In this document: positions 1 through 64,000 of the stretch, in pieces
Position numbering within the stretch: position 1 is the first letter of the stretch
How the letters are laid out: each line of letters opens with the position of its first letter
Notes under the pieces: model-generated
Database searches by the model: none
The model's input: the letters and a program-made list of their open reading frames with translations, nothing else
What the model was told of the DNA's origin: nothing
Translations under genes and position numbers: made by a program
NCBI GenBank assembly: GCA_963755715.1
Contig: CAVWLW010000003.1
Coordinates: 73,351-137,350, forward strand
DNA: 64,000 nucleotides
Reading direction: 5' to 3'
DNA from: an uncultured delta proteobacterium
Lineage (GTDB): Bacteria > Desulfobacterota > Binatia > UBA9968

Positions 1-659
1 AAAAGATAATCGCCCGGCAGGCAGCGCACTTGCTCGCCGACTTTGACTTCGCCGCTGAGCGCTGTGCCGGTAACGACGACGCCATGCCCTTGCATTACGA
101 AGGCGCGGTCGACGGGCAGGCGGAAGTAACCGTTCGGCGCTGCTTTGGCGTGGCTTTTTAAAAGTTCGGCGATGCGGTCTTTGAGCTCGGAAATTCCTTG
201 GCCGGTGACCGACGAAACGGTGATCTTCGGAGAATTCTCCAGCGTCGTGCCGAGAGTCAAGATATCGATCTCTTCCTCGATGTCGGCGATCCGCGCAGGC
301 GAAACTAAATCCGCTTTGGTAATCACAAAAAGCGCAAGCTTGATGCCGAGCAGGTGGACAATGTCCAAATGCTCTTCGGTCTGCGGCATAACGCCGTCGT
401 CGGCGGCGACGGTAAACAGCACGAGATCGATGCCGTGCGCGCCGGCGAGCATGTTCTTGATAAAGCGCTCGTGGCCGGGCACGTCGACGATGCCCGCCGA
501 AGTACCGTCGGGCAGATCGAGATGGGCGAAACCGAGATCGATGGAGATGCCGCGCTCTTTTTCTTCCTTGAGCCGGTCGGTGTCGGTGCCGGTGAGCGCC
601 TTGATCAGGCTAGTTTTACCGTGATCGATGTGGCCGGCAGTGCCGATGATGTAAGGCAT
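1..659 (-). CDS. selB: Selenocysteine-specific elongation factor SelB (N-terminal part; runs off window start)
   Basis: Translated by hand from ATG at 659: [24 protein letters not shown]...[15 protein letters not shown]...[12 protein letters not shown]. Translational GTPase motifs, directly downstream of selA. Confidence 0.95.
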
Positions 660-696
660 GATGAGAATTAAAAATTCAAAATTAAAAATTCAAAAA

Positions 697-2085
697 TCAT
701 TCGCCGGCAAACTTTGGGACGAGGTCGTTGGCATCGAAGATACATCTCAGGTCGAGGAGAAATCGGTCGTCATTTATCCGGCCGATGATCGGGGGATCGG
801 CGGCGCGGAACTTTTGCGCGATGGCGTTGGCACTGAACTTTGGGTGCGCGATGCTGACGACGACTGTCGGCAGCTCTTCGGTGGGCAGGGCGCCGCTACC
901 GATCTGTGCCGTTGAGTCTTCGAGCTGGATCTGGAATTCAACGCCGAGCGCCGCTTGAAGGTTGGGTAATAACTGTTCGCCGGTCGCGCGAATTTCTTCG
1001 ACAGATCGGGTAAAAGCTCGAAGCGTGGGAATTTCTTCGACGATGTTCGGCGACTGGCGGTAGCGGCGCAAGGTTGCTTCGAGGGCGGCCAATGTCAGCT
1101 TGCCGCAGCGCAGGGCGCGCTGCAGATGATTTTTGTTCATCCTGCCGATCAAATCTTTTTTGCCGACCATCAGGCCCGCCTGTGGGCCGCCGAGAATTTT
1201 ATCGCCGCTAAACGTCACGACGCTCGCGCCGGCTTGAATTCTTTCCGCGACGATCGGTTCCTTGGGCAAGCCGTACCGGCTTAAATCGATAAGAGCGCCG
1301 CTGCCGAGATCTTCCATCACCGGCAGGTTGTGCTTTTTGCCGATGGCGACGAGCTCTTCCAGTGTCACTTCGGCGGTGAAGCCGACCACTTTATAATTGC
1401 TCGTGTGAACTTTAAGCAGCAGCGCGGTTTTTTCGTTGATGGCATTTTCGTAATCAACCGGGTGGGTGCGATTGGTCGCGCCCACTTCACGCAGCACGGC
1501 GCCGCTTTTGGCCATGATCTCGGGAATGCGAAAGGCGCCGCCGATCTCGATCAGCTCGCCGCGCGAGACGATCACTTCTTTGCCTTCGGCCAAAGTGTTC
1601 AAACCGAGCAATACCGCGGCGGCATTATTATTGACCACCGTCGCGGCTTCAGCGCCGGTAAGCTCGGTCAATAGCTTTTCGAGCGTTTCCTCGCGCTTGC
1701 CGCGTTTGCCGGCGGCGAGGTCGTATTCCAGATTGATCGGATGATCGGCGACCTCGACCATGGCGTCGATCGCCGCGCGCGGTAGCAAGGCGCGGCCCAA
1801 GTTCGTGTGTAAGATGGTGCCGGTGGCATTGACAACTCGGATATGCCCCGGTTGGCCGTCAATAAAAATCGCGCTTTCGATCCGTTCGACGATCGCATCT
1901 TCACTCAGTTCGACTGAGCGACCGCTCCGCCTGATCTCAGCGCGAAGCTGTTCGAGAACAGCGCGGCTTTGTTCCGTGACATATTCCCGATTGTAACGCG
2001 CCAGCAATGCTTCGCAGCGCGCATGTTTGAGCAGACGATCGATGGATGGAAGCTCGCGCAAAAGAGTGGCGGTCTGATCGGCCAT
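697..2085 (-). CDS. selA: L-seryl-tRNA(Sec) selenium transferase
   Basis: VVNATGTILHTNLGRA, SRGELIEIGG, FSGDKILGGPQAG (PLP lysine). Likely start MADQT at 2085. Confidence 0.96.
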   Translation of the reverse strand: MADQTATLLRELPSIDRLLKHARCEALLARYNREYVTEQSRAVLEQLRAEIRRSGRSVELSEDAIVERIESAIFIDGQPGHIRVVNATGTILHTNLGRALLPRAAIDAMVEVADHPINLEYDLAAGKRGKREETLEKLLTELTGAEAATVVNNNAAAVLLGLNTLAEGKEVIVSRGELIEIGGAFRIPEIMAKSGAVLREVGATNRTHPVDYENAINEKTALLLKVHTSNYKVVGFTAEVTLEELVAIGKKHNLPVMEDLGSGALIDLSRYGLPKEPIVAERIQAGASVVTFSGDKILGGPQAGLMVGKKDLIGRMNKNHLQRALRCGKLTLAALEATLRRYRQSPNIVEEIPTLRAFTRSVEEIRATGEQLLPNLQAALGVEFQIQLEDSTAQIGSGALPTEELPTVVVSIAHPKFSANAIAQKFRAADPPIIGRINDDRFLLDLRCIFDANDLVPKFAGE

Positions 2086-2237
2086 GGGGAAAATCAGATT
2101 TACACAGGGAAGAAGCAAATTCAACATGACTTTTGAGTGGAGAATCGGTGCGCCGTTGTCGTTTGCGCATGTTTGACAAGCGCCATCGGCTTCCATAGAG
2201 TTCTGCGCGAGACAGGCGCTGGCTCAAGCGAACCGAG

Positions 2238-2603
2238 ATGGATCATCCCGCCGAAACAAAAACTGTTTCTCAACGTAAAGATCCTCGCACAACGGTCATC
2301 GAATTATTGCGCAGCCGCAACAAACAAGCGCGCTTCATGACCGAATTGCAGGCTTCGCTGGCGCGTTATGGGATCGGCACGGAAGAAGCCGACCGCGCTT
2401 TAGCGGAGTTGGAGTCCGAACGAGTCGTGATGATCCGCGACAATTTCTGCGCTGATCCTCATCTGGCCGGCGTCAACCTGCGCGTCGTCGCGCTGGTGGA
2501 GAGCGTCGATGGCGGCGATCCGCAGATGAGCGCGATTCGCCTGATCGACGAAGCCTGGAACAAGTGGCTGAGTGAGTATCTGGCCAATCATCGGTGCGGA
2601 TGA
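2238..2603 (+). CDS. Hypothetical protein (121 aa), possible winged-helix-like N-terminus, C-terminal HRCG
   Basis: ATG-started ORF filling the gap between selA and the hydantoinase; protein-like composition; no family recognised. Confidence 0.6.
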   Translation: MDHPAETKTVSQRKDPRTTVIELLRSRNKQARFMTELQASLARYGIGTEEADRALAELESERVVMIRDNFCADPHLAGVNLRVVALVESVDGGDPQMSAIRLIDEAWNKWLSEYLANHRCG

Positions 2604-2714
2604 AGCAGATTGGAGCGATGGAGATAGTGAAATGATGGAGTGTTCGGATGTCTGCCTCAATACTCCAGTGAACTCCAAGATCTCGCAATCTGAGATTCTG
2701 ACTGGAGCGAAGAC

Positions 2715-4773
2715 TTGCGCGTAGCAGTCGATATCGGCGGAACATTTACCGACGTGGTCGTGTTTGACGAGGCGAACAGTTCGCTGGCGTTGGCGAAGGC
2801 GCTGTCGACGCCGGCGGAGTTGGCGCGCGGGGTGTTGGAAGGTTTGACCAAGGCTGCCGTGCGCTTCGCCGACGTGTCGACCTTGATTCACGGTTCCACG
2901 GTGGTGGTCAACGCGATCATCGAGCGCAATGGCGCCAAGACCGCGCTGGTGACGACCAAGGGATTTCGCGACGTTTACGAGATCGGCCGCATCAACCGCC
3001 CCGAGTCTTTTAACCCGCGCTTTCGCAAGCACCGTCCGCTGGTGCCGCGCGAAGATATTTTTGAAGTGACCGAGCGCATGCTTGCCGACGGCTCGGTGCG
3101 CACGCCGTTCGACGAGCGGGAAGCGCGCGAGGTGGCGCGCATCATCAAGGAAGAAGGATTCGAAGCGGTGGCGGTATTGTTTCTGCATTCCTATCGTGCG
3201 CCGGAGCATGAGATCCGCATGTGCGAGATCCTGCGCGAAACCGATGCAAATTTATTTTTAAGCGCGTCCCATGAGCTGTCGCGCGAGTATCGCGAATACG
3301 AACGCACTTCGACGGTTGCGGCCAACGCCTACGTCGGACCGAAAGTGAGTCAATACCTGGGTGATCTCGAACAACGGCTGCGTGACAACAAATTTCGCGG
3401 CAATCTCATGATCATGCAGTCCAACGGCGGCTTGTCCGACGTCGACATGGCGCGGCGCCAGTGCATTCAGATGATGGAGTCTGGACCGGCGGGGGGCGTG
3501 GTCGGCACGATGGCGCTCTGCGAATTGCTCGATCTCGACGCCGCGATTGCTTTCGACATGGGCGGGACTACCGCAAAAGCTTGCGTGATCCGGCGCGGCG
3601 AACCGAGCCTTTCGCCGGATTACTTCATCGGCGGCTATAACGAAGGGCTCGCGGTGCGTATTCCCGTTCTCGACATCGTCGAAGTCGGCACCGGCGGCGG
3701 CAGCATCGCGTGGCTCGACGAAGGCGGCGGTCTGCATGTCGGTCCGCGCAGCGCCGGAGCGGAACCCGGGCCGGCGAGCTACGGACGCGGCGGCACCGAA
3801 CCGACGGTCACGGACGCGAACGTCATCCTCGGCCGACTCTCGCCCGAGCGCTTTCTCGGCGGCGAAATGCGCTTGGATCGAAGCGCCGCGGAAAAATCGT
3901 TGCGCGAACGGATCGCGCAACCGCTCAACGTCAATCTCGAACGCGCCGCCTCGGGCATGCTGCAAGTCGCCACTTCGGCGATGGCCAACGCGGTGCGTCA
4001 TGTGACGCTCGAGCGCGGCCTCGACCCGCGCGATTTTACGCTGGTTGCCTACGGCGGCGGCGGACCGCTGCACGCCGCGTCGGTGGCGAAAGAATTGTCG
4101 ATCGGGAAAATAATTATTCCGAGCGCGCCGGGCCATTTTTCCGCGCTCGGCATGCTGATGGCCGATCTGCGCCGGGATTACGTGCAAACTTTGTTCGAAC
4201 GCATGGACGAATCTGGAGATGTTCCAACTGGAAGATCAGTTCAAGAAACTAGAAGACGAAGGGCGGGCGGCGCTCGAGGCGTCGGGTATTCCGACCGACC
4301 GGATCGTCTTCGAGCGCGCCGCCGATATGCGCTACGTCGGTCAGGAACACGCGGTGGCGGTGCGCATGCCCGCCAAGGTCGGTGATGAAACCGCGCGCGC
4401 CGAGATCAAACGGCTTTTCGACGAGGCGCATGAGCTGCGCTACAGCCACAGCGCGCCGGAAGAATCCGCCGACATCGTGAGCTTGCGTGTCTCCGCGATC
4501 GGGCGGCTCGGCAAACCGCAGTTTGGCCAAATCACCGCCGGTGAAAAAACGCCGCCGGCAAATGCTCGGCGCGGTACTCGCATGGTCATCTTCGAAGGCG
4601 CCGGGTCCGTCGAGGCGCCGGTCTATGATCGAACCAAGCTGCTGCAAAGCAATGTGATCTCAGGCCCGGCAATCATCGAGGAGGCGGCGTCAACGACGGT
4701 GGTCGAGCCCGGCGATACGGTCACGGTGAATGCGTTCGGACATTTGGTCATGCAGCTTAATAGCGCACAATAA
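2715..4773 (+). CDS. hyuA: Hydantoinase/5-oxoprolinase subunit A family (one frameshift near 4210)
   Basis: VDIGGTFTD, DMGGTT, GTGGGSIA, GPRSAGAEPGP, DMRYVGQ. ORFs 2715-4385 and 4219-4773 join into one protein. Confidence 0.9.
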
Positions 4774-4820
4774 GTGCGCGCCGAGCCTCAAATCGTTCAA
4801 GCCGTTTAAAACATAAAATT

Positions 4821-6621
4821 ATGAATACCGCACAATCAGTGACTAAAACCCGCGTCGACGCCTTCACCGCCGAAGTGATTCGCAGCGCTTTGGTGGCGAT
4901 CACCGGAGAGATGAAGACCAATTTGATGCGCACGGCGTATCACACGATCATTTACGAAGCCGAAGATTTTACCGTGGGACTTTTCGATGGCGACGGCAAC
5001 ACGATCTCCATCGGGCTCGGGCTGCCGATGTTTATTCGCGGACTTGTCCGATGCGATCAAGGCGAAGATCGCGCACTGGGGTAAGGAAAACATCGAGCCG
5101 GGCGACATTCTCCTTACCAACGATAGTTACACCATGGGCAGCCACTTGAATCATCTGATTTTTACGTTGCCGATTTTTAACGACGGCGAGCTGATGGCGT
5201 TTTCTTCTGCGATGGCGCATTGGCAGGACGTCGGCGGACAGCTTGGTGGCGTGACTCGCGATATTTTTTCTGAAGGTCTGCAGCTGCCGTTCGTGAAAAG
5301 TTTCCGGGCCGGAATAGAAAATCCCGAGATCACTGCGATTATCAAAGCCAACGTGCGTGTGCCGGAGCGGGCCATGGGCGATATGCGCGCGCAGCTCGCT
5401 TCCATCCGCACCGGTGAGCGGCGGGTGATGCATTTACTAAAGCGCTACGGCAACGAGGCGTTCAAACAGAGCATCCGGTTAATTTACGAGCAGAGTGAAA
5501 AAGTCGCGCGCGCGGCAGTGGAGAAAATTCCCGACGGCGTTTACGAAGCCGAGTCGTTCATGGACGACGACGGCGTGAATCTCCTCAAACATATTCCGAT
5601 CAAAGTCCGGGTCGAAGTCAGCGGCGACAAGATGACGATCGATCTGAGCGATGTCAGCCCGCAGGTGGCGGGATTCTACAACTCCGGCATTACCGCCGGG
5701 CGCTCAGCCGCCGAAGTTGTTTTCAAGTGTGTCACGGCTCCGCTATTACTGCCGATCAACGACGGCTCGTTTCGGCCGCTCAAGATCATTCTTCCGCCGG
5801 GGCGAGTGGTGAGCGCGGTGAAGCCGGCGCCGGTGCGTGTCTGGATGACCGTGCCGATGACCGTGTGCGATACGATTTTTCGCGCGCTGGCGCCGGCGTG
5901 TCCGGAACGCACGATCGCCGGACATTACGCCGATCTCTGTACCGTCAACCCGCATGGTTTCGATGCATCGACCGGGCGCTTTTTCTGGTCGCATATCGGC
6001 CATCCAGGTGGTGGTTGGGGCGCCAAGCACGATGAGGACGGCATGAGCGCGACTGTGTGTCTTAATGACGGCGACACGCACAACTCGCCGGTAGAAGCGA
6101 CCGAAGCCAAGAGTCCGATCATCGTCGAGCGACGCACCTTGCGCCAAGACTCCGGCGGTCCGGGCAAGTTTCGCGGTGGTCTCGGCGTGGCAAACGAAGT
6201 GCGCATGCGCCGGACGGCGACGATTCACGCCCATGTGGAGCGGACCATCTGCGCGCCGTGGGGCCTACACGGCGGCAAGGACGCGCTGGCGAATCGAATT
6301 TCGATCGAGCGCACGAACGGCGAGGTAGAAAAATTTCCCACGGGTAAAATCAAACCGACGGAGATCGATGCGGGTGATTCTTTCTTGATCGAGACGGCAG
6401 GCGGCGGCGGTTTCTGGAATCCGCTACAGCGCGATGCCCAGCGCGTGCTCGCCGACGTACGCGCCGGTTACGTGTCGCTGGAGGCGGCGCGGCGGGATTA
6501 CGGCGTCGTGATTCAGCAGCACGGACGACGGTTTGAATTCGATGCCGCAGCGACCGCGGAGTTGCGCCGGCAAAATAACGCATTACAAATTCCAGATTCC
6601 AAATTTCAGGTTGGGGAGTAG
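4821..6621 (+). CDS. hyuB: Hydantoinase B/oxoprolinase family protein, copy 1 (frameshift near 5045)
   Basis: LMRTAYHTIIYEAEDF, GSHLNH, HWQDVGG, DSGGPGKFRGGLG. Confidence 0.9.
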
Positions 6622-6659
6622 ACAGCAGCCTCACATGGGAGCGCGGCGAGTTTTGGAAT

Positions 6660-8436
6660 ATGAAATCTGAAATTTGCGATGCCGAGCGCAGCGAGGCCAC
6701 GGTGGATGCCTTTACCGTCGAGGTGATCCGCAGCACGGTAGTGGCGATCACCGATGAGATGAAGACCAATCTCATGCGCACCGCCTACAACATGATTATC
6801 TATGAAGCCGAAGATTTCACCGTCGGCCTGTTCGATCCCGACGGCAACACGATTTCTATCGGCCTGGGGTTGCCGATGTTTATCCGCGGGCTGTCGGACG
6901 CGATCAAAGCCAAGCTCGCGCATTGGGGCAAGGAAAACATTTTTCCCGGCGACATACTTCTCACCAACGATCCGCAGGTGATGGGCAGCCATCTAAATCA
7001 CATGATTTTTACTTTGCCGGTTTTTCACGATGGCGAGCTGGTGGCGTTTTCGTCGTCGATGGGCCACTGGCAGGATGTGGGCGGCGTACTCGGCGCGGTG
7101 ACGCGGGATATTTTTTCCGAAGGGCTGCAGATGCCATTCGTGAAGATATTCAAATCCGGCAAGCAGGACGCCGAGCTGACAGCGATCATTCGCAGCAACT
7201 GCCGCTTGCCGGAATTCGCCATGGGTGACTTTCGCGCGCAGATCGCCGCGATCCGCACCGGCGAGCGGCGTTTAACGCGATTGCTCCAGCGCTACGGCGC
7301 CGAGACGTTCAAAGAGTCCGTGCGGCTGATATTCGATCAGAGCGAGAAGTTGGCGCGCGCCGCGGTGGAAAAAATTCCCGACGGGGTTTACGAAGCCGAA
7401 TCGTTCATGGACGACGACGGCGTCAACCTGGGCAAGCATGTGCCGATCAAAGTCCGCGTCGAAGTGCAGGGCGACGAGATGACCGTTGATTTGAGCGGCG
7501 TGAGCCCGCAAGTGGCGGGGCCGTACAATTCGGGTTCGACGGCGGGACGCTCGGCGTCGGAAGTCGCTTTCAAATTTCTCACAACGCCGCTGCTGTTGCC
7601 GATCAACCACGGCTCTTTCCGGCCGCTCAAGGTCATCTTGCCGCCGGGACGCATCGTGAGCGCCACCAAACCGGCGCCGGTGCGCACTTGGATGACCGTG
7701 CCGATGACGGTTGCGGATACGATCTTCAAGGCGCTGGCGACCGCTTGTCCCGACAATGTTATGGCGGGGCAGCACGCGGACCTCGCCATTCCGCGCACCT
7801 TCGGTCTCGATCCCAAAACTGGCCGCGCTTTTCACTTTCCGCAGACACTTTCGGGCGGCGGTTGGGGCGCCTTGCACGATTGCGACGGACAGAACGCAAC
7901 ATTTTGCATCAACGATGGCGACACGCATAACACGCCGGTGGAAGCAGGCGAAGGGAAAGGGCCGATATTCATCTCCTATCGAAAGCTGCGCGAAGATTCA
8001 GGCGGTCCGGGCAAGTTCCGCGGCGGACTCGGCGTGGCGCAAGAAGTACGAATGCTCGCGCCGGCCAGCGTGCAATCCGCGATGGAGCGGACGCTTTGCC
8101 CGCCGTGGGGACTGCACGGCGGTAAAGACGCGCTGGCCAACCGCTTCAGTATCGTGCGCAAGGACGGATCGATACAGAGATTGCCGACTGGGAAAACCGC
8201 CGGGCATGTCGCTCTCGAGGCCGGCGACGGATTTCTCATCGAAGTGGGCGGTGGCGGCGGATTTTGGAATCCATTGGAGCGCGATCCGGCGCGCGTGCTC
8301 GACGACGTTCGTTCCGGCTACGTTTCGCATCGAAGCGGCGCGGCGCGAATACGGAGTGGTGATTCGGCAAAACGGGCGGAAGTTCGAGATCGATGTGGCA
8401 GCGACTGCGGGAGTTAAGGCGAGCACGCGAATCTGA
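6660..8436 (+). CDS. hyuB: Hydantoinase B/oxoprolinase family protein, copy 2 (frameshift near 8325)
   Basis: Close paralog of 4821-6621 with the same motifs; C-terminus EAARREYGVVI continues in another frame. Confidence 0.9.
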
Positions 8437-8491
8437 GCGGCGGCCCATTCCTGCCTGAGAGGCTGGGGCGCGGTGAGGAAATTTCTATAGG

Positions 8492-8567
8492 TGTCATGCT
8501 GAGCACGCGAAGCATCCCGCATTTCAAGGACGAAGCGAGATCCTTCGCCTATCGGCTCAGGATGACA
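8492..8567. repeat. Palindromic intergenic repeat (TGTCAT.CTGA...TCAGGATGACA family)
   Basis: tgtcatgctga...gagatccttcgcctatcggctcaggatgaca. Related copies at 14957-15177 and about 26360-26418. Confidence 0.8.
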
Positions 8568-8672
8568 TCACGATGCAGTTGCCTTGCAAGCGAAAAATAT
8601 CTTCTGATTGGTGCCGCCAGTTCGCTGCCCGGCAACAGCTGATTGTCGATTCTTATAACCGGAGGCGGATTA

Positions 8673-9673
8673 ATGACGACGAAAAATCAACGGCCGATAC
8701 TTCAAGCGGCCGCGGTTTTGGGAGCGGCGTTCCTCTTGGTTGTTTCGGCATCTCCGGGATTCGGCTCAAGAAACCCGAACCAAGATCCGCATCTCTTACC
8801 CCAACATCTCGATCTGCTGCCTGGCTTTGTTCGCCGCGCAGCAGTGGAAGATCTTCGAACAGAACGGCCTTGACGTTGAAAGCATTCAGATGCGCTCCCA
8901 AGCCGCCAATTCAGCCTTGGCCAGCGGCGACATTCACTATGTCGCCGGCGTCGGTCCCAACTCAGTTGCGGCAACGCTGCGGGGATTGCCTTCCAAAGCC
9001 GTCTGGTTTGCCTCTGAGTCGCTGATCTACACGGTTCTCGCTCGGCCCGAGTTCAAGTCGCTAAAAGAATTGCGCGGCAAGCGGCTCGGCCTTACCGGAC
9101 TCGGCGGCACGTCGGACGTGGCCCTGCGCATTGCTCTGGAAGCGGTCGGGGAAAATCCCAAAGACTTCATTATTGTCGCTCTGGGCGCACCGCAGCTGAT
9201 GAGCGGGTTGGAGAGCGGCACCATCGAAGCAGCGCAGCTCAATTCGCCGTTGAATTATCACGCCAAGAAAAAAGGTTTTCGCGAGCTCCTCGATATCGGT
9301 GCGCACGTGCAGATGCCGCTGGGCGGGATAACCGCGTCTAATGCCTCCATCCAAAACCGCAGCGAGCGAGCTCAAACGCGTGATCCGCTCTTTGCAAATG
9401 GCCAAGAGAGCGCTGCTTCAGTCGAAAGAAAAAGCGATTGATTTGATCATGCGCACCATTCGCGTCGACCGAGAGGTGGCGGAAGAAATGTTCGCCGATA
9501 ATCGGCGTAGCGCTTCGGGCAACGGCGTGCCGAGCCGCGAGGGCATGGAGCAGATCGTCAAATCGCTGCAGATGCTCGGTCAGTTCACCGGCAAGAAGAT
9601 TGCTTTCGAGGAAATCACCGACACGCGTATCGCGCGGGAAGTCGCGAAGGAGTTAGGTTACAAGGTCGATTAG
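8673..9673 (+). CDS. ABC-type substrate-binding protein, NMT1/THI5/SsuA-like, subtype A (two frameshifts)
   Basis: Signal peptide MTTKNQRPILQAAAVLG, then KIRISYPNISICCL, LRGKRLGLTGLGG, C-terminal AREVAKELGYK. Confidence 0.85.
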
Positions 9674-9728
9674 GCTTCAAGGTTTTGGCTTTAGGGTGTC
9701 CGGATCTGCTTAGTCTACGAGCACAACA

Positions 9729-10694
9729 GTGCGAGCTGGATTGATTCTCCTGTGTGAATTGATTTGCGCGCTATGCCTCGGCGATCCTTCATTCGCGCAG
9801 GACAGAGTTCGCATTGCCTACGTCGGACCGTCCCTCAGCAACTTGCCGCTGCTCGCTGCCAAAGAAACCGGAATATTTGCTCGCCATAAGTTGGACGTCG
9901 AGATTCTGCTATTGACGTCGCAGCTCTCAGCCGTGGCCCTGGGCGCCGGGGAGCTTGAATACGTCGCCGGCGTCGGTCCTGGGTCAGTCGGCGGGACTCT
10001 CGCGGGTATTCCTTCCCGCGCTGTATGGGTCGTCTCCAATCGGATTCTACACTCGGTCGTCGCGCAACCGGAAGTGAAGTCTTTACAAGACTTGCGCGGA
10101 AAAAAGATCGGCGTCACCGGATTAGGCGGGACGACGCATACCTCGTTGATGATGGCGATCGAAAAGTTCGGCGGCAATCCGCGGGAATATATCGTCGTGT
10201 CGCTCGGACCGCAGCAATACCTGCGGGCCTTAGAGTCTAAAGCTGTAGACGCTGCAACCGTCGACCCGCCGTTGCTGTTTCTTGTGCTGAAAAAAGGCTT
10301 CAGCAGGATCCTCGATCTCGGCTCGGTCGTAGAGATGCCGGTGGGTGGTTTGACCACAATGATGAAGACATTAAACTCAAAGTCCGAGCAAGTCGTAAGA
10401 ATCATCAAATCGCTGCAAGAGGCGAAAGATTTACTGCTGAGCTCCAAAGAACGCGCCGTCGACTTCACGATAAAAGTCATGAAGATGGACCGCGAAAGCG
10501 CGCTCAGGAGCTATGAGCTCATGGCTGTTGCCTGGGTTGGCACCGGCGTGCCGACGCGCGCGGGCATGGAAAATATTATCCGCGGGGTTCAGTCACAGGG
10601 TCGCTTCGCTGACAAGAAGGTGGCGTTCGAAGACGTCGCCGATAGCAGATTTGCAATTCAGGCAGCGCGGGAATTGGGTCATAAAGCCGAATAG
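9729..10694 (+). CDS. NMT1/THI5-like substrate-binding protein, subtype B
   Basis: Signal peptide, DRVRIAY, DLRGKKIGVTGLGG. Confidence 0.88.
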   Translation: MRAGLILLCELICALCLGDPSFAQDRVRIAYVGPSLSNLPLLAAKETGIFARHKLDVEILLLTSQLSAVALGAGELEYVAGVGPGSVGGTLAGIPSRAVWVVSNRILHSVVAQPEVKSLQDLRGKKIGVTGLGGTTHTSLMMAIEKFGGNPREYIVVSLGPQQYLRALESKAVDAATVDPPLLFLVLKKGFSRILDLGSVVEMPVGGLTTMMKTLNSKSEQVVRIIKSLQEAKDLLLSSKERAVDFTIKVMKMDRESALRSYELMAVAWVGTGVPTRAGMENIIRGVQSQGRFADKKVAFEDVADSRFAIQAARELGHKAE

Positions 10695-10727
10695 CCTGCA
10701 TGGGTCGATTACAAAACGAGGTGCGCC

Positions 10728-11567
10728 GTGAAGCAGTTGACAGCTAACGTACTCGTGGAAACCGGGTTGAAGGGCGCCAATCACGGCGTCGTCACGACCT
10801 CGGATGGCGTGGTGTTAATCGATACGCCGCATAAGCCGAGCGACGCCGTGCGGTTGAAAGGGGAGATCGAGCGGCTCGGCCGGCTGCGTTACATTATCAA
10901 CACCGAGCCGCACGGCGATCATTGGACCGGCAATGCTTTCTTCGACGTACCGGTGGTCGCGCACGAAGGCGTGCGCTCGCGCATCCTCGGCACTGATTTG
11001 GCCGCGCATGTCGCGCGCGTGGCTTCCTTCGGACCTGACGAATCAAAGTTTCTGGAAAACTATAAAGCCAACGCGCCGGTGATCACGTTTCAGAGCGAGA
11101 TGACCTTGCACGTGGGCAATCACACGTTTCATATGATCCATATGCCCGGCCACACGCCGTACCAAGCGGCCGTGATCGTCGAAGAAGAAGGCGTCGTTTT
11201 CACCAGCGACAATATTTTTTGCAAGGTGCAGACTTGGCTCCAAGAGGCCAATCCGGATCATTGGCTGAAAGCGCTCGCGTCACTGCGCGCGTTGCGCGAG
11301 GATACGTTCGTCCCCGGCCACGGGCCGGTTTGCGATAAGCGCTACTTGGACGAGCAAGGCTCTTTCATCAGCGAATGGGTCGAGTACGTGCGCGGCGGCA
11401 TCGAGCGCGGCATGAACAAAGAGGAGTGCGTCGCCAACCTCACCGCATTGACCGACCGATATCCTATGGACGTCGGCCAAGACGGCATGGCGCCGCACGT
11501 GATGCGCTTAAACGTCGCCAATCTTTATGATTACCTAACCAGCGCCGGCATCCACAAACCTAGCTAA
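10728..11567 (+). CDS. Metallo-beta-lactamase-fold hydrolase (cyclase-like)
   Basis: INTEPHGDH (variant of HxHxDH), PGHT, SD, VPGHG. Confidence 0.88.
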   Translation: MKQLTANVLVETGLKGANHGVVTTSDGVVLIDTPHKPSDAVRLKGEIERLGRLRYIINTEPHGDHWTGNAFFDVPVVAHEGVRSRILGTDLAAHVARVASFGPDESKFLENYKANAPVITFQSEMTLHVGNHTFHMIHMPGHTPYQAAVIVEEEGVVFTSDNIFCKVQTWLQEANPDHWLKALASLRALREDTFVPGHGPVCDKRYLDEQGSFISEWVEYVRGGIERGMNKEECVANLTALTDRYPMDVGQDGMAPHVMRLNVANLYDYLTSAGIHKPS

Positions 11568-11615
11568 ATATTTTTGGATTTTCGATTGCCGATTTTAGAT
11601 GGGGGAATCGAAAAC

Positions 11616-12687
11616 ATGAATAATCGATTTTGGCGGGCATTTTTCCAGCTGAGTTTGTTTCCTAATCTAAAATCCAAAGCATGTCCTGAGCAACGACGAA
11701 GAATCCAAAATCGAAAACGGATCGGGATTCTTGCAATCGCAATGGCGCTGCTAAGCCATTGGGCGACGGCGTACGGCCAGGAGGGAAAAACCAAGATCAG
11801 AATCGCGATTCCTAGTGCGTCGATATGTTGCCTTCATTTATTTGCCGCGCAGCAGTGGAAAGTTTTCGAAGACAACGGGCTCGACGTCGAGATCATTCAA
11901 ATGCGGCCCGCAGGTGGCCAACGCCGCGATGGTCAGCCGGAGAAATTCATTATTTCGCAGGCGTCGGGCCGAATTCAGTCGCTGCCACTTTGCGGGGACT
12001 ACCGTCAAGGGCAGTTTGGTTTGCATCGGACCAGTTGATTTACTCGCTTGTTGGCGCGTCCGGAGTTCAAATCACTGAGGGAGCTTCGCTCCAAGCGCAT
12101 CGGCGTGGGCGGTTTGGGCGACACCACCGAAGTGTCGCTGAGAATCGGTCTCGAAGCCGCCGGCGAGAATTCCAGAGACTTCATTATCCTCGGCGTAGGC
12201 ACGCAAAACTTGCTGAGCGCGCTCGACAGCGGGAGCGTCGATGCCGCGCAATTCAATCCGCCGCTCCTCTATTATGCAAAAAAGAAAGGCTTCCGCGACC
12301 TGTTGGACATCGGTGCGCATGTAAAAATGCCGCTCGGCGGCCTGACGACGCTGGATCACAACAATTCAAAATCGTCCGGCCGAAATGCGCCGTCTCATTC
12401 GCGCTATGCAGCTCGCCAAGCGAAGCCTGCTTCAGTCCAAGGAAAAAAGTGTTGAACTGATGATCCGCGTGCTGAAATTGAACCGGGAAACCGCCGAGGA
12501 CACTTTTGTTGATTATCAAAAAACCGTCAGCGGCAATGGCGTGCCGAGCCGCGACGGCATCGAACAGATCGTCAAATCGCTTCAGCTGTTAGGCCAATTC
12601 GTCGGTAGGAAGGTCGGCTTCGAAGAAGTTGCCGATGCGCGAATCGCCAGAGAAGTCGCGAAGGAACTGGGTTACAAGATTGAGTAG
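11616..12687 (+). CDS. NMT1/THI5-like substrate-binding protein, subtype A (several frameshifts)
   Basis: KIRIAIPSASICCLHLF; fragments 11825-, 12048- and 12385-12687 are colinear with the 8673-9673 paralog. Confidence 0.8.
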
Positions 12688-12784
12688 CTTGGATTGTCGG
12701 GGGAGACGGGAGTCGAGCCGTACGATTGTTGATCGAGCCAATTTGAGTGCCAGTGTTACCGAGGAATGAAGGGCGGCGAGCGTG

Positions 12785-13758
12785 ATGCAACCCAAGTTCT
12801 TAACGGCATCGTTTTTCGTGGGAGCATTCTGCTTGGTGTCCAATGCCAGCGGCGGTCTATTGGCTCAAGACAAGGTTCGTATCGGCTACATCGGCTTGTC
12901 GTTGAGCAGTATGCCGCTCCTTGCCGCACGGGACCTCGGGTTATTTGCCAAAAACGGCATTCAGGCGGAACTCTTGATGCTTACCTTCCAGCTTTCGTCA
13001 TGGCGCTCAATGCCGGAGACTTGGAATACGTCGCCGGCGTTGGCCCCGGCTCGGTGAGCGCTACCCTGGGAGGGAGCTCGTCGCGCGCGGTGTGGATCGT
13101 CGCCAATCGGCTGATCTACAATGTTATCGCGCAGCCAGAGGTGAAAACGCTTCAAGAGCTTCGCGGCAAGAGGATCGGTGTGAGCGGCCTGGGAGCGACG
13201 ACCCACACTGCGTTTACGATGGCCGTGGAGAAAGCCGGGGCCAATCCGAAGGACTTCATCGTGGTTGGCCTCGGGCCACAACAGCAGCAGCGCGCGCTGG
13301 AGTCGAAGAGCATCGAAGCAGTGATTGTCGATCCGCCGGTGCTGTTTGTATTACTCAAGAAGGGTTTCAGCAAAGTTCTCGATATCGGCGCGGCGGTGGA
13401 AATGCCGGTGGGCGGACTAACGACGCTGATCAAGACTCTGGGCGCCAGACCGGATCAAGTCCGACGCGTCATCAGAGCGCTGCAAGAAGCGAAGGAAGCG
13501 CTCATTGCTTCAAAAGAAAGATCAGTGGACCTTATTGCCAAGACGATGAAAATGGATCAGGAAACCGCGACAAAGACGCATGAGATGATGGCATTGGCGT
13601 GGGCTGGGAGCGGAGTGCCGACGCGAACGGGCATGGAGAATATCGTCAAGGGGATTCAATCTCAGGGTCGATTCGCGGATCGGAAAGTCGCTTTCGAGGA
13701 AATCGCCGACCCACGCCTCGCATTGCAAGTCGCGCGCGAGCTCGCTCACAAGGATTGA
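12785..13758 (+). CDS. NMT1/THI5-like substrate-binding protein, subtype B (frameshift near 12985)
   Basis: MQPKFLTASF signal, DKVRIGY; colinear with 9729-10694. Confidence 0.85.
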
Positions 13759-13897
13759 GAGAGAAACACTTGATCCCGAAATTCGAAACGGATCCAAATA
13801 TTCAATTAGTCGCCGATTTTGGATTTTGATGGAGGGAAGGGACCGTGAAGTAGAAACATAACCGCGAATTCATTTCCATCCATGGTGGGAGTTGCCT

Positions 13898-14878
13898 ATG
13901 TCAAGCTCAAAATTCATATTGTTCTTCCCGGCTTTGGTCGCGTCATTCTATCTCGAGAGCTCGCTTCACGCGCAGGAAAAGTTTAAAAAGATTCGGGTCA
14001 CCTATCCGACCGAATCGATCGCCGTGCTGCCGTTATTCGCCGCCCATCGATGGAAGACCTTCGAAGACAACGACCTGCAAGCGGAAATCATTCAGGCTCG
14101 ATCGCAGGTCGCCAACGCGGCGTTGGCGAGCGGCGAGATCGGGTATTTCGCCGGTGTGGGCCCGGCTTCGGTGAGCGCGACGTTGAGAGGACTTCAGTCG
14201 CGCGCGGTTTGGTTCGCCAGCGACGAGATTATCTACTTGCTGCTCGCCCGGCCTGAATTTTCGAATATCCGGGATCTCCGGCAAAAGAAGATCGGTATCA
14301 CCGGCTTGGGGGGCACGGCGCATGTAGCTTTGCAGATTGCCCTCGAGGCGGTGCACGAGAATCCGAAAAACTTTTTGTACGTGTCGATCACCGCGGCGCA
14401 GCTCATGGCAGCGCTGGAAACCGGCGTCATCGACGCGGCGCTCATGAGTCCGCCTTACGATTTCTACGCTAAGAAAAAAGGATTTCGCGAAGTGCTCAAC
14501 GCGGGGACCTATGCTCGGATGCCTTTCGGTGGCCTCACGGTGATGATCGCGACGCTGCGTAATCGAGCCGACGAGTTAAAGAAGGTGATGCGCGCCATGC
14601 AAGTGGCCAAGCGGGAGATGCTCAAGTCCAAGGAAAGAACTGTCGCGTTGATCTCGAATTTTCTAAAAGTCGACCGCGACGCTGCGGAAAACACCTACGC
14701 GGTTTATGGCAAAACCGTCAGCGGCAGTGGCGTGCCGAGTCATGACGGCATCGATCAGATCATGAAATCACTCCAGTTGGCCGGCCAATTCACCGACCGC
14801 AAAGTGAGCTTTGAAGAAGTCGCCGACGACCGGATTGCCAAGGAAGTCGCCAAAGAGCTCGGCTACAAGATCAATTGA
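13898..14878 (+). CDS. NMT1/THI5-like substrate-binding protein, subtype A
   Basis: KIRVTYPTESIAVL, FAGVGPASVSATLRG, AKEVAKELGYKIN. Confidence 0.88.
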   Translation: MSSSKFILFFPALVASFYLESSLHAQEKFKKIRVTYPTESIAVLPLFAAHRWKTFEDNDLQAEIIQARSQVANAALASGEIGYFAGVGPASVSATLRGLQSRAVWFASDEIIYLLLARPEFSNIRDLRQKKIGITGLGGTAHVALQIALEAVHENPKNFLYVSITAAQLMAALETGVIDAALMSPPYDFYAKKKGFREVLNAGTYARMPFGGLTVMIATLRNRADELKKVMRAMQVAKREMLKSKERTVALISNFLKVDRDAAENTYAVYGKTVSGSGVPSHDGIDQIMKSLQLAGQFTDRKVSFEEVADDRIAKEVAKELGYKIN

Positions 14879-14924
14879 TTGGCGGCGGGTGTCCATCTGC
14901 TAGAGGTTAATTCCTCTTTCCACA

Positions 14925-15191
14925 AGACTGTGCCGCAACCAAAAAGTCGGAATCAGTGTCATTCTGAACGCCAGACTGCGTGAAAACACCGTTCATGGTT
15001 CGACTAGGCTCACCACGAACGGTGTAGTCTCATTAGAAATAGAGTACTTATCCGTTCGCCCTCAGCACCGTCGAAGGGCTCCGAGGGAGTTTTCACACAG
15101 TCTGACGAAGTGAAGAATCTCGACCGGTTGACGGGCTACAAAAGACGAGATCCTTCGGCTATCGCCTCAGGATGACATTACAACACAATCT
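14925..15191. mobile_element. Nested non-autonomous miniature inverted-repeat elements
   Basis: Three concentric inverted-repeat pairs plus inner palindromes; ACG is duplicated around the inner element (see findings). Confidence 0.75.
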
Positions 15192-15237
15192 CGCCGCCAG
15201 TGAGACGCGTTGATGATGATTCGAATTCGCGAGATTT

Positions 15238-15297
15238 GGAGGGGGCGACCCTGCGTGGTCGCCCGTTCGAAGGGCAGACACATAGGTCTGCCCTTAC
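15238..15297. repeat. GTAG-family REP doublet (degenerate)
   Basis: gggcgacc...ggtcgccc and gggcagac...gtctgccc hairpins; near-identical in structure to 17772-17830. Confidence 0.8.
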
Positions 15298-15430
15298 ATC
15301 GATATGTGGGTGAAATTTACTTGACCGCTACTACCTGCGCCTCGCCTTGACACACCGAGAGCATGTCGGATATTTCTGACCGCGATACGGTGACGTTCCC
15401 TTTAGCTTTGATTCAGAGAGGAAAGCAGTC

Positions 15431-16579
15431 ATGGCGTTGAGTAAAGAAGAAAACGAAATGCTCACGAGAGTGGGACCGGGCACGCCCGCGGGCGAGATGC
15501 TGCGGCGCTATTGGCAGCCGATCGGCTTGGCGGCGGAGCTTCAAGACAAACCGAAGCGGAGACGCATCCTCGGTGAAGACGTGGTCATGTTTCGTGACGA
15601 TCGAGGCAGGGTTGGAGTGTTGACTTTGCGCTGCATGCATCGCGGCACGTCCTTGGAGTTCGGTCATATCGAAAACGGCGGGCTGCGCTGCTGTTATCAC
15701 GGCTGGCTTTACGACGTCGAAGGCAAGGTTTTGGAAACTCCCGGCGAGCCGCCGGCGAGCACCTTCAAAGAGCGCATTCGTCAGCCGGCTTACAAAGCGC
15801 AGGAATTGGGAGGTGTCATCTTCGTTTATATGGGTCCCGAGCCGGCGCCGCTGTTGCCGAGGTATGATGTCCTGGTGAGAGAGGACGGTGTGCGGGCGCG
15901 GCGCGCGCGTACGGTCAACTGTAATTTTTTTCAGATGATTGAAAACTCCGTCGATCAGAATCATTTGAAGTGGCTGCATCGCACGGCGAAGACGCCGGAC
16001 TGGGACGACGGCGAGATCGATCCACAACCATTCGAATACGGAATTCTCAACACCTACACACGGCGTGTCGCCGGTAAAAAATGGGCGCACTGTAACTTTT
16101 TTGTCATGCCGACGATGAATAAGACCGGCAATGTCGAGGAAGGCCATCCGACCGAACACAGAGCGAGCAGCGCCGGCGAGGTCATGCGCTGGCGGGTGCC
16201 GATCGATGATACGCACTCGATGCATTTCACCGTCGAGTTCGGCGTTGTCGTCGACGGCAAGCCGGTTGCCAACATCATGAAAGACGATTCGGCGGCGGGG
16301 CTTTGCGAGACTCAGTTCGGCGTCTACAAGTGGGATGAATCCATCGGTTGGTTTGCCAGAGGAGATCAAGATCGGGTGGCGCAAGAAAGCCAGGGACCGA
16401 TCTACGACCGGACGACGGAACACCTAGTGTACACGGACCGCGGGGTGATTCTCTTGCGGCGCTTGTACAAAGAATCCATCGAGGCCGTGAAGCGGGGAGG
16501 CGATCCGATCGGCGTCATCCGCGACCCGGAAAAAAATCGGATCATCCGGCTGCAGCCGCATGAGGATTTGCTGGACTAA
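15431..16579 (+). CDS. Rieske non-heme iron oxygenase alpha subunit (phthalate 4,5-dioxygenase/LigX-like) #1
   Basis: LTRVGPGTPAGEMLRRYWQP, Rieske CMH...CCYHGW, catalytic ENSVDQNHLKWLH, QDRVAQESQG. Confidence 0.92.
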   Translation: MALSKEENEMLTRVGPGTPAGEMLRRYWQPIGLAAELQDKPKRRRILGEDVVMFRDDRGRVGVLTLRCMHRGTSLEFGHIENGGLRCCYHGWLYDVEGKVLETPGEPPASTFKERIRQPAYKAQELGGVIFVYMGPEPAPLLPRYDVLVREDGVRARRARTVNCNFFQMIENSVDQNHLKWLHRTAKTPDWDDGEIDPQPFEYGILNTYTRRVAGKKWAHCNFFVMPTMNKTGNVEEGHPTEHRASSAGEVMRWRVPIDDTHSMHFTVEFGVVVDGKPVANIMKDDSAAGLCETQFGVYKWDESIGWFARGDQDRVAQESQGPIYDRTTEHLVYTDRGVILLRRLYKESIEAVKRGGDPIGVIRDPEKNRIIRLQPHEDLLD

Positions 16580-16685
16580 ATAACCCGTTCAAAACGCTCA
16601 AGCAGTTCAAAACGTTCAAGACGTTTGGTCATTCAAAGATTCAAGGTTTCAAAAGTTCAATGTTAGGGCGGGAGCGGAAATCATA

Positions 16686-17759
16686 ATGAAGACCGGCAGG
16701 AAAGGCGTCATTTTCGGATTTTTATTCGCCCTGGTCTCATTTCATTCCGCCGGCGCGGCCGAGACCTTGGACTCATTGATCGCCGGAGCGAAGAAAGAAC
16801 CCGAGTTTACTTTTATTGCCGGGGCGCAGACTTTCGGCGGGCAAAAGACTTTGTCGCTGTTGGAATCCGCGTTCAATAAAAAATTTGGTCTCAACGGCAA
16901 GATTCGTTTCAGCGCCGGACCAGAGATGAACGCCATGGCGGCGCGGGTGATCACCGAGCTCAAGATGGGCGCCAAAGCGTCGAGCGATATCTATCACGGC
17001 TCGCAATCGCATTTCGCTTTGTTGCACAAAGAGAAGGCGCTGGACACAGTGAACTACTCGGGGATCTTTCCGTGGATCACCAAAGACATGGAAATATTTC
17101 CGAGCGAGGGCTTGCTGATTTTTACTTCGCTGCGCGGAATTATTTACAATTCGAAACTCATTCCGAAGGACAGGGCGCCGAAGACCTACGAAGATTTGGT
17201 CGATCCGAAATTGAGTCCGGCGTGGGCCGGCAAGATGGCGATCCCGCCGTACGTTTCGTGGCTGGTCGAGCTGTCGATGATCTGGAGTGAAGACAAGGTC
17301 AAGAATTTCACCCGCAAGCTGGTGGCGCTGAGCGGCGGGCGGTTGCGTTACAGCGAAGAGGAGCGCGTGGTCAGCGGGGAATTTCCGATCGCCGCCAACA
17401 TGGGCGGAGCCACGGAGCAAATGTGGCAGTGGCAAGCCAAGGGCGCGCCGCTGGTGGCGATCATGGGCTCGACGCCGGTGCTGCCGTCTTACTTTCAGCT
17501 CGGTGTGCCGAAGAATACCGCGCATCCAAACTTGTCAAAGCTCTTCGTCGGCTTTATGGCGTCGAAAGAAGCTCAAGCCATCCTCGAAAAAAATGATTTT
17601 CGCACTTCGCACCTCGTCGAAGGCACGATCATGGCGAAGTATCTGAAACAAAATAAAGTGCAGCTGCAGGAAGCTAAAGATTCGATCGCGTTTTATCTAC
17701 AAGGCGAAGATAGCGGCTTGGAGTTCAAAGAAGAGCTGACGAAGATGCTGAAGCAGTGA
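16686..17759 (+). CDS. ABC substrate-binding protein, Fe(III)/thiamine/polyamine-type #1
   Basis: Signal peptide, LIAGAKKE, IIYNSKLIP, PKTYEDLVDP, AHPNLSKLFV. Confidence 0.87.
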   Translation: MKTGRKGVIFGFLFALVSFHSAGAAETLDSLIAGAKKEPEFTFIAGAQTFGGQKTLSLLESAFNKKFGLNGKIRFSAGPEMNAMAARVITELKMGAKASSDIYHGSQSHFALLHKEKALDTVNYSGIFPWITKDMEIFPSEGLLIFTSLRGIIYNSKLIPKDRAPKTYEDLVDPKLSPAWAGKMAIPPYVSWLVELSMIWSEDKVKNFTRKLVALSGGRLRYSEEERVVSGEFPIAANMGGATEQMWQWQAKGAPLVAIMGSTPVLPSYFQLGVPKNTAHPNLSKLFVGFMASKEAQAILEKNDFRTSHLVEGTIMAKYLKQNKVQLQEAKDSIAFYLQGEDSGLEFKEELTKMLKQ

Positions 17760-17771
17760 ACGATGCATGGT

Positions 17772-17830
17772 GTAGGGGCGACCCTATGTGGTCGCCCGTT
17801 CGGAGGGCGGACACACAGGTCCGCCCCTAC
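17772..17830. repeat. GTAG-family REP doublet
   Basis: gtaggggcgaccctatgtggtcgccc-gttcgga-gggcggacacacaggtccgcccctac: GTAG...CTAC ends and two hairpins. Confidence 0.85.
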
Positions 17831-17888
17831 ATCGGAATGTCTTGATGATCCGATTGGGCGTTGCGAATAGAAGGAAGGAAATCCTCCC

Positions 17889-19023
17889 ATGCTGTCGAAA
17901 GAAGAAAACGAACTCTTGACTCGTGTCGGTCCGGGTACGCCGGCGGGAACGATGCTGCGCCGTTACTGGTGGCCGGTGGCGTTCAGCGAAACGGTGAAAG
18001 CCAAAGGCGCTCCGGTCAAAGTGAAGTTGTTGGGGGAAGAGTTTGCGATGTTTCGCGATGGCGCGGGACAGACTCGGACTCGTCGCTCTCCATTGTTCGC
18101 ATCGAGGTACTTCGCTCGAATATGGCCGCGTCGAGGACAATGGCATTCGCTGTTGTTATCACGGATGGCTCTACGACATTCAAGGCAATTGTTTGGAGCA
18201 ACCTGCGGAGCCCGGCGATAGCACTTTCAAAGAACGTATTAAGCACCCGGCATATCATGCGCACGATGCCGCCGGACTAATTTTCGCTTATGTCGGGCCG
18301 GAGCCGGTGCCAATGCTGCCGAGTTACGACTTGCTCGTCAGAGAAGACGGCTGCCGCGTGGTCGGCGGCGACGAAGAAAATTGCAATTGGTTGCAGCGCG
18401 CCGAGAACTCGGCGGACGGCGCGCATTCGATCGCGCTGCATGCGGCGGGTTATCCAAACATGGCATTGAAGCGGCCGACGATTAAATGGGAGCCGACGCG
18501 ATTCGGCATCAAAGAAACTACCTGGATCGAAGATGTGTCGAAACCGCGCATTTCCCATTACGTTTTTCCATCGCATGTGCGCCACTCCGCGGCACGCGTC
18601 GGCGAGCAACCGCGCCAGGTGATCCGTTTCCGCGTTCCGACCGACGATGTCACGACGACCACGTTCTGGATCGATTTCTATCCGCACAAAGAGGGGAAAC
18701 CGACTAGACCGATGGCGTTGTCCATCAAAGGATTTAGAAAAAGCCAACCGGGCGTTTACGAGCGAGTCCAAGACGGCTGGTGGAATCTTCCTAACCGGGA
18801 GCAAGACCGTGTGGCTCAGGAAAGCCAGGGCCTAGTCGCGGATCGCACCAAGGAGCATTTAGCAACCTCGGATCAAGGGATCTTGATGCTGCGCAAGATG
18901 ATTCGAGACTCGATCGAGGCGGTGCAACAAGGCAAGGATCCGATCGGCGTGATTCGAGATTCCAATGACAACGGACCGATTACCTTCGACTCCAGCAGAG
19001 ATGCCGTCGAGGCATTGAGTTGA
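17889..19023 (+). CDS. Rieske oxygenase alpha subunit #2 (frameshift near 18070)
   Basis: MLSKEENELLTRVGPGTP, CSH...CCYHGW, ENSADGAHSIALH, QDRVAQESQG. Confidence 0.9.
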
Positions 19024-19102
19024 AGCTAATACGAGTCGAAGATCGAGGATCGCAATTTTCCATCCTCCATTCGCGGCCGCATTGCTGAGAGAGGTGAAAC
19101 TG

Positions 19103-20161
19103 ATGCTCTATGTCTTGATCGTCTGCGGCGTCTTTTTGCACGCGCTATTATCCGCTACATCCGCGCAGGCGCAAAAGCTGGAGCAGATCGTCGCGGAAGC
19201 GAAGAAGGAAGGGGAAGTCATGCTGGTCGCCAGCGCGTCGACTTTCGGCGGTAAGAAAGGATTTGCCGAGCTCGAAAATCTTTTCGCCAAACGTTACGGT
19301 TTCAAGGCCAAGGTCAGTCTCACCGGCGGCCCGAGCTTTCCTCAAGTGGCCGCACGCATCATCGCCGAGCAAAAGGCGGGAGCCAAATCGTCCACTGACA
19401 TGTACCTAGGGTCCGACGGGACTTATGTGACCATGGATCAAGAAAAGGCGCTGGAAAAGGTGAACTGGTCGGGAGTCTTTCCCTGGGTGACCAAAGAGAT
19501 GGAAATTTTTCCGCAGCAGTCGGTGCTGATTTACGCTTCGTTTCACGGCATCATCTACAATTCGAACTCGATCCCGAAAAATAAGGCGCCGAAGAGTTAC
19601 GAAGATCTGATCGATCCGGCGCTCGCGCCCACTTGGGCGGGAAAGATGGCGATCCCTTCGTATATTCACTGGCTGCTGCGCGTGTCGCCGATTTGGGGGC
19701 GGGAAAAAGTTTTGCCTTTCGCGCGCAAGCTCGCGACTCTGGTCGGCGGACGATTGCGCCAGGGAGAGGAAGAACGCATCGTCAGCGGCGAGTTCCCGAT
19801 CATGGCAAGCACCGGCGGTGCGCTGGAGGCGATGTGGAAATGGCAAGCCAAGGGGGCGCCGCTCGTGGGGCTGCCCGGCTCGACGCCGGCGACAAGCTCT
19901 TATTATCAACTGTCGGTGCCGAAAAATTCGGTTCATCCGAATATGGCCAAGCTATTCATCGCGCTTATGGTGACCCGAGAAGGCCAGGCAGTGCTGGAAA
20001 AGAACGACATGCGCAGCTCCTACCTGGTCGACGGCACGCTGATGTCAAAGTACGTCAAAGCCAACAAGCTTAAGCTGCAAGATCCGCGCGAGCTGAACGA
20101 AGTTTTCCAGAAGGAAGACACCAGCCTGGAAGAAGAGTTGACGAAAATCCTGTTGAAATAG
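19103..20161 (+). CDS. Fe/thiamine-type substrate-binding protein #2
   Basis: Paralog of 16686-17759: AKKEGEV, STFGG, VSGEFP, HPNMAKLF. Confidence 0.87.
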   Translation: MLYVLIVCGVFLHALLSATSAQAQKLEQIVAEAKKEGEVMLVASASTFGGKKGFAELENLFAKRYGFKAKVSLTGGPSFPQVAARIIAEQKAGAKSSTDMYLGSDGTYVTMDQEKALEKVNWSGVFPWVTKEMEIFPQQSVLIYASFHGIIYNSNSIPKNKAPKSYEDLIDPALAPTWAGKMAIPSYIHWLLRVSPIWGREKVLPFARKLATLVGGRLRQGEEERIVSGEFPIMASTGGALEAMWKWQAKGAPLVGLPGSTPATSSYYQLSVPKNSVHPNMAKLFIALMVTREGQAVLEKNDMRSSYLVDGTLMSKYVKANKLKLQDPRELNEVFQKEDTSLEEELTKILLK

Positions 20162-20210
20162 GCCCGGGTTTCAAACCTCCCTTAGCTGGATCGGAAACAT
20201 ATAACGCTGC

Positions 20211-21956
20211 ATGTCGACACAAGTTCTCACTGTTGATCAACCGCGGCCGCTGGTGAATTGGTCGAAGCTAGGGCTCTTGGCGATAGCCGGTTTGGCGGCG
20301 CTCTCGATCCTCACTCTGCTGGGCATGATCATCTGGATGAGCCTGCGCACGGGCGTGCCCGGCCAGCCTTCGGCGTACACATTGAAGAACTACGCGGCGC
20401 TGCTCGGCGATTCCTATACCTATCGGGTCATGACCACCACGCTGATTTTCGCGGCGATCACGATCGCCGTTTCGGTGCCGCTGGGATTCATCTTCGCCTG
20501 GTTCATCGAACGGACCGACATACCGTACAAGACAGTGGCCATGAGTGTGCTCAGCATCGGTATCTTGTTCCCGACTTTTCTCAAAGCCATGGGTTGGGTG
20601 TTTCTGCTCCATCCGCGCATCGGCGTGATCAACATTTTCTTGATGCAGCTTTTCGGCCTGACAAACGCGCCGCTCAATATTGCGACGCTCCCCGGAATCG
20701 GTTTCGTGCAAGGCATGACGCTAACCCCGCTCGCCTATGTGATGATCTCGGCGGCCTTGCGCAGCATGAATCCTGCGCTGGTCGAAGCCGCCAGCGTCCA
20801 CGGCGTGAGCCAGTGGCGCACGCTCGTGCGCATCGAGCTGCCGCTCATCTGGCCGGCGTTGTTCTCGGCCGTCATCTGGATGCTTACGGTGGCTATCGCC
20901 GCCTTCGACGTGCCGGGAGTGATCGGCATGGCCAATAATATTTTTACCTTCAGCACCGCGATCTACTTCATGATCAATCCCAACGAAGGCTTGCCGCGTT
21001 ACGGGCTCAGCGGCGCCTACGGCAGCCTCATGGTCGGTTTTTCGTTGATTCTGATGATTCCCTATTTCCGCGCTTTGAAGCAGAGCCACCGTTATCAAAT
21101 CATCTCGGGCAAGTCGTATCAGTCGCGGCCGGTCGCGCTCGGGCGCTGGTGGCTGCTCGGTTGGGGCTTGCTTGGATCATATTTTCTGCTCGCATTCGTG
21201 TTGCCGCTGCTGGCGATTTTCTGGGTGTCATTATTGCCTTACGTTCAAGCACCGTCGTGGCACGCGCTATCGGTCATCTCTTTCGAACGCTACACGCAGA
21301 TCGCGTTTGACAGAGCGCTTTTGGAGGCGGCGATGAACACGGTGCTGTTGATGGTGATCGTGCCGACGGCCATCGTGATCATTTGTTCGGCGATTTCCTG
21401 GATCGTCACCCGCTCGCGTATGCGCTGGCGCGTCGTGCTCGATGCCATTGCGTTTTTGCCCCATCCGGTGCCGCACCTGCTGTTCGCGCTTTCGATCGCC
21501 TATCTGGCATTGCTGATTTCCAACGTGGTCCCGCTCTACGGCACGATCTTCGTGCTGATGGCGGTTTACGTCGTGTGTTGGATCAGCTTCGGCACGCGGG
21601 TGCTCAACAACAGCATGATCCAAGTGCATCGCGAGCTGGAAGAAGCGGCGCAGGTCGGCGGCGCGTCGACATGGCGCATTCTCTTGAAAGTGATCGTGCC
21701 GTTGATCAAACCGGGACTGATTTACACCTGGATTTGGACGTCGCTTTCGGCTTATCGCGAGCTAACGATGGCGGTGTTTTTAGCGTCGCCGAAAAGCCAG
21801 GTGTTGTCGACTTACATTTGGGGCCAGTGGCACGGCGGCGGACTCGGCGACGCGGCGGCGATCGCAATAGTCATGATCGCTGTGATGGCGCCGCTGGTGA
21901 CGACCTTTTGGATCTACGCGCGCAAGCAGCAGCACGTGGCCTCGTCGGCGACGTAA
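20211..21956 (+). CDS. ABC permease with duplicated TM domain (FbpB/ThiP-like)
   Basis: 581 aa, highly hydrophobic, two EAA loops (LVEAASVHG, LEEAAQVGG). Confidence 0.92.
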   Translation: MSTQVLTVDQPRPLVNWSKLGLLAIAGLAALSILTLLGMIIWMSLRTGVPGQPSAYTLKNYAALLGDSYTYRVMTTTLIFAAITIAVSVPLGFIFAWFIERTDIPYKTVAMSVLSIGILFPTFLKAMGWVFLLHPRIGVINIFLMQLFGLTNAPLNIATLPGIGFVQGMTLTPLAYVMISAALRSMNPALVEAASVHGVSQWRTLVRIELPLIWPALFSAVIWMLTVAIAAFDVPGVIGMANNIFTFSTAIYFMINPNEGLPRYGLSGAYGSLMVGFSLILMIPYFRALKQSHRYQIISGKSYQSRPVALGRWWLLGWGLLGSYFLLAFVLPLLAIFWVSLLPYVQAPSWHALSVISFERYTQIAFDRALLEAAMNTVLLMVIVPTAIVIICSAISWIVTRSRMRWRVVLDAIAFLPHPVPHLLFALSIAYLALLISNVVPLYGTIFVLMAVYVVCWISFGTRVLNNSMIQVHRELEEAAQVGGASTWRILLKVIVPLIKPGLIYTWIWTSLSAYRELTMAVFLASPKSQVLSTYIWGQWHGGGLGDAAAIAIVMIAVMAPLVTTFWIYARKQQHVASSAT

Positions 21957-22022
21957 AGTTAAAGAATTCGCAGCGACAAAATCCAGGCCGATCGCCACAG
22001 CCCCTGCAGGTCGCTAAAATAG

Positions 22023-22118
22023 CCGTTCATCTTTCGACAAAAGCTCAAGACGAACGGGGAAGCGGTTGAAATCGGTTGAGGTTTTTCCGTTCGCGCTGAG
22101 GTTCTCGAAGCACGAGCG
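22023..22118. repeat. CCGTTC...GAACGG palindromic repeat pair
   Basis: ccgttcatctttcgacaaaagctcaagacgaacgg and ccgttcgcgctgaggttctcgaagcacgagcg; same family as 14989-15078. Confidence 0.7.
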
Positions 22119-22165
22119 TCATTATTCATCAACGTGGCAGCGCAAACGACCGGAGGTATTCTGCC

Positions 22166-23326
22166 ATGACGGCGACGACAGAAACGCCGAGCGTAACGAG
22201 CGACGGCGTCGATTTCGTTCACACCGGACCGGGAACGTTAGCCGGACGATATTTGAGAATGTTCTGGCAGCCGGTCTACGTTTCTCAGGAGCTGAGAGCC
22301 GGCTACGCCGTGCCGATCCATATCATGGGCGAAAGCTTCACGCTTTATCGCGGCGCGAGCGGAAAGGCTTACGTCGTCGATTTTCGCTGCGCCCATCGGG
22401 GCACGCAGCTATCGGTCGGCTGGGTCGAGGACGATTGCATCCGCTGTTTCTATCACGGCTGGAAATACGACGGCGCCGGCCAATGCATCGAGCAGCCGGC
22501 GGAAAACGAAAGTTTCGCGCAGAAAATAACCATTCGTAGCTGCCCCACGCAGGAGTACTTGGGCCTGATCTTCGCCTACTTCGGCGAGGGGGCGGCGCCG
22601 CCGTTGCCAGGCTATCCCGAATTGGAGGAGGACGGCGAGATCGACGTTGGCACGTATATCCGCCACTGCAATTATTTCAACACGCTGGAAAACGGCATCG
22701 ATCAGGCGCATGTGCCGTTTACCCACGCGAAATCGAACTTCACCAAGTTCGGTCTCAACTGGGACATTCCAAAAATCACCGCCGAGGAAACCGACTACGG
22801 CGTGGCGATGTACGGCACGCGCGCCAACGGCGTCGCGCGGGTCAACCATTACCTCATGCCCAACATTCTTTACATCAAAGGCTCGCCGGAGAGCGCGAAA
22901 GAAGGCTGGCGCGAAGCTTTCGCCTGGCGGGTGCCGGTCGATGACGTGAGTCATCGGAGCTTCAACATCGCGCTTATACACGTGAGCGGCGATGCGGCGC
23001 TGCGTTTTCGCGAGCGCCAACGTCGACAAGAAGAAATTATCTCGGCGCTTCCCTCGGCCAACGTGATGGCGGCGGCGGCGCTGGCCGGACAACTGAGCGT
23101 GCACGACATCGAGGAGCGCCCCGATCTCGTGAACATTCAAGATCACGTCGCTCAAGAAGGGCAAGGCGCGATTCCCAACCGAGCAACTGAGCGTTTGGGC
23201 CGCTCGGATACGGCGATTATCCTCATGCGGCAGATCTGGCGGCGCGAGTTGCGCGCGCTGGCCGAGGGGAAATCTCTCAAACAATGGTCCCGCCCCGGGC
23301 GATTGGTCGCGACGAGCGGCGTGTGA
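22166..23326 (+). CDS. Rieske oxygenase alpha subunit #3 (LigX-like)
   Basis: HTGPGTLAGRYLRMFWQP, CAH...CFYHGW, ENGIDQAHVPFTH, QDHVAQEGQG. Confidence 0.92.
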   Translation: MTATTETPSVTSDGVDFVHTGPGTLAGRYLRMFWQPVYVSQELRAGYAVPIHIMGESFTLYRGASGKAYVVDFRCAHRGTQLSVGWVEDDCIRCFYHGWKYDGAGQCIEQPAENESFAQKITIRSCPTQEYLGLIFAYFGEGAAPPLPGYPELEEDGEIDVGTYIRHCNYFNTLENGIDQAHVPFTHAKSNFTKFGLNWDIPKITAEETDYGVAMYGTRANGVARVNHYLMPNILYIKGSPESAKEGWREAFAWRVPVDDVSHRSFNIALIHVSGDAALRFRERQRRQEEIISALPSANVMAAAALAGQLSVHDIEERPDLVNIQDHVAQEGQGAIPNRATERLGRSDTAIILMRQIWRRELRALAEGKSLKQWSRPGRLVATSGV

Positions 23327-24415
23327 GGAAAATTCTCTTGGCGCAGATAAACCGCTACGCACGCCGGCTGTTCTTTCTGCTGTCAGTCCTCGCCGCTCAG
23401 CCGTGTTCGGTTTTGGCTGAGACCCCGGAGCAATTGATCTCGGCCGCAAAGAACGAGAAGGAGCTTTTCTTTGTCGCCGGTCCGACGACTTTCGGCGGCA
23501 AGAAAGGACTTGTCGGAAATTGAAGCGGCTTTCAACAAGCGGTTCGGATTGAATGCGCGGATTCGCTTCAGCGCCGGACCGGAAATGAACGCGATGGCGG
23601 CGCGGGTGATCAGCGAGGTCAAAGCCGGCGGAAAGGCGTCGACCGACATCTATCTCGGCTCCCTAGGCCAGTACGCTAATTTATTTCGCGAAGACGCCTT
23701 GGAAGAAGTCAATTGGTCGGCAATATTTCCGTGGATCGCCCGGCCGATGGAAGAGATCGTGGCCAAGAAAGGCGTGCTGGTTTATTCATCGCCGCGCGGG
23801 ATTATTTACAACACCAATCTGATAGCGCCGGACAAAGCGCCGAAGAGTTATGAGGACTTGATCGATCCACGGTTGAGCCAGACGTGGGCGGGAAAGATCG
23901 CGGTGCCGCCTTATCCCAACTGGCTGGTCGAGTTGTCGCTGATCTGGGGCGAAGAAAAGCTCAAAGACTTTACCCGCAAGTTGGTGGCGCTCAACGGCGG
24001 CTGGCTGCGCTACGGCGAGGAAGAGCGGGTGATCAGCGGCGAATTTCCGATCATGGCGAACATCGGCGACGCGCTGGCGACGATGTGGAAGTGGCAAGCG
24101 AAAAGCGCGCCGCTGGTCGCGGTGCTCGGCTCGACTCCGGGCGATACGTCTTATTTTCATCTCGGCGTGCCGAAGAACTCCGGTCACCCCAATCTGGCCA
24201 AGCTCTTCGTCGCTTTCATGATCTCCAAAGAAGGGCAAGCGCTCATCGAGAAACATGAGCTGCGCTCGTCCCATCTGGTCGAAAGCTCGCGTATGGCGAA
24301 ATATCTGCGCGACAACAAGATCAGATTGCAGGAGCCCAAAGACTTATTCAATTTCTATCTCAAAGGCGGTGGCGCCAAGTTGAATGAGGAGCTGGTGAAG
24401 ATGCTGAAGCAATAA
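23323..24415 (+). CDS. Fe/thiamine-type substrate-binding protein #3 (frameshift near 23505)
   Basis: GTG start overlaps the TGA of Rieske #3; AGPTTFGG, SAGPEMNAMAARVI. Confidence 0.85.
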
Positions 24416-24448
24416 ATGGGATTGGTTCGCCAACTTTAAGCGCGCACG

Positions 24449-25228
24449 ATGATCACTCAAGAACAAAATAATTTATTGACGCAAACCGGCCGCAGCACGC
24501 CCTGCGGCGAATTGATGCGCCGGTATTGGCAGCCGGCAGCTTTATCGGAAGACTTGACGGCCGACAAACCGTTGCCGGTCACATTGTTCGGCGAAGAATT
24601 GATTTTGTTTCGCGACGATCAGAGCGGTCCTGCGCTGATTGGACGCTACTGCGCGCACCAGGGCTTCGATATGGTTTACGGCCGCGTCGAGGCCGGCGGC
24701 CTGCGCTGCATGTATCATGGTTGGCTGTTCGATGCTTGCGGCAAAGTCGTGGTGCGTGGCGATTGGTTGCCGGGAGGAGAACAACGAATGTCGGTGGGAC
24801 AGCCGGCCTATCCGTGCGTCGAGGCCGGCGGCGTGATTTTCACATATCTGGGACCGGGCGAGGCGCCAACGTTGGTAGTCCATGAATTGTTCGTCAAGCT
24901 ACCGACGCGTTTCGCGCTGACGAAAATTCTCCGCGACGAAAATTACCTGCAAGGAATTCTCCGCGCCAACGTATCGCCGCTCGACGGTGCGAGATTCGTC
25001 ATGCCCAATCTCGTGTTCTCTCCGGGGGCGTCAGGCGCAGAAAGTTGGGTGCGCTGGTGCGTGCCGGTTGATGACAGCTCTTATGTGGAATTTACCTTTC
25101 TGTACTTCGAAGAGTCGCCGATCCCAGGCGAGCCGCGGGATGCAGCCCAGGCGGTCCTGCTCAAAGCGATTGAAGAAATTTGCGCTCAGCGGCGAGTTGC
25201 GTCGGAATCTGCGGCGAAAGATCGCTAG
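24449..25228 (+). CDS. Short Rieske-domain protein #4 with degenerate catalytic domain
   Basis: CAH...CMYHGW intact; lacks the D-x2-H-x4-H motif and the C-terminal QD. Confidence 0.8.
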   Translation: MITQEQNNLLTQTGRSTPCGELMRRYWQPAALSEDLTADKPLPVTLFGEELILFRDDQSGPALIGRYCAHQGFDMVYGRVEAGGLRCMYHGWLFDACGKVVVRGDWLPGGEQRMSVGQPAYPCVEAGGVIFTYLGPGEAPTLVVHELFVKLPTRFALTKILRDENYLQGILRANVSPLDGARFVMPNLVFSPGASGAESWVRWCVPVDDSSYVEFTFLYFEESPIPGEPRDAAQAVLLKAIEEICAQRRVASESAAKDR

Positions 25229-25242
25229 CCCTGTAACTTCTG

Positions 25243-26316
25243 TTAGGCAAGCAAGCTGCCAAGATGGACGATAACTTCCTCGATGTCGTCGAGGGAGTTC
25301 CAGCGCGGCGAGCCGCCGAGATGGGGCGTAACGATCACGTTGGGGAATTGGATCAGCGGATCGTTGGGGCTCCCCGGTTCTTCATAGAAAGTATCCAGCC
25401 CATAGCCACCCAGCCGTCCCGAAGCGAGCGCCTGGCGCAGTGCCTCGCGCTCTACCAGGTTCGGCTGCGAAACGTTGATCAAAAAGGTGCCGGCTTTAAT
25501 CACCGCTAGTTGATCGGCGCCGATGAAGTTGACGGTCGCCGCGCTGCGCGGCAGATGTAAACTCACGAAGTCAGAGGTAGCCAGCAGCTCATCGAGAGAA
25601 CAATAAGTTGCCTGATATCGCTGTTCGACGACGGCGGGCAAGCGCGTGCGCTGCGCGTAGACGATGCTCATACCAAGCGCGAGCGCGCGCAGCGCCAGCT
25701 CGCGACCGATCTCGCCGAGGCCGACGATGCCAAGCTGTTTACGATAGAGCGTGACCATGCCAGGGATGCGCGCCCAGTTACCGTTGGGTGTGTGCGAGCG
25801 GTCATAGGCCGTCGGTTCATAGCCGGCGCGTTTCAACTGTTCGACGCTAATGAGATTCGCATTGCGCGTGAGTTGGCGCGCCAGGACGAGCATCAACATC
25901 AATCCTTGTTCGGCGGTGGAGATATTCGCCCGCCGGCGAATCGTCAATACTTTCACACCGGCGGTTGCGCAGGCAACTTCGTCGATGTTGCGCGTGGTCA
26001 AGCCGTACTTTTGCACGAACCTGAGCGGGCTTCCCGCGGCGGCTATTTCTTTGGCGCCAACCGCTAGCTCCTCGACGACCACAACGGTCGCGCTGGAAAC
26101 GTTCGCCAACAGCTCTGCCTGGTTGTCGACCAGATGCACCTCTGCCGGATAGATGTTTTGCACCTGCGCGCGGATCTTATCGCACCAGCCGTGAAAGTCC
26201 GGCGTGTCGTGTTTGCAAAAATGCGCGAACGCGTCGAAACGCTCTTTCGGGGCGCTGGGATCGAGGACGACTTGGATCAAGCGCAGAAAACTATCGTTTT
26301 CGACGACGAACTTCAT
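25243..26316 (-). CDS. D-isomer-specific 2-hydroxyacid dehydrogenase family protein
   Basis: GLGEIG, DFVSLHLP, LDTFYEEP, VTPHLGG. Confidence 0.88.
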   Translation of the reverse strand: MKFVVENDSFLRLIQVVLDPSAPKERFDAFAHFCKHDTPDFHGWCDKIRAQVQNIYPAEVHLVDNQAELLANVSSATVVVVEELAVGAKEIAAAGSPLRFVQKYGLTTRNIDEVACATAGVKVLTIRRRANISTAEQGLMLMLVLARQLTRNANLISVEQLKRAGYEPTAYDRSHTPNGNWARIPGMVTLYRKQLGIVGLGEIGRELALRALALGMSIVYAQRTRLPAVVEQRYQATYCSLDELLATSDFVSLHLPRSAATVNFIGADQLAVIKAGTFLINVSQPNLVEREALRQALASGRLGGYGLDTFYEEPGSPNDPLIQFPNVIVTPHLGGSPRWNSLDDIEEVIVHLGSLLA

Positions 26317-26443
26317 ATATGGGTCGTTGATGGCGCGATTGAACGATCCTTGTTCAAAGCCTGAACGAAGTGAAGGATCGTTCTTATTTTGCGACAGATC
26401 CTTCGAAGCTCAGGATGCGCTAGGCGCGCACTTTGGACGGTGT

Positions 26444-26971
26444 TTACGGTTCCGGGTCGACTTTCAATGCTTTCAAAAATCTCGTCAGCATGTTGTAGGC
26501 GCCGATCAGCATCGTTAGCTCGACGGTTTGGCGCTCGCTGAAGTGTTGGCGCAGTTCGCTAAAAACCGAGTCGGCAACGTCGATCTCCTGTGTCATCGCA
26601 TCCGTGTAAGCAAGCAGCGCGCGTTGTGGTGCGCTGAACAGTTTCGAGGGTTGCCAGTTTTCCAAGGCCGCGACTTGTTCCGGCGTCAACCCTTCTTTTA
26701 ACGCGTACGCCGGTCCGTGCGCGCGCTGGACATATTCGACGTCGTTCAGAATCGCCACGCGGATGACCGCCAGCTCTCGGCTTTGGCCGTCGATCTCGGT
26801 GCCGTAGCGCACGGCCTGATTGAGCTCGAACCACGCGTTCGCCAGCGCCGGGCTATGCAACATCAGCCGATAAATGTTGATGAGCTGGCCGCCGCGCGCG
26901 CCTTTGATCTTGGCGATGGATTCGGCCAGCTCAGGGTGTTCGGTTTCTTCGATTAGCGTTACGCGTGCCAT
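26444..26971 (-). CDS. Carboxymuconolactone decarboxylase/AhpD-like family protein
   Basis: MLHSPALA, RELAVIRVA...EY...H, YNMLTRF. Confidence 0.85.
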   Translation of the reverse strand: MARVTLIEETEHPELAESIAKIKGARGGQLINIYRLMLHSPALANAWFELNQAVRYGTEIDGQSRELAVIRVAILNDVEYVQRAHGPAYALKEGLTPEQVAALENWQPSKLFSAPQRALLAYTDAMTQEIDVADSVFSELRQHFSERQTVELTMLIGAYNMLTRFLKALKVDPEP

Positions 26972-27121
26972 GATCTTTCTGTGAATTCATTACTGATTAT
27001 CTTAGCCCAAGATTCCAAAATATCTATTGCGCAGCGTTTCGCACGAAATTTGCCGCGACCGGCAATGTTAGTTATGCTATAGTATATATCGCTCGAAGGG
27101 AATTTGCGGAGACGAACGGAC

Positions 27122-28349
27122 ATGCAGCAATCGGAACGTTGGAAAAATCGTTTTAAGGCAGTGGCGCTCGGTATCGGTCTCGCTCTGACGATGCTGACCA
27201 TTCGCCATTGGTACGAGACATTCATCCTTTGGACATCCGCTATGCGATGACTGTCGGCTCGATTTTCCGCAGTTTTACGCCGCGCGCCAAACTGATTTGG
27301 GAAAAACCCTCCGCGCTTTACGACAACGCATCGCAGCTGGCGATTCAAAAAGCGATCGACAACCGCATCGGCGATTCGATTTTGCCGTTCGCCTATCCGC
27401 CGGTCACGGCTCTTGTATTGATGCCATTGGGCTGGCTGTCGTTCCGCATGGCTTTTGTGGCAATTACCCTCGTCAATATCGGCGCTGCTATTGGTGTTCA
27501 CGCTCAGGCTGTTAATCCGCAAGCTCGGTCTCAAAAGCGAACAATCGACATGGTTGCTACTCAGCACGTTTTGCAATTTCGGTGTCCATAGCGTTCTCCT
27601 CCAAGGGCAGACTTCGTTGGTGGTCTTGTTCTGTCTTACTGCCTTTATGTTCTCGGCAATGAGCGGCAAACAATTCCATCGCGGGATTTTGGGCCGGACT
27701 TAATTTCTTGAAACCTCAACTCCTCCCAGTGCCGTTTATTGCTCTCACTTTTCAACGGCTGTGGCAGGCGCTTTCGATTGCCGCCGTCGTAGTCGCGGGG
27801 CTCTGCTTGCTGTCTGTGGTTCTCGTTGGGACAGAAGGAATCAGCCAATATCTTCAACTGTTGAGATTCTATAGTACGACCGAAAGTGGCTTCGGAAGCT
27901 ATCCCGAGAAGATGCATAACTTGAGAGCGTTAGTCCAATATTTTGCGCCGTTTTCACTGGCACCGTATCTTTGGGTTGCAATGGTGGTTCCCATAGCCCT
28001 TTTGACCATGTGGCTTAATGCGAGCAAAGTGGATGGCGACGATAAGACAGCATTTTTGTGGATCGGAAACTTTCTTACAATGATGCTGATAACGCCGCAT
28101 CTTTATTCGCACGATCTTTCTTTTTTGCTTGTGCCGAGCGCATTGACCTTGAAACTCTCGGGCGCGACAGTTCCCTTATTCGTTCCACCGTTGTTAATTT
28201 GCTTGAGTGTCCTGCCCATTTTACCTCTGGTGGTCGGCAACCCAGTGCCGCCGCCGCTGCCGATAATTTTTTTGCTCGCCTACTTCGGCTGTGTATGGAT
28301 GGTGCGGAAATCGATTACGAAACGATCCAGTTTGGTTGCAGAATTCTAA
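27122..28349 (+). CDS. Glycosyltransferase family 87 (DUF2029-like) membrane protein (frameshifted)
   Basis: PFAYPP, QGQTS, KPQL, PHLYSHDL in successive frames; multi-TM. Confidence 0.75.
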
Positions 28350-28393
28350 GATTCTAGTCGCATTTAGACAAAACCTTTGTTCTGGAGCAGAGG

Positions 28394-29858
28394 TTACAAG
28401 GTCCGGCGCTTTTCCAAACGGAGGGAAAAATTCGGTTTCTGTATGAATACGCTGTTGCGCTCGGTTTGTTTGCTGAGTTCGCCGACGAGATTCACCAGCG
28501 GGTTTCCATTGGTTCGATAGTGACGCGGCGGTCCGGCGGCGTGCATGCGCTCGACATCTTCTTTGCTCGTGAAAAAGCGTGACAGCACTTCTTCATCAGA
28601 GATGCCTTGTCCGCCGTATTTACGCCGCAAGTCTTGCAGAGAATCACTTGGATGGGGCCGCTCGGCAATCTCTTTGGCGCGCGGGCGGTTGAGAATTTTC
28701 TCCTTCACAGTTCGCGTCCATGAAGGCGGCGCCCTCTTTGCCCCAGATGCCCATGGCGTATTCAATCGTCTGATCGGTGACTTGCTTGTAGCGCTCGCCG
28801 ACGATGACATTGATGGCCGCCTGGCTGCCGACGAACTGCGACAGCGGTGTCACCATGATCGGGTAACCGAAGTCGGCGCGTACCTGAGCGGCTTCTTCCA
28901 ACGTCCGGTCAACTTTGTTTTCCATGCCGACGCGGCGCAGCTGATAACGCAAGTTGGAAATCATGCCGCCAGGAATTTGATGCACGTATTGCGCGTAGTC
29001 GTATTCCGGCGTTTTGCCGATGGGCAGGTTTTCCTCCTTGGCACAGGCGGTGAAATGCTTCGCCACGTGACGCAGCGGTTCTTCATCGATCGCCGTTTTG
29101 AAACCCAACGCGCGCGCATTCATCGCAACATTAAAAATCGACGGATTCGACGAGCCATCAGCCAGCGGTGGAATGGCGGTGTTGACGTGGGTCATGCCGG
29201 CTTTGATCGCTTCCAGGCAGCAGAGCGTGCCGAGTCCCGTCGTGCAGTGCGTGTGCAATTCCACGGTCTTCCCGCCGGCTGCCTTCAGCACCGCCGGCAC
29301 TACAGTCTTGGTTCTTTCGGGAGTCAAGATGCCGCCCGGGTCCTTGAAAATAACCCGATAGACATCGAGAGCGAATGCTTCGCGGATCTTGCTGGCGAAG
29401 TATTCGTCGGTGTGACGTGGCGACACGGTGTAAATAAGATTAATGATCGGTTTGAGTCCGGCGTTCTTTGCTTGTTTAACGCGCCAAGCCCAATCCGCGG
29501 GATCGTTCCACGAGTCGGAAATGCGCACCTCGGTTACGCCGACATTGGCCATGCAGGTATCGTAAAGCTGATGCAGCGCTGCCGGGTAAATCGCAAAGCC
29601 GCTGCGCGTGCCGTGGATCAACCGTAAGGGTGTTTTTTTGAATTTCGGGATGACTAACCGATAGCGCTCCCAGGGATCCTCGCGCAGCTCTTTGACGCAC
29701 TTGGGCAGCTCGACCGGTCCGCCGAGCTCGACGGCTTCGAAACCGGCAGCGTCGATGTATTCCACAATGGGCACGATCATGCCGGTTCTCATGTTGTACG
29801 CCCATAGACTTTGTTGCCCGTCGCGCAGTGTGGTGTCGACGAAAAGAACTTCAGTCAT
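28394..29858 (-). CDS. Pyruvate carboxylase B/oxaloacetate decarboxylase alpha-like carboxyltransferase, no biotinyl domain (frameshift near 28715)
   Basis: DTTLRDGQQSL, FKDPGG, HTHCT, HQIPGGMISNL, GYPIMVTPLSQFVG. Confidence 0.88.
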
Positions 29859-29929
29859 TGCGAGTATTCCGGAATTTAATTTTGCGAATGAAAACGATTT
29901 TATCAAATGACGAAAATTGTCGAGCGGCT

Positions 29930-30383
29930 CTACTCCTCGCGCAGCCAAATTTGGCTGCGGCCGAATAAGGAAAAGCCGACAAAGCCGCGCACCTCGAGTT
30001 TACTGCCGCCGTCGATAACTTTCATCTTAGCGCGGTAGATCGTGCCAGTCTCGGGATCGAGTATCTCTCCTCGCTTGGTATTCGTCGCCTTGCTTTTTGA
30101 GCCCCCACATAAACGTCATGCCCAGCACAGGTTGATTACGCCGGGCGCCGTCGCACTTCTCGCACTTCGGCGCCGGATCGTCGCCTGGTGCGGGGAAAAT
30201 TTTTTCGATCTTGCCCTCGTACTGGCCGTTGACCTCGCGAATCCGAATCAGGCCCTTGGCCTTGCCGGAATGCTCGTCGACGGTTTTCCACAAGCCCGAT
30301 GGCGATAATTCGGCCGCGCCAAGAGGAAGCGACTGGAGACATAGGATGATTACCAAGAAAAGCCAATGACGGATTTCGCGCAT
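29930..30383 (-). CDS. DUF2147 family exported protein (frameshift near 30072)
   Basis: GLWKTVD, CEKC, GEILDP, LEVRGFVGFSLFGRSQIW. Confidence 0.85.
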
Positions 30384-30433
30384 AGACGTACCTAACTTCC
30401 TGTGCAGAGTCGATCTCGATGCCCTGGTTTGTT

Positions 30434-30553
30434 TTACCAGTTACAAAAACGATTTTCGATATAGGTGACGAGACTAACGAGGGCGATGCCAAATAACGCC
30501 AACAACACGATGGCGATAAACACCGGCGCCATTTCGAGCGCATTGGCAGCGCT
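30434..30553 (-). pseudogene. C-terminal remnant of a SsuC/TauC-type ABC permease
   Basis: Hand translation SAANALEMAPVFIAIVLLALFGIALVSLVTYIENRFCNW*, resembling the last TM helix of such permeases; no N-terminus. Confidence 0.55.
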
Positions 30554-30563
30554 GCACCCAGAA

Positions 30564-31574
30564 TTAACTTGCTCGCTGAAACCTTGGAAAGATTTCACTG
30601 GACATCAATTCCAGCGTTCGGCGCACATGGACCATCGGCACACCGCCGAAGTTGACCATGCAGATCACGTGGGTGACGCCAGTCTTTTCATATTCCCGGA
30701 AGATAGCGTCTGCTTGGGATGGGGTAGTGAAGACAACTAAGCCTTCCCTCTTGAGCTCGTCGAAATTGGGGATCTTCGATCCCGGACGACGGTGCGTCTT
30801 GGTGAATGAAGTGACACGGTCGAAATAAGGCCGGCTGAGCGTCACGGCATCGTTCTCATTCTCATTCAGGTACACGTGCAAAGCGACCATGATGCTCGGC
30901 TCGGCTTTGTGGCCGGAGCGAACGTAATTGTCTTTGTATAGATCGTTCTTCGCTTTCACATCGAGGAGATTGTTCGAGCGCGCGAACGGAATGCCCATCA
31001 TCGGCCAGCCGAGTTCTCCAGCCTTGACCAGAGTGTCGTCGCTCGATGCGGCAAGCCAGATCGGCGGCCCCGGCTTCTGCACCGGTTTCACGTAAAGGGT
31101 CGCGTTGTCGTACTGATAATATTTTCCCTTGTGCGAGAACTCCTCTTGCTCCCAGGCCTTTAAGATCACGTCAGTCGCTTCCCAGAAGCGTTCTTTGGCT
31201 TCTTCCATCGTCATGCCGAAGGTTTTGAATTCTACCGGAGAAAACCCGCTCCCCAAGGCAAATTCTAGTCGCCCGCCACAGAGATTGTCCGCGAACGCGT
31301 ACTCTTCGGCGAGCACGAGAGGATTATGAAAGGAAGGCACCGCGACCGCCGGACCCAAGCGGATCCTTTTTGTGCGCTGGCCGAGCGCGGCGATCAGCAT
31401 CGGCGGCGACACACACGTGCCATACCAATAGAGATGATGCTCGCCGAGCCAGAAAGAATCGAAGCCCAACTCTTCGGCCCACTCCGCCACGGTGAGAACT
31501 TCTTCGTAGTATTTCTGATTCGAGCGGCCCAGCTCTGGATGGTTGTCACCGAAGATGAAGATGCCGAATTTCAT
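30564..31574 (-). CDS. Luciferase-like (LLM) flavin-dependent oxidoreductase
   Basis: MKFGIF, AEELGFDSFWLGEHH, RLEFALGSG, KPVQKPGPPIW. Confidence 0.92.
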   Translation of the reverse strand: MKFGIFIFGDNHPELGRSNQKYYEEVLTVAEWAEELGFDSFWLGEHHLYWYGTCVSPPMLIAALGQRTKRIRLGPAVAVPSFHNPLVLAEEYAFADNLCGGRLEFALGSGFSPVEFKTFGMTMEEAKERFWEATDVILKAWEQEEFSHKGKYYQYDNATLYVKPVQKPGPPIWLAASSDDTLVKAGELGWPMMGIPFARSNNLLDVKAKNDLYKDNYVRSGHKAEPSIMVALHVYLNENENDAVTLSRPYFDRVTSFTKTHRRPGSKIPNFDELKREGLVVFTTPSQADAIFREYEKTGVTHVICMVNFGGVPMVHVRRTLELMSSEIFPRFQRAS

Positions 31575-31623
31575 AGATTAACAGCTCCGAACTCGCGCGC
31601 GTGGAACAGGCTGGACAAACACC

Positions 31624-32618
31624 TTATTTGCGCCCATAGAGCTTATCGACGAAGCCGCTCTTTTTCATTTCGTCGACGAAGCGTAAGCTCGACGAAAGTC
31701 TTCCGGTTTGGCTTTGCCGGCGCGCGGATCGGTGAGCGCTTGTACTTCGAGAGTTTGCTTCAAACCTTCGAGCGTCGGGTAAGTATCTTCAACCAGAAAT
31801 TCGTAATTGGCCGCGTAGGCGCCTTCGAGCACGGCTCGGTCCAAGCCGCGGGTATATTTCTGCATGATCTTGATCGCGTCATCTTTACGCGTTTTGAAGT
31901 AGTGGCCCGCTTCGCCCAGCGACCAGACGACGCGACGAACCTCATCGGGATTTTCTCGAATCTTCTTCCGGGTCGCCACGCTGCAGTTAAATTGGAACGG
32001 CACCTTGAGCTTGGCCATATCGATAATCACTTTGAGCCCGTTCTTTTCGCCCTGGAGTTTTTCTCCTTCGCTGACGATTGTAAAATCCGCTTGTCCGGCA
32101 ATGGTTGCGCCGAGCCGCGCGGGCGCGCCGCCGAGCGTGACGGCTTTAATGTCTTTGTAGCCAATGCCGACTTTCATCAAAGCCAGCCGGAGCGCGAAGT
32201 CCGCCGAGGTGCCGGGAATGTGCACCGCAGCGGTCTTGCCGCGCAAGTCTTCCGGCGACTTGATGCTCGCGTTGCCGACGACGAAGTACGGCAGCGTATT
32301 CATCTGGCTCTGAATGATCGCGATCTCCGCTCCCGCGAGCTTGGCGTTGATGACGGCCGTCCCCACCGCGCCGCTGTAGCCGAGATCGCCGGCGATCAAA
32401 CTCTGAATGCCGCGCACGCTGCCGTCGATAAATATCGTATCGAGATCGAGGCCGTGCTTTTTGAAGATGCCGGCCTCTTTGGCGATCCAGTAGACGACCG
32501 ATGAATTGCTCGAGTCCGAGATGTAGGCGATGTAGCTTTTCGCAGCTGCGGTGTGCGCGCAAAAGACCACCGCAGTGAGCGATGCGAGAGACAGGAGCGC
32601 GAAAACACGGTTTTTCAT
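31624..32618 (-). CDS. NMT1/THI5-like substrate-binding protein (frameshift near 3' end)
   Basis: Signal peptide, AKEAGIFKKHGLD, EDLRGK; ends FVDKLYGRK in another frame. Confidence 0.87.
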
Positions 32619-32713
32619 CGTGGCGGTCTCCTCAATATTATCTTGTCCAGCGGTTTGAACCGCTCATGCTTAACTTATCTCGCAGGGCGTGACAAGGACT
32701 CGACCATGCGGCT

Positions 32714-33895
32714 TTATTTCAGTTTCCCCCACTGTTTCCATGTCAGCACGAGGCCAAAAGCGCACATCACGGCCGCTGTGATGTACATCCACTGATAGCC
32801 GGCGAGATCGACGACGAAGCCATTTAGCAATGCGCCTGTTCCGTTGCTCAAGGGAAAGGCGACAGAAAAACTCGCCATGGCGCGTCCGCGCCGTTCAGCG
32901 GGAGCCTGCTCCATCGCCAATGCGAGAATGCGCGCGCCGCCGATGGCAGAGCCCAAATACCAAAGCGCGCCGGCGCAAATGATGCCAGCGAGATCCGTAA
33001 CGATCGGCATGATCAGCAAAGCAATGGTTTCCAAGCCAAAGGCGACGATGAGCGAGCGGCCGCAGCCGATTTTATCCGAGAGCCGGCCGAGCAGCGGACG
33101 TGCGAGCGTGCTGGTGATGCCGATGGCGACGTAGTACCAACCGAAATGGCTGACATCGAGTTGACGGGCGTAAAGCACGACGAAGCTGGAAAGACAGGGC
33201 AGCGAAAGATGCAGCACGAAAAGGAGAGTCGCAGCCAATAGGATGTGGCGGTCGAATATGTTGATGATCTCGCGCCACCAGGATTCGCTTGGCTCCGACT
33301 CGCTCCGAGGCTGGTGGCGCGGAATTTCTCGCGACAGCATATACGCTGCTGCCGCACCCATAAGAACCAGGCTCATGGCGACGAAAAACACCGCGTTGAA
33401 ACCGCCGCGCGGAGCCTCGATGATCCACAAAGCGACGGCCGGAAACAAAATCGTCGCCGTGGACTGCACGCCGCCGTAGTAGCCGGATGCTTCGCCGCGC
33501 CGATCCGCTGGCGCCGCGGTGGCGAGCAGCGTGTAGCCGCCGGTGTTCATGCCGGACCAGCCAATGCCTCTAAAACCGTTGGCAATCATCGTCGCGCCGG
33601 CGAGAGGAATGAAGCAGATCAGATTGCTCAGCGTTTGCGTGAGCAGGCCGAGAATCATCACGCCTGTAACGCTCCAGCGATCGGCCCAATAGCCGATGAT
33701 TGGCCGCGAGATCACGCTGGTGACGCCGAAGGACGCGATCACCAGTCCGACAATAAAAGGCGAACCGCCGAGGTGAGTAATGTAAAGCGGGAACGTCGGT
33801 TGGAGAACGAAATGCTGCGCGTAGCCCAGGAATTCAGCCAGGCAAAGCAGAGCGAAGGCGCGGGTCCAGATCGATTCAAGTTTAGGCTTTGGCAT
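32714..33895 (-). CDS. MFS transporter
   Basis: 12-TM pattern, GYWADRW, GRLSDKIG motif A. Confidence 0.9.
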   Translation of the reverse strand: MPKPKLESIWTRAFALLCLAEFLGYAQHFVLQPTFPLYITHLGGSPFIVGLVIASFGVTSVISRPIIGYWADRWSVTGVMILGLLTQTLSNLICFIPLAGATMIANGFRGIGWSGMNTGGYTLLATAAPADRRGEASGYYGGVQSTATILFPAVALWIIEAPRGGFNAVFFVAMSLVLMGAAAAYMLSREIPRHQPRSESEPSESWWREIINIFDRHILLAATLLFVLHLSLPCLSSFVVLYARQLDVSHFGWYYVAIGITSTLARPLLGRLSDKIGCGRSLIVAFGLETIALLIMPIVTDLAGIICAGALWYLGSAIGGARILALAMEQAPAERRGRAMASFSVAFPLSNGTGALLNGFVVDLAGYQWMYITAAVMCAFGLVLTWKQWGKLK

Positions 33896-33909
33896 TGAAC
33901 CAGAACGAA

Positions 33910-35106
33910 TCAGGCCGGTTCGGAGCGGAGATTTTGTGACTGGATCAAAGCGAAGATCAATCCCAATGACTGCAGCGCGGCCAACGCCAGAAACATGCCG
34001 ACGTAGCCGGCGACTTCGACAGTGCTGCCGGTGAGGAGCGAGCCGACGCCATAGCTCAGCGGGTAAGCGATCGAGAACGTCGCCATTTGTTTGCCGCGGC
34101 GCTCCGGATCAGCGCGCTCCAGAGCGAGCGCCAGTGTCGTCGAGCTGCCCAAGGCGTTGCCGAGCATGTAGAGCATGCCGCAACTGATCATGCCGGCGAG
34201 AGTCGAAACCGTCGTGATCGCCAGCAAGCCGATGATCTGCAAGCCAAATCCCGCGGCGATCGAAAGATCGCGGCCGATTTGATCCGAAAGGCGTCCGAGC
34301 AGCGGACGCGCGAGCAGGCTCGTGACGCCGACGACGATGAAAAAAGAGCCGAAATTGATGATGCCCAGTTCGCGCGCATAAAGCACGCTGAAGTTCGTGA
34401 TCGACGGCAGCGAGAGATTGAGCCAGAGGAGCATCACCGACGGCAGCAAGATATCGAGCTCGATGAAATGAAAGATCTCGCGCCACCACTGGCGCGAGAG
34501 TTCGGGGGACGCGTTTGATCGGGCGCGATGCGTCACGTGGCGAGCCATGGTGGCCCCAAGCGCTGCTCCAATCCAGGAAAAAATCGCAGTCGCTAGAAAC
34601 GCCGCGGTGAAACCACCGAACCACACTTGGAGAAGCCACAGAGCGAAGGCGGGAAACAGGATCGACGACGCGCTTTGCACCCCACTGTAAACCCCCGAGG
34701 CTTCGCCGCGGCGCGACTGCGGCGCGATGTGCGCCAAGAGCGAGTAGCCGCCGGTATTGAGACCACCCCAGCCGATGCCGCGCAAACCGTTGGCGAGCAT
34801 GGTGGTTCCTATCCAGGGAATGAAGCAGAAAAAAATACTCGCGCCCTGAAACAACAAGCCCGCGATCATGACACCTGCTTCGCTCCAACGATCGGCCCAA
34901 TGGCCGACGAGGGGCCGGATGATGACGCTGGTAGCGGCGAAGGTGGCAAGCACCATGCCGACGATAAAAGGCGAGCCGCCGAGCTGCGTGACATAGAGCG
35001 GTAAGATCGGCGCGAGCATGGCATTCTGCGCGTAGCCTAAAAACTGTGCCGCGCACAGGAGCAAAAACGTCCGGGTCCAGAGGGAATCGGGTTTCGCGGT
35101 CGTCAT
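33910..35106 (-). CDS. MFS transporter (tandem paralog)
   Basis: Colinear with 32714-33895 (FLGYAQ, RRGEASG, RPLLGRLSD). Confidence 0.9.
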   Translation of the reverse strand: MTTAKPDSLWTRTFLLLCAAQFLGYAQNAMLAPILPLYVTQLGGSPFIVGMVLATFAATSVIIRPLVGHWADRWSEAGVMIAGLLFQGASIFFCFIPWIGTTMLANGLRGIGWGGLNTGGYSLLAHIAPQSRRGEASGVYSGVQSASSILFPAFALWLLQVWFGGFTAAFLATAIFSWIGAALGATMARHVTHRARSNASPELSRQWWREIFHFIELDILLPSVMLLWLNLSLPSITNFSVLYARELGIINFGSFFIVVGVTSLLARPLLGRLSDQIGRDLSIAAGFGLQIIGLLAITTVSTLAGMISCGMLYMLGNALGSSTTLALALERADPERRGKQMATFSIAYPLSYGVGSLLTGSTVEVAGYVGMFLALAALQSLGLIFALIQSQNLRSEPA

Positions 35107-35366
35107 TCAAATGTCGGGCGGATTCAGATTCTTCGCGCGGACCTGTCGAGGTTCAGACGAGAACGGCAAAGCGACTCCAAATTAACACGAAGCGAAGGTG
35201 GAAGCGAGTTGGATTTTTAAGGCGATACACCGTTCCGTTATCGTTGCGGTGTTATTTCTGTCGTGTTCCCTTGCAGGCGAATTTCAATTCAGAGCAATCA
35301 AACCAATCGTAATACAAATATACCGCTCGGTCGGTCAGGATTTTAGCAAATAGTTTTAGTGCTCAG

Positions 35367-35738
35367 TTACCTACAGTGGTTACGCACTGAAGCCACCGCA
35401 AACTGATATTGATTATAGCTCTTTATCACTCGACCAAAATCGACAGAACAGTCATCGCGAAAATTAGGGTTGGAAGTCGCACACGCACCGAACCGGCGAG
35501 AATAGCTTTCAACGATCGACGCAACCAGTTTTGCTTGCGCGATGGCAGACAGACACATGCCACTCTGATCATCATCCTCAAATCCAGAAGAAGGTTTTTT
35601 CTGCTCTTGAGTCTCTTTCGTTGTGTCCTGCTTCTTAGTTTGAGCAAGAACGCGCTCAGTTTGCGGCGCCGCTAAGAGAAACAGAGCGATAACGCCACTT
35701 ATACAAACAATGGAACAGATAGATTTCAATTTAGGCAC
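35367..35738 (-). CDS. Hypothetical secreted protein with 4 Cys in the mature part
   Basis: Hydrophobic N-terminus, A-Q cleavage-like site, gagg RBS before the GTG start. Confidence 0.55.
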   Translation of the reverse strand: MPKLKSICSIVCISGVIALFLLAAPQTERVLAQTKKQDTTKETQEQKKPSSGFEDDDQSGMCLSAIAQAKLVASIVESYSRRFGACATSNPNFRDDCSVDFGRVIKSYNQYQFAVASVRNHCR

Positions 35739-36049
35739 CTCACTGCGGTGATGGAGTCCCCGCTGCGTCTCTGGCTATGTTCCCAATTTAGGGCTGCGAA
35801 GCAGGAAGCGAGCCGCATTGCTCAACTCGCCGCCCCTACTCTTGATGTCAGCATGATTCGCTCAAACTGTTCAAGCATAGCATTACGGCGCCCGAAAAAC
35901 ATGAGGTCGCAGGCCGTCTCTTAATCGACGCATCCCCGCAGCTGAAAATAAATCGTCGTTGCGGGCCACTCGTCTAGGACTTCCCGGAAGTTGACTTCTG
36001 TGTTCTCCTGTGGCATTTCTGCGGGCCATTATAATTGGGCAGGTACAAC

Positions 36050-36172
36050 ATGGATGTTTTGAACTGGATTCTCCTGTCTATAGGCGGGATTTGTTTCGCA
36101 TTGGTGCTTTTGCTTTTGTGGCTCGGCCCGCCCAGTCGACACCATTCGACACTGCTACAGATGCTTCCTTCT
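36050..36172 (+). CDS. Putative 40-aa single-TM peptide
   Basis: Hand translation MDVLNWILLSIGGICFALVLLLLWLGPPSRPFDTATDASF*. Confidence 0.35.
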
Positions 36173-36258
36173 AAGCCCCCGCTGACCCATGACGATGCCG
36201 ATTAAGCCGCGAAGACGGCAAAGTCGTTAACGGGCTCGCGAATTGCGCTTGTTCCAGT

Positions 36259-36389
36259 TGCCCGCACAACGAGGAGACCGAGATCGAAATTCGCCAGGTG
36301 TTCGAGGCTGAAGACTTGGCGCCGAATTCACTCCCGAGCTGAGGGAGCAAGAGGATCGCCTTCGCGCTCAGATCGTTGAGAAGAAATAA
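36259..36389 (+). pseudogene. C-terminal remnant of a YciI/DGPF-family gene
   Basis: CPHNEETEIEIRQVFEAED/GAEFTPELREQEDRLRAQIVEKK* with one indel; no N-terminus. Confidence 0.7.
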
Positions 36390-36682
36390 TTATCGTGATT
36401 TCGTCCGGCATTGGCCAATGATGCCCCGAGTCGATTGCCGTGATGGCTTCGACAAACACCGCGGGATCGCCCCAGTCCGGCAGCGGCGGTCTCGTGCAGC
36501 GTATACGAGGTTGAAACCGTCAAGCATTTTTCGCCCGCGCTGGCCGGGTTGGATTTGAAGAGCGAGTTTTTCGACAGCCTGTAAAGATCTGACCGCCTAG
36601 GTTCTCCAGTCATATTGCTTGCCGCACCCCTTGAAGTGACGATTTCCGCTGGTTAGTCTTAGTTAATTGCGCCGGGGATTGC

Positions 36683-37165
36683 ATGCTTTACCTGCCTAGC
36701 TATGCAGCTGCCTTTCGCTGTATCGGTCAAGAATTGCAAAGCCAAAACATCGAAGTATTCGAGTTAAAAAGCTACGCTAATGAGTTTCGCCTGCAATGCG
36801 GAGATCCAAATCCACCGTATACGGGTGTCATAGAAATGCTGTTTTCGAAAGAGAAGATACAGATGATCGATCGTGCGGGGCGAAGACGGCGGGGTCAGTC
36901 GATCGGTCAGATACGATTCGACAGCATTCCCGAAATACTTCGCACCGTGGGGGAATACATCGACAGAAAAAGCGGCTACCTGCGCTGGATTAACAACAGC
37001 GGTTCTTCGTCCGAATCGGCTTTGGACCTCGAATATCAAACCAGGGCTGGACAGGTCCAGCTGGAAACTCTGACTATGAGTTTCATCCGCGAGGCTTGTG
37101 TGCGGATGTATAAAAGACGCGCCGATCTCAACAATCCCGTTAATTTACTGACGCGTAAGCGCTAA
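36683..37165 (+). CDS. Hypothetical protein with an internal two-fold repeat
   Basis: 160 aa; AFRCIGQEL and ILRTVGEYI segments resemble each other. Confidence 0.6.
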   Translation: MLYLPSYAAAFRCIGQELQSQNIEVFELKSYANEFRLQCGDPNPPYTGVIEMLFSKEKIQMIDRAGRRRRGQSIGQIRFDSIPEILRTVGEYIDRKSGYLRWINNSGSSSESALDLEYQTRAGQVQLETLTMSFIREACVRMYKRRADLNNPVNLLTRKR

Positions 37166-37293
37166 GGTTCATCGTCGGGCCGCAGCAGGTTTTTTCAAGA
37201 AGAGATCGTGTTGTGGCTTCCTACAGAATGCGGAGAAGTGTGATCGAGTCGAAAATAGTAACTCAATACTTCGGCAAGCCTCGGACTTATCGG

Positions 37294-37755
37294 TTATCTC
37301 ATCCCTCCCGCGGACGCGAAACTTTGATCCGGCATTTCGTGAAGCATCGGTTCGGGTGAAGGTAACAATTTTTGCCCGTGTCCGACCATCCCAGAAAGAA
37401 AATTGTAATCGCATGCATCGCAAATAAGCGCTGAGAGTGGTAGTTGCTCGGCACAGTTCGGACACTTCTTGAGCGCCGGGATATGGTGTCTTTCAAAGAA
37501 TCGAGCGGCAGTGGAATTATCCATCGGATCGCTTCTCGCTGTAAAAGATTTCCTTTTTGCGATCCTGACCGCGAGAAAAACCAGGATCAATGCGATCGCA
37601 GAAAAATGAAGAATATTTAAGCCTCCCGCTATCATAAGCGTGCTCCCATCCGTCACTATGAGTTTCGCTAAGGTGGAAAAATTTCCTGTAATGGCTTCGT
37701 ACATTGGCTTCTCCAAAATGACATGATGTAGAGCAACAGCGGTGCCGCGAAGCAA
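37294..37755 (-). CDS. Membrane-anchored zinc-ribbon protein
   Basis: TM helix followed by CPNC...CDAC; start uncertain. Confidence 0.6.
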   Translation of the reverse strand: MLRGTAVALHHVILEKPMYEAITGNFSTLAKLIVTDGSTLMIAGGLNILHFSAIALILVFLAVRIAKRKSFTARSDPMDNSTAARFFERHHIPALKKCPNCAEQLPLSALICDACDYNFLSGMVGHGQKLLPSPEPMLHEMPDQSFASAGGMR

Positions 37756-37959
37756 TCTCTATGAATTACGTGAAAATGACATGCATATCTATAACTACTC
37801 CAATAATTTCCAACATCAAACTGCCTCAATTCTACCCGGAGATCGAAAATCGGGTTTTTTCGCCCGTGGTCCTTGGGGATGACCGAGAAAAAGTTTTAGT
37901 TAGAAACCTATAAGGGAATGCGCCGCGATAAACGGAAAAGAACTGGGTAGTCCAAATGG

Positions 37960-38169
37960 ATGAACCTCAAGCCAGCGCAGGCGGCCATAGTCTACGACTC
38001 CGTGCGCGAGACTTTCTCCAAGAACGGCGTGCCTACCGAGGAGCAAGCGAAAGCTTACATCACGATGCTCGGCTCGACCGCCGGACTGAAGGGAGATTTG
38101 CCCGCCGCGGCGATATTCGATTTTTCCCCCGCCGCCGAGGCGGCCAAAGAGTGGGCGGCGAGAAAATAA
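37960..38169 (+). pseudogene. C-terminal remnant of an NMT1-like substrate-binding protein
   Basis: YDSVRETFSKNGVPT...IFDFSPAAEAAKE resembles the tails of the NMT1-like paralogs; upstream DNA is AT-rich and unrelated. Confidence 0.65.
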
Positions 38170-38278
38170 GCATAGCTGCGCACCGAAAGATTCAACGAAA
38201 CTACACGATGCCTAAAGATGCTCGCAGGAAAAAGCTACCGAACAACGGACGGCGCATCGCGAGAAGGGAGTGATAGCA

Positions 38279-39358
38279 ATGGCGCGGCAAACCATGCACA
38301 AAGCTTACCGGTTGGCGGCGGTGCTTAGCGTTCTTTTGGCGAGTCACGCGCGGGTTCAGGCGCAGACGTTGAACGAGCTCGTCGCCGGCGCAAAAAAGGA
38401 AGGGGAACTGTCCTTCGTTGCCGGGCCAACGACTTTTGGCGGCCGGCAAGCCTTTGCGGACCTGCAGGGTATCTTCAACAAAAAATTCGGCCTCAATGCC
38501 CGCCTCAACTTGACCGCGGGACCGAGCATGCCGGCAATGGCGGCGCGCATCATCACGGAAGCCAAAGCGGGGAGAAAGTCATCGACCGATGTCCATCTCG
38601 GTCCGCCGGCGACGCATGCGGAGCTCCACAATGAAAAACTCTTGGAACGCGTCAACTATTCGACCATCTTTCCCTGGGTGACGAAAGAAATGGAGATTCT
38701 GCCGGGTGATACGGTCTTGGTTTACACTTCGCTGCAAGGAATTTTGTACAACTCCAAGCTATTGCCCAAGGACAAAGCGCCGAAGACTTACGAAGACCTC
38801 GTCGATCCGAAGCTCAGCCAGAGTTGGTCGGGCAAATTGGCCATTCCGCCCTACAGCTCCTGGTTGGTCGAGTTATCGCTCTTCTGGGGCGAAAAAAAAG
38901 TGCTCGATTATCTGCGCAGGCTACTGCCTTTGAGCGCCGGTCAAGTGCGCTACGGCGAAATCGAAGAGCGCGTGAGCAGCGGCGAGTTTCTCGTCATGGC
39001 CAACAGCGGTTCAGCGGTGGAAAGCATGTGGGAGTGGCAGGGCAAGGGGGCGCCGCTCGTGGGTATCACCGCTTCCGACCCGGTGCTGACGTCCTACTTT
39101 CAGCTCGGCGTGCCCAAGAACTCCACGCACCCGAACTTGGCGAAGCTCTTTGTCGCCTTCATGGCGTCGCCGGAAGCGCAGCGCGTCGTTGAAAAATATG
39201 AGCAGCGCTCATCGCATTTGGTGGCGGGAACGCGCATGGCGAAGTATGTAAAGGAAAACCGTCTAAAACTGCAGAGCGCCGGCGAACTGATCGCCTCGTA
39301 TCACGAGGGCAAAGGTCTCGAATTTAGAGCCGAGCTCACCAACATGCTCAAACAGTGA
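38279..39358 (+). CDS. Fe/thiamine-type substrate-binding protein #4 (paralog of the Rieske-array SBPs)
   Basis: AGAKKEGEL, AGPTTFGG, MAARII, HPNLAKLFV. Confidence 0.87.
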   Translation: MARQTMHKAYRLAAVLSVLLASHARVQAQTLNELVAGAKKEGELSFVAGPTTFGGRQAFADLQGIFNKKFGLNARLNLTAGPSMPAMAARIITEAKAGRKSSTDVHLGPPATHAELHNEKLLERVNYSTIFPWVTKEMEILPGDTVLVYTSLQGILYNSKLLPKDKAPKTYEDLVDPKLSQSWSGKLAIPPYSSWLVELSLFWGEKKVLDYLRRLLPLSAGQVRYGEIEERVSSGEFLVMANSGSAVESMWEWQGKGAPLVGITASDPVLTSYFQLGVPKNSTHPNLAKLFVAFMASPEAQRVVEKYEQRSSHLVAGTRMAKYVKENRLKLQSAGELIASYHEGKGLEFRAELTNMLKQ

Positions 39359-39416
39359 ACACGCTATGCGAGAAAACAAATTGCGCAGCGTGTTTCTGCA
39401 TTCTGAGCGTGCGGCT

Positions 39417-40139
39417 TCAGCGATTTCCTATCGGCTCCAACCCGCTTTTCGTGATGGCGTCAGCTGCTTCGGGAGACGATAGAAACCTGACAATCGCGCG
39501 AGCTGCATCCGAATCGCTGGTACTTGCCGCGACGCCGGCCGAGAACACGGAGACTTTCTGCACTTCCGGCGGCAACGGTGTCACGTGGTCTATGCCGGGC
39601 ACGGGAAGCAACTCGCTCAACTGCTGGAAGCCGATTTCCGCTTCCCCGCGCGCGACCACGGCGCCAACTCGCTCGCCACCGCCGATTAGCCGGCTTTTAC
39701 TCATCACCTGGTCGGCTATTCCCAAGCGCTGATATAGCTCGGTGGTGAGATATTCGCCGCTTACGCTGGCGGAGTACGCGATGGATTTCGCTTGCAAGAG
39801 TGTGTGCTTCAGCGCGTCGACCGTGCCGATATCCGGCTTCGGCGCTCCTGCCCGCACCGCCATGGCGATGGCCGAGCGCGCGACGGGAGTATAGCTATCG
39901 GCCATAATCAGGCTGTCCTTGATGAATCCAACCAGCACTCCGTCCGCGACGATGACCACATCGACGGCTTCGCCGCGTCGCAGCCGATTCGGGATCGAGG
40001 TTTCTCCCGTCCCTATGGACGTTGCGGCGGTCACGATTTTTTTCTTGGTCAGGAGTTCGAGTCGGGGAATGAGCTCAAGATAGGCCGCGGTAAATGCGCC
40101 CGAGGTCATGACCCGGATGTCATCTGTCATGGTATTCAT
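39417..40139 (-). CDS. ModA-like substrate-binding protein
   Basis: MTSGAFTAA, AKSIAYSASVSG, RGEAEIGFQQLSEL; no obvious signal peptide. Confidence 0.85.
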   Translation of the reverse strand: MNTMTDDIRVMTSGAFTAAYLELIPRLELLTKKKIVTAATSIGTGETSIPNRLRRGEAVDVVIVADGVLVGFIKDSLIMADSYTPVARSAIAMAVRAGAPKPDIGTVDALKHTLLQAKSIAYSASVSGEYLTTELYQRLGIADQVMSKSRLIGGGERVGAVVARGEAEIGFQQLSELLPVPGIDHVTPLPPEVQKVSVFSAGVAASTSDSDAARAIVRFLSSPEAADAITKSGLEPIGNR

Positions 40140-40469
40140 GGTTGGCTTCAGTTGTACTCTGAAAGTCGTTGCGATTGCCTACTTACAGCTTTTATCCCTA
40201 AAGCCTGCGAGTGATCAAGCTGTATGAAGCCGCCGCGATGTGTTCGAGCGTGTTCGTCGATACGTCTGATTCAAGCCCACGCTTGTGACTCAACATAATG
40301 AATGTGGACCTGGCACTTTGGACTGCTGATCAACTGGATTCGCTTTTTGTATGATCCGAGTCGAACAAAATAATTCCATTACTCCGGTCCGATTTGATCT
40401 AGAACTTTTGGACCCTTGAACTTTGAACGATTTTATTCACATTTAGTGTGAAGAATAGGAGATCATCCA

Positions 40470-41534
40470 ATGCCAATGATTGATGCCGATACGCATGTCG
40501 ACGAGTGTGAAGACACCTGGAAGAAGTTGGAGGGCACGCCGTACGCGAAGTACATACCGGTGACGGTTTCGATGCCGCCGGATGAAGCCAAACGCGCCGG
40601 CTATAACGCGACGACCAGCCGCTGCTGGGTGGTTGAAGGCAGGCTGCAGAACCGCGCCATCCGAGACGAAGTCAACCATCCTCCCCGGTTGCTACGAGAA
40701 CTTCAGGACGTGCCGGGCCGCGTCGCTCACATGGACAAGATGGGCGTCGACGTGCAGGTCATCTTCCCGACGTTTTTCATCCGCTACAATACCAGCAACG
40801 CCGAAGCCGAATGGGCCCTGACCACGACCTACAACCGCTGGCTCGCCGAGAAATGCGCGCAAACAAACGGAAGGCTGCGCTGGGCGGCTGTGTTGCCGCT
40901 GCTTAATCCTGACAAGGCCGTCGAGGAACTGCGTTGGGCGAAAGAGCACGGCGCCTGCGGTATTTTCAAGCGCGGCTTCGATCTCGACAGGAAGGTCACC
41001 GACCCACACTTTTTTCCGATTTACGAGGAAGCCAGCGCGCTCGACCTGCCTCTGTGCATCCACACCGGCCATCCGCTGCCGGGCCACGAATGGGACAGGG
41101 GCTTTCCGATCATGTACTCATTCACCGAGCTGGTGAGCTGCGGTCTTGCAAAGAAATTCCCGAAACTTCGCTTTGGGCTCATCGAGTCGGGAGCCTCGTG
41201 GATTCCCTATACGATCTCCCAGTTGGGCGCGGTAAAACGCCAATCGCTGCGCGGTCAGCAGAGTCGATTGCCGCGCCTGTTTGAACTGGAACCGGAATTG
41301 TTCCGCGCCAACCGGCTGTTCGTCACCATCGACCCGATCGACGACATCGAGTCTCTGCTGAAGTTCGGCACTGAAGATAACCTGATGATCGGCACCGACT
41401 ACAGCCATACCGACATCTCCGCCAACCTGAGCGCACTGGACGAAGTCCGCAGCTGGGCGGACGAGGGCAGGATCAGCAAGGCCCAAGCCCACAAGATTCT
41501 GGAGAGCAATTCCAAGGCATTCTACGGCCTGTAG
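40470..41534 (+). CDS. Amidohydrolase_2 family protein (decarboxylase/hydratase-like)
   Basis: IDADTH, DVQVIFPT, LCIHTG, GTDYSH. Confidence 0.9.
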   Translation: MPMIDADTHVDECEDTWKKLEGTPYAKYIPVTVSMPPDEAKRAGYNATTSRCWVVEGRLQNRAIRDEVNHPPRLLRELQDVPGRVAHMDKMGVDVQVIFPTFFIRYNTSNAEAEWALTTTYNRWLAEKCAQTNGRLRWAAVLPLLNPDKAVEELRWAKEHGACGIFKRGFDLDRKVTDPHFFPIYEEASALDLPLCIHTGHPLPGHEWDRGFPIMYSFTELVSCGLAKKFPKLRFGLIESGASWIPYTISQLGAVKRQSLRGQQSRLPRLFELEPELFRANRLFVTIDPIDDIESLLKFGTEDNLMIGTDYSHTDISANLSALDEVRSWADEGRISKAQAHKILESNSKAFYGL

Positions 41535-41808
41535 AAAAGAAGACTCGGCCGTGATCGTTGATGTCTTAAACGGCTTGAACGTCTGGAACCATTTGAGCGG
41601 CCAAGTCGATCAGTCCCTTGTCAACGGAACTTGCATTGACACCGAGGGCGGCGCATGGCGCCGCTCTCGGTGCTGACAATCAGGACTTTGTGGTAAGTTT
41701 TGCTGCGCAAAATTCTCCGAACGAATTCTCAACAAGAGTTGGGGCGAGAGATCGAGTGAAAGCCTTGACCCCTCGCCCCAGGGAGTTTTTGATTGCATGC
41801 GCGCCGGC

Positions 41809-42061
41809 TCAGTCGTCATAGGCGCGGCGATTGGAGCTTCTGCAGCAACCAAAAATGTCGTACAGCGCGCCGGCCGTCCCTCCGACTCCGGCTCCGATCG
41901 CGGCGCTTCGGCCAACATTGGAATGCGTGCGCGGCGCCAATGCCGGCACCCGCTGCTCCGCCAACCGTCGCGCCGGTCAAAGTTCCACAGCCGCCGATTG
42001 CAAGCGCCAGCAAGCAGAGGCCGCAAATCGACGTAGTTATACATTTGAAAAGATCTGTCAT
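41809..42061 (-). CDS. Small glycine-zipper lipoprotein (frameshift near 41930)
   Basis: LALAIGGC lipobox-like site, GATVGGAAGAGIG / AAIGAGVGGTAGALYD. Confidence 0.6.
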
Positions 42062-42499
42062 GGGCCACCTCCTCAGAGGAAATACGATCGCAAAACATGT
42101 TCCATGATAGTCGCCGCGCAACTGGCGATTCTTTGAAGCCGAAAAAGATATCGAATCACGCGAAGTTGCGTTAACTACAGAAAACGAAAGTGTCTGGGAA
42201 AACTTACCCGTTTAATAGGTTTCAGACCGGAAGTGTTGCAGGATTTCACTGACAGATAAAAACGGAATTTCTTACTTCGATTTCAGCCGGGTCTGATCGC
42301 CTATTAAGCAATGGAATTTTATCGGTGCCGACAAGTTATTTTTATTTGCTCTAACGCGGCGCGTATCGCTGCATAAATTTTTTGCTTGGTCCGTGCCGAC
42401 AATGGTCACGCCGAGAGTAATCTGGTATTGCTAAAAACCGGGTATTAAGATGAGAGACAGGCAGAATTTTTCACAACTTGAGCGGCGCACGGGAGGCCG

Positions 42500-43183
42500 A
42501 TGAGCACAAACGGCGCGAAGGACATTCAATTTTTTGTCAACGAGAAAGCCGGCGCAGTGTCCGGTCTTCTTATCAAACCGAGCGATGCGCGCGGGTTGCT
42601 TCTGTTGGCGCATGGCGCGGGCGCAGGCATGCGCCACAGATTTATGGAAGACTTGGCGGCGAAGCTGGCGCAGCGCGGCGTCGCGACCTTGCGCTATCAG
42701 TTTCCTTATATGGAAAAGCGCACCAAACGGCCGGACTCCGAAGGCGTGCTCACGGACACGGTCCGCGCCGCAGTTACGGCGGCTAAGAAGCAAGCCGGGG
42801 ATTTGCCGCTGTTTGCCGGCGGAAAGTCGATGGGCGGACGCATGACGTCTTTGGCGGCGGCCCAAGCGCCGCTGGACGGCGTGCGCGGCTTGATTTTTTT
42901 CGGATTCCCGCTGCATGCCGCCGGCCGGCCCGGCGCGGAGCGCGGCGAGCATCTCGCGGATGTGACAGTGCCGTTGCTTTTTCTCCAGGGTTCGCGCGAT
43001 GCGCTGGCGGAGCTGAAGCTTCTCAAGCCGCTCTGCGCAAAGCTCGGCAAACGCGCCGAATTGTTCATCGTCAACGGAGGCGATCATTCGTTCCATATGC
43101 TCAAGAGCGCCGGAAAGTCGGATGAAGAAGTTTTAGGGACGGTGACCGATAAGGCGGCGACGTGGATGGAAAAAAATACATGA
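42500..43183 (+). CDS. Alpha/beta hydrolase (KANL3/Tex30-like)
   Basis: HGAGAGM, GGKSMGG nucleophile elbow, QGSRD, GDHSF. Confidence 0.9.
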   Translation: MSTNGAKDIQFFVNEKAGAVSGLLIKPSDARGLLLLAHGAGAGMRHRFMEDLAAKLAQRGVATLRYQFPYMEKRTKRPDSEGVLTDTVRAAVTAAKKQAGDLPLFAGGKSMGGRMTSLAAAQAPLDGVRGLIFFGFPLHAAGRPGAERGEHLADVTVPLLFLQGSRDALAELKLLKPLCAKLGKRAELFIVNGGDHSFHMLKSAGKSDEEVLGTVTDKAATWMEKNT

Positions 43184-43278
43184 ATCGTTCAGGTTCGAAG
43201 TATGAGGGTTTGGCTCACACCTTGAGACGACGTAGTAGGATGGATTGAGTGGAGAGACTTCAAGCGAGTTAAATCAGC

Positions 43279-43767
43279 ATGTATCCGACAACTGAAAAAG
43301 AAGCCGTCGATGCTCTGAAAGGCGACGATCCAGAGCTCGCAGCCACGGCAGAAGCGATTCTCTGGAGCGCCTGGTGCCGCTCAGGCGATCCGGAAACCGA
43401 CCGAATCTTTCGCGCCGGCGTCGAGGCGATGCAGCAGCAAAAATTAGCCGACGCAGAAGAGCTGTTCAGCCGCGTCATCGAGCTCAAGCCCGACTTTGCC
43501 GAAGGCTGGAACAAGCGGGCGACCGTACGCTTCGTGCGGCGCAATTTTGCCGGTTCCGTTGCCGATTGCCAGCAGACGCTGGCGCGCAATCCGAATCATT
43601 TTGGCGCCGCATCCGGCCAAGGGCTCTGCCACATGTCGCTGAACGAATTCCGCGAGGCGGCGATCAGCTTTCGCCGCGCATTGGAAATCCATCCGCATTT
43701 AGACGCGGTCCGGCACAATCTCGCACTGGCGGAAGCCGAAGGTGGCGGCAGCGGCTATCTGAATTAG
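43279..43767 (+). CDS. Tetratricopeptide-repeat protein
   Basis: PDFAEGWNKRAT, NPNHFGA, ALEIHP. Confidence 0.88.
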   Translation: MYPTTEKEAVDALKGDDPELAATAEAILWSAWCRSGDPETDRIFRAGVEAMQQQKLADAEELFSRVIELKPDFAEGWNKRATVRFVRRNFAGSVADCQQTLARNPNHFGAASGQGLCHMSLNEFREAAISFRRALEIHPHLDAVRHNLALAEAEGGGSGYLN

Positions 43768-43885
43768 CTCCCGGTTTCGGCGTGGCAACCTGATCGAGTG
43801 ATTAGCCTGTCATCGAACGCACCATCGGATTTCGTCGGCGGGATGCCCGTGTGTTATTGTTACTCCGGCGAAGATATCTCTTTCT

Positions 43886-44335
43886 ATGATGTCAAAGAAA
43901 TGCAAATACGCGCTCAAGGCGCTGATCCGCTTGGGCAAGGAATATGGCAGCGGGAATCTGTTGTTGACGGATGATATTGCCAGATCGGAGCACATTCCGA
44001 AGAAATTTCTCGAACAGATTCTGCTCAATTTAAAACACGCGGGCTATGTGCGGAGTAAGCAAGGTTCTAAGGGTGGCTATCGGCTAGTCCAGGATCCGAA
44101 TCACATTACTTTAGCGGAGATCTATCGCTTGTTCGACGGCGCGATCGCGCTCGTGCCCTGTGTTTCGCAAAAATTTTATGAAGCTTGCGATGACTGTCCG
44201 GACGAGACGATCTGTCGGCTGAAGCCGGTCTTCATCGATGTGCGCGAGAAGACGTACGCGTTATTTTCGGAAACTACGATTCAATCTTTTCTCGACCGTC
44301 ACGGCAGCGGCCAGCCACCTAAAAAGAGTCGGTAG
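43886..44335 (+). CDS. Rrf2-family transcriptional regulator
   Basis: KYALKAL, IPKKFLEQIL, SKQGSKGGY, Cys cluster CVS...CDDC...C. Confidence 0.93.
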   Translation: MMSKKCKYALKALIRLGKEYGSGNLLLTDDIARSEHIPKKFLEQILLNLKHAGYVRSKQGSKGGYRLVQDPNHITLAEIYRLFDGAIALVPCVSQKFYEACDDCPDETICRLKPVFIDVREKTYALFSETTIQSFLDRHGSGQPPKKSR

Positions 44336-44360
44336 CCCCTTAAAAAATTTTTTCCGGTGA

Positions 44361-44405
44361 TTCTTGACAAAGCTGATAGATTTACTTATCTACTAATTCA
44401 GTAGA
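44361..44405 (+). promoter_or_regulatory. Promoter-like box with perfect TTGACA and palindrome TCTACT-N5-AGTAGA (candidate Rrf2 operator)
   Basis: TTGACA at 44364-44369; palindrome at 44389-44405 in AT-rich DNA upstream of the sulfate operon. Confidence 0.55.
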
Positions 44406-44438
44406 ATTTATCGATGTTCTATTTTTCCAAAGGAATTT

Positions 44439-44828
44439 ATGGTGGAAGCCATGATCCGTTCAGAGCCGATTAGACGAAAGATGCGCCAGTTTCTTCACGG
44501 TTCGTCGAGCCAACGGAAATCGGCGCACTTGAATAGCGTAAAAACCGATGGAGCAGTTGTGCGCTTGATTGCCACGCCGCGCCGTGAACCGATGACTCCC
44601 ATCGAGCAGCGGTTGATCGCCATGCTTAAGAACGCCGGCCCGATTCCTTTTGCCACGCTCGTTAAGACCGCCGCCAAGGATCTTTATCTAGAAGAATTGC
44701 GCCAAGGGGCCGGAGTCTTGGATATCGGACTGTTCGGTGAAGGCTTATTCAATCGGGACCTCGTTCGAGAGCTTCTGTCGGGGGATGGCGTCTTGTGGGA
44801 AATAAAACAAGAACGAGAAAGTCTATGA
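44439..44828 (+). CDS. Hypothetical protein
   Basis: AAGGA RBS before ATG; no family recognised. Confidence 0.55.
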   Translation: MVEAMIRSEPIRRKMRQFLHGSSSQRKSAHLNSVKTDGAVVRLIATPRREPMTPIEQRLIAMLKNAGPIPFATLVKTAAKDLYLEELRQGAGVLDIGLFGEGLFNRDLVRELLSGDGVLWEIKQERESL

Positions 44829-44905
44829 CAAGAATCCATTCGCTCGATCGTCACAAGCTCGCTTCCTACGCCAAGCGTTATCATTCCGAGCGCTGTCGTC
44901 CTTAA
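44825..44905 (+). CDS. Putative 26-aa leader peptide
   Basis: ATGA overlap with the upstream stop; MTRIHSLDRHKLASYAKRYHSERCRP*. Confidence 0.3.
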   Translation: MTRIHSLDRHKLASYAKRYHSERCRP

Positions 44906-45020
44906 GCCTCTTGCAGTCGGCGGCTAAAGAATCGTCGTTTTTTCTCGGTCATATTCTTGATCGATTGAATTGATTTACTCATCAACCAATCGAATGCGAA
45001 TCATCGCAAGGAGTTAAAAA

Positions 45021-46022
45021 ATGTATTGGCGCTATCTAACTTTGATTTTAGCTTTGTTGAGTCTTTTGCGGGTGAGCGAGGCGCACGCGCAGAGAACGTT
45101 GCTCAACGTTTCCTATGATCCGACACGCGAGCTCTACCAGAATTTCAACGCAGCGTTTGCAAAATACTGGAAGACCAAGTCCGGAGAGTCGGTTTCAATC
45201 AAGCAATCGCACGGCGGTTCGGGCGCCCAGGCGCGTGCGGTCATCGACGGTCTCGAGGCCGACGTCGTGACCTTGGCGCTTGCGCCTGACACCGATGCGA
45301 TAGCGGCAAAAGGGCTGGTTCATGCCGACTGGCAGAAACGTCTGCCGCAAAACAGTTCGCCTTACACTTCCACGATTGTGTTTCTCGTTCGCAAAGGAAA
45401 CCCAAAGGGCATTCGCAATTGGGATGACCTCATCAAGCCGGGAATTTCGGTGATTACACCGAATCCAAAAACTTCCGGCGGCGCAAGATGGAATTATCTT
45501 GGCGCGTGGGGATACGTTCTCGGCAAGACGGGCAAGAGTGAAGCCAAGGCGAAGGAATTCGTCGCCGCGTTATACAAGAATGTTCCCGTGCTCGACTCCG
45601 GCGCACGCGGTTCGACCACCACCTTTGTCGAACGCAACATAGGTGACGTGCTGATCGCGTGGGAGAACGAAGCGTTTCTCGCGCTCAAAGAGTTCGGTGC
45701 CGACAAATTTGAGATCGCCGTTCCGTCGGTCAGCATTCTTGCCGAGCCGCCGGTCACGGTGGTCGACAAAGTAGTCGACAAGCGCGGCACTCGCGCGCTC
45801 GCGCAGGCTTATTTGGAATATCTCTACACGCCGGAAGGCCAGGAGATTGCGGCCAAGAATTTTTATCGGCCACGTTTGTCGGAGATCGCAAAGAAGTACG
45901 GCAAAAACTTTGCTCAGGTAAAACTCTTCACCGTCGACGAAGTCTTCGGCGGCTGGGGCAAGATCCAGAAGGCGCACTTCGATGACGGCGGCGTCTTCGA
46001 TCAGATTTATCAATTGAAATAG
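45021..46022 (+). CDS. sbp: Sulfate ABC transporter substrate-binding protein
   Basis: [40 protein letters not shown]. Confidence 0.96.
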
Positions 46023-46035
46023 TGAGAGCAGAATC

Positions 46036-46868
46036 ATGAAGCGCGCTTTCCGCTCGCACAGTATTCTTCCAGGGTTTGGCCTCACGATGGGCTTTACGGT
46101 TTTCTATCTGAGCTTGATCGTGTTGATCCCGCTCGGCGCGACTTTCTTGAAGACTTTTAGCGCGGGCTGGGGCCATTTCTGGGAAACGGTCAGCGGGCGC
46201 GCGCGCTTTGGCGTCTTATCGTTTGAGCATCGGCGCTTCGTTGGTCGCGGCGGCTATCAATAGCGTGCTCGGTTTGCTCGCCGCCTGGGTGCTGGTGCGC
46301 TATGAGTTTCCCGGCAAGCGGATCGTCGATGCGCTGGTGGATTTGCCCTTCGCTCTGCCGACGGCCGTGGCCGGCATTACGCTTACCGCCATGTTCGCGG
46401 GCAACGGTTGGGTCGGGAGCTTGGCTCGAGCCTCTGGGTATCAAAGTCGCTTTCACTTGGCTCGGCGTCGTCGTAGCGTTGACTTTCATCGGCTTGCCGT
46501 TCGTGGTGCGCACGGTGCAACCGGTGCTGCAGGAACTGGATCCGGAATTCGAAGAAGCGGCGGCGACTTTGGGTGCGGGCCGCTGGCAGTCTTTGAAAAG
46601 AGTTGTGTTCCCGGAATTGCTTCCGGCGTTATCAACCGGCTTTGCGCTGGCATTTGCCCGCGCGGTCGGCGAATACGGTTCGGTGATTTTCATCTCGGGC
46701 AACATGCCGATGAGAACCGAGATCACGCCGCTGCTGATCGTGACCAAGCTGTCGCAATACGATTACGCCGGCGCTACGGCGCTGGCGGTAGCGACCTTGA
46801 TGATGTCGTTTGTTTTATTGTTCCTGATCAATTTGCTCCAATGGTGGAGCCGCGCGAGATACGCATAA
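46036..46868 (+). CDS. cysT: Sulfate ABC permease CysT (two frameshifts)
   Basis: [39 protein letters not shown]. Confidence 0.92.
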
Positions 46869-46873
46869 ACTGT

Positions 46874-47776
46874 ATGGCAACTGACATTGCAAATAGCCAA
46901 ACTGTGCAGGGTCAACCCATTGCCATTGGCGAGCCGCGCTGGGTTCGTGTCGCTTTGATTAGCGTGACGCTGCTGTTCTTGGGGATTTTTCTGTTTTTGC
47001 CGCTGATCGTCGTATTCACCGAAGCTTTCAAAAAAGGCGTCGAGGTCTATTTTCAGTCGATCCGCGAGCCGGATGCCGTGAGCGCCATCCAACTGACTTT
47101 GATCGCGGCAGGGATTGCGGTACCGCTTAACTTAATTTTCGGTGTCGCTGCCGCCTGGGCCATCGCCAAGTTTCAATTTCCCGGCAAGAGCTTTCTCATT
47201 ACCTTGATCGATCTGCCCTTTTCCGTTTCGCCGGTGATCTCCGGGCTGGTCTATGTTTTGTTGTTCGGCCTGCAAGGCTGGCTCGGTCCGTGGCTCGCCG
47301 AGCATGACATCAAGATTATTTTTGCCGTGCCGGGCATCGTGCTCGCTACTATTTTCGTCACGTTTCCTTTCGTTGCGCGCGAGCTGATTCCCTTAATGCA
47401 GTCCCAGGGCAGCGAAGAGGAAGAAGCGGCGCGCGTCCTCGGCGCCGGCGGCTGGCAGACTTTCTGGCGCGTGACGCTGCCGAATATCAAGTGGGGACTT
47501 TTGTACGGCGTTATTCTATGCAACGCGCGGGCGATGGGCGAGTTCGGCGCGGTGTCCGTAGTTTCCGGCCATATCCGCGGTATGACCAATACGCTGCCGC
47601 TGCACGCCGAGATTCTCTACAACGAGTATAACTCCGCGGCGGCATTTGCAGTGGCGTCGTTGCTGACGATCCTGACGCTCGTGACGATCGCGCTCAAGGC
47701 CGCCATCGATTGGAAGTCGCAAGGTGAAGCGCGCGAGGTTCGCGCGATTCGCGAGCAAGCGTTGGCCGAGGCTTAA
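46874..47776 (+). CDS. cysW: Sulfate ABC permease CysW
   Basis: [38 protein letters not shown]. Confidence 0.94.
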
Positions 47777-47777
47777 G

Positions 47778-48906
47778 ATGAGTATTGAAATCCGCAACAT
47801 CAGCAAAACTTTTGGCGATTTCGCGGCGCTCAAGGACGTGAGCTTCAAAGTCGAAACCGGTGAGCTGGTCGCGTTGCTCGGGCCGTCCGGCTCGGGCAAG
47901 ACGTCGCTCTTGCGCATCATTGCGGGAATTGAAATCCCGGATGAGAACCGCGGCGCGATCCTGATTCACAACGAGGATACCACGGCGATCAGCTTCCGCG
48001 ACCGCAGGGTCGGTTTCGTGTTTCAGCATTATGCCTTGTTCCGCCACATGACGATTTTCGAGAACGTCGCCTTCGGTTTGCGCGTGCGTCCGCGCCGCCT
48101 ACGGCCGTCAGAGAGAGTCATCAAAGAAAGAGTCAACGAGCTTTTGAAGCTCGTACAGTTGGATTGGCTCGGCGACCGCTTGCCGTCCCAACTTTCCGGC
48201 GGGCAGCGCCAGCGCATCGCGCTGGCGCGCGCTCTCGCGGTGGAGCCCAATGTGCTGCTTTTGGACGAGCCCTTCGGTTCCCTCGACGCCAAAGTGCGCA
48301 AAGAGCTGCGCCAATGGCTGCGGCGTTTTCACGATGAGCTTAAGATCACCAGCGTCTTCGTCACGCATGATCAGGAAGAAGCTTTGGAAGTGGCGGACCG
48401 GGTGGTTTTGATGAATGAAGGCCGGGTCGAGCAAGTGGGCACACCGGAGGAAGTCTATCATCATCCGGCCAATGCGTTCGTTTACAATTTTCTCGGTAAC
48501 GTCAATTTGTTTCACAGCCGAGTGGAAGAGGGAAAAGTTTATCTCGGCGAGCTGCCCATCGAGTTGCCGGCGGAAAGCGCGCCGGACGCCAAGTCCGCTC
48601 TGGTTTTTGTCCGCCCGCACTTATTGGAGATCGAGCATCAACGCGAATGGCGGTGATAATTTCCATGCGAAGGTGACTCATATCAACGCCGCGGGTCCGC
48701 TGGTCAAAGTCGATCTGATGACCGATTGGGGTGCTCCCGTTCACGTCGAGCTCTCGCATGGGCGATATTCTTCGCTTGGTTTGAAGAGGGAAGATGAGGT
48801 GTACGTGCGGCCGAAGGAGAGAAGGGTCTTCGTCAAAGCAGAAACGGGCGATGAATCAAGGAAGTCAATCGACGAGCAGCGGTCGCGCATAGTTTCGGTT
48901 GCTTGA
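47778..48906 (+). CDS. cysA: Sulfate ABC ATPase CysA (frameshift near 48645)
   Basis: [33 protein letters not shown]-terminal TOBE-like domain. Confidence 0.94.
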
Positions 48907-49150
48907 CATGGCATTGCCGGCCCATCGCTAACGGACAGGTTGCCTACCTTTTATCGATCGGCTCGATTTCAGTTGCCAGTCCCAATAATCCGTAACCAAA
49001 GAATGAGCGGATCGTTGCGTTCTCGTGCCGACCCGTCGCTGGTTTGTTCCTCTGTTGTCGCTTCTACTCGGCGTCTGCACTACGGTCTTCGAGCTTGATT
49101 GTTTTCAAAGCGAGGTCTAAAGCCTATAAAACAGCAAGCAGCGTGGGACG

Positions 49151-50134
49151 ATGAAGAAAGTCGTATTTTTGGCCGGAGTATTTCTTTGGTTTACATCGCA
49201 TCAGCACGCTTGGAGTCAGACGCGGACCAAACTCAACGTGGTGTATCCCGCCGTCACCGGCGTGATGACGGCGTTATGGGTCGCGGCGGAATCCAAAGCA
49301 TTCCAAAAATACGGACTCGATGTCAGTCTGCTTTACATCCCATCGGCTCCCCAGGTCGTTCGGGTGATGTTGGCAGGAGAGTCACAGATTAGCGTTACCG
49401 GGGGCGCGGCGGTGGTCAGTGCCAATCTCGGCGGCGCGGATTTCGTTTTTATCGGCGGCATCGTCAACGTTCCGGCGTTTTACGTCATGGCGGCGCCGGA
49501 GATCAAAAGTATTGAGGATCTGAAAGGTGCGACCGTCGGCGTCACCCGTTTCGGCTCTTCTTCGGATTTTGCGATGCGCTATGTGCTGCAGAAGCACGGC
49601 TTGAGACCGGAAAAAGACGTGACTCTGCTTCAGCTCGGCGGCATGATCGAGTTGGCGACCGCGCTATCCAAGCGGCTGGTCGCGGCGGCGACGCTCTCGT
49701 CACCCGCCGACCTGCGCGCGCGCAAGAGCGGCGCACAGGAATTGGTCAACATGGCCACGACCGGAGTTTCGTTCCCCCAATCGGCGATCGTCACGACTCG
49801 ATCCTACATACAGGCGCACCAGGACGATGTTTTGAGCTTTCTCAGAGGTTACGCGGAAGGAATGCAAAGAATGATGGCGGACAAAACGATGGCAAAAAAG
49901 GTCATCGAGAAATATACCCGAGAGAGCGATCCTGAGATTCTCGAGTCGACCTACCGCTACGGCGTCGATTACATCGCGCCGATCCCATATCCTGCTAAAG
50001 AGGGGATAGCCGAGATTCTCAGACAAAGCACTCATCCCAAAGCCAAAACGGCGAACCCGGATGAGTTTGTCGATATGAGCTTGGTCAAGAAATTAGAGGA
50101 CAGCGGGTTTTTTCGTCGAGTCAATCAACGATGA
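49151..50134 (+). CDS. NMT1/THI5-like substrate-binding protein
   Basis: Signal peptide, FQKYGLDV, DLKGATVGVTRFGSSSD. Confidence 0.88.
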   Translation: MKKVVFLAGVFLWFTSHQHAWSQTRTKLNVVYPAVTGVMTALWVAAESKAFQKYGLDVSLLYIPSAPQVVRVMLAGESQISVTGGAAVVSANLGGADFVFIGGIVNVPAFYVMAAPEIKSIEDLKGATVGVTRFGSSSDFAMRYVLQKHGLRPEKDVTLLQLGGMIELATALSKRLVAAATLSSPADLRARKSGAQELVNMATTGVSFPQSAIVTTRSYIQAHQDDVLSFLRGYAEGMQRMMADKTMAKKVIEKYTRESDPEILESTYRYGVDYIAPIPYPAKEGIAEILRQSTHPKAKTANPDEFVDMSLVKKLEDSGFFRRVNQR

Positions 50135-50164
50135 CGATTGCGCCGTCATAAGAAAGGGGAAGAC

Positions 50165-51304
50165 ATGATTCGTGGCTATCCAGTCTTCGATGCCGACGCT
50201 CACGCCATGTTGTGTCCAAAGATGTGGGAGGAGCTTCCCGCGACTTACGCTGCGCGCCGGCCGCGTCCGGTGCGCATCGATGATTCTGCGGATCTCGGCC
50301 GCTGGACCAACGCTTGGTTGATCGAAGGGCGACTGCTGCCCGCGCCGTTCGGTCCGGGAGCGCAACCGGGCAATGAGCCGAAACGAGTTCTTAAAGAATT
50401 TGGCGCGCCGGCGGACTCGGCGCATTTTTCCATCGGCAGCATTACCTTGGCGGATCCGCAAGCGCGCATTCGCGATCTCGATGAAGCCGGCGTCGACGCC
50501 CAAATGCTTTTCCCGACCACGCTCTACGCGCGCATGACTGCCGAGCCCGGTTTCGAGGCTGCGCTGTTCCGCTGCTACAATCGCTACATGGCGGATCAAT
50601 GCGCGTTTAATCCAAGGCGGTTGAAATGGGGCGGGTTGTTGCCCATGCGCGATCCGCGCGAAGCATTCGAAGCGATCGACGAGATGCAGAAGCTCGGCGC
50701 CAGCGCCGCGGTGGTTTTTGGAACGGTAGGGGAGCGCCTTTTGTCGCATTCGACGTTTCTGCCGATTTGGGAGAAATTTGCGTCTACCGGCCTGCCGCTC
50801 TGCGTTCACATGGGCATGAGCTACACGCCTTTCGAACAGGTCTGTCAGAACCTTTTTGAAACCCACGGCATCGGCATGAGCCTGCCGGCGCAACTGGCTT
50901 TTGTCGCGCTGGTCGGCGACGGCATCCTCGACCGCTTTCCATCGCTGAAGGTTGCCTTTCTGGAATTCGGCGCCGAATGGATCTTCTACATGATCGGCCG
51001 GCTGGGACATTATCTGCCGATTGACCGGCGCGATATGCCGAACAAGGATTCGCTGCCTAAACACCGCATAGAAGATTATTTGACCTCGGGCAGACTCTTT
51101 GTCGCCGCTGAAGCCGAAGACCAACTGCTTGCGCACGAGCTCGCCGTGATCGGCGAAGACCACATTGTTTGCTCGACCGATACGCCGCACTCGGAAAAGC
51201 GCGAAAACTCAGCGACCAAGATTATCGAACGGACCGATCTGTCGGAGCCGCAGAAAAGAAAGATTCTTTATGACAACTCGGTACGGCTCTTCGGCGCGCC
51301 ATAG
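50165..51304 (+). CDS. Amidohydrolase_2 family protein
   Basis: FDADAH, QMLFPT, LCVHMG, STDTPH. Confidence 0.9.
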   Translation: MIRGYPVFDADAHAMLCPKMWEELPATYAARRPRPVRIDDSADLGRWTNAWLIEGRLLPAPFGPGAQPGNEPKRVLKEFGAPADSAHFSIGSITLADPQARIRDLDEAGVDAQMLFPTTLYARMTAEPGFEAALFRCYNRYMADQCAFNPRRLKWGGLLPMRDPREAFEAIDEMQKLGASAAVVFGTVGERLLSHSTFLPIWEKFASTGLPLCVHMGMSYTPFEQVCQNLFETHGIGMSLPAQLAFVALVGDGILDRFPSLKVAFLEFGAEWIFYMIGRLGHYLPIDRRDMPNKDSLPKHRIEDYLTSGRLFVAAEAEDQLLAHELAVIGEDHIVCSTDTPHSEKRENSATKIIERTDLSEPQKRKILYDNSVRLFGAP

Positions 51305-51393
51305 GCGCAGCGTTTACACGGCCTGCTTAACGTTGTTAACTATAAGTATAGGCATCGCGTAATTTGCCGGAAAAAGAGAAAGGAGCCTCGTTT

Positions 51394-52202
51394 ATGTCTG
51401 AAGCAGTTACCGTTGAAATCCCTTACACAATTGACAACGGTGAAGTTCTCGTCAACGAATCCTTCGGCCCAAAGAACATTCACGGACGAAGGTCGGGAAC
51501 GGTGGAGCTGAAAACGATGACGCTGCTCAACGGCCGGGCGCTTGGCGAGCGCCTTTCTCTCGACGAGCAAGGCCTTGTCTTTGTCGAACATAAGACGAAG
51601 GTCGCGGATTTTTTCGATGAGAACCAATTGAAGTCCGTTTATTACCCGGAGATCGAACAGTTGATCAAACAGGAGTCGGGCGCTGCGCGCGTGGTGATAT
51701 TCGATCATGCGCTGCGCTCGGGCGACCTGGATGAGCGGGAGGAAAAACTCATTCGCACCCCGGTTCTGCAGGCGCACAACGACTACACGGAATGGTCCGG
51801 TCCAAATCGGGTGCGCGAGATTCTGCCGGACGAAGCCGACGAATCTACTCAAGCATCGGTTCGCGATCATTCAAGTATGGCGCGCGATCAATCGGCCGAT
51901 CCAATCCAATCCGTTGGCGCTTGCCGATGCCAGAAGCGTTGATGTTTGACGATCTGATGGTGGCGGAGCGCCGCTACCCACACCGGGTGGGCCAGACTTA
52001 TCGGCTCAAGTACAATCCGCAGCACCGCTGGATTTATTTTCCCGAGATGCGCCGTGACGAAGCGGTCGTTTTCAAAGTTTACGATTCGGACAAGAATCGG
52101 GCGAGATTTACGGCGCACACCTCGTTCGCCGATCCGGCAACTCCCCCGGACGCGCCGCCGCGGCAGAGCATCGAGATGCGCGCGTTCGCGTTTTTCGCGT
52201 AG
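51394..52202 (+). CDS. CmcJ/NvfI-family oxidoreductase (frameshifted)
   Basis: VYYPE, VIFDHALR, HNDYT, QVWRAI, PLALADA, HTSF, RQSIEMR. Confidence 0.82.
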
Positions 52203-52371
52203 CAGGCTGCTGAAAAAGACCCATAGGCTTCGTTGCGCTCAATCGCCTCGCGTCAACGTACTGTGAGTACGCCTTTAGCCTGTCCTGAGCGAAGTCGAAG
52301 GATCGAATTTTCGCGCGCCTCGCCTCTGGATCTTTTTGAGAGCCTGCAGAGGTTTTTTCAGCAACCTGCTA
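52200..52371. mobile_element. Miniature inverted-repeat element (172 bp) carrying an internal 24-bp mini-repeat
   Basis: TAGCAGGCTGCTGAAAAA ... TTTTTCAGCAACCTGCTA (17/18 inverted match); no transposase ORF. Confidence 0.75.
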
Positions 52372-52402
52372 GCTAGTGATTAGATTTTCTTCGGAGGGAT
52401 TC

Positions 52403-52960
52403 ATGAGTATTCGTGTGGCAGGAATTGTCGGAAGTTTGCGAGAGGGCTCATTGAACAAAGGTCTATTGCGCGCCGCGGCCGAGTTGGCGCCTGCTGGAAT
52501 GGAAATCGAGATTTACACTCGGCTCGGCGATATTCCGCCCTACAACGATGATGTTTTCATGAAAGGCGATCCGGAGCCGGTGGCCGATCTGAAAAATTTT
52601 ATCGGCGGCGCCGATGCGCTGCTGATTTCCACGCCGGAGTACAATTACGGTGTCCCCGGCGTGCTCAAAAACGCCATCGATTGGGCGTCGCGGCCGGCGG
52701 GCAAGTCTGCGCTCAACCGCAAACCAGCGGCGCTCATGGGTTGTTCGCCTGGATTGGGCGGCACGATTCGCGCCCAACACTCATTGCGGCAGTCGTTTGT
52801 CTTTACCGAAACGCACGTGATGTCGCAGCCGGAAATCAAGATTCCTTCGGCGGCGGCGCTGTTCGATGCTTCGGCAAAACTGACCGATGAAAATACCCGA
52901 CAATATGTAAAAAAATTCCTCGAGGCTTTTGCGAAATGGATCGGCCGGTTCAAAGACTAA
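52403..52960 (+). CDS. NAD(P)H-dependent FMN reductase (ChrR/SsuE-like)
   Basis: GSLREGSLN, TPEYNYGVPGVLKNAIDWASRP. Confidence 0.93.
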   Translation: MSIRVAGIVGSLREGSLNKGLLRAAAELAPAGMEIEIYTRLGDIPPYNDDVFMKGDPEPVADLKNFIGGADALLISTPEYNYGVPGVLKNAIDWASRPAGKSALNRKPAALMGCSPGLGGTIRAQHSLRQSFVFTETHVMSQPEIKIPSAAALFDASAKLTDENTRQYVKKFLEAFAKWIGRFKD

Positions 52961-53011
52961 CCGATCGGCGAAAATTGCGTCAGTCCTACGAGCCCAAATT
53001 CCCACGCGGCA

Positions 53012-53041
53012 TTGACAGTCATAAACCTCATCAGGTAGTCT
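53012..53041 (+). promoter_or_regulatory. Sigma70-like promoter
   Basis: TTGACA-N18-TAGTCT, 64 bp upstream of the ATG at 53105. Confidence 0.5.
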
Positions 53042-53104
53042 GCGCGCGAAATTGAGACCATTGGAGTCGGTCTCAAAACATCAGCGAAAATGGGAGGCAA
53101 AAAT

Positions 53105-54551
53105 ATGTGGAAGAACTTGGCTCTTGGGCTCGCGCTGGCGACGCTTGTCGGTTTCAGAGCAGAGGCGGCTGATAGCGACCTGCAACAAATCGCCGACGCG
53201 TTGGACGTATCGACGACTAAAACATTTCAATTTACCGGTAACGGCTCGATGTATAATCTTGGTCAAAATGTCAATCCGGCCGCGCCTTGGCCGAGATTCT
53301 TCGTGAAGAGTTTCACGCGGGTCTATGATTTCACAAATGGGGCGATGCGCGATGATGTCGTGCGCATGGCGGCCGAGCCGCCGACGGTTGGGTCCCGAAC
53401 AGCAAGCCATCACAGCCGTCAGCGGCGATCACGCCTGGAACGGCACGGGCAAAGAAACGGCGCCGAGACTGTTTGAGGCTCCGCAGCGCGCTCATGAGAT
53501 CGTGATCTCACCCCACGGGCTGGTTCGCGCGGCGTTCGCTAGCAACGCGACCGTAACGAAAAAAAACATCGATGGCCGGCCGATGACCATCATATCATTC
53601 ACCTATCAGGGCAAAGACAAGGTGGTGGCTTACGCCAACGACCAAAACGCCCTCGAGCGGGTCGAGTCTTCTTATGGCCATCCGATCGTTGGAGATATGA
53701 AGGTTTTGACCTATTACGGACCCTACCGCGATTTTGCCGGCGTCAAGTTTCCGACGAAGATCATTCAATACCAAGATGGCTTAGCCACGCTGGATTTGAC
53801 GGTTACCGCCGTCAGAGCCAATCCGCCGGTTGATATCCAGGTTCCCGCCGATGTTCAAAGTGAACCAGTGCCGGTGAAATCGGAGAAGGTGGCGGACGGG
53901 GTTTGGTATATCACGGGCGTTAACAACAACAGCGCCCTGATCGAGATGAAGGACTATCTCATTGTGGTCGAGGCGCCTCACGGAGAGCGGCGTTCTCTGG
54001 CTGTCTTAGGCGAGGTAAAGAAGTTAGTGCCGAACAAGCCGATCAAGTATTTAGTTAACACGCACCATCATTTCGACCACGCTTCCGGTGTCCGTACCTA
54101 CGCGGCTGAGGGTGTCACCATCGTAACCCACGAAGTTAATCGCCCGTATTTTGAGCGGGCCGCGTTGAACTCCTGGACATTGGCGCCGGATCGCTTGGCC
54201 AAATCGAAAAAGAAACCAGTGTTTCAAACCATGGGCGACAACATGGTATTGACCGATGGCACGCGCTCGGTCGAACTCTATCAGATCGTCGGTAATCCGC
54301 ATCACGATGGCATCATCATGGCGTACTTACGCAAAGAAAAACTGCTCATCGAAGCCGATGTGTATACTCCCCTCGCGCCTGGAGCCGAGCCTCCCAAGGT
54401 TCCCAATCCACAAGCGGTCAATCTGGAGTCCAACGTCCGACGCCTCGGCCTCGAGGTCGACCGGATCGTATCGATCCACGGCCGGATCGTACCTTATAGC
54501 GAGCTGCTCGCGGCGATCGGCAAAAAGCCCGCGCCGGCAAAACAAGAGTAG
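53105..54551 (+). CDS. Exported MBL-fold metallo-hydrolase with N-terminal extension (frameshift near 53395)
   Basis: Signal peptide MWKNLALGL, NTHHHFDHASG, EAD, IHG. Confidence 0.85.
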
Positions 54552-54562
54552 TCTTATCCAAG

Positions 54563-54599
54563 CAAGACGCGAGCGCTTGGTAACGGCGCTCGCGTCTTG
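54563..54599 (+). terminator. Strong hairpin after the MBL gene
   Basis: Perfect 14-bp stem caagacgcgagcgc/gcgctcgcgtcttg; weak U-tract. Confidence 0.5.
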
Positions 54600-54727
54600 A
54601 TTCATCTCGGTTGACCGAGATTTCCAATCACTCCGTTGATCGTCTGATTTTTCATTGCGAAGCGCACGCCTCTTGCCGCTGCCTGCCCGTCCGATTAAGA
54701 TGAATCGAATTTTTCACGCGCAGCTCC

Positions 54728-54812
54728 GAAGAGGTCGCCGAGCGCGAAGATCTGACTGTCCCAGGAACGCCAAGCGATCGTTGCCGACAATGCGCGCCGG
54801 GTTTTCAGTCTA
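54728..54812 (+). pseudogene. C-terminal remnant of an amidohydrolase_2 gene
   Basis: EEVAEREDLT/QERQAIVADNARRVFSL resembles the tail ERTDLSEPQKRKILYDNSVRLF of 50165-51304. Confidence 0.55.
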
Positions 54813-54851
54813 GACGCGTGCGAGGCGGGAGCCGGACCACCGGAAGACGGT

Positions 54852-55880
54852 ATGACAAAAATTTTCGTAAGTTTTATAATTACTCTCCTTTGGCTCGCCG
54901 GCGCCGATGCACAGACGCCTTTTTACCAAGGCAAGACGATTTCCATCATCGTCGGTTATCAAGCCGGCGACGGTTACGATATCTGGTCGCGACTGTTAGC
55001 GGCGCATATGGGCAAGCATATTCCGGGCAACCCCGGCATGATCGCGCAAAATATGCCGGGGGCGGGTTCGATGATCGCCGCCAATCACATCTTTAATGTC
55101 GCCAAGCCGGACGGCCTGAGCCTGGGGTCGATCGGTCCATCGCTTTATCTCGATCAGCTGGTCGGCAAAAAGGAAGTCCATTTCGACTGGGCCAAATTCG
55201 GCTGGGTCGGTTCCACCGAGAATACGCCCTGGCTTTTTTACATGAACAGCAACACGCCGTACAAATCGATGGATGACGTGCGCAAAGCGAAGGAAGCGCC
55301 GAAGTGTTCGGCGACCAGCACCGGCACGAGCGGTCACTTTATTCCCAAGCTACTCGAAGAAGCATTGGGCGCGAAGTTCAACGTCGTGATGGGCTATCAG
55401 GGTGGCGCGGAACAGGACTTAGCTTTCGAAAGGGGCGAGGTCGTATGCCGGTCGCTGAGCATTCCCACGTTCTTCGCGCGCGAACCGTTTACCACTTGGC
55501 GCAAAAAAAACATGGTGCGTATTCTCTTACAAACCGGGCGCAAGCGTGACCCCAGAATGCCGGATGTGCCGACGATCCATGAACTCATGAATGAATACAA
55601 AACTTCCGCGACCACGCAGGCGCTGGTCGGCGCCGTGCTGGCTTCCGGCGATCTCGGCCGGCCGTTTATTACGCCGCCGGGCACGGCTCCGGAGCGCCTG
55701 AAGACTCTGCGCGACGCCTTTCGGAAAACGATGACAGATCCGGCATTTTTAGCGGACGTTAAAGCAAGAAAACTTGAGGCCGATCCTGACTATGGAGAAG
55801 ATCTCGAAGCGATCGCGAAAGAAGCGGTGTCGCAACCGCGAGAAATTGTCGAGCGCATGAAAAAGCTGCTGAGCGAGTGA
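54852..55880 (+). CDS. Tripartite tricarboxylate transporter receptor (TctC/Bug family)
   Basis: FYQGKTISIIVG, NMPGAGS, AKPDGL, GYQGG; no TctA/TctB nearby. Confidence 0.9.
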   Translation: MTKIFVSFIITLLWLAGADAQTPFYQGKTISIIVGYQAGDGYDIWSRLLAAHMGKHIPGNPGMIAQNMPGAGSMIAANHIFNVAKPDGLSLGSIGPSLYLDQLVGKKEVHFDWAKFGWVGSTENTPWLFYMNSNTPYKSMDDVRKAKEAPKCSATSTGTSGHFIPKLLEEALGAKFNVVMGYQGGAEQDLAFERGEVVCRSLSIPTFFAREPFTTWRKKNMVRILLQTGRKRDPRMPDVPTIHELMNEYKTSATTQALVGAVLASGDLGRPFITPPGTAPERLKTLRDAFRKTMTDPAFLADVKARKLEADPDYGEDLEAIAKEAVSQPREIVERMKKLLSE

Positions 55881-55897
55881 AAGAGAGGATTGATTGA

Positions 55898-56431
55898 ATG
55901 GCGGATTTAAAGTGTCCAAACTGCGCTCGCGATTTTGTCCGGCGGGTTTCCCGGACCGGCGTGGTCGAAAGGCTTCTCAGCGTCTTTTACGTTTATCCGT
56001 TTAAATGCCAACTCTGCGGCTATCGCTTCCGATTTTTCCAATGGGGGGTTCGGTATTTCAGGGTCGAGGAAGATCGACGCGAATACGATCGCATGGAAAT
56101 GAGTTTTCCGGTTACTTTCGCATCCGACGAAGGATCGGGAGATGGCACGCTGGTGAACGTTTCGATGGGCGGGTGTAGCTTGAGGACCCGAGTTGAACTT
56201 CCGATAGGAACGATCATCAAGCTTACCTTGCAAGTTTCCAGCGACATTCAGCCCGTAGTGGTCGACGCCGCGGTGGTGCGCAGCGTGCGTGCCGGCGGCT
56301 TGGGCGTCGAGTTTCTTCAATGGCAGCAAAGCGAGCGAGAACGATTGCAGCTTTTTGTCAGGGGCCTGCTCATCGGTCATGGCGCGGAATTAACTTCCGC
56401 TGCGCCGACTCTGCAAAATCTATCGCGCTAG
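55898..56431 (+). CDS. Zinc-ribbon + PilZ domain protein
   Basis: CPNC...CQLC; PilZ motifs RxxxR (REYDR) and NxSxGG (NVSMGG). Confidence 0.85.
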   Translation: MADLKCPNCARDFVRRVSRTGVVERLLSVFYVYPFKCQLCGYRFRFFQWGVRYFRVEEDRREYDRMEMSFPVTFASDEGSGDGTLVNVSMGGCSLRTRVELPIGTIIKLTLQVSSDIQPVVVDAAVVRSVRAGGLGVEFLQWQQSERERLQLFVRGLLIGHGAELTSAAPTLQNLSR

Positions 56432-56523
56432 TTGCCGCCGGACGGTAGCGCGGCTTCACCTCCTACGCATCGGCTTCATGATTCCAATTGAACCGGGATC
56501 GCGCCCATTCATGTCCCAAGCCG

Positions 56524-57513
56524 TCAAGACGGCACGGCATCGTTCACTTTTTGCATCGGAATGACATAGTAGGGAACGTATCCGGAGCCGTCGTCGACTT
56601 CCAACCTTTCCTCGAAACCGTCCACCGTCGGCCGCAAGATTTTGCGTGCGCGCTTCCAGCGGTCACGATGGCCCGGCGGTTCGTCGGCAAACTGGAGCAT
56701 TTGCTCGCGGCGCTCAACCCGATATTCGCGCACGACGCCGCCGTCGGTGTAAGCGTGTGCGGTGATCGTGCCGGAGGCGGCCTCCGATCCGACGATGACC
56801 AGCGCCTTGTGCACGTCCTTGCGGCCGTCGGCAAGCGGATAACTTGCGTCCATGCGCAGGGCGATGAAACGGCCGCCGGCTTCGAAGGTGCCGACCACTT
56901 CTTTGTGAAACGCATAGGAGTTCATCGCGTAGCGGCCTTGGCCGCGGAAGTGACCGAGGAGAAATCCCAGTGGCTTTAACTGAGCGCTCGGTTTGCCGTG
57001 GTCGTGCACCGGATCGTGAAGAAATTCTTCGGCCTCGCCCGGATCGATCAGCAGCGAACCGGTTTGCACGGCAGCTTTGACGAAGGCGAGCACGGCGCGC
57101 CAGTCTTTCTCGCTGTTGACCTGAGCGAACGTCTGCTGGCGCTCGCCGATGCGCAGCGATAACACCGGCGCTTGCTTGCACGGTCCCTGGCAGCCGGTCT
57201 TGGCAATCGGCAAACCGAGCTCGCGGCTCAAGCTCTCGAGGGCGTCGGCAGAAGTATCGAAGCTCGATTGGCCACAGCAAGGTTGCGCCGCGCATAAATA
57301 CAAACGATTCTTTCCTTCGCAATAATTTTTCTTTGCCTGAGTTAGAAGGTTGAGCAGTTCATCGGCAGACGGTGATAAACGGCGAAGATGCAAGAAATGG
57401 CGGAATTGCGCCAGAGCGGGCTCGGTCCACGAGCCTGCTACTTTAACCAAAAAGCCGGACGCGTGAAATGCAATCTCATGGGATGTTGCAACCGATTTCT
57501 GAGAGTGTTTCAT
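56524..57513 (-). CDS. Thioredoxin-like [2Fe-2S] ferredoxin domain fused to a nitrobindin/FABP-like beta-barrel
   Basis: YLCAAQPCC...TGCQGPCKQAPV, then LKPLGFLLGHFRGQG and beta-strand-rich sequence; start MKHSQ after ggagg. Confidence 0.65.
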   Translation of the reverse strand: MKHSQKSVATSHEIAFHASGFLVKVAGSWTEPALAQFRHFLHLRRLSPSADELLNLLTQAKKNYCEGKNRLYLCAAQPCCGQSSFDTSADALESLSRELGLPIAKTGCQGPCKQAPVLSLRIGERQQTFAQVNSEKDWRAVLAFVKAAVQTGSLLIDPGEAEEFLHDPVHDHGKPSAQLKPLGFLLGHFRGQGRYAMNSYAFHKEVVGTFEAGGRFIALRMDASYPLADGRKDVHKALVIVGSEAASGTITAHAYTDGGVVREYRVERREQMLQFADEPPGHRDRWKRARKILRPTVDGFEERLEVDDGSGYVPYYVIPMQKVNDAVPS

Positions 57514-57590
57514 CGAGTTCCTCCCGCACGGCGAGGAAGATACTGCGAAGCGCCGGATGGCGTCAAGTAAATGTACGGCTGTGGATAGTC

Positions 57591-57620
57591 GGAAGGGCAG
57601 ACGCAGGCGTCTGCCCTTCC
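57591..57620. repeat. REP-like hairpin
   Basis: ggaagggcagacgc-ag-gcgtctgcccttcc; arms shared with the 15271-15294 hairpin. Confidence 0.7.
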
Positions 57621-57675
57621 GTGCAAATTCAAACGGGTTTGCTGCCAAGCGATCGGTGAACAATGCTAGAGCGGC

Positions 57676-59046
57676 CTACCGTGACCAAAGCTTTTGCCAC
57701 CATTTTTCCTGGGCGTCGACGGTGTTGGAACCGAGATTCATCTGAGCGCGGATATCGGCCAGTTTCCAGCCGGTGAGATCGGCGAGCTGGCGCGCTTCGT
57801 TTTCTTGGCGCTTTAAAACTTCACGGCGGTATTCCTCACTGGCGGGGCAGGACGCTTCCTCGCCTTTCCACGCATGGCGCAGCACGTAACGCGCCTGGAA
57901 GTTATTTTTATCGGCGGTTTCCTGAAGCACCAAGTCCTCGGGAAAATGCTGCGCGTCATAGCGCACGTGCATGCGCGTGACGAAAACATCGCGCGCCCCG
58001 CCCGACGGTGGCGGAACCGGCCGACGGCCAGGACCAGGGATGAATTCGGATCCAACCTCATTATTCAACCAGAAAACACCCAACCCACGAAGCTCTTCAT
58101 AGGACAGCGGCTCGGCTGCGCACGGATCACACCAGTTCATGTCCCAGGCGTATTCAGTAAAAACTGCGCGCATGTCGGCTCGCTTCACTTGCTGATCGAA
58201 CATATCGCGGTAAAAATCTTTGAAACGTGTCTTGATATAGATCGGCAGATCCATCCCCGTTGGCAGCTTCACCGAACGGTAATTGGTCGGTTCGACGCGG
58301 CCTTTTTGCGTTAGCGTGTAGATGAACAATTCCTGATAACCGTCGGCGTTGAGCGTGCCGAGACGAAGCGGCAGCATGAACTTCGGCGATTCGTAGGCGA
58401 CCTGGATCGGGCGCAGATAGTTGAAGCCGAGTTTCGACTGCTCTTTCAGATTCACCTTGGCGACGAAGAAGTGCATTTTCTGTTTGATGTAGCTGCCGAG
58501 CACTTCCGAGGCGCCTCTGGGCAGTCGATAGCCATTTTCCTTAAGCCATGTTTCCAATCCTTGGCCTTGCCTGGCTGAGAGAATGACGATGTCGTATTCG
58601 CCGACCGTATACTGAGCTTGAACCGTGACGCCGAGGGCTTCGGCGCGACCGACAGACGACTTACTCGCCGGCAGAGCGGCGTCGCGGCTCATCTGCCGCT
58701 CCATCAGCGCGAGCAAGCACGGGCTACCGTCGAAATATTCGACCAGCCGCGGCGAAGTGTAGGCATCGAGATGATCGATCACTTTCTTATCGCCGACGTT
58801 GATCTGGCCGCGCTCGATCAGGGTCGGAACGGGGACTACGACAGCAAACTCTTTCGGATCGCCTTTAAAGTCGTTGACCATGGTGATCACGGTCTTGTCG
58901 TCCTGGCGCGCCAAGACGACCTGCGATGCTTTGTTGAAGATCTTCGTGTCGGCTTTGGCGACGTAAAAACCGCAGAACGCCTGCGCGGTTTCGATTTTAA
59001 CCGATAGGCTAAGCAGCAGGACGAAGAACCATGCGACCTTTTTCAT
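57676..59046 (-). CDS. DUF2330 family exported protein
   Basis: AFCGFYVAKAD, FAVVVPVP, PRLVEYFD, FFVAKV, EYAWD...CDPC, FQARY. Confidence 0.88.
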   Translation of the reverse strand: MKKVAWFFVLLLSLSVKIETAQAFCGFYVAKADTKIFNKASQVVLARQDDKTVITMVNDFKGDPKEFAVVVPVPTLIERGQINVGDKKVIDHLDAYTSPRLVEYFDGSPCLLALMERQMSRDAALPASKSSVGRAEALGVTVQAQYTVGEYDIVILSARQGQGLETWLKENGYRLPRGASEVLGSYIKQKMHFFVAKVNLKEQSKLGFNYLRPIQVAYESPKFMLPLRLGTLNADGYQELFIYTLTQKGRVEPTNYRSVKLPTGMDLPIYIKTRFKDFYRDMFDQQVKRADMRAVFTEYAWDMNWCDPCAAEPLSYEELRGLGVFWLNNEVGSEFIPGPGRRPVPPPSGGARDVFVTRMHVRYDAQHFPEDLVLQETADKNNFQARYVLRHAWKGEEASCPASEEYRREVLKRQENEARQLADLTGWKLADIRAQMNLGSNTVDAQEKWWQKLWSR

Positions 59047-59891
59047 AAGCTTCTCCTTTGTTGCCGGTATTTGGGCTGTTCCATTGGTACTTTGTTCCAG
59101 GAATCAGGTAATCGATCAGCGGTGTCAGTACGGAACAAATCGCCAGCGACCAGAGCAATCCGTTGGTGCGGTAGAGGACGAATTGAATGTAAGCGGCGCC
59201 GCCGGCGACGAGCAGCGCGAAGAGAATTCTCCCGGCGCGCGAGTCGGGCGTGGTCTTGGGATCGGAAATCATGAAGAACGTGAACAGCAAAAGCGCGCCG
59301 CTTTGCAGTTGCTTCAGCGGAATCGCGAGCGGATCGCCGAGCCAATAGGCTCTACCGAAGAGGATCGCCGCATAGGAAAAAATAAATGCGTAACTCACGT
59401 CGCTGCGCAGCGCGCGGTGCACGACCATCCCGCCGAGGCAGGCCATCAGAAAGCCGAAGTAAAGTTTGCTGCCCCACTGCGCCGGCGAGACCCAGACTTC
59501 GCCGTTGAGCGCGAGCATGGCGACGATGCCGAAGTTGGTCGGATTGAAGATATGCTTGTGATTCCATTTGAGAACGAATTTACTCGCGATCGTAACCACC
59601 GCGGTGAGGATTAGCAGAAGGGTGCTGTTGGTTCGCAGCAGTAAGCAGAGGGAGAGTCCCGAGATCAGCGCGCTGCGTGGGTCGAAAGCGTGATACCGAG
59701 AAAAACTTGCCGCAGAGAAACTGCGTGATCAGAGCTGTGCCGAGTAAGATGGTCATCTCACGCCTGGCGGTATCGAAACCAAGCCAGCCGACGCCATAGA
59801 TTAAAAGAGCCGCGAGGACGGCGATCTGGTAGTGACGCGGGTCGCTCGCAAAAAAGCGCGAGACTGGGAGAGAAGAAGATTTCGTCGGCAT
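59009..59891 (-). CDS. RnfD/NqrB-like membrane protein (stand-alone; frameshifted)
   Basis: DPRHYQI, SKF...KHIFNPTNFG, WVSPAQWG, FFMISDPKTTP. Confidence 0.8.
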
Positions 59892-60128
59892 TGGCGCCCC
59901 TCCAGTTTTCGGCGGCTGATTCGTACTGGCTGGATTAGACAAAGCGGCGGATAAAAGGTTCGTGAAGGCCGCGCCATCGACGCAACGGAGCTTTAAGTTG
60001 GCGGGAACCGGGCAATATTCGTCATCTTGACGAGACGCCGACTCCTTAAGTAGAGTGAGGCTCTGTCGGATAGATTGTAAATTATTCACCTAACCAAAGG
60101 CTCGTGTAACCAGGAAAGGAGGACGGCC

Positions 60129-61241
60129 ATGTTTGTATGCTTGTCACCCGGAGGTCAGTCGCTCACCCAGGGCGAAGTCGCGAAAGATAAGTTGCTCGTT
60201 GGCACCGTCGACGGCATCTTCGCATTTCAAAAACGCAACGGCTCGTGGCAGGGCGAGGGCACGATGGTTCCCGGTAAGCACTTCAGCTCGATCGTCTTCG
60301 AGCCCACGACCAAGACGCTTTTCGGCGGCACTTATAGTTGTGAGATCTACGCCAGCACGGATCTCGGCAAAACTTGGGAGCGCCGCGACAACGGCATCGG
60401 CGACAAGGAAATTTATTCTCTCGCCAGCCAAATCGTCGATGGCAAGCCGCGCGTCTACGCGGGCACCCAGCCGGCGCATTTGTTTTACAGCGACGATCTC
60501 GGCAAGAGCTGGACCGAGTTGCCGGCACTGCGTCAAGTGCCCGGCGTGGAGAAATGGACATTTCCCGGCCCGCCGCATCTCGCGCACGTCAAGAGCATCA
60601 CGTTTCATCCGAAGGATCCGAACATCATTCACGTCGCCGTCGAAGTCGGCGGCTTTCTCAAGAGCACGGACGGCGGCAAGACTTGGACGACGATCGACAA
60701 CATCAATCCCGATGCGCACCGCGTGCTGATTCCAACCAACGATCCGAGCAAGGTCTACGGCACGGCGCCGACGACCAATTGCGGCCCGGAGACGCCGGCA
60801 GGATTTTGCGTCAGCAGCGACGGCGGCGCGAGCTGGAAGAGCATGACGCCGCGAGATTTCAGGATCGGCTACGTCGATCCGTTCTTCGTCCATCCCGGCA
60901 ATCCGGATTTACTGTTCGTCGCCGGCGCGAAGACGGGGCCAGGCACGTGGAGAAAACTCCACACCGCCGACGCGCGTATCGCGCGCAGCCGCGACGGCGG
61001 CAAGAGCTGGGATATTCTCACCGGCGGCCTGCCCGAGCATATTCGCGCCAACATCGAAGGCATGGCGATGGACGCGTGGAACGGCGGCTACGCGATTTTT
61101 GCCGGCACCACGGACGGCGATATTTTCTACAGCGACGACGAAGGCGAGCACTGGCAGACGATCATCAAAGGCATCGGGCCGGTGTCAAAGTCGCATCATT
61201 ACAGCAATCTCGCGCTGGAGGGGCAGGAAGCGCATCACTAG
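60129..61241 (+). CDS. BNR/Asp-box beta-propeller protein (sialidase-like fold), no signal peptide
   Basis: Six SxDxGxxW Asp-boxes (STDLGKTW, SDDLGKSW, STDGGKTW, SSDGGASW, SRDGGKSW, SDDEGEHW). Confidence 0.88.
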   Translation: MFVCLSPGGQSLTQGEVAKDKLLVGTVDGIFAFQKRNGSWQGEGTMVPGKHFSSIVFEPTTKTLFGGTYSCEIYASTDLGKTWERRDNGIGDKEIYSLASQIVDGKPRVYAGTQPAHLFYSDDLGKSWTELPALRQVPGVEKWTFPGPPHLAHVKSITFHPKDPNIIHVAVEVGGFLKSTDGGKTWTTIDNINPDAHRVLIPTNDPSKVYGTAPTTNCGPETPAGFCVSSDGGASWKSMTPRDFRIGYVDPFFVHPGNPDLLFVAGAKTGPGTWRKLHTADARIARSRDGGKSWDILTGGLPEHIRANIEGMAMDAWNGGYAIFAGTTDGDIFYSDDEGEHWQTIIKGIGPVSKSHHYSNLALEGQEAHH

Positions 61242-61270
61242 CCGGTTATTGCGATTCGTCTAGTTCAGGT

Positions 61271-61303
61271 GTAGGGGCACGGCATACCGTGCCCCTTTTT
61301 TTT
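61271..61303 (+). terminator. GTAG-REP hairpin followed by a U-tract (likely intrinsic terminator)
   Basis: gt-aggggcacgg-cata-ccgtgcccct-ttttttt, 30 bp after the stop codon. Confidence 0.7.
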
Positions 61304-61563
61304 CGTGAATTAGACGATGCAGATTTCGTGACTACCCGGTTGTTCGCTGTGATTGCCCATTACCGCATACGCCAAGCTCTGCAAATCCATGTCGTTTGTC
61401 ATTTCGACCGACGGGAGAAATCTTTCCCAGGTTGTTGGTATTTACTTCAGAAGCAGCTAACAGCCAATCACTCACGATTTTCAGCCGTCAGCCAAATACC
61501 CTTCCTTGACCCTCGGCAACTACCTGGCGTAAAAGACAGCTCAACCGCATCTCGATCTTTTCT

Positions 61564-64000
61564 ATGGCTTCGACCACCAAAAAAGGCGTTAAGAAATCAA
61601 AGGCCAAGCCGCGCCGAGCCGTGGCGAAAAAGTCTCAACCCAAACAAGCACAAACCGTTCAGTCATTGCGGCGAGAACTTGCCGAGGCTCTGGAGCAGCA
61701 GAAGGCGACAAGCGAGATCCTGAGGGTGATCGCAAGTGCGCCGACAGATAGCCAGCCGGTGCTTAACACCATCGCGGAAAATGCAGCGCAGGTGTGTGGC
61801 GCCAGCGATGCTCTCATCTATCGCATCGATGGTGATGTCCTCAGGTTGGTGGCTCACTACGGGCCACTCGCATGGATGAATGAGAGCTTACCTAACAATC
61901 GTGGTTCAGTAACCGGTCGAGCTGTTGTTGAACGGCAAACTATCCACATCCACGACCTAGCCGCCGAGCCTGACACCGAGTTCCCAGTCGGCAAAGTTCT
62001 CCAGCAACGCTTCGGACAACGCACTGTGCTGGCAACGCCCTTGGTGAGTGAAGGAATACCGATCGGCGCTATCGCGATTCGCCGCATGGAAGTTCGACCG
62101 TTCACGGACAGGCAAATTGCATTGTTGGAAACCTTCGCTGATCAGGCCGTGATCGCCATCGAGAACGTGCGATTGTTTCAAGAGCTCAAGGAAGCGTTGG
62201 AGCATCAGACAGCAACCGCCGAGGTACTGGGCATCATCAGCCGTTCGCCGACGGACGTGCAGCCGGTCCTGGACGCTATCGTCGAGAGCGCCGCGCGAGT
62301 TTGTGGAATCGATGACGTGGTGCTGCGGTTGCGCGATGAGAGACTCTATGGTTTTGCGGGCCATTTTGGCTCCATACCCATAACCAGTGGCCGCGTCGAG
62401 ATCAGTCTTTGATGCGCCGCAGTTTGTCTGGATGCGCGAGCATGGCACGATCCACCTTCCCGACGCCCGCGCGCAGAACGAATATTCCAATGGCGGGATT
62501 CCGTCGGCGGCTGGCCTACCTTCTTAAGCGTTCCCCTTCGGCAGCAGCAAGAACTCATTGGAGTGCTAAGCGCACGCCGCATAGAGGTGCGGCCCTTCAG
62601 CCTGGTGCAGATCAAGCTGTTAGAAACTTTCGCCGACCAAGCCGTGATCGCGATCGAGAACGTGCGGCTGTTCCAAGAGCTGCAAGTGCGTAACCGCGAC
62701 CTCACCGAAGCCTTAGAGCAGCAGACGGCGACGAGCGAAGTGCTGGGAGTCATCGCCTCCTCACCGACCGAGCTTCAACCGGTGCTCGACACATTGATCG
62801 CGAACGCGGTGAAACTTTCCGGCGCTACGAAGGGTCATGTGCGCCAGCTCGATGGCGAGTTTCTCCGAGTTGTGGCGCATTACGGCGAGACCGCTGAACA
62901 GATTGCGCTTTACCACAGCTGGCCGGTTCCAGCGGTTCCCGAGCGCGCGGGCGGCCGCGCGCTTTTAGAGAAAAAACCGATCCAAATCCTTGACGTACAA
63001 GCGGAGGAAAATGTCTCCGAGGTAGCTCGTCAGACTGGAGAACGGTCGAGATTAGCAGTGCCATTGCTACGAGAAGGCGCTGCGATCGGCACCATCACAA
63101 TCTGGCGCGACTTTGTCGAACCTTTTACAGATCGACAAATCGAGCTGGTCAAGACTTTCGCCGACCAGGCCGTCATCGCCATCGAGAATGTGCGGCTGTT
63201 CAATGAACTCACCGAAGCGCTGGAGCAGCAAACGGCGACGAGTGAAATATTGGGTGTGATAGCCAGCTCGCCGACGGACATTCAGCCGGTGTTGGATGTG
63301 GTTGCGGAGAATGCAGCGCGGTTTTGTGATGCAAACGATGCGCAAATCTACCGTGTTGATGGCGATGTCTGGTGAAAAGTGGCAAGCATGGAAACATACC
63401 CGTCGATCTTGCCGTCGGCGAGACCGATCTTTGAGTCGCGGTTCGGTAGCGGCCGTGCCATCATCGACCGGCAGATCATCCATATGCAGGATATGATGGC
63501 CGAGCGCGAAGAGAATTATGCTGACGCTTGGCGCGTCGACGAGCGGCTGGGGATTCGGACATCGCTCGCGGTGCCATTACTGCGTGAGGGTGACGCCGTT
63601 GGGGCGATCATGATTCGTCGTACAGAGGTGCGTCCGTTTACGGACAAGCAGATCGCGCTTCTCAAAACCTTCGCCGACCAAGCCGTGATCGCGATCGAGA
63701 ACGTACGCTTGTTTAAAGAACTCGGCGAGCGCAACGCGGAATTGCGCGAGGCACTGGAGCATCAGACCGCAACGGCCGAGGTGCTCGGCATTATCAGCCG
63801 CTCGCCGACGGACGTCCAGCCGGTCCTCGATGCCATCGTCGAGAGCGCGGCGCGGGTTTGCGGGATCGATGACGTGCTGCTGCGGCTCACCGAGGGCGAC
63901 GCTATGGTTTCGCGGGCTCATTTTGGTTCTATAACCGAGGGGACGTGTCGAGGTCGGTATCGACGAGCCGATATCTCGCTGGTTGCGCGAGCAGGGCACG
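61564..64000 (+). CDS. Multi-GAF sensor protein (at least 5 GAF units; frameshifted; runs off window end)
   Basis: Repeated [22 protein letters not shown] and PF...[19 protein letters not shown] linkers. Confidence 0.87.

Follow-up and report, generated by a model that had tools for sequence, protein, structure and literature searches.

With HisJ/ArgT and HisQMP2, several paralogous binding proteins use one membrane complex, and TpiBA likewise serves several binding proteins. In the tph/iph operons of Comamonas, where TpiBA forms the membrane part, the gene of the binding protein TphC or IphC lies inside a Rieske dioxygenase operon and TpiBA is encoded elsewhere (excerpt of PMC8556258); in the iphA2CBA1 cluster, too, the binding-protein gene stands beside the Rieske dioxygenase gene (excerpt of PMC12445078). 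Binding protein and dioxygenase deal with the same aromatic dicarboxylate. Here, an array with a related layout is described from the window, the whole analysed stretch of 64,000 nucleotides. The host is an uncultured soil bacterium of the Binatia and not a proteobacterium.

As in Comamonas, binding-protein genes (S) adjoin Rieske oxygenase genes (R), and the alignment of R3 with the isophthalate dioxygenase 9ina spans the full length of R3. However, the Comamonas proteins belong to the TctC-type tripartite tricarboxylate family, whereas the transporter encoded here is of the ABC type, with binding proteins of the FbpA/AfuA class; moreover, several R and S genes alternate, and annotation shows no gene for a regulator, a dihydrodiol dehydrogenase or a reductase within the array. 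In having several receptors per membrane complex it would resemble HisJ/ArgT, but there are six receptors, most of which adjoin a catabolic oxygenase, and the ATPase gene of this lineage lies apart.

The array may best be read as an ABC-type counterpart of the tph/iph operons, a known strategy in a new layout. We lean slightly towards a multi-receptor ABC importer interleaved with cytoplasmic oxygenases that would carry out the first step on the imported compounds. S1, S2, S3, the orphan S4 and two further copies elsewhere would each capture one related anionic aromatic compound, most likely an aromatic carboxylate from plant or lignin breakdown. All receptors would dock on the single fused permease, powered by an ATPase encoded elsewhere in this lineage, and the alpha-only R1, R2 and R3 would hydroxylate or demethylate the substrates inside the cell. 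R-S cassettes are gained, duplicated and lost as units. This modular turnover is directly shown, as are the anatomy and conservation of the array, the purifying selection, the family memberships and the loss of the Fe ligands. By contrast, the class of ligand, the pairing of each receptor with one oxygenase, the common channel, the partner ATPase and the source of electrons are inferred.

Organisation of the array

An earlier sequence-only reading had given the gene order as Rieske1-SBP1-Rieske2-SBP2-permease-Rieske3-SBP3-Rieske4, all on the plus strand, with a further binding-protein paralog at 38279. Annotation bears this out (Table 1), including the GTGA shared by the R3 stop and the S3 start (4 bp, 23323-23326). 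Neither a beta subunit nor a reductase, ATPase or ring-cleavage gene was annotated inside the array. The same reading had noted the lack of the first three; for the ATPase this holds in this lineage only, and in some relatives an ATPase gene follows the permease. Promoter-like sites are not in excess in the upstream region (4 found, shuffle mean 3.9).

Table 1. Features of the array and the orphan binding-protein gene (positions in the window)
Feature	Position	Strand	Details
R1, Rieske oxygenase alpha subunit, phthalate/isophthalate-dioxygenase family	15431..16579	+	382 aa; Pfam Rieske 2.1e-18, weak LigXa_C
S1, periplasmic ABC solute-binding protein, FbpA/AfuA/MctA-class fold	16686..17759	+	357 aa; Pfam SBP_bac_1/6/11
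R2, Rieske oxygenase alpha subunit, split by 1-nt insertion near 18070	about 17889..19023	+	Rieske/LigXa_C
S2, paralogous solute-binding protein	19082..20161	+	359 aa; Pfam SBP families
Fused two-domain ABC permease	20211..21956	+	581 aa; BPD_transp_1 in two stretches
R3, Rieske oxygenase alpha subunit	22166..23326	+	386 aa; Pfam Rieske 1.1e-20, VanA_C, weak LigXa_C
S3, solute-binding protein, GTG start, split by 1-nt insertion near 23513	23323..24415	+	Pfam SBP families
R4, degenerate Rieske stub	24449..25228	+	259 aa; [2Fe-2S] ligands kept, mononuclear-iron motif missing
S4, orphan binding protein of the array S clade	38270/38279..39358	+	57-60% identical to S1/S3
Promoter-like site 5' of R1, weak evidence	15347..15374	+	TTGACA-16-GATATT, 10/12 matches

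The Rieske oxygenases

R1, R2 and R3 all carry the Rieske CxH/CxxH and the D-x2-H-x4-H motifs (DQNHLKWLH as mononuclear-iron motif of R1). Identity drops in the catalytic half, from 60% to 35% between R1 and R2 and from 38% to 27% between R1 and R3, so that the ligand conservation and uneven divergence noted before are confirmed. The best solved relatives of R1 are 7fhr (1.8e-47), presumably RO_CH34, and the phthalate dioxygenase 7fjl, with matches limited to the N-terminal half. In R3, residues 18-370 align with 9ina (E 8.5e-33). The nearest solved relatives of R1 and R3 are thus phthalate and isophthalate dioxygenases, which share with the array proteins the Rieske and mononuclear-iron motifs and an N-terminal signature (E 1e-24 to 1e-47); like the array proteins, the phthalate 4,5-dioxygenase 7fjl/7v25, 9ina and RO_CH34 are alpha-only. 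This agrees with the proposed phthalate/LigX family. In the Rieske tree R1 groups with R2, and R3 falls with a second copy on contig C13 in a separate starred clade; on sequence grounds R3 is assigned to a different subfamily from R1/R2.

The arginine that anchors the substrate carboxylate is R234 in isophthalate dioxygenase (IPDO), equivalent to R244 in phthalate dioxygenase (PDO; excerpt of PMC12445078). R3 has an aligned Arg, and this position holds Arg in 18 of 19 R2 and 7 of 9 R3 orthologues and His in 18 of 20 R1 orthologues. The conserved Arg of R2/R3, together with the ring-cleavage neighbours of paralogous units, is why an aromatic carboxylate fits; the His of R1 counts against it. 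For the N-heterocyclic or metal-chelated substrates that had also been proposed, the evidence points neither way. Measured against the IPDO residues given in the excerpt of PMC12445078, R3 keeps the equivalents of G172, V178, R234 and I246 and has Gln, Ser and Phe at T175, F249 and H257. A canonical reductase of the phthalate-dioxygenase-reductase type was not found in the genome (93.6% complete), which has no Reductase_C match and whose sole NAD_binding_1 match is a MOSC-FNR-Fer2 fusion; this, too, counts against the preferred reading. The N-terminal-only matches of R1, the replaced residues of R3 and the missing reductase partner argue that the substrates are not phthalate or isophthalate themselves, and both were rejected as candidates.

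Conservation and modularity

The order R1-S1-R2-S2-permease(-R3-S3) was found again in 23 loci from Binatia metagenome-assembled genomes, which argues that the array is more than chance. S1 follows R1 in 20 of the 21 loci showing R1, R2 follows S1 in 18 of 19, and S2 follows R2 in all 19. Within a single array, three to five oxygenases alternate with three to four receptors. All seven genes (R4 not among them) are under purifying selection, with dN/dS of 0.05-0.16 in five species pairs.

R3 and S3 are present together in 7 loci. A second pair, R3-like (66%) and S3-like (63%), follows an extradiol dioxygenase gene on C13, and neither orthologue was found in the 5 tested genomes whose arrays are free of R3-S3 (best matches at most 54% for R3 and 67% for S3). 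The R3-S3 overlap, the co-duplication on C13 and the co-loss in these 5 genomes support the view that R-S units behave as modules. Paralogous units adjoin ring-cleavage (Glyoxalase/C23O-like), HpaB and Amidohydro_2 genes. Among 70 ORFs of the family, the six S paralogs fall into a single clade (support 100), and all but one of the six lie next to a Rieske gene; no Rieske remnant was detected 5' of S4 (best tblastn E 0.11).

Other observations count against the preferred reading. For 28 of the 39 Rieske features of the genome no such S gene is nearby, and oxygenases with an adjacent S are spread across the Rieske tree (5 changes, shuffled mean 5.7). The array has neither a regulator nor a dihydrodiol dehydrogenase. 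Locus L021 keeps R1 and lacks S1, an R1'-S1'-R2' triple has two oxygenases per receptor, and S4 has no R partner. The congruence of the SBP and Rieske phylogenies, named earlier as a check, exists at the tips and fails deeper. One-to-one pairing is not supported for R1-S1 versus S1-R2.

The deep incongruence of the trees and the unequal numbers of R and S in several loci also speak for a rival reading, in which the S proteins would import one or a few related parent compounds, for instance biaryls from lignin or methoxylated acids, and R1, R2 and R3 would act sequentially on pathway intermediates by O-demethylation and hydroxylation; adjacency would then reflect co-regulation and operon history and not a receptor for each oxygenase. 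We regard this single pathway as possible, although rather unlikely. R1/R2 and R3 belong to Rieske clades that separate deep in the tree, yet identity among the S proteins is 55-68% (S2 and S1 55%, S1 and S3 being sisters in the S tree), and the matches to LigXa_C and VanA_C, like the neighbouring Amidohydro_2 genes, are reminiscent of lignin-biaryl catabolism in several steps. However, gain, duplication and loss affect R3 and S3 strictly as a pair, R2 and S2 are jointly absent in L015, and ring-cleavage and dehydrogenase genes are missing from the array. Furthermore, nine positions are fixed inside the S1 (20), S2 (18) and S3 (7) orthologue groups and differ among all three. They lie in five loop segments, two of which align to TEESP and NNYY of HitA. 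These differences are specific to each group, conserved among orthologues and placed at cleft-like positions, which speaks for a different ligand of each of S1, S2 and S3.

The binding proteins

An AF2 model of S1 (pLDDT 94) matched HitA, MctA, P5PA and PotD1 in Foldseek with TM of 0.6-0.7, no solved member being clearly closest; orthologues among the 120 clusters listed are 78-97% identical. The S proteins share fold and cluster with FbpA/HitA, MctA, AfuA/VcA0625 and P5PA (profile E 1e-21 to 1e-23), and the array permease is of the fused type found in this class. As the earlier reading had recognised, the SBPs are paralogs of one another; they belong to the Fe(III)/AfuA/PotD class. Unlike these described relatives, the S proteins have a genomic link to Rieske oxygenases. 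AfuA/VcA0625 bind sugar phosphates, P5PA pyridoxal phosphate and MctA metal-citrate. Fold and sequence searches of the S class returned binders of Fe(III), metal-citrate, sugar-phosphate, PLP, polyamine or 2-AEP only and no known aromatic-acid ligand, which counts against the preferred reading.

The class assignment raises the question of whether S proteins and permease take up iron or a metal-chelate and are co-expressed with iron-rich oxygenases, importing no substrate at all. In source records the orthologues are called 'ABC-type Fe3+ transport system substrate-binding protein'. Profile and fold comparisons are led by ferric-binding proteins and by MctA, which binds metal-citrate, and such oxygenases hold about three iron atoms per alpha subunit (excerpt of PMC12445078). 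Metal supply nevertheless appears improbable. Profile alignment places Gly-Ala at the Tyr-Tyr iron ligands of HitA, which fits an organic ligand better than bare iron, and MctA T199 and Y221 are replaced by Glu and Thr. Moreover, a single metal species would hardly account for six paralogs whose pockets differ from group to group, and the specific co-loss of R3 and S3 is unexpected for a general iron supply.

Permease and ATPase

Only one permease of the genome belongs to the array clade, the next paralogs being at most 47% identical, and it faces all six S paralogs; the single channel suggested before would then be shared. Its score with the PhnU2 model (135.8 bits) is far under the cut-off of 593. 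An ATPase gene lies directly 3' of the permease in L012, L015, L016, L018, L019 and L021 (there cut by the locus end). In the 4 genomes tested that have the ATPase gene within the array, its product is itself the best match to the orphan ATPase on contig C36 of the window's own genome (61-63%), whereas the 6 tested related genomes whose arrays lack such a gene encode a C36-type ATPase at 80-82%. Judged by these sequence matches, the C36 orphan is the best partner candidate. Identity between the two ATPase types is only about 60%, compared with about 80% in the case of the permease. The complementarity follows the lineage split and may be a single event, which counts against the preferred reading.

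Frameshifts and R4

In one respect the array differs from the earlier description: in this assembly R2 and S3 each carry a +1 frameshift, with the N-terminal part of R2 in one frame and its Rieske/LigXa_C part from 18043 in another. We compared contigs from three independent soil or rhizosphere metagenome studies (X1, X6, X7). All covering contigs have one base fewer at 18070/18072, and those of X6 and X7 one base fewer at 23513, where the third study has no cover. In relatives each gene reads in a single frame (R2 in L001 and others, S3 in L002 and L022). Because they are absent from independent contigs and relatives, both 1-nt insertions are probably assembly errors.

R4 keeps the [2Fe-2S] ligands, but its mononuclear-iron motif and the final ~85 residues are missing, and locus comparison showed it to be absent from all 23 related loci. 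Its closest paralog is C63:20963 (54% over 180 aa). It is degenerate and not a working fourth oxygenase. An independent 2518-nt contig runs across S3-R4 into the following gene, which shows that R4 is no assembly artefact.

That the whole array is a decaying tandem-duplication remnant of no coherent present function, as broken R2, S3 and R4 and other split genes might suggest, is very improbable and already largely refuted, since neither frameshift recurs in independent contigs or relatives, dN/dS is low, the order is kept and R4 alone is truly degenerate. Many further genes are split in this assembly. For example, the permease matches on C64, C31 and C24 are each broken in two, the parts being out of frame with each other by their coordinates, as their spacing is no multiple of three; on C63, permease and ATPase each consist of two ORFs.

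Layout of the array

Genes were listed from open reading frames together with Pfam and NCBIfam scans. The array comprises eight genes on the plus strand, in which genes for Rieske oxygenase alpha subunits (R1-R4) alternate with genes for ABC binding proteins of the FbpA/AfuA class (S1-S3) around one permease gene. The listing confirmed the gene order read from the sequence alone, the fourth binding-protein paralog (S4) at 38279 and the overlap of R3 with S3, where GTGA at 23323-23326 contains the R3 stop and the GTG start of S3. Judged by eye, the S proteins carry hydrophobic signal-like N-termini and the R proteins carry none. Between 15431 and 25228 no gene for an ATPase, regulator, dehydrogenase or reductase was found. 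A convergent 2-hydroxyacid dehydrogenase gene lies beyond R4. Rfam gave no match anywhere in the 64-kb window, and promoter- or terminator-like sites did not exceed shuffle frequency in site scans. Between S1 and R2, at 17800-17833, the contigs of three studies stop and have loose ends in common, which suggests an insertion that varies among strains, or else an alternative sequence, in this intergenic stretch.

Table. Genes of the array and the separate paralog S4
Gene	Position	Strand	Description
R1	15431-16579	+	Rieske oxygenase alpha subunit
S1	16686-17759	+	binding protein
R2	about 17889-19023	+	Rieske oxygenase alpha subunit; split in the present assembly
S2	19082-20161	+	binding protein
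permease	20211-21956	+	581 aa; two BPD_transp_1 stretches
R3	22166-23326	+	Rieske oxygenase alpha subunit
S3	23323-24415	+	binding protein; split in the present assembly
R4	24449-25228	+	degenerate stub
S4	from 38270 (ATG 38279)		further S paralog

The array is conserved and under selection

Species-representative genomes were scanned with S1, and the window proteins were then mapped on the 23 loci obtained. Nearly all of these are labelled as Binatia or delta-proteobacterial MAGs, the source names of orthologues and related loci being Candidatus Binatia or 'Deltaproteobacteria bacterium'. R1 is followed by S1 in 20 of the 21 loci showing R1 (L021 lacks S1), S1 by R2 in 18 of 19 loci (in L015, S1 leads directly to the permease) and R2 by S2 in all 19. 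S2 is directly followed by the permease in 14 loci and by R3 or R3 remnants in four. Six loci contain an extra upstream triple related to R1-S1-R2 (R1'-S1'-R2'); that of the genome studied here is located at the end of contig C39. Pairwise dN/dS values in five species pairs were 0.048-0.159 for R1, S1, R2, S2, the permease, R3 and S3; dS often exceeded 1 in these pairs, and the least saturated pair gave 0.05-0.085.

Near-identical sequence (half or more of the sampled words) was present in at least 14 runs among those listed, all listed runs being soil, rhizosphere or freshwater-sediment metagenomes. Short contigs of a metatranscriptome set (X15), 92-99% alike, fall on R1, R2, the permease and S3; since contigs from RNA libraries can be DNA, they are no evidence of a transcript. 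Taken together, the array is real, conserved and under selection.

R1-R3 resemble phthalate-family oxygenases

The ligands of the Rieske [2Fe-2S] cluster (CxH ... CxxH) are present in R1-R4 according to the Pfam Rieske matches, and residues C68, H70, C87 and H90 are invariant columns of the R alignment. The motif D-x2-H-x4-H with a downstream Asp, which we take to be the mononuclear iron site, is kept in R1, R2, R3 and every orthologue group of theirs. Divergence among R1-R3 is concentrated in the catalytic half. Both features, kept ligands and strong divergence in this half, had been read from the sequence alone and were borne out by the alignments. The closest solved relatives of R1 and R3 are 7fhr, the phthalate dioxygenase 7fjl and 9ina (E 1e-24 to 1e-47), and biphenyl- and benzene-type alpha subunits reach only E 1e-5 or weaker. 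By these comparisons R1-R3 are assigned to the phthalate-family (PDO/IPDO/LigXa-type) alpha-only Rieske oxygenases.

Entry 9INA is the isophthalate dioxygenase (IPDO) of Comamonas testosteroni KF1, and excerpts of the corresponding report describe a D174 bridge, in agreement with the role of the motif, as well as R234 as a conserved carboxylate anchor that equals PDO R244 and is also kept in terephthalate dioxygenase (PMC12445078). For the alignment with 9ina, residue numbers were obtained with a chain offset of +23, derived from D174. R234 aligns with the Arg of 'ARVNHYLMPN' in R3. Equivalents of IPDO G172, V178 and I246 are likewise kept in R3, and Gln, Ser and Phe stand in place of T175, F249 and H257. 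At the anchor position Arg was found in 18 of 19 R2 orthologues and in seven of nine R3 orthologues, the other two being unreadable by the pattern used. The R2' copies have Lys at this position. In R1 orthologues it is occupied by His (18 of 20), so R1 lacks the carboxylate anchor.

R4 is a stub, and R2 and S3 are probably intact

The sequence-only reading had counted R4 as a fourth oxygenase. R4 retains the Rieske cluster ligands; in the alignment it lacks about 50 residues including D-x2-H-x4-H and the last ~85 residues. With the mononuclear-iron motif and the C-terminus missing, the array is predicted to encode three working oxygenases, not four. No counterpart of R4 was found in the 23 related loci. 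The stub is real DNA, since one independent contig of 2518 nt runs from S3 through R4 and on into the gene beyond.

R2 and S3 are each divided over two frames in the present assembly. All contigs of three independent studies (contig sets X1, X6 and X7) that cover 18070/18072 lack one base at this site, and those of X6 and X7 also lack one at 23513, where X1 has no cover. In relatives both halves lie in a single frame, R2 in L001 and S3 in L002 and L022. Other genes of the same 76-contig MAG are split as well: permease matches on contigs C64, C31 and C24 are each broken in two, with a spacing between the pieces that, taken from match coordinates, is not a multiple of three, and the permease and the ATPase on C63 consist of two ORFs each. 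As the R2 and S3 insertions are absent from independent contigs and from relatives, and other genes of the MAG are split too, they are probably assembly errors or very recent private mutations and not signs of decay. Gene fragments were also observed elsewhere in the window, namely a GT87 C-terminal part (27708-28349), a PYC_OADA/HMGL-like gene shorter than the version of its relatives (28644-29948) and an RnfD-family piece (59009-59599). Together with the 1-nt insertions in R2 and S3, these three fragments suggest that indel errors are frequent in the assembly.

Some oxygenase and binding-protein genes travel as pairs

The array lies on contig C3 of a 7.4-Mb MAG (93.6% complete, 76 contigs) with 47 Rieske-domain matches. 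By tblastn, 39 oxygenase-like R features, about 128 S-family features and 24 fused-permease features were identified. Eleven of the 39 R features cluster with an S-family gene (four on C3, two each on C27 and C39, one each on C13, C63 and C68); the other 28 have no S-family gene in their cluster. On C13, a pair consisting of an R3-like (66%) and an S3-like (63%) gene immediately follows a catechol-2,3-dioxygenase-like gene and lies opposite a gene for an HpaB-type hydroxylase. The paralogous unit on C68 reads NMT1-S-R-Amidohydro_2. The window also holds a carboxymuconolactone-decarboxylase-family gene and two Amidohydro_2 genes. The extradiol dioxygenase and HpaB genes on C13, Amidohydro_2 on C68 and these genes of the window point to aromatic catabolism as the context of the paralogous units.

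R3 and S3 are jointly present in seven loci (L001, L002, L004, L007, L010, L021 and L022). Absence of the pair was examined in five genomes with arrays that lack it, those of L006, L008, L014, L018 and L019. There, the best R3 match was at most 54% (none in G004 at the threshold used), compared to 74-95% for orthologues, and the best S3 match at most 67%, compared to 77-92%. By these identities, the R3 and S3 matches in the five genomes are of paralog level. L012 and L016 contain R3 remnants only, and S3 is absent. R2 and S2 are both absent from L015.

In a FastTree phylogeny of 70 S-family ORFs of the genome, S1, S2, S3, S4 and the copies on C13 and C39 form one clade with support 100, and five of its six members touch a Rieske gene. 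The exception, S4, has no R gene beside it and no Rieske remnant upstream. Mapped on this tree, adjacency to a Rieske gene requires two changes, compared to a mean of 4.9 after shuffling, and none of 500 shuffles was as low. In the tree of 33 Rieske ORFs, the partner of R1 is a C67 copy lacking an S gene, R2 joins the two weakly, and R3 is found in a distant, starred clade. S-adjacency is unclustered on this tree (five changes, mean 5.7). The trees and adjacencies indicate that R-S cassettes, i.e. adjacent oxygenase/binding-protein pairs, co-duplicate at the tips and that simple repetition of a single R-S pair does not account for the array.

In outline, the picture drawn from sequence alone is largely correct. 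As to the matching of each oxygenase with its own receptor, R3-S3 is well supported by the gene overlap, the duplication on C13 and the co-loss, R2-S2 is plausible, given their joint absence from L015, and R1-S1 is no more than possible. The congruence of R and S trees proposed as a check, analyzed here within the one genome, was observed at the tips but not deeper, where R1-R2 and R3 belong to different clades and adjacency is unclustered.

Two further loci of the genome combine these gene types. C63:644-7048 (L025) is a compact S-Rieske-(GFO_IDH_MocA fragment)-permease-ATPase row, a complete ABC importer with an embedded oxygenase. At C27:213500-229000 (L029, minus strand) transcription runs through S-family ORFs (four to five, of which one seems to be split), then a fused permease, then a pair of Rieske oxygenases; by tblastn, an ATPase and a second permease lie beyond this cluster.

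The binding proteins differ from ferric-ion binders of the same fold

As a single query S1 matched solved chains weakly, the best being MctA (7f6u, E 0.007). A search of 1.84 billion cluster representatives yielded 1859 relatives at E 0.001 or better, of which only 83 reach 1e-30 or better. A profile of 89 relatives matched HitA, SfuA, YfuA, FbpA, AfuA (4r72), MctA and P5PA with E 1e-15 to 1e-23. With the AF2 model of S1 (pLDDT 94), Foldseek retrieved the same set and in addition PotD1, FutA and a binder of glucose-6-phosphate, all at TM 0.6-0.7, and none stood out as the best fold match. The S proteins have the class II periplasmic binding fold and fall into the Fe(III)/AfuA cluster. Assignment of a ligand from fold or sequence was rejected, as binders of many different ligands appear at equal rank in the Foldseek and profile results.

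Two specific ligand types were considered. Metal-citrate binding of the MctA type is not supported by the binding residues: the MctA mutant entries name S26, D28, S79, S164, T199 and Y221, and in the S1 alignment T199 and Y221 are replaced by Glu and Thr; the other four lie outside the alignment or are not reliably placed on S1. On MctA as a metal-citrate ABC transporter, no paper was found in the literature searched. A ferric-ion binder of the FbpA type would carry the adjacent Tyr-Tyr of HitA/FbpA, which we take to be iron ligands. In the profile alignment HitA 'NNYY' falls on an S1 segment reading Gly-Ala, and S2-S4 are likewise without Tyr there, which makes this type improbable as well.

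Nine positions (107, 109, 149, 190, 191, 239, 245, 265 and 266) differ among the orthologue groups of S1 (n = 20), S2 (n = 18) and S3 (n = 7) and are at least 85% conserved inside each group. In the AF2 model they form five segments at strand ends or helix starts, two of which align to the HitA 'TEESP' and 'NNYY' stretches. We infer that the ligands of the S proteins are organic and, though related, differ from one S protein to another; they are probably anions, as opposed to bare Fe(III).

A separately encoded ATPase is the candidate partner of the permease

The absence of an ATPase from the array, noted in the sequence-only reading, holds for the array described here (15431-25228) but not for six related loci (L012, L015, L016, L018, L019 and L021, the last cut by the locus end), in which an ABC_tran+TOBE_2 ATPase directly follows the permease. 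The array of the window is not a complete type I ABC importer with the ATPase in the locus. The best match of the in-array ATPase in this genome is C36:7609-8670 (60.5%), which has no adjoining permease or binding-protein gene. The surrounding row, GST-DUF218-ATPase-LigXa-type Rieske oxygenase (C36:5851-10000, L028), is kept in three relatives (L035, L036 and L037). All six tested relatives whose arrays lack an ATPase contain the C36-type ATPase at 80-82%, the present genome having the C36 gene itself. Four genomes with an in-array ATPase were tested too, and there the in-array gene itself gave the best match (61-63%). All 11 genomes fit a complementary pattern; as it tracks the split between two lineages, the complementarity may be a single event. 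From this distribution, the C36 ATPase is the best candidate partner of the array permease.

Oxygenases of the phthalate family draw electrons from an FNR-type reductase that ends in a plant-type ferredoxin (PDR/VanB type). For the 39 phthalate-family Rieske features, no canonical reductase was found in the 93.6% complete genome, and Reductase_C had no match in it. The only NAD_binding_1 match is a MOSC-FAD_binding_6-NAD_binding_1-Fer2 fusion of 587 aa (C58:22465-24228). Two lone Rieske ferredoxins were detected, with no reductase next to either.

Comparison with known systems and possible function

To our knowledge, no aromatic ligand is known for FbpA/AfuA-class binding proteins. The Comamonas tph operon is the closest functional precedent, and the iphA2CBA1 cluster is a second one. 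In excerpts of the respective reports, tphC lies among the terephthalate dioxygenase genes with the membrane genes tpiBA elsewhere (PMC8556258), and iphA2CBA1 encodes a dioxygenase, reductase, transporter and dehydrogenase (PMC12445078). As far as these excerpts go, the array and tph/iph are alike in that a binding-protein gene adjoins an oxygenase gene and the membrane parts are shared or remote. They differ in the transporter, which is of ABC type in the array and tripartite tricarboxylate in tph/iph; in the S proteins, which match SBP_bac_1/6/8/11 and not TctC; in the alternating, multi-cassette layout with one permease; and in the lack of genes for an IclR-type regulator, a dihydrodiol dehydrogenase and a reductase.

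No paper on Rieske genes in Binatia was found, and none, by titles and abstract starts, on Rieske genes paired with ABC or Fe3+-transport binding proteins. In the main text of a Binatota genome survey there is no mention of Rieske, dioxygenase, ABC transporter, substrate-binding, aromatic or phthalate (PMC8262859). The array is a conserved variant of a known strategy, and no prior description was found in the literature searched.

A tentative overall reading, which we regard as possible rather than probable, is that a branch of Fe(III)/sugar-phosphate-class binding proteins has been retooled in Binatia for aromatic acids, with portable R-S cassettes, one permease and a relocated ATPase. The cassettes would be duplicated, moved and lost as units, all plugging into the one permease, whose ATPase would have moved to a separate locus beside another Rieske gene. 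If true, this would be a plug-in system widening the range of usable plant-derived aromatics in a widespread, abundant and uncultured soil lineage. Should the S proteins bind aromatic acids, these acids would represent a new ligand class for the FbpA/AfuA cluster, each S protein could serve as bait for the substrate of its orphan oxygenase, and the cassettes would be uptake-plus-oxidation parts for the conversion of lignin or plastic monomers. The main value would lie in the new ligand class and in the route to substrates of orphan Rieske oxygenases. Given the numbers of Rieske features and S paralogs in this genome, understanding one array would help to make a large part of its catabolic potential readable.

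Other genes of the window

A second ABC system is located at 43886-48656. It comprises a regulator of the Rrf2 family, a binding protein matching SBP_bac_11, a fused permease of 522 aa and an ATPase that resembles CysA and carries a regulatory domain at its C-terminus. Many NMT1/SsuA-like binding-protein genes (8740-14878, 31665-32618 and 49151-50134) form a second expanded receptor family. Several are apparently truncated, e.g. 8740-9441 (233 aa), and they are interleaved with genes for MBL-fold hydrolase, luciferase-like monooxygenase and Amidohydro_2 proteins. The selenocysteine synthase gene SelA lies on the minus strand at 697-2196, followed at 2715-8417 by three hydantoinase/oxoprolinase genes, one for an A subunit and two for B subunits. 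In the related locus L004, SelA, SelB and a selenophosphate-synthetase-like (AIR synthase related) gene are found upstream of the array.
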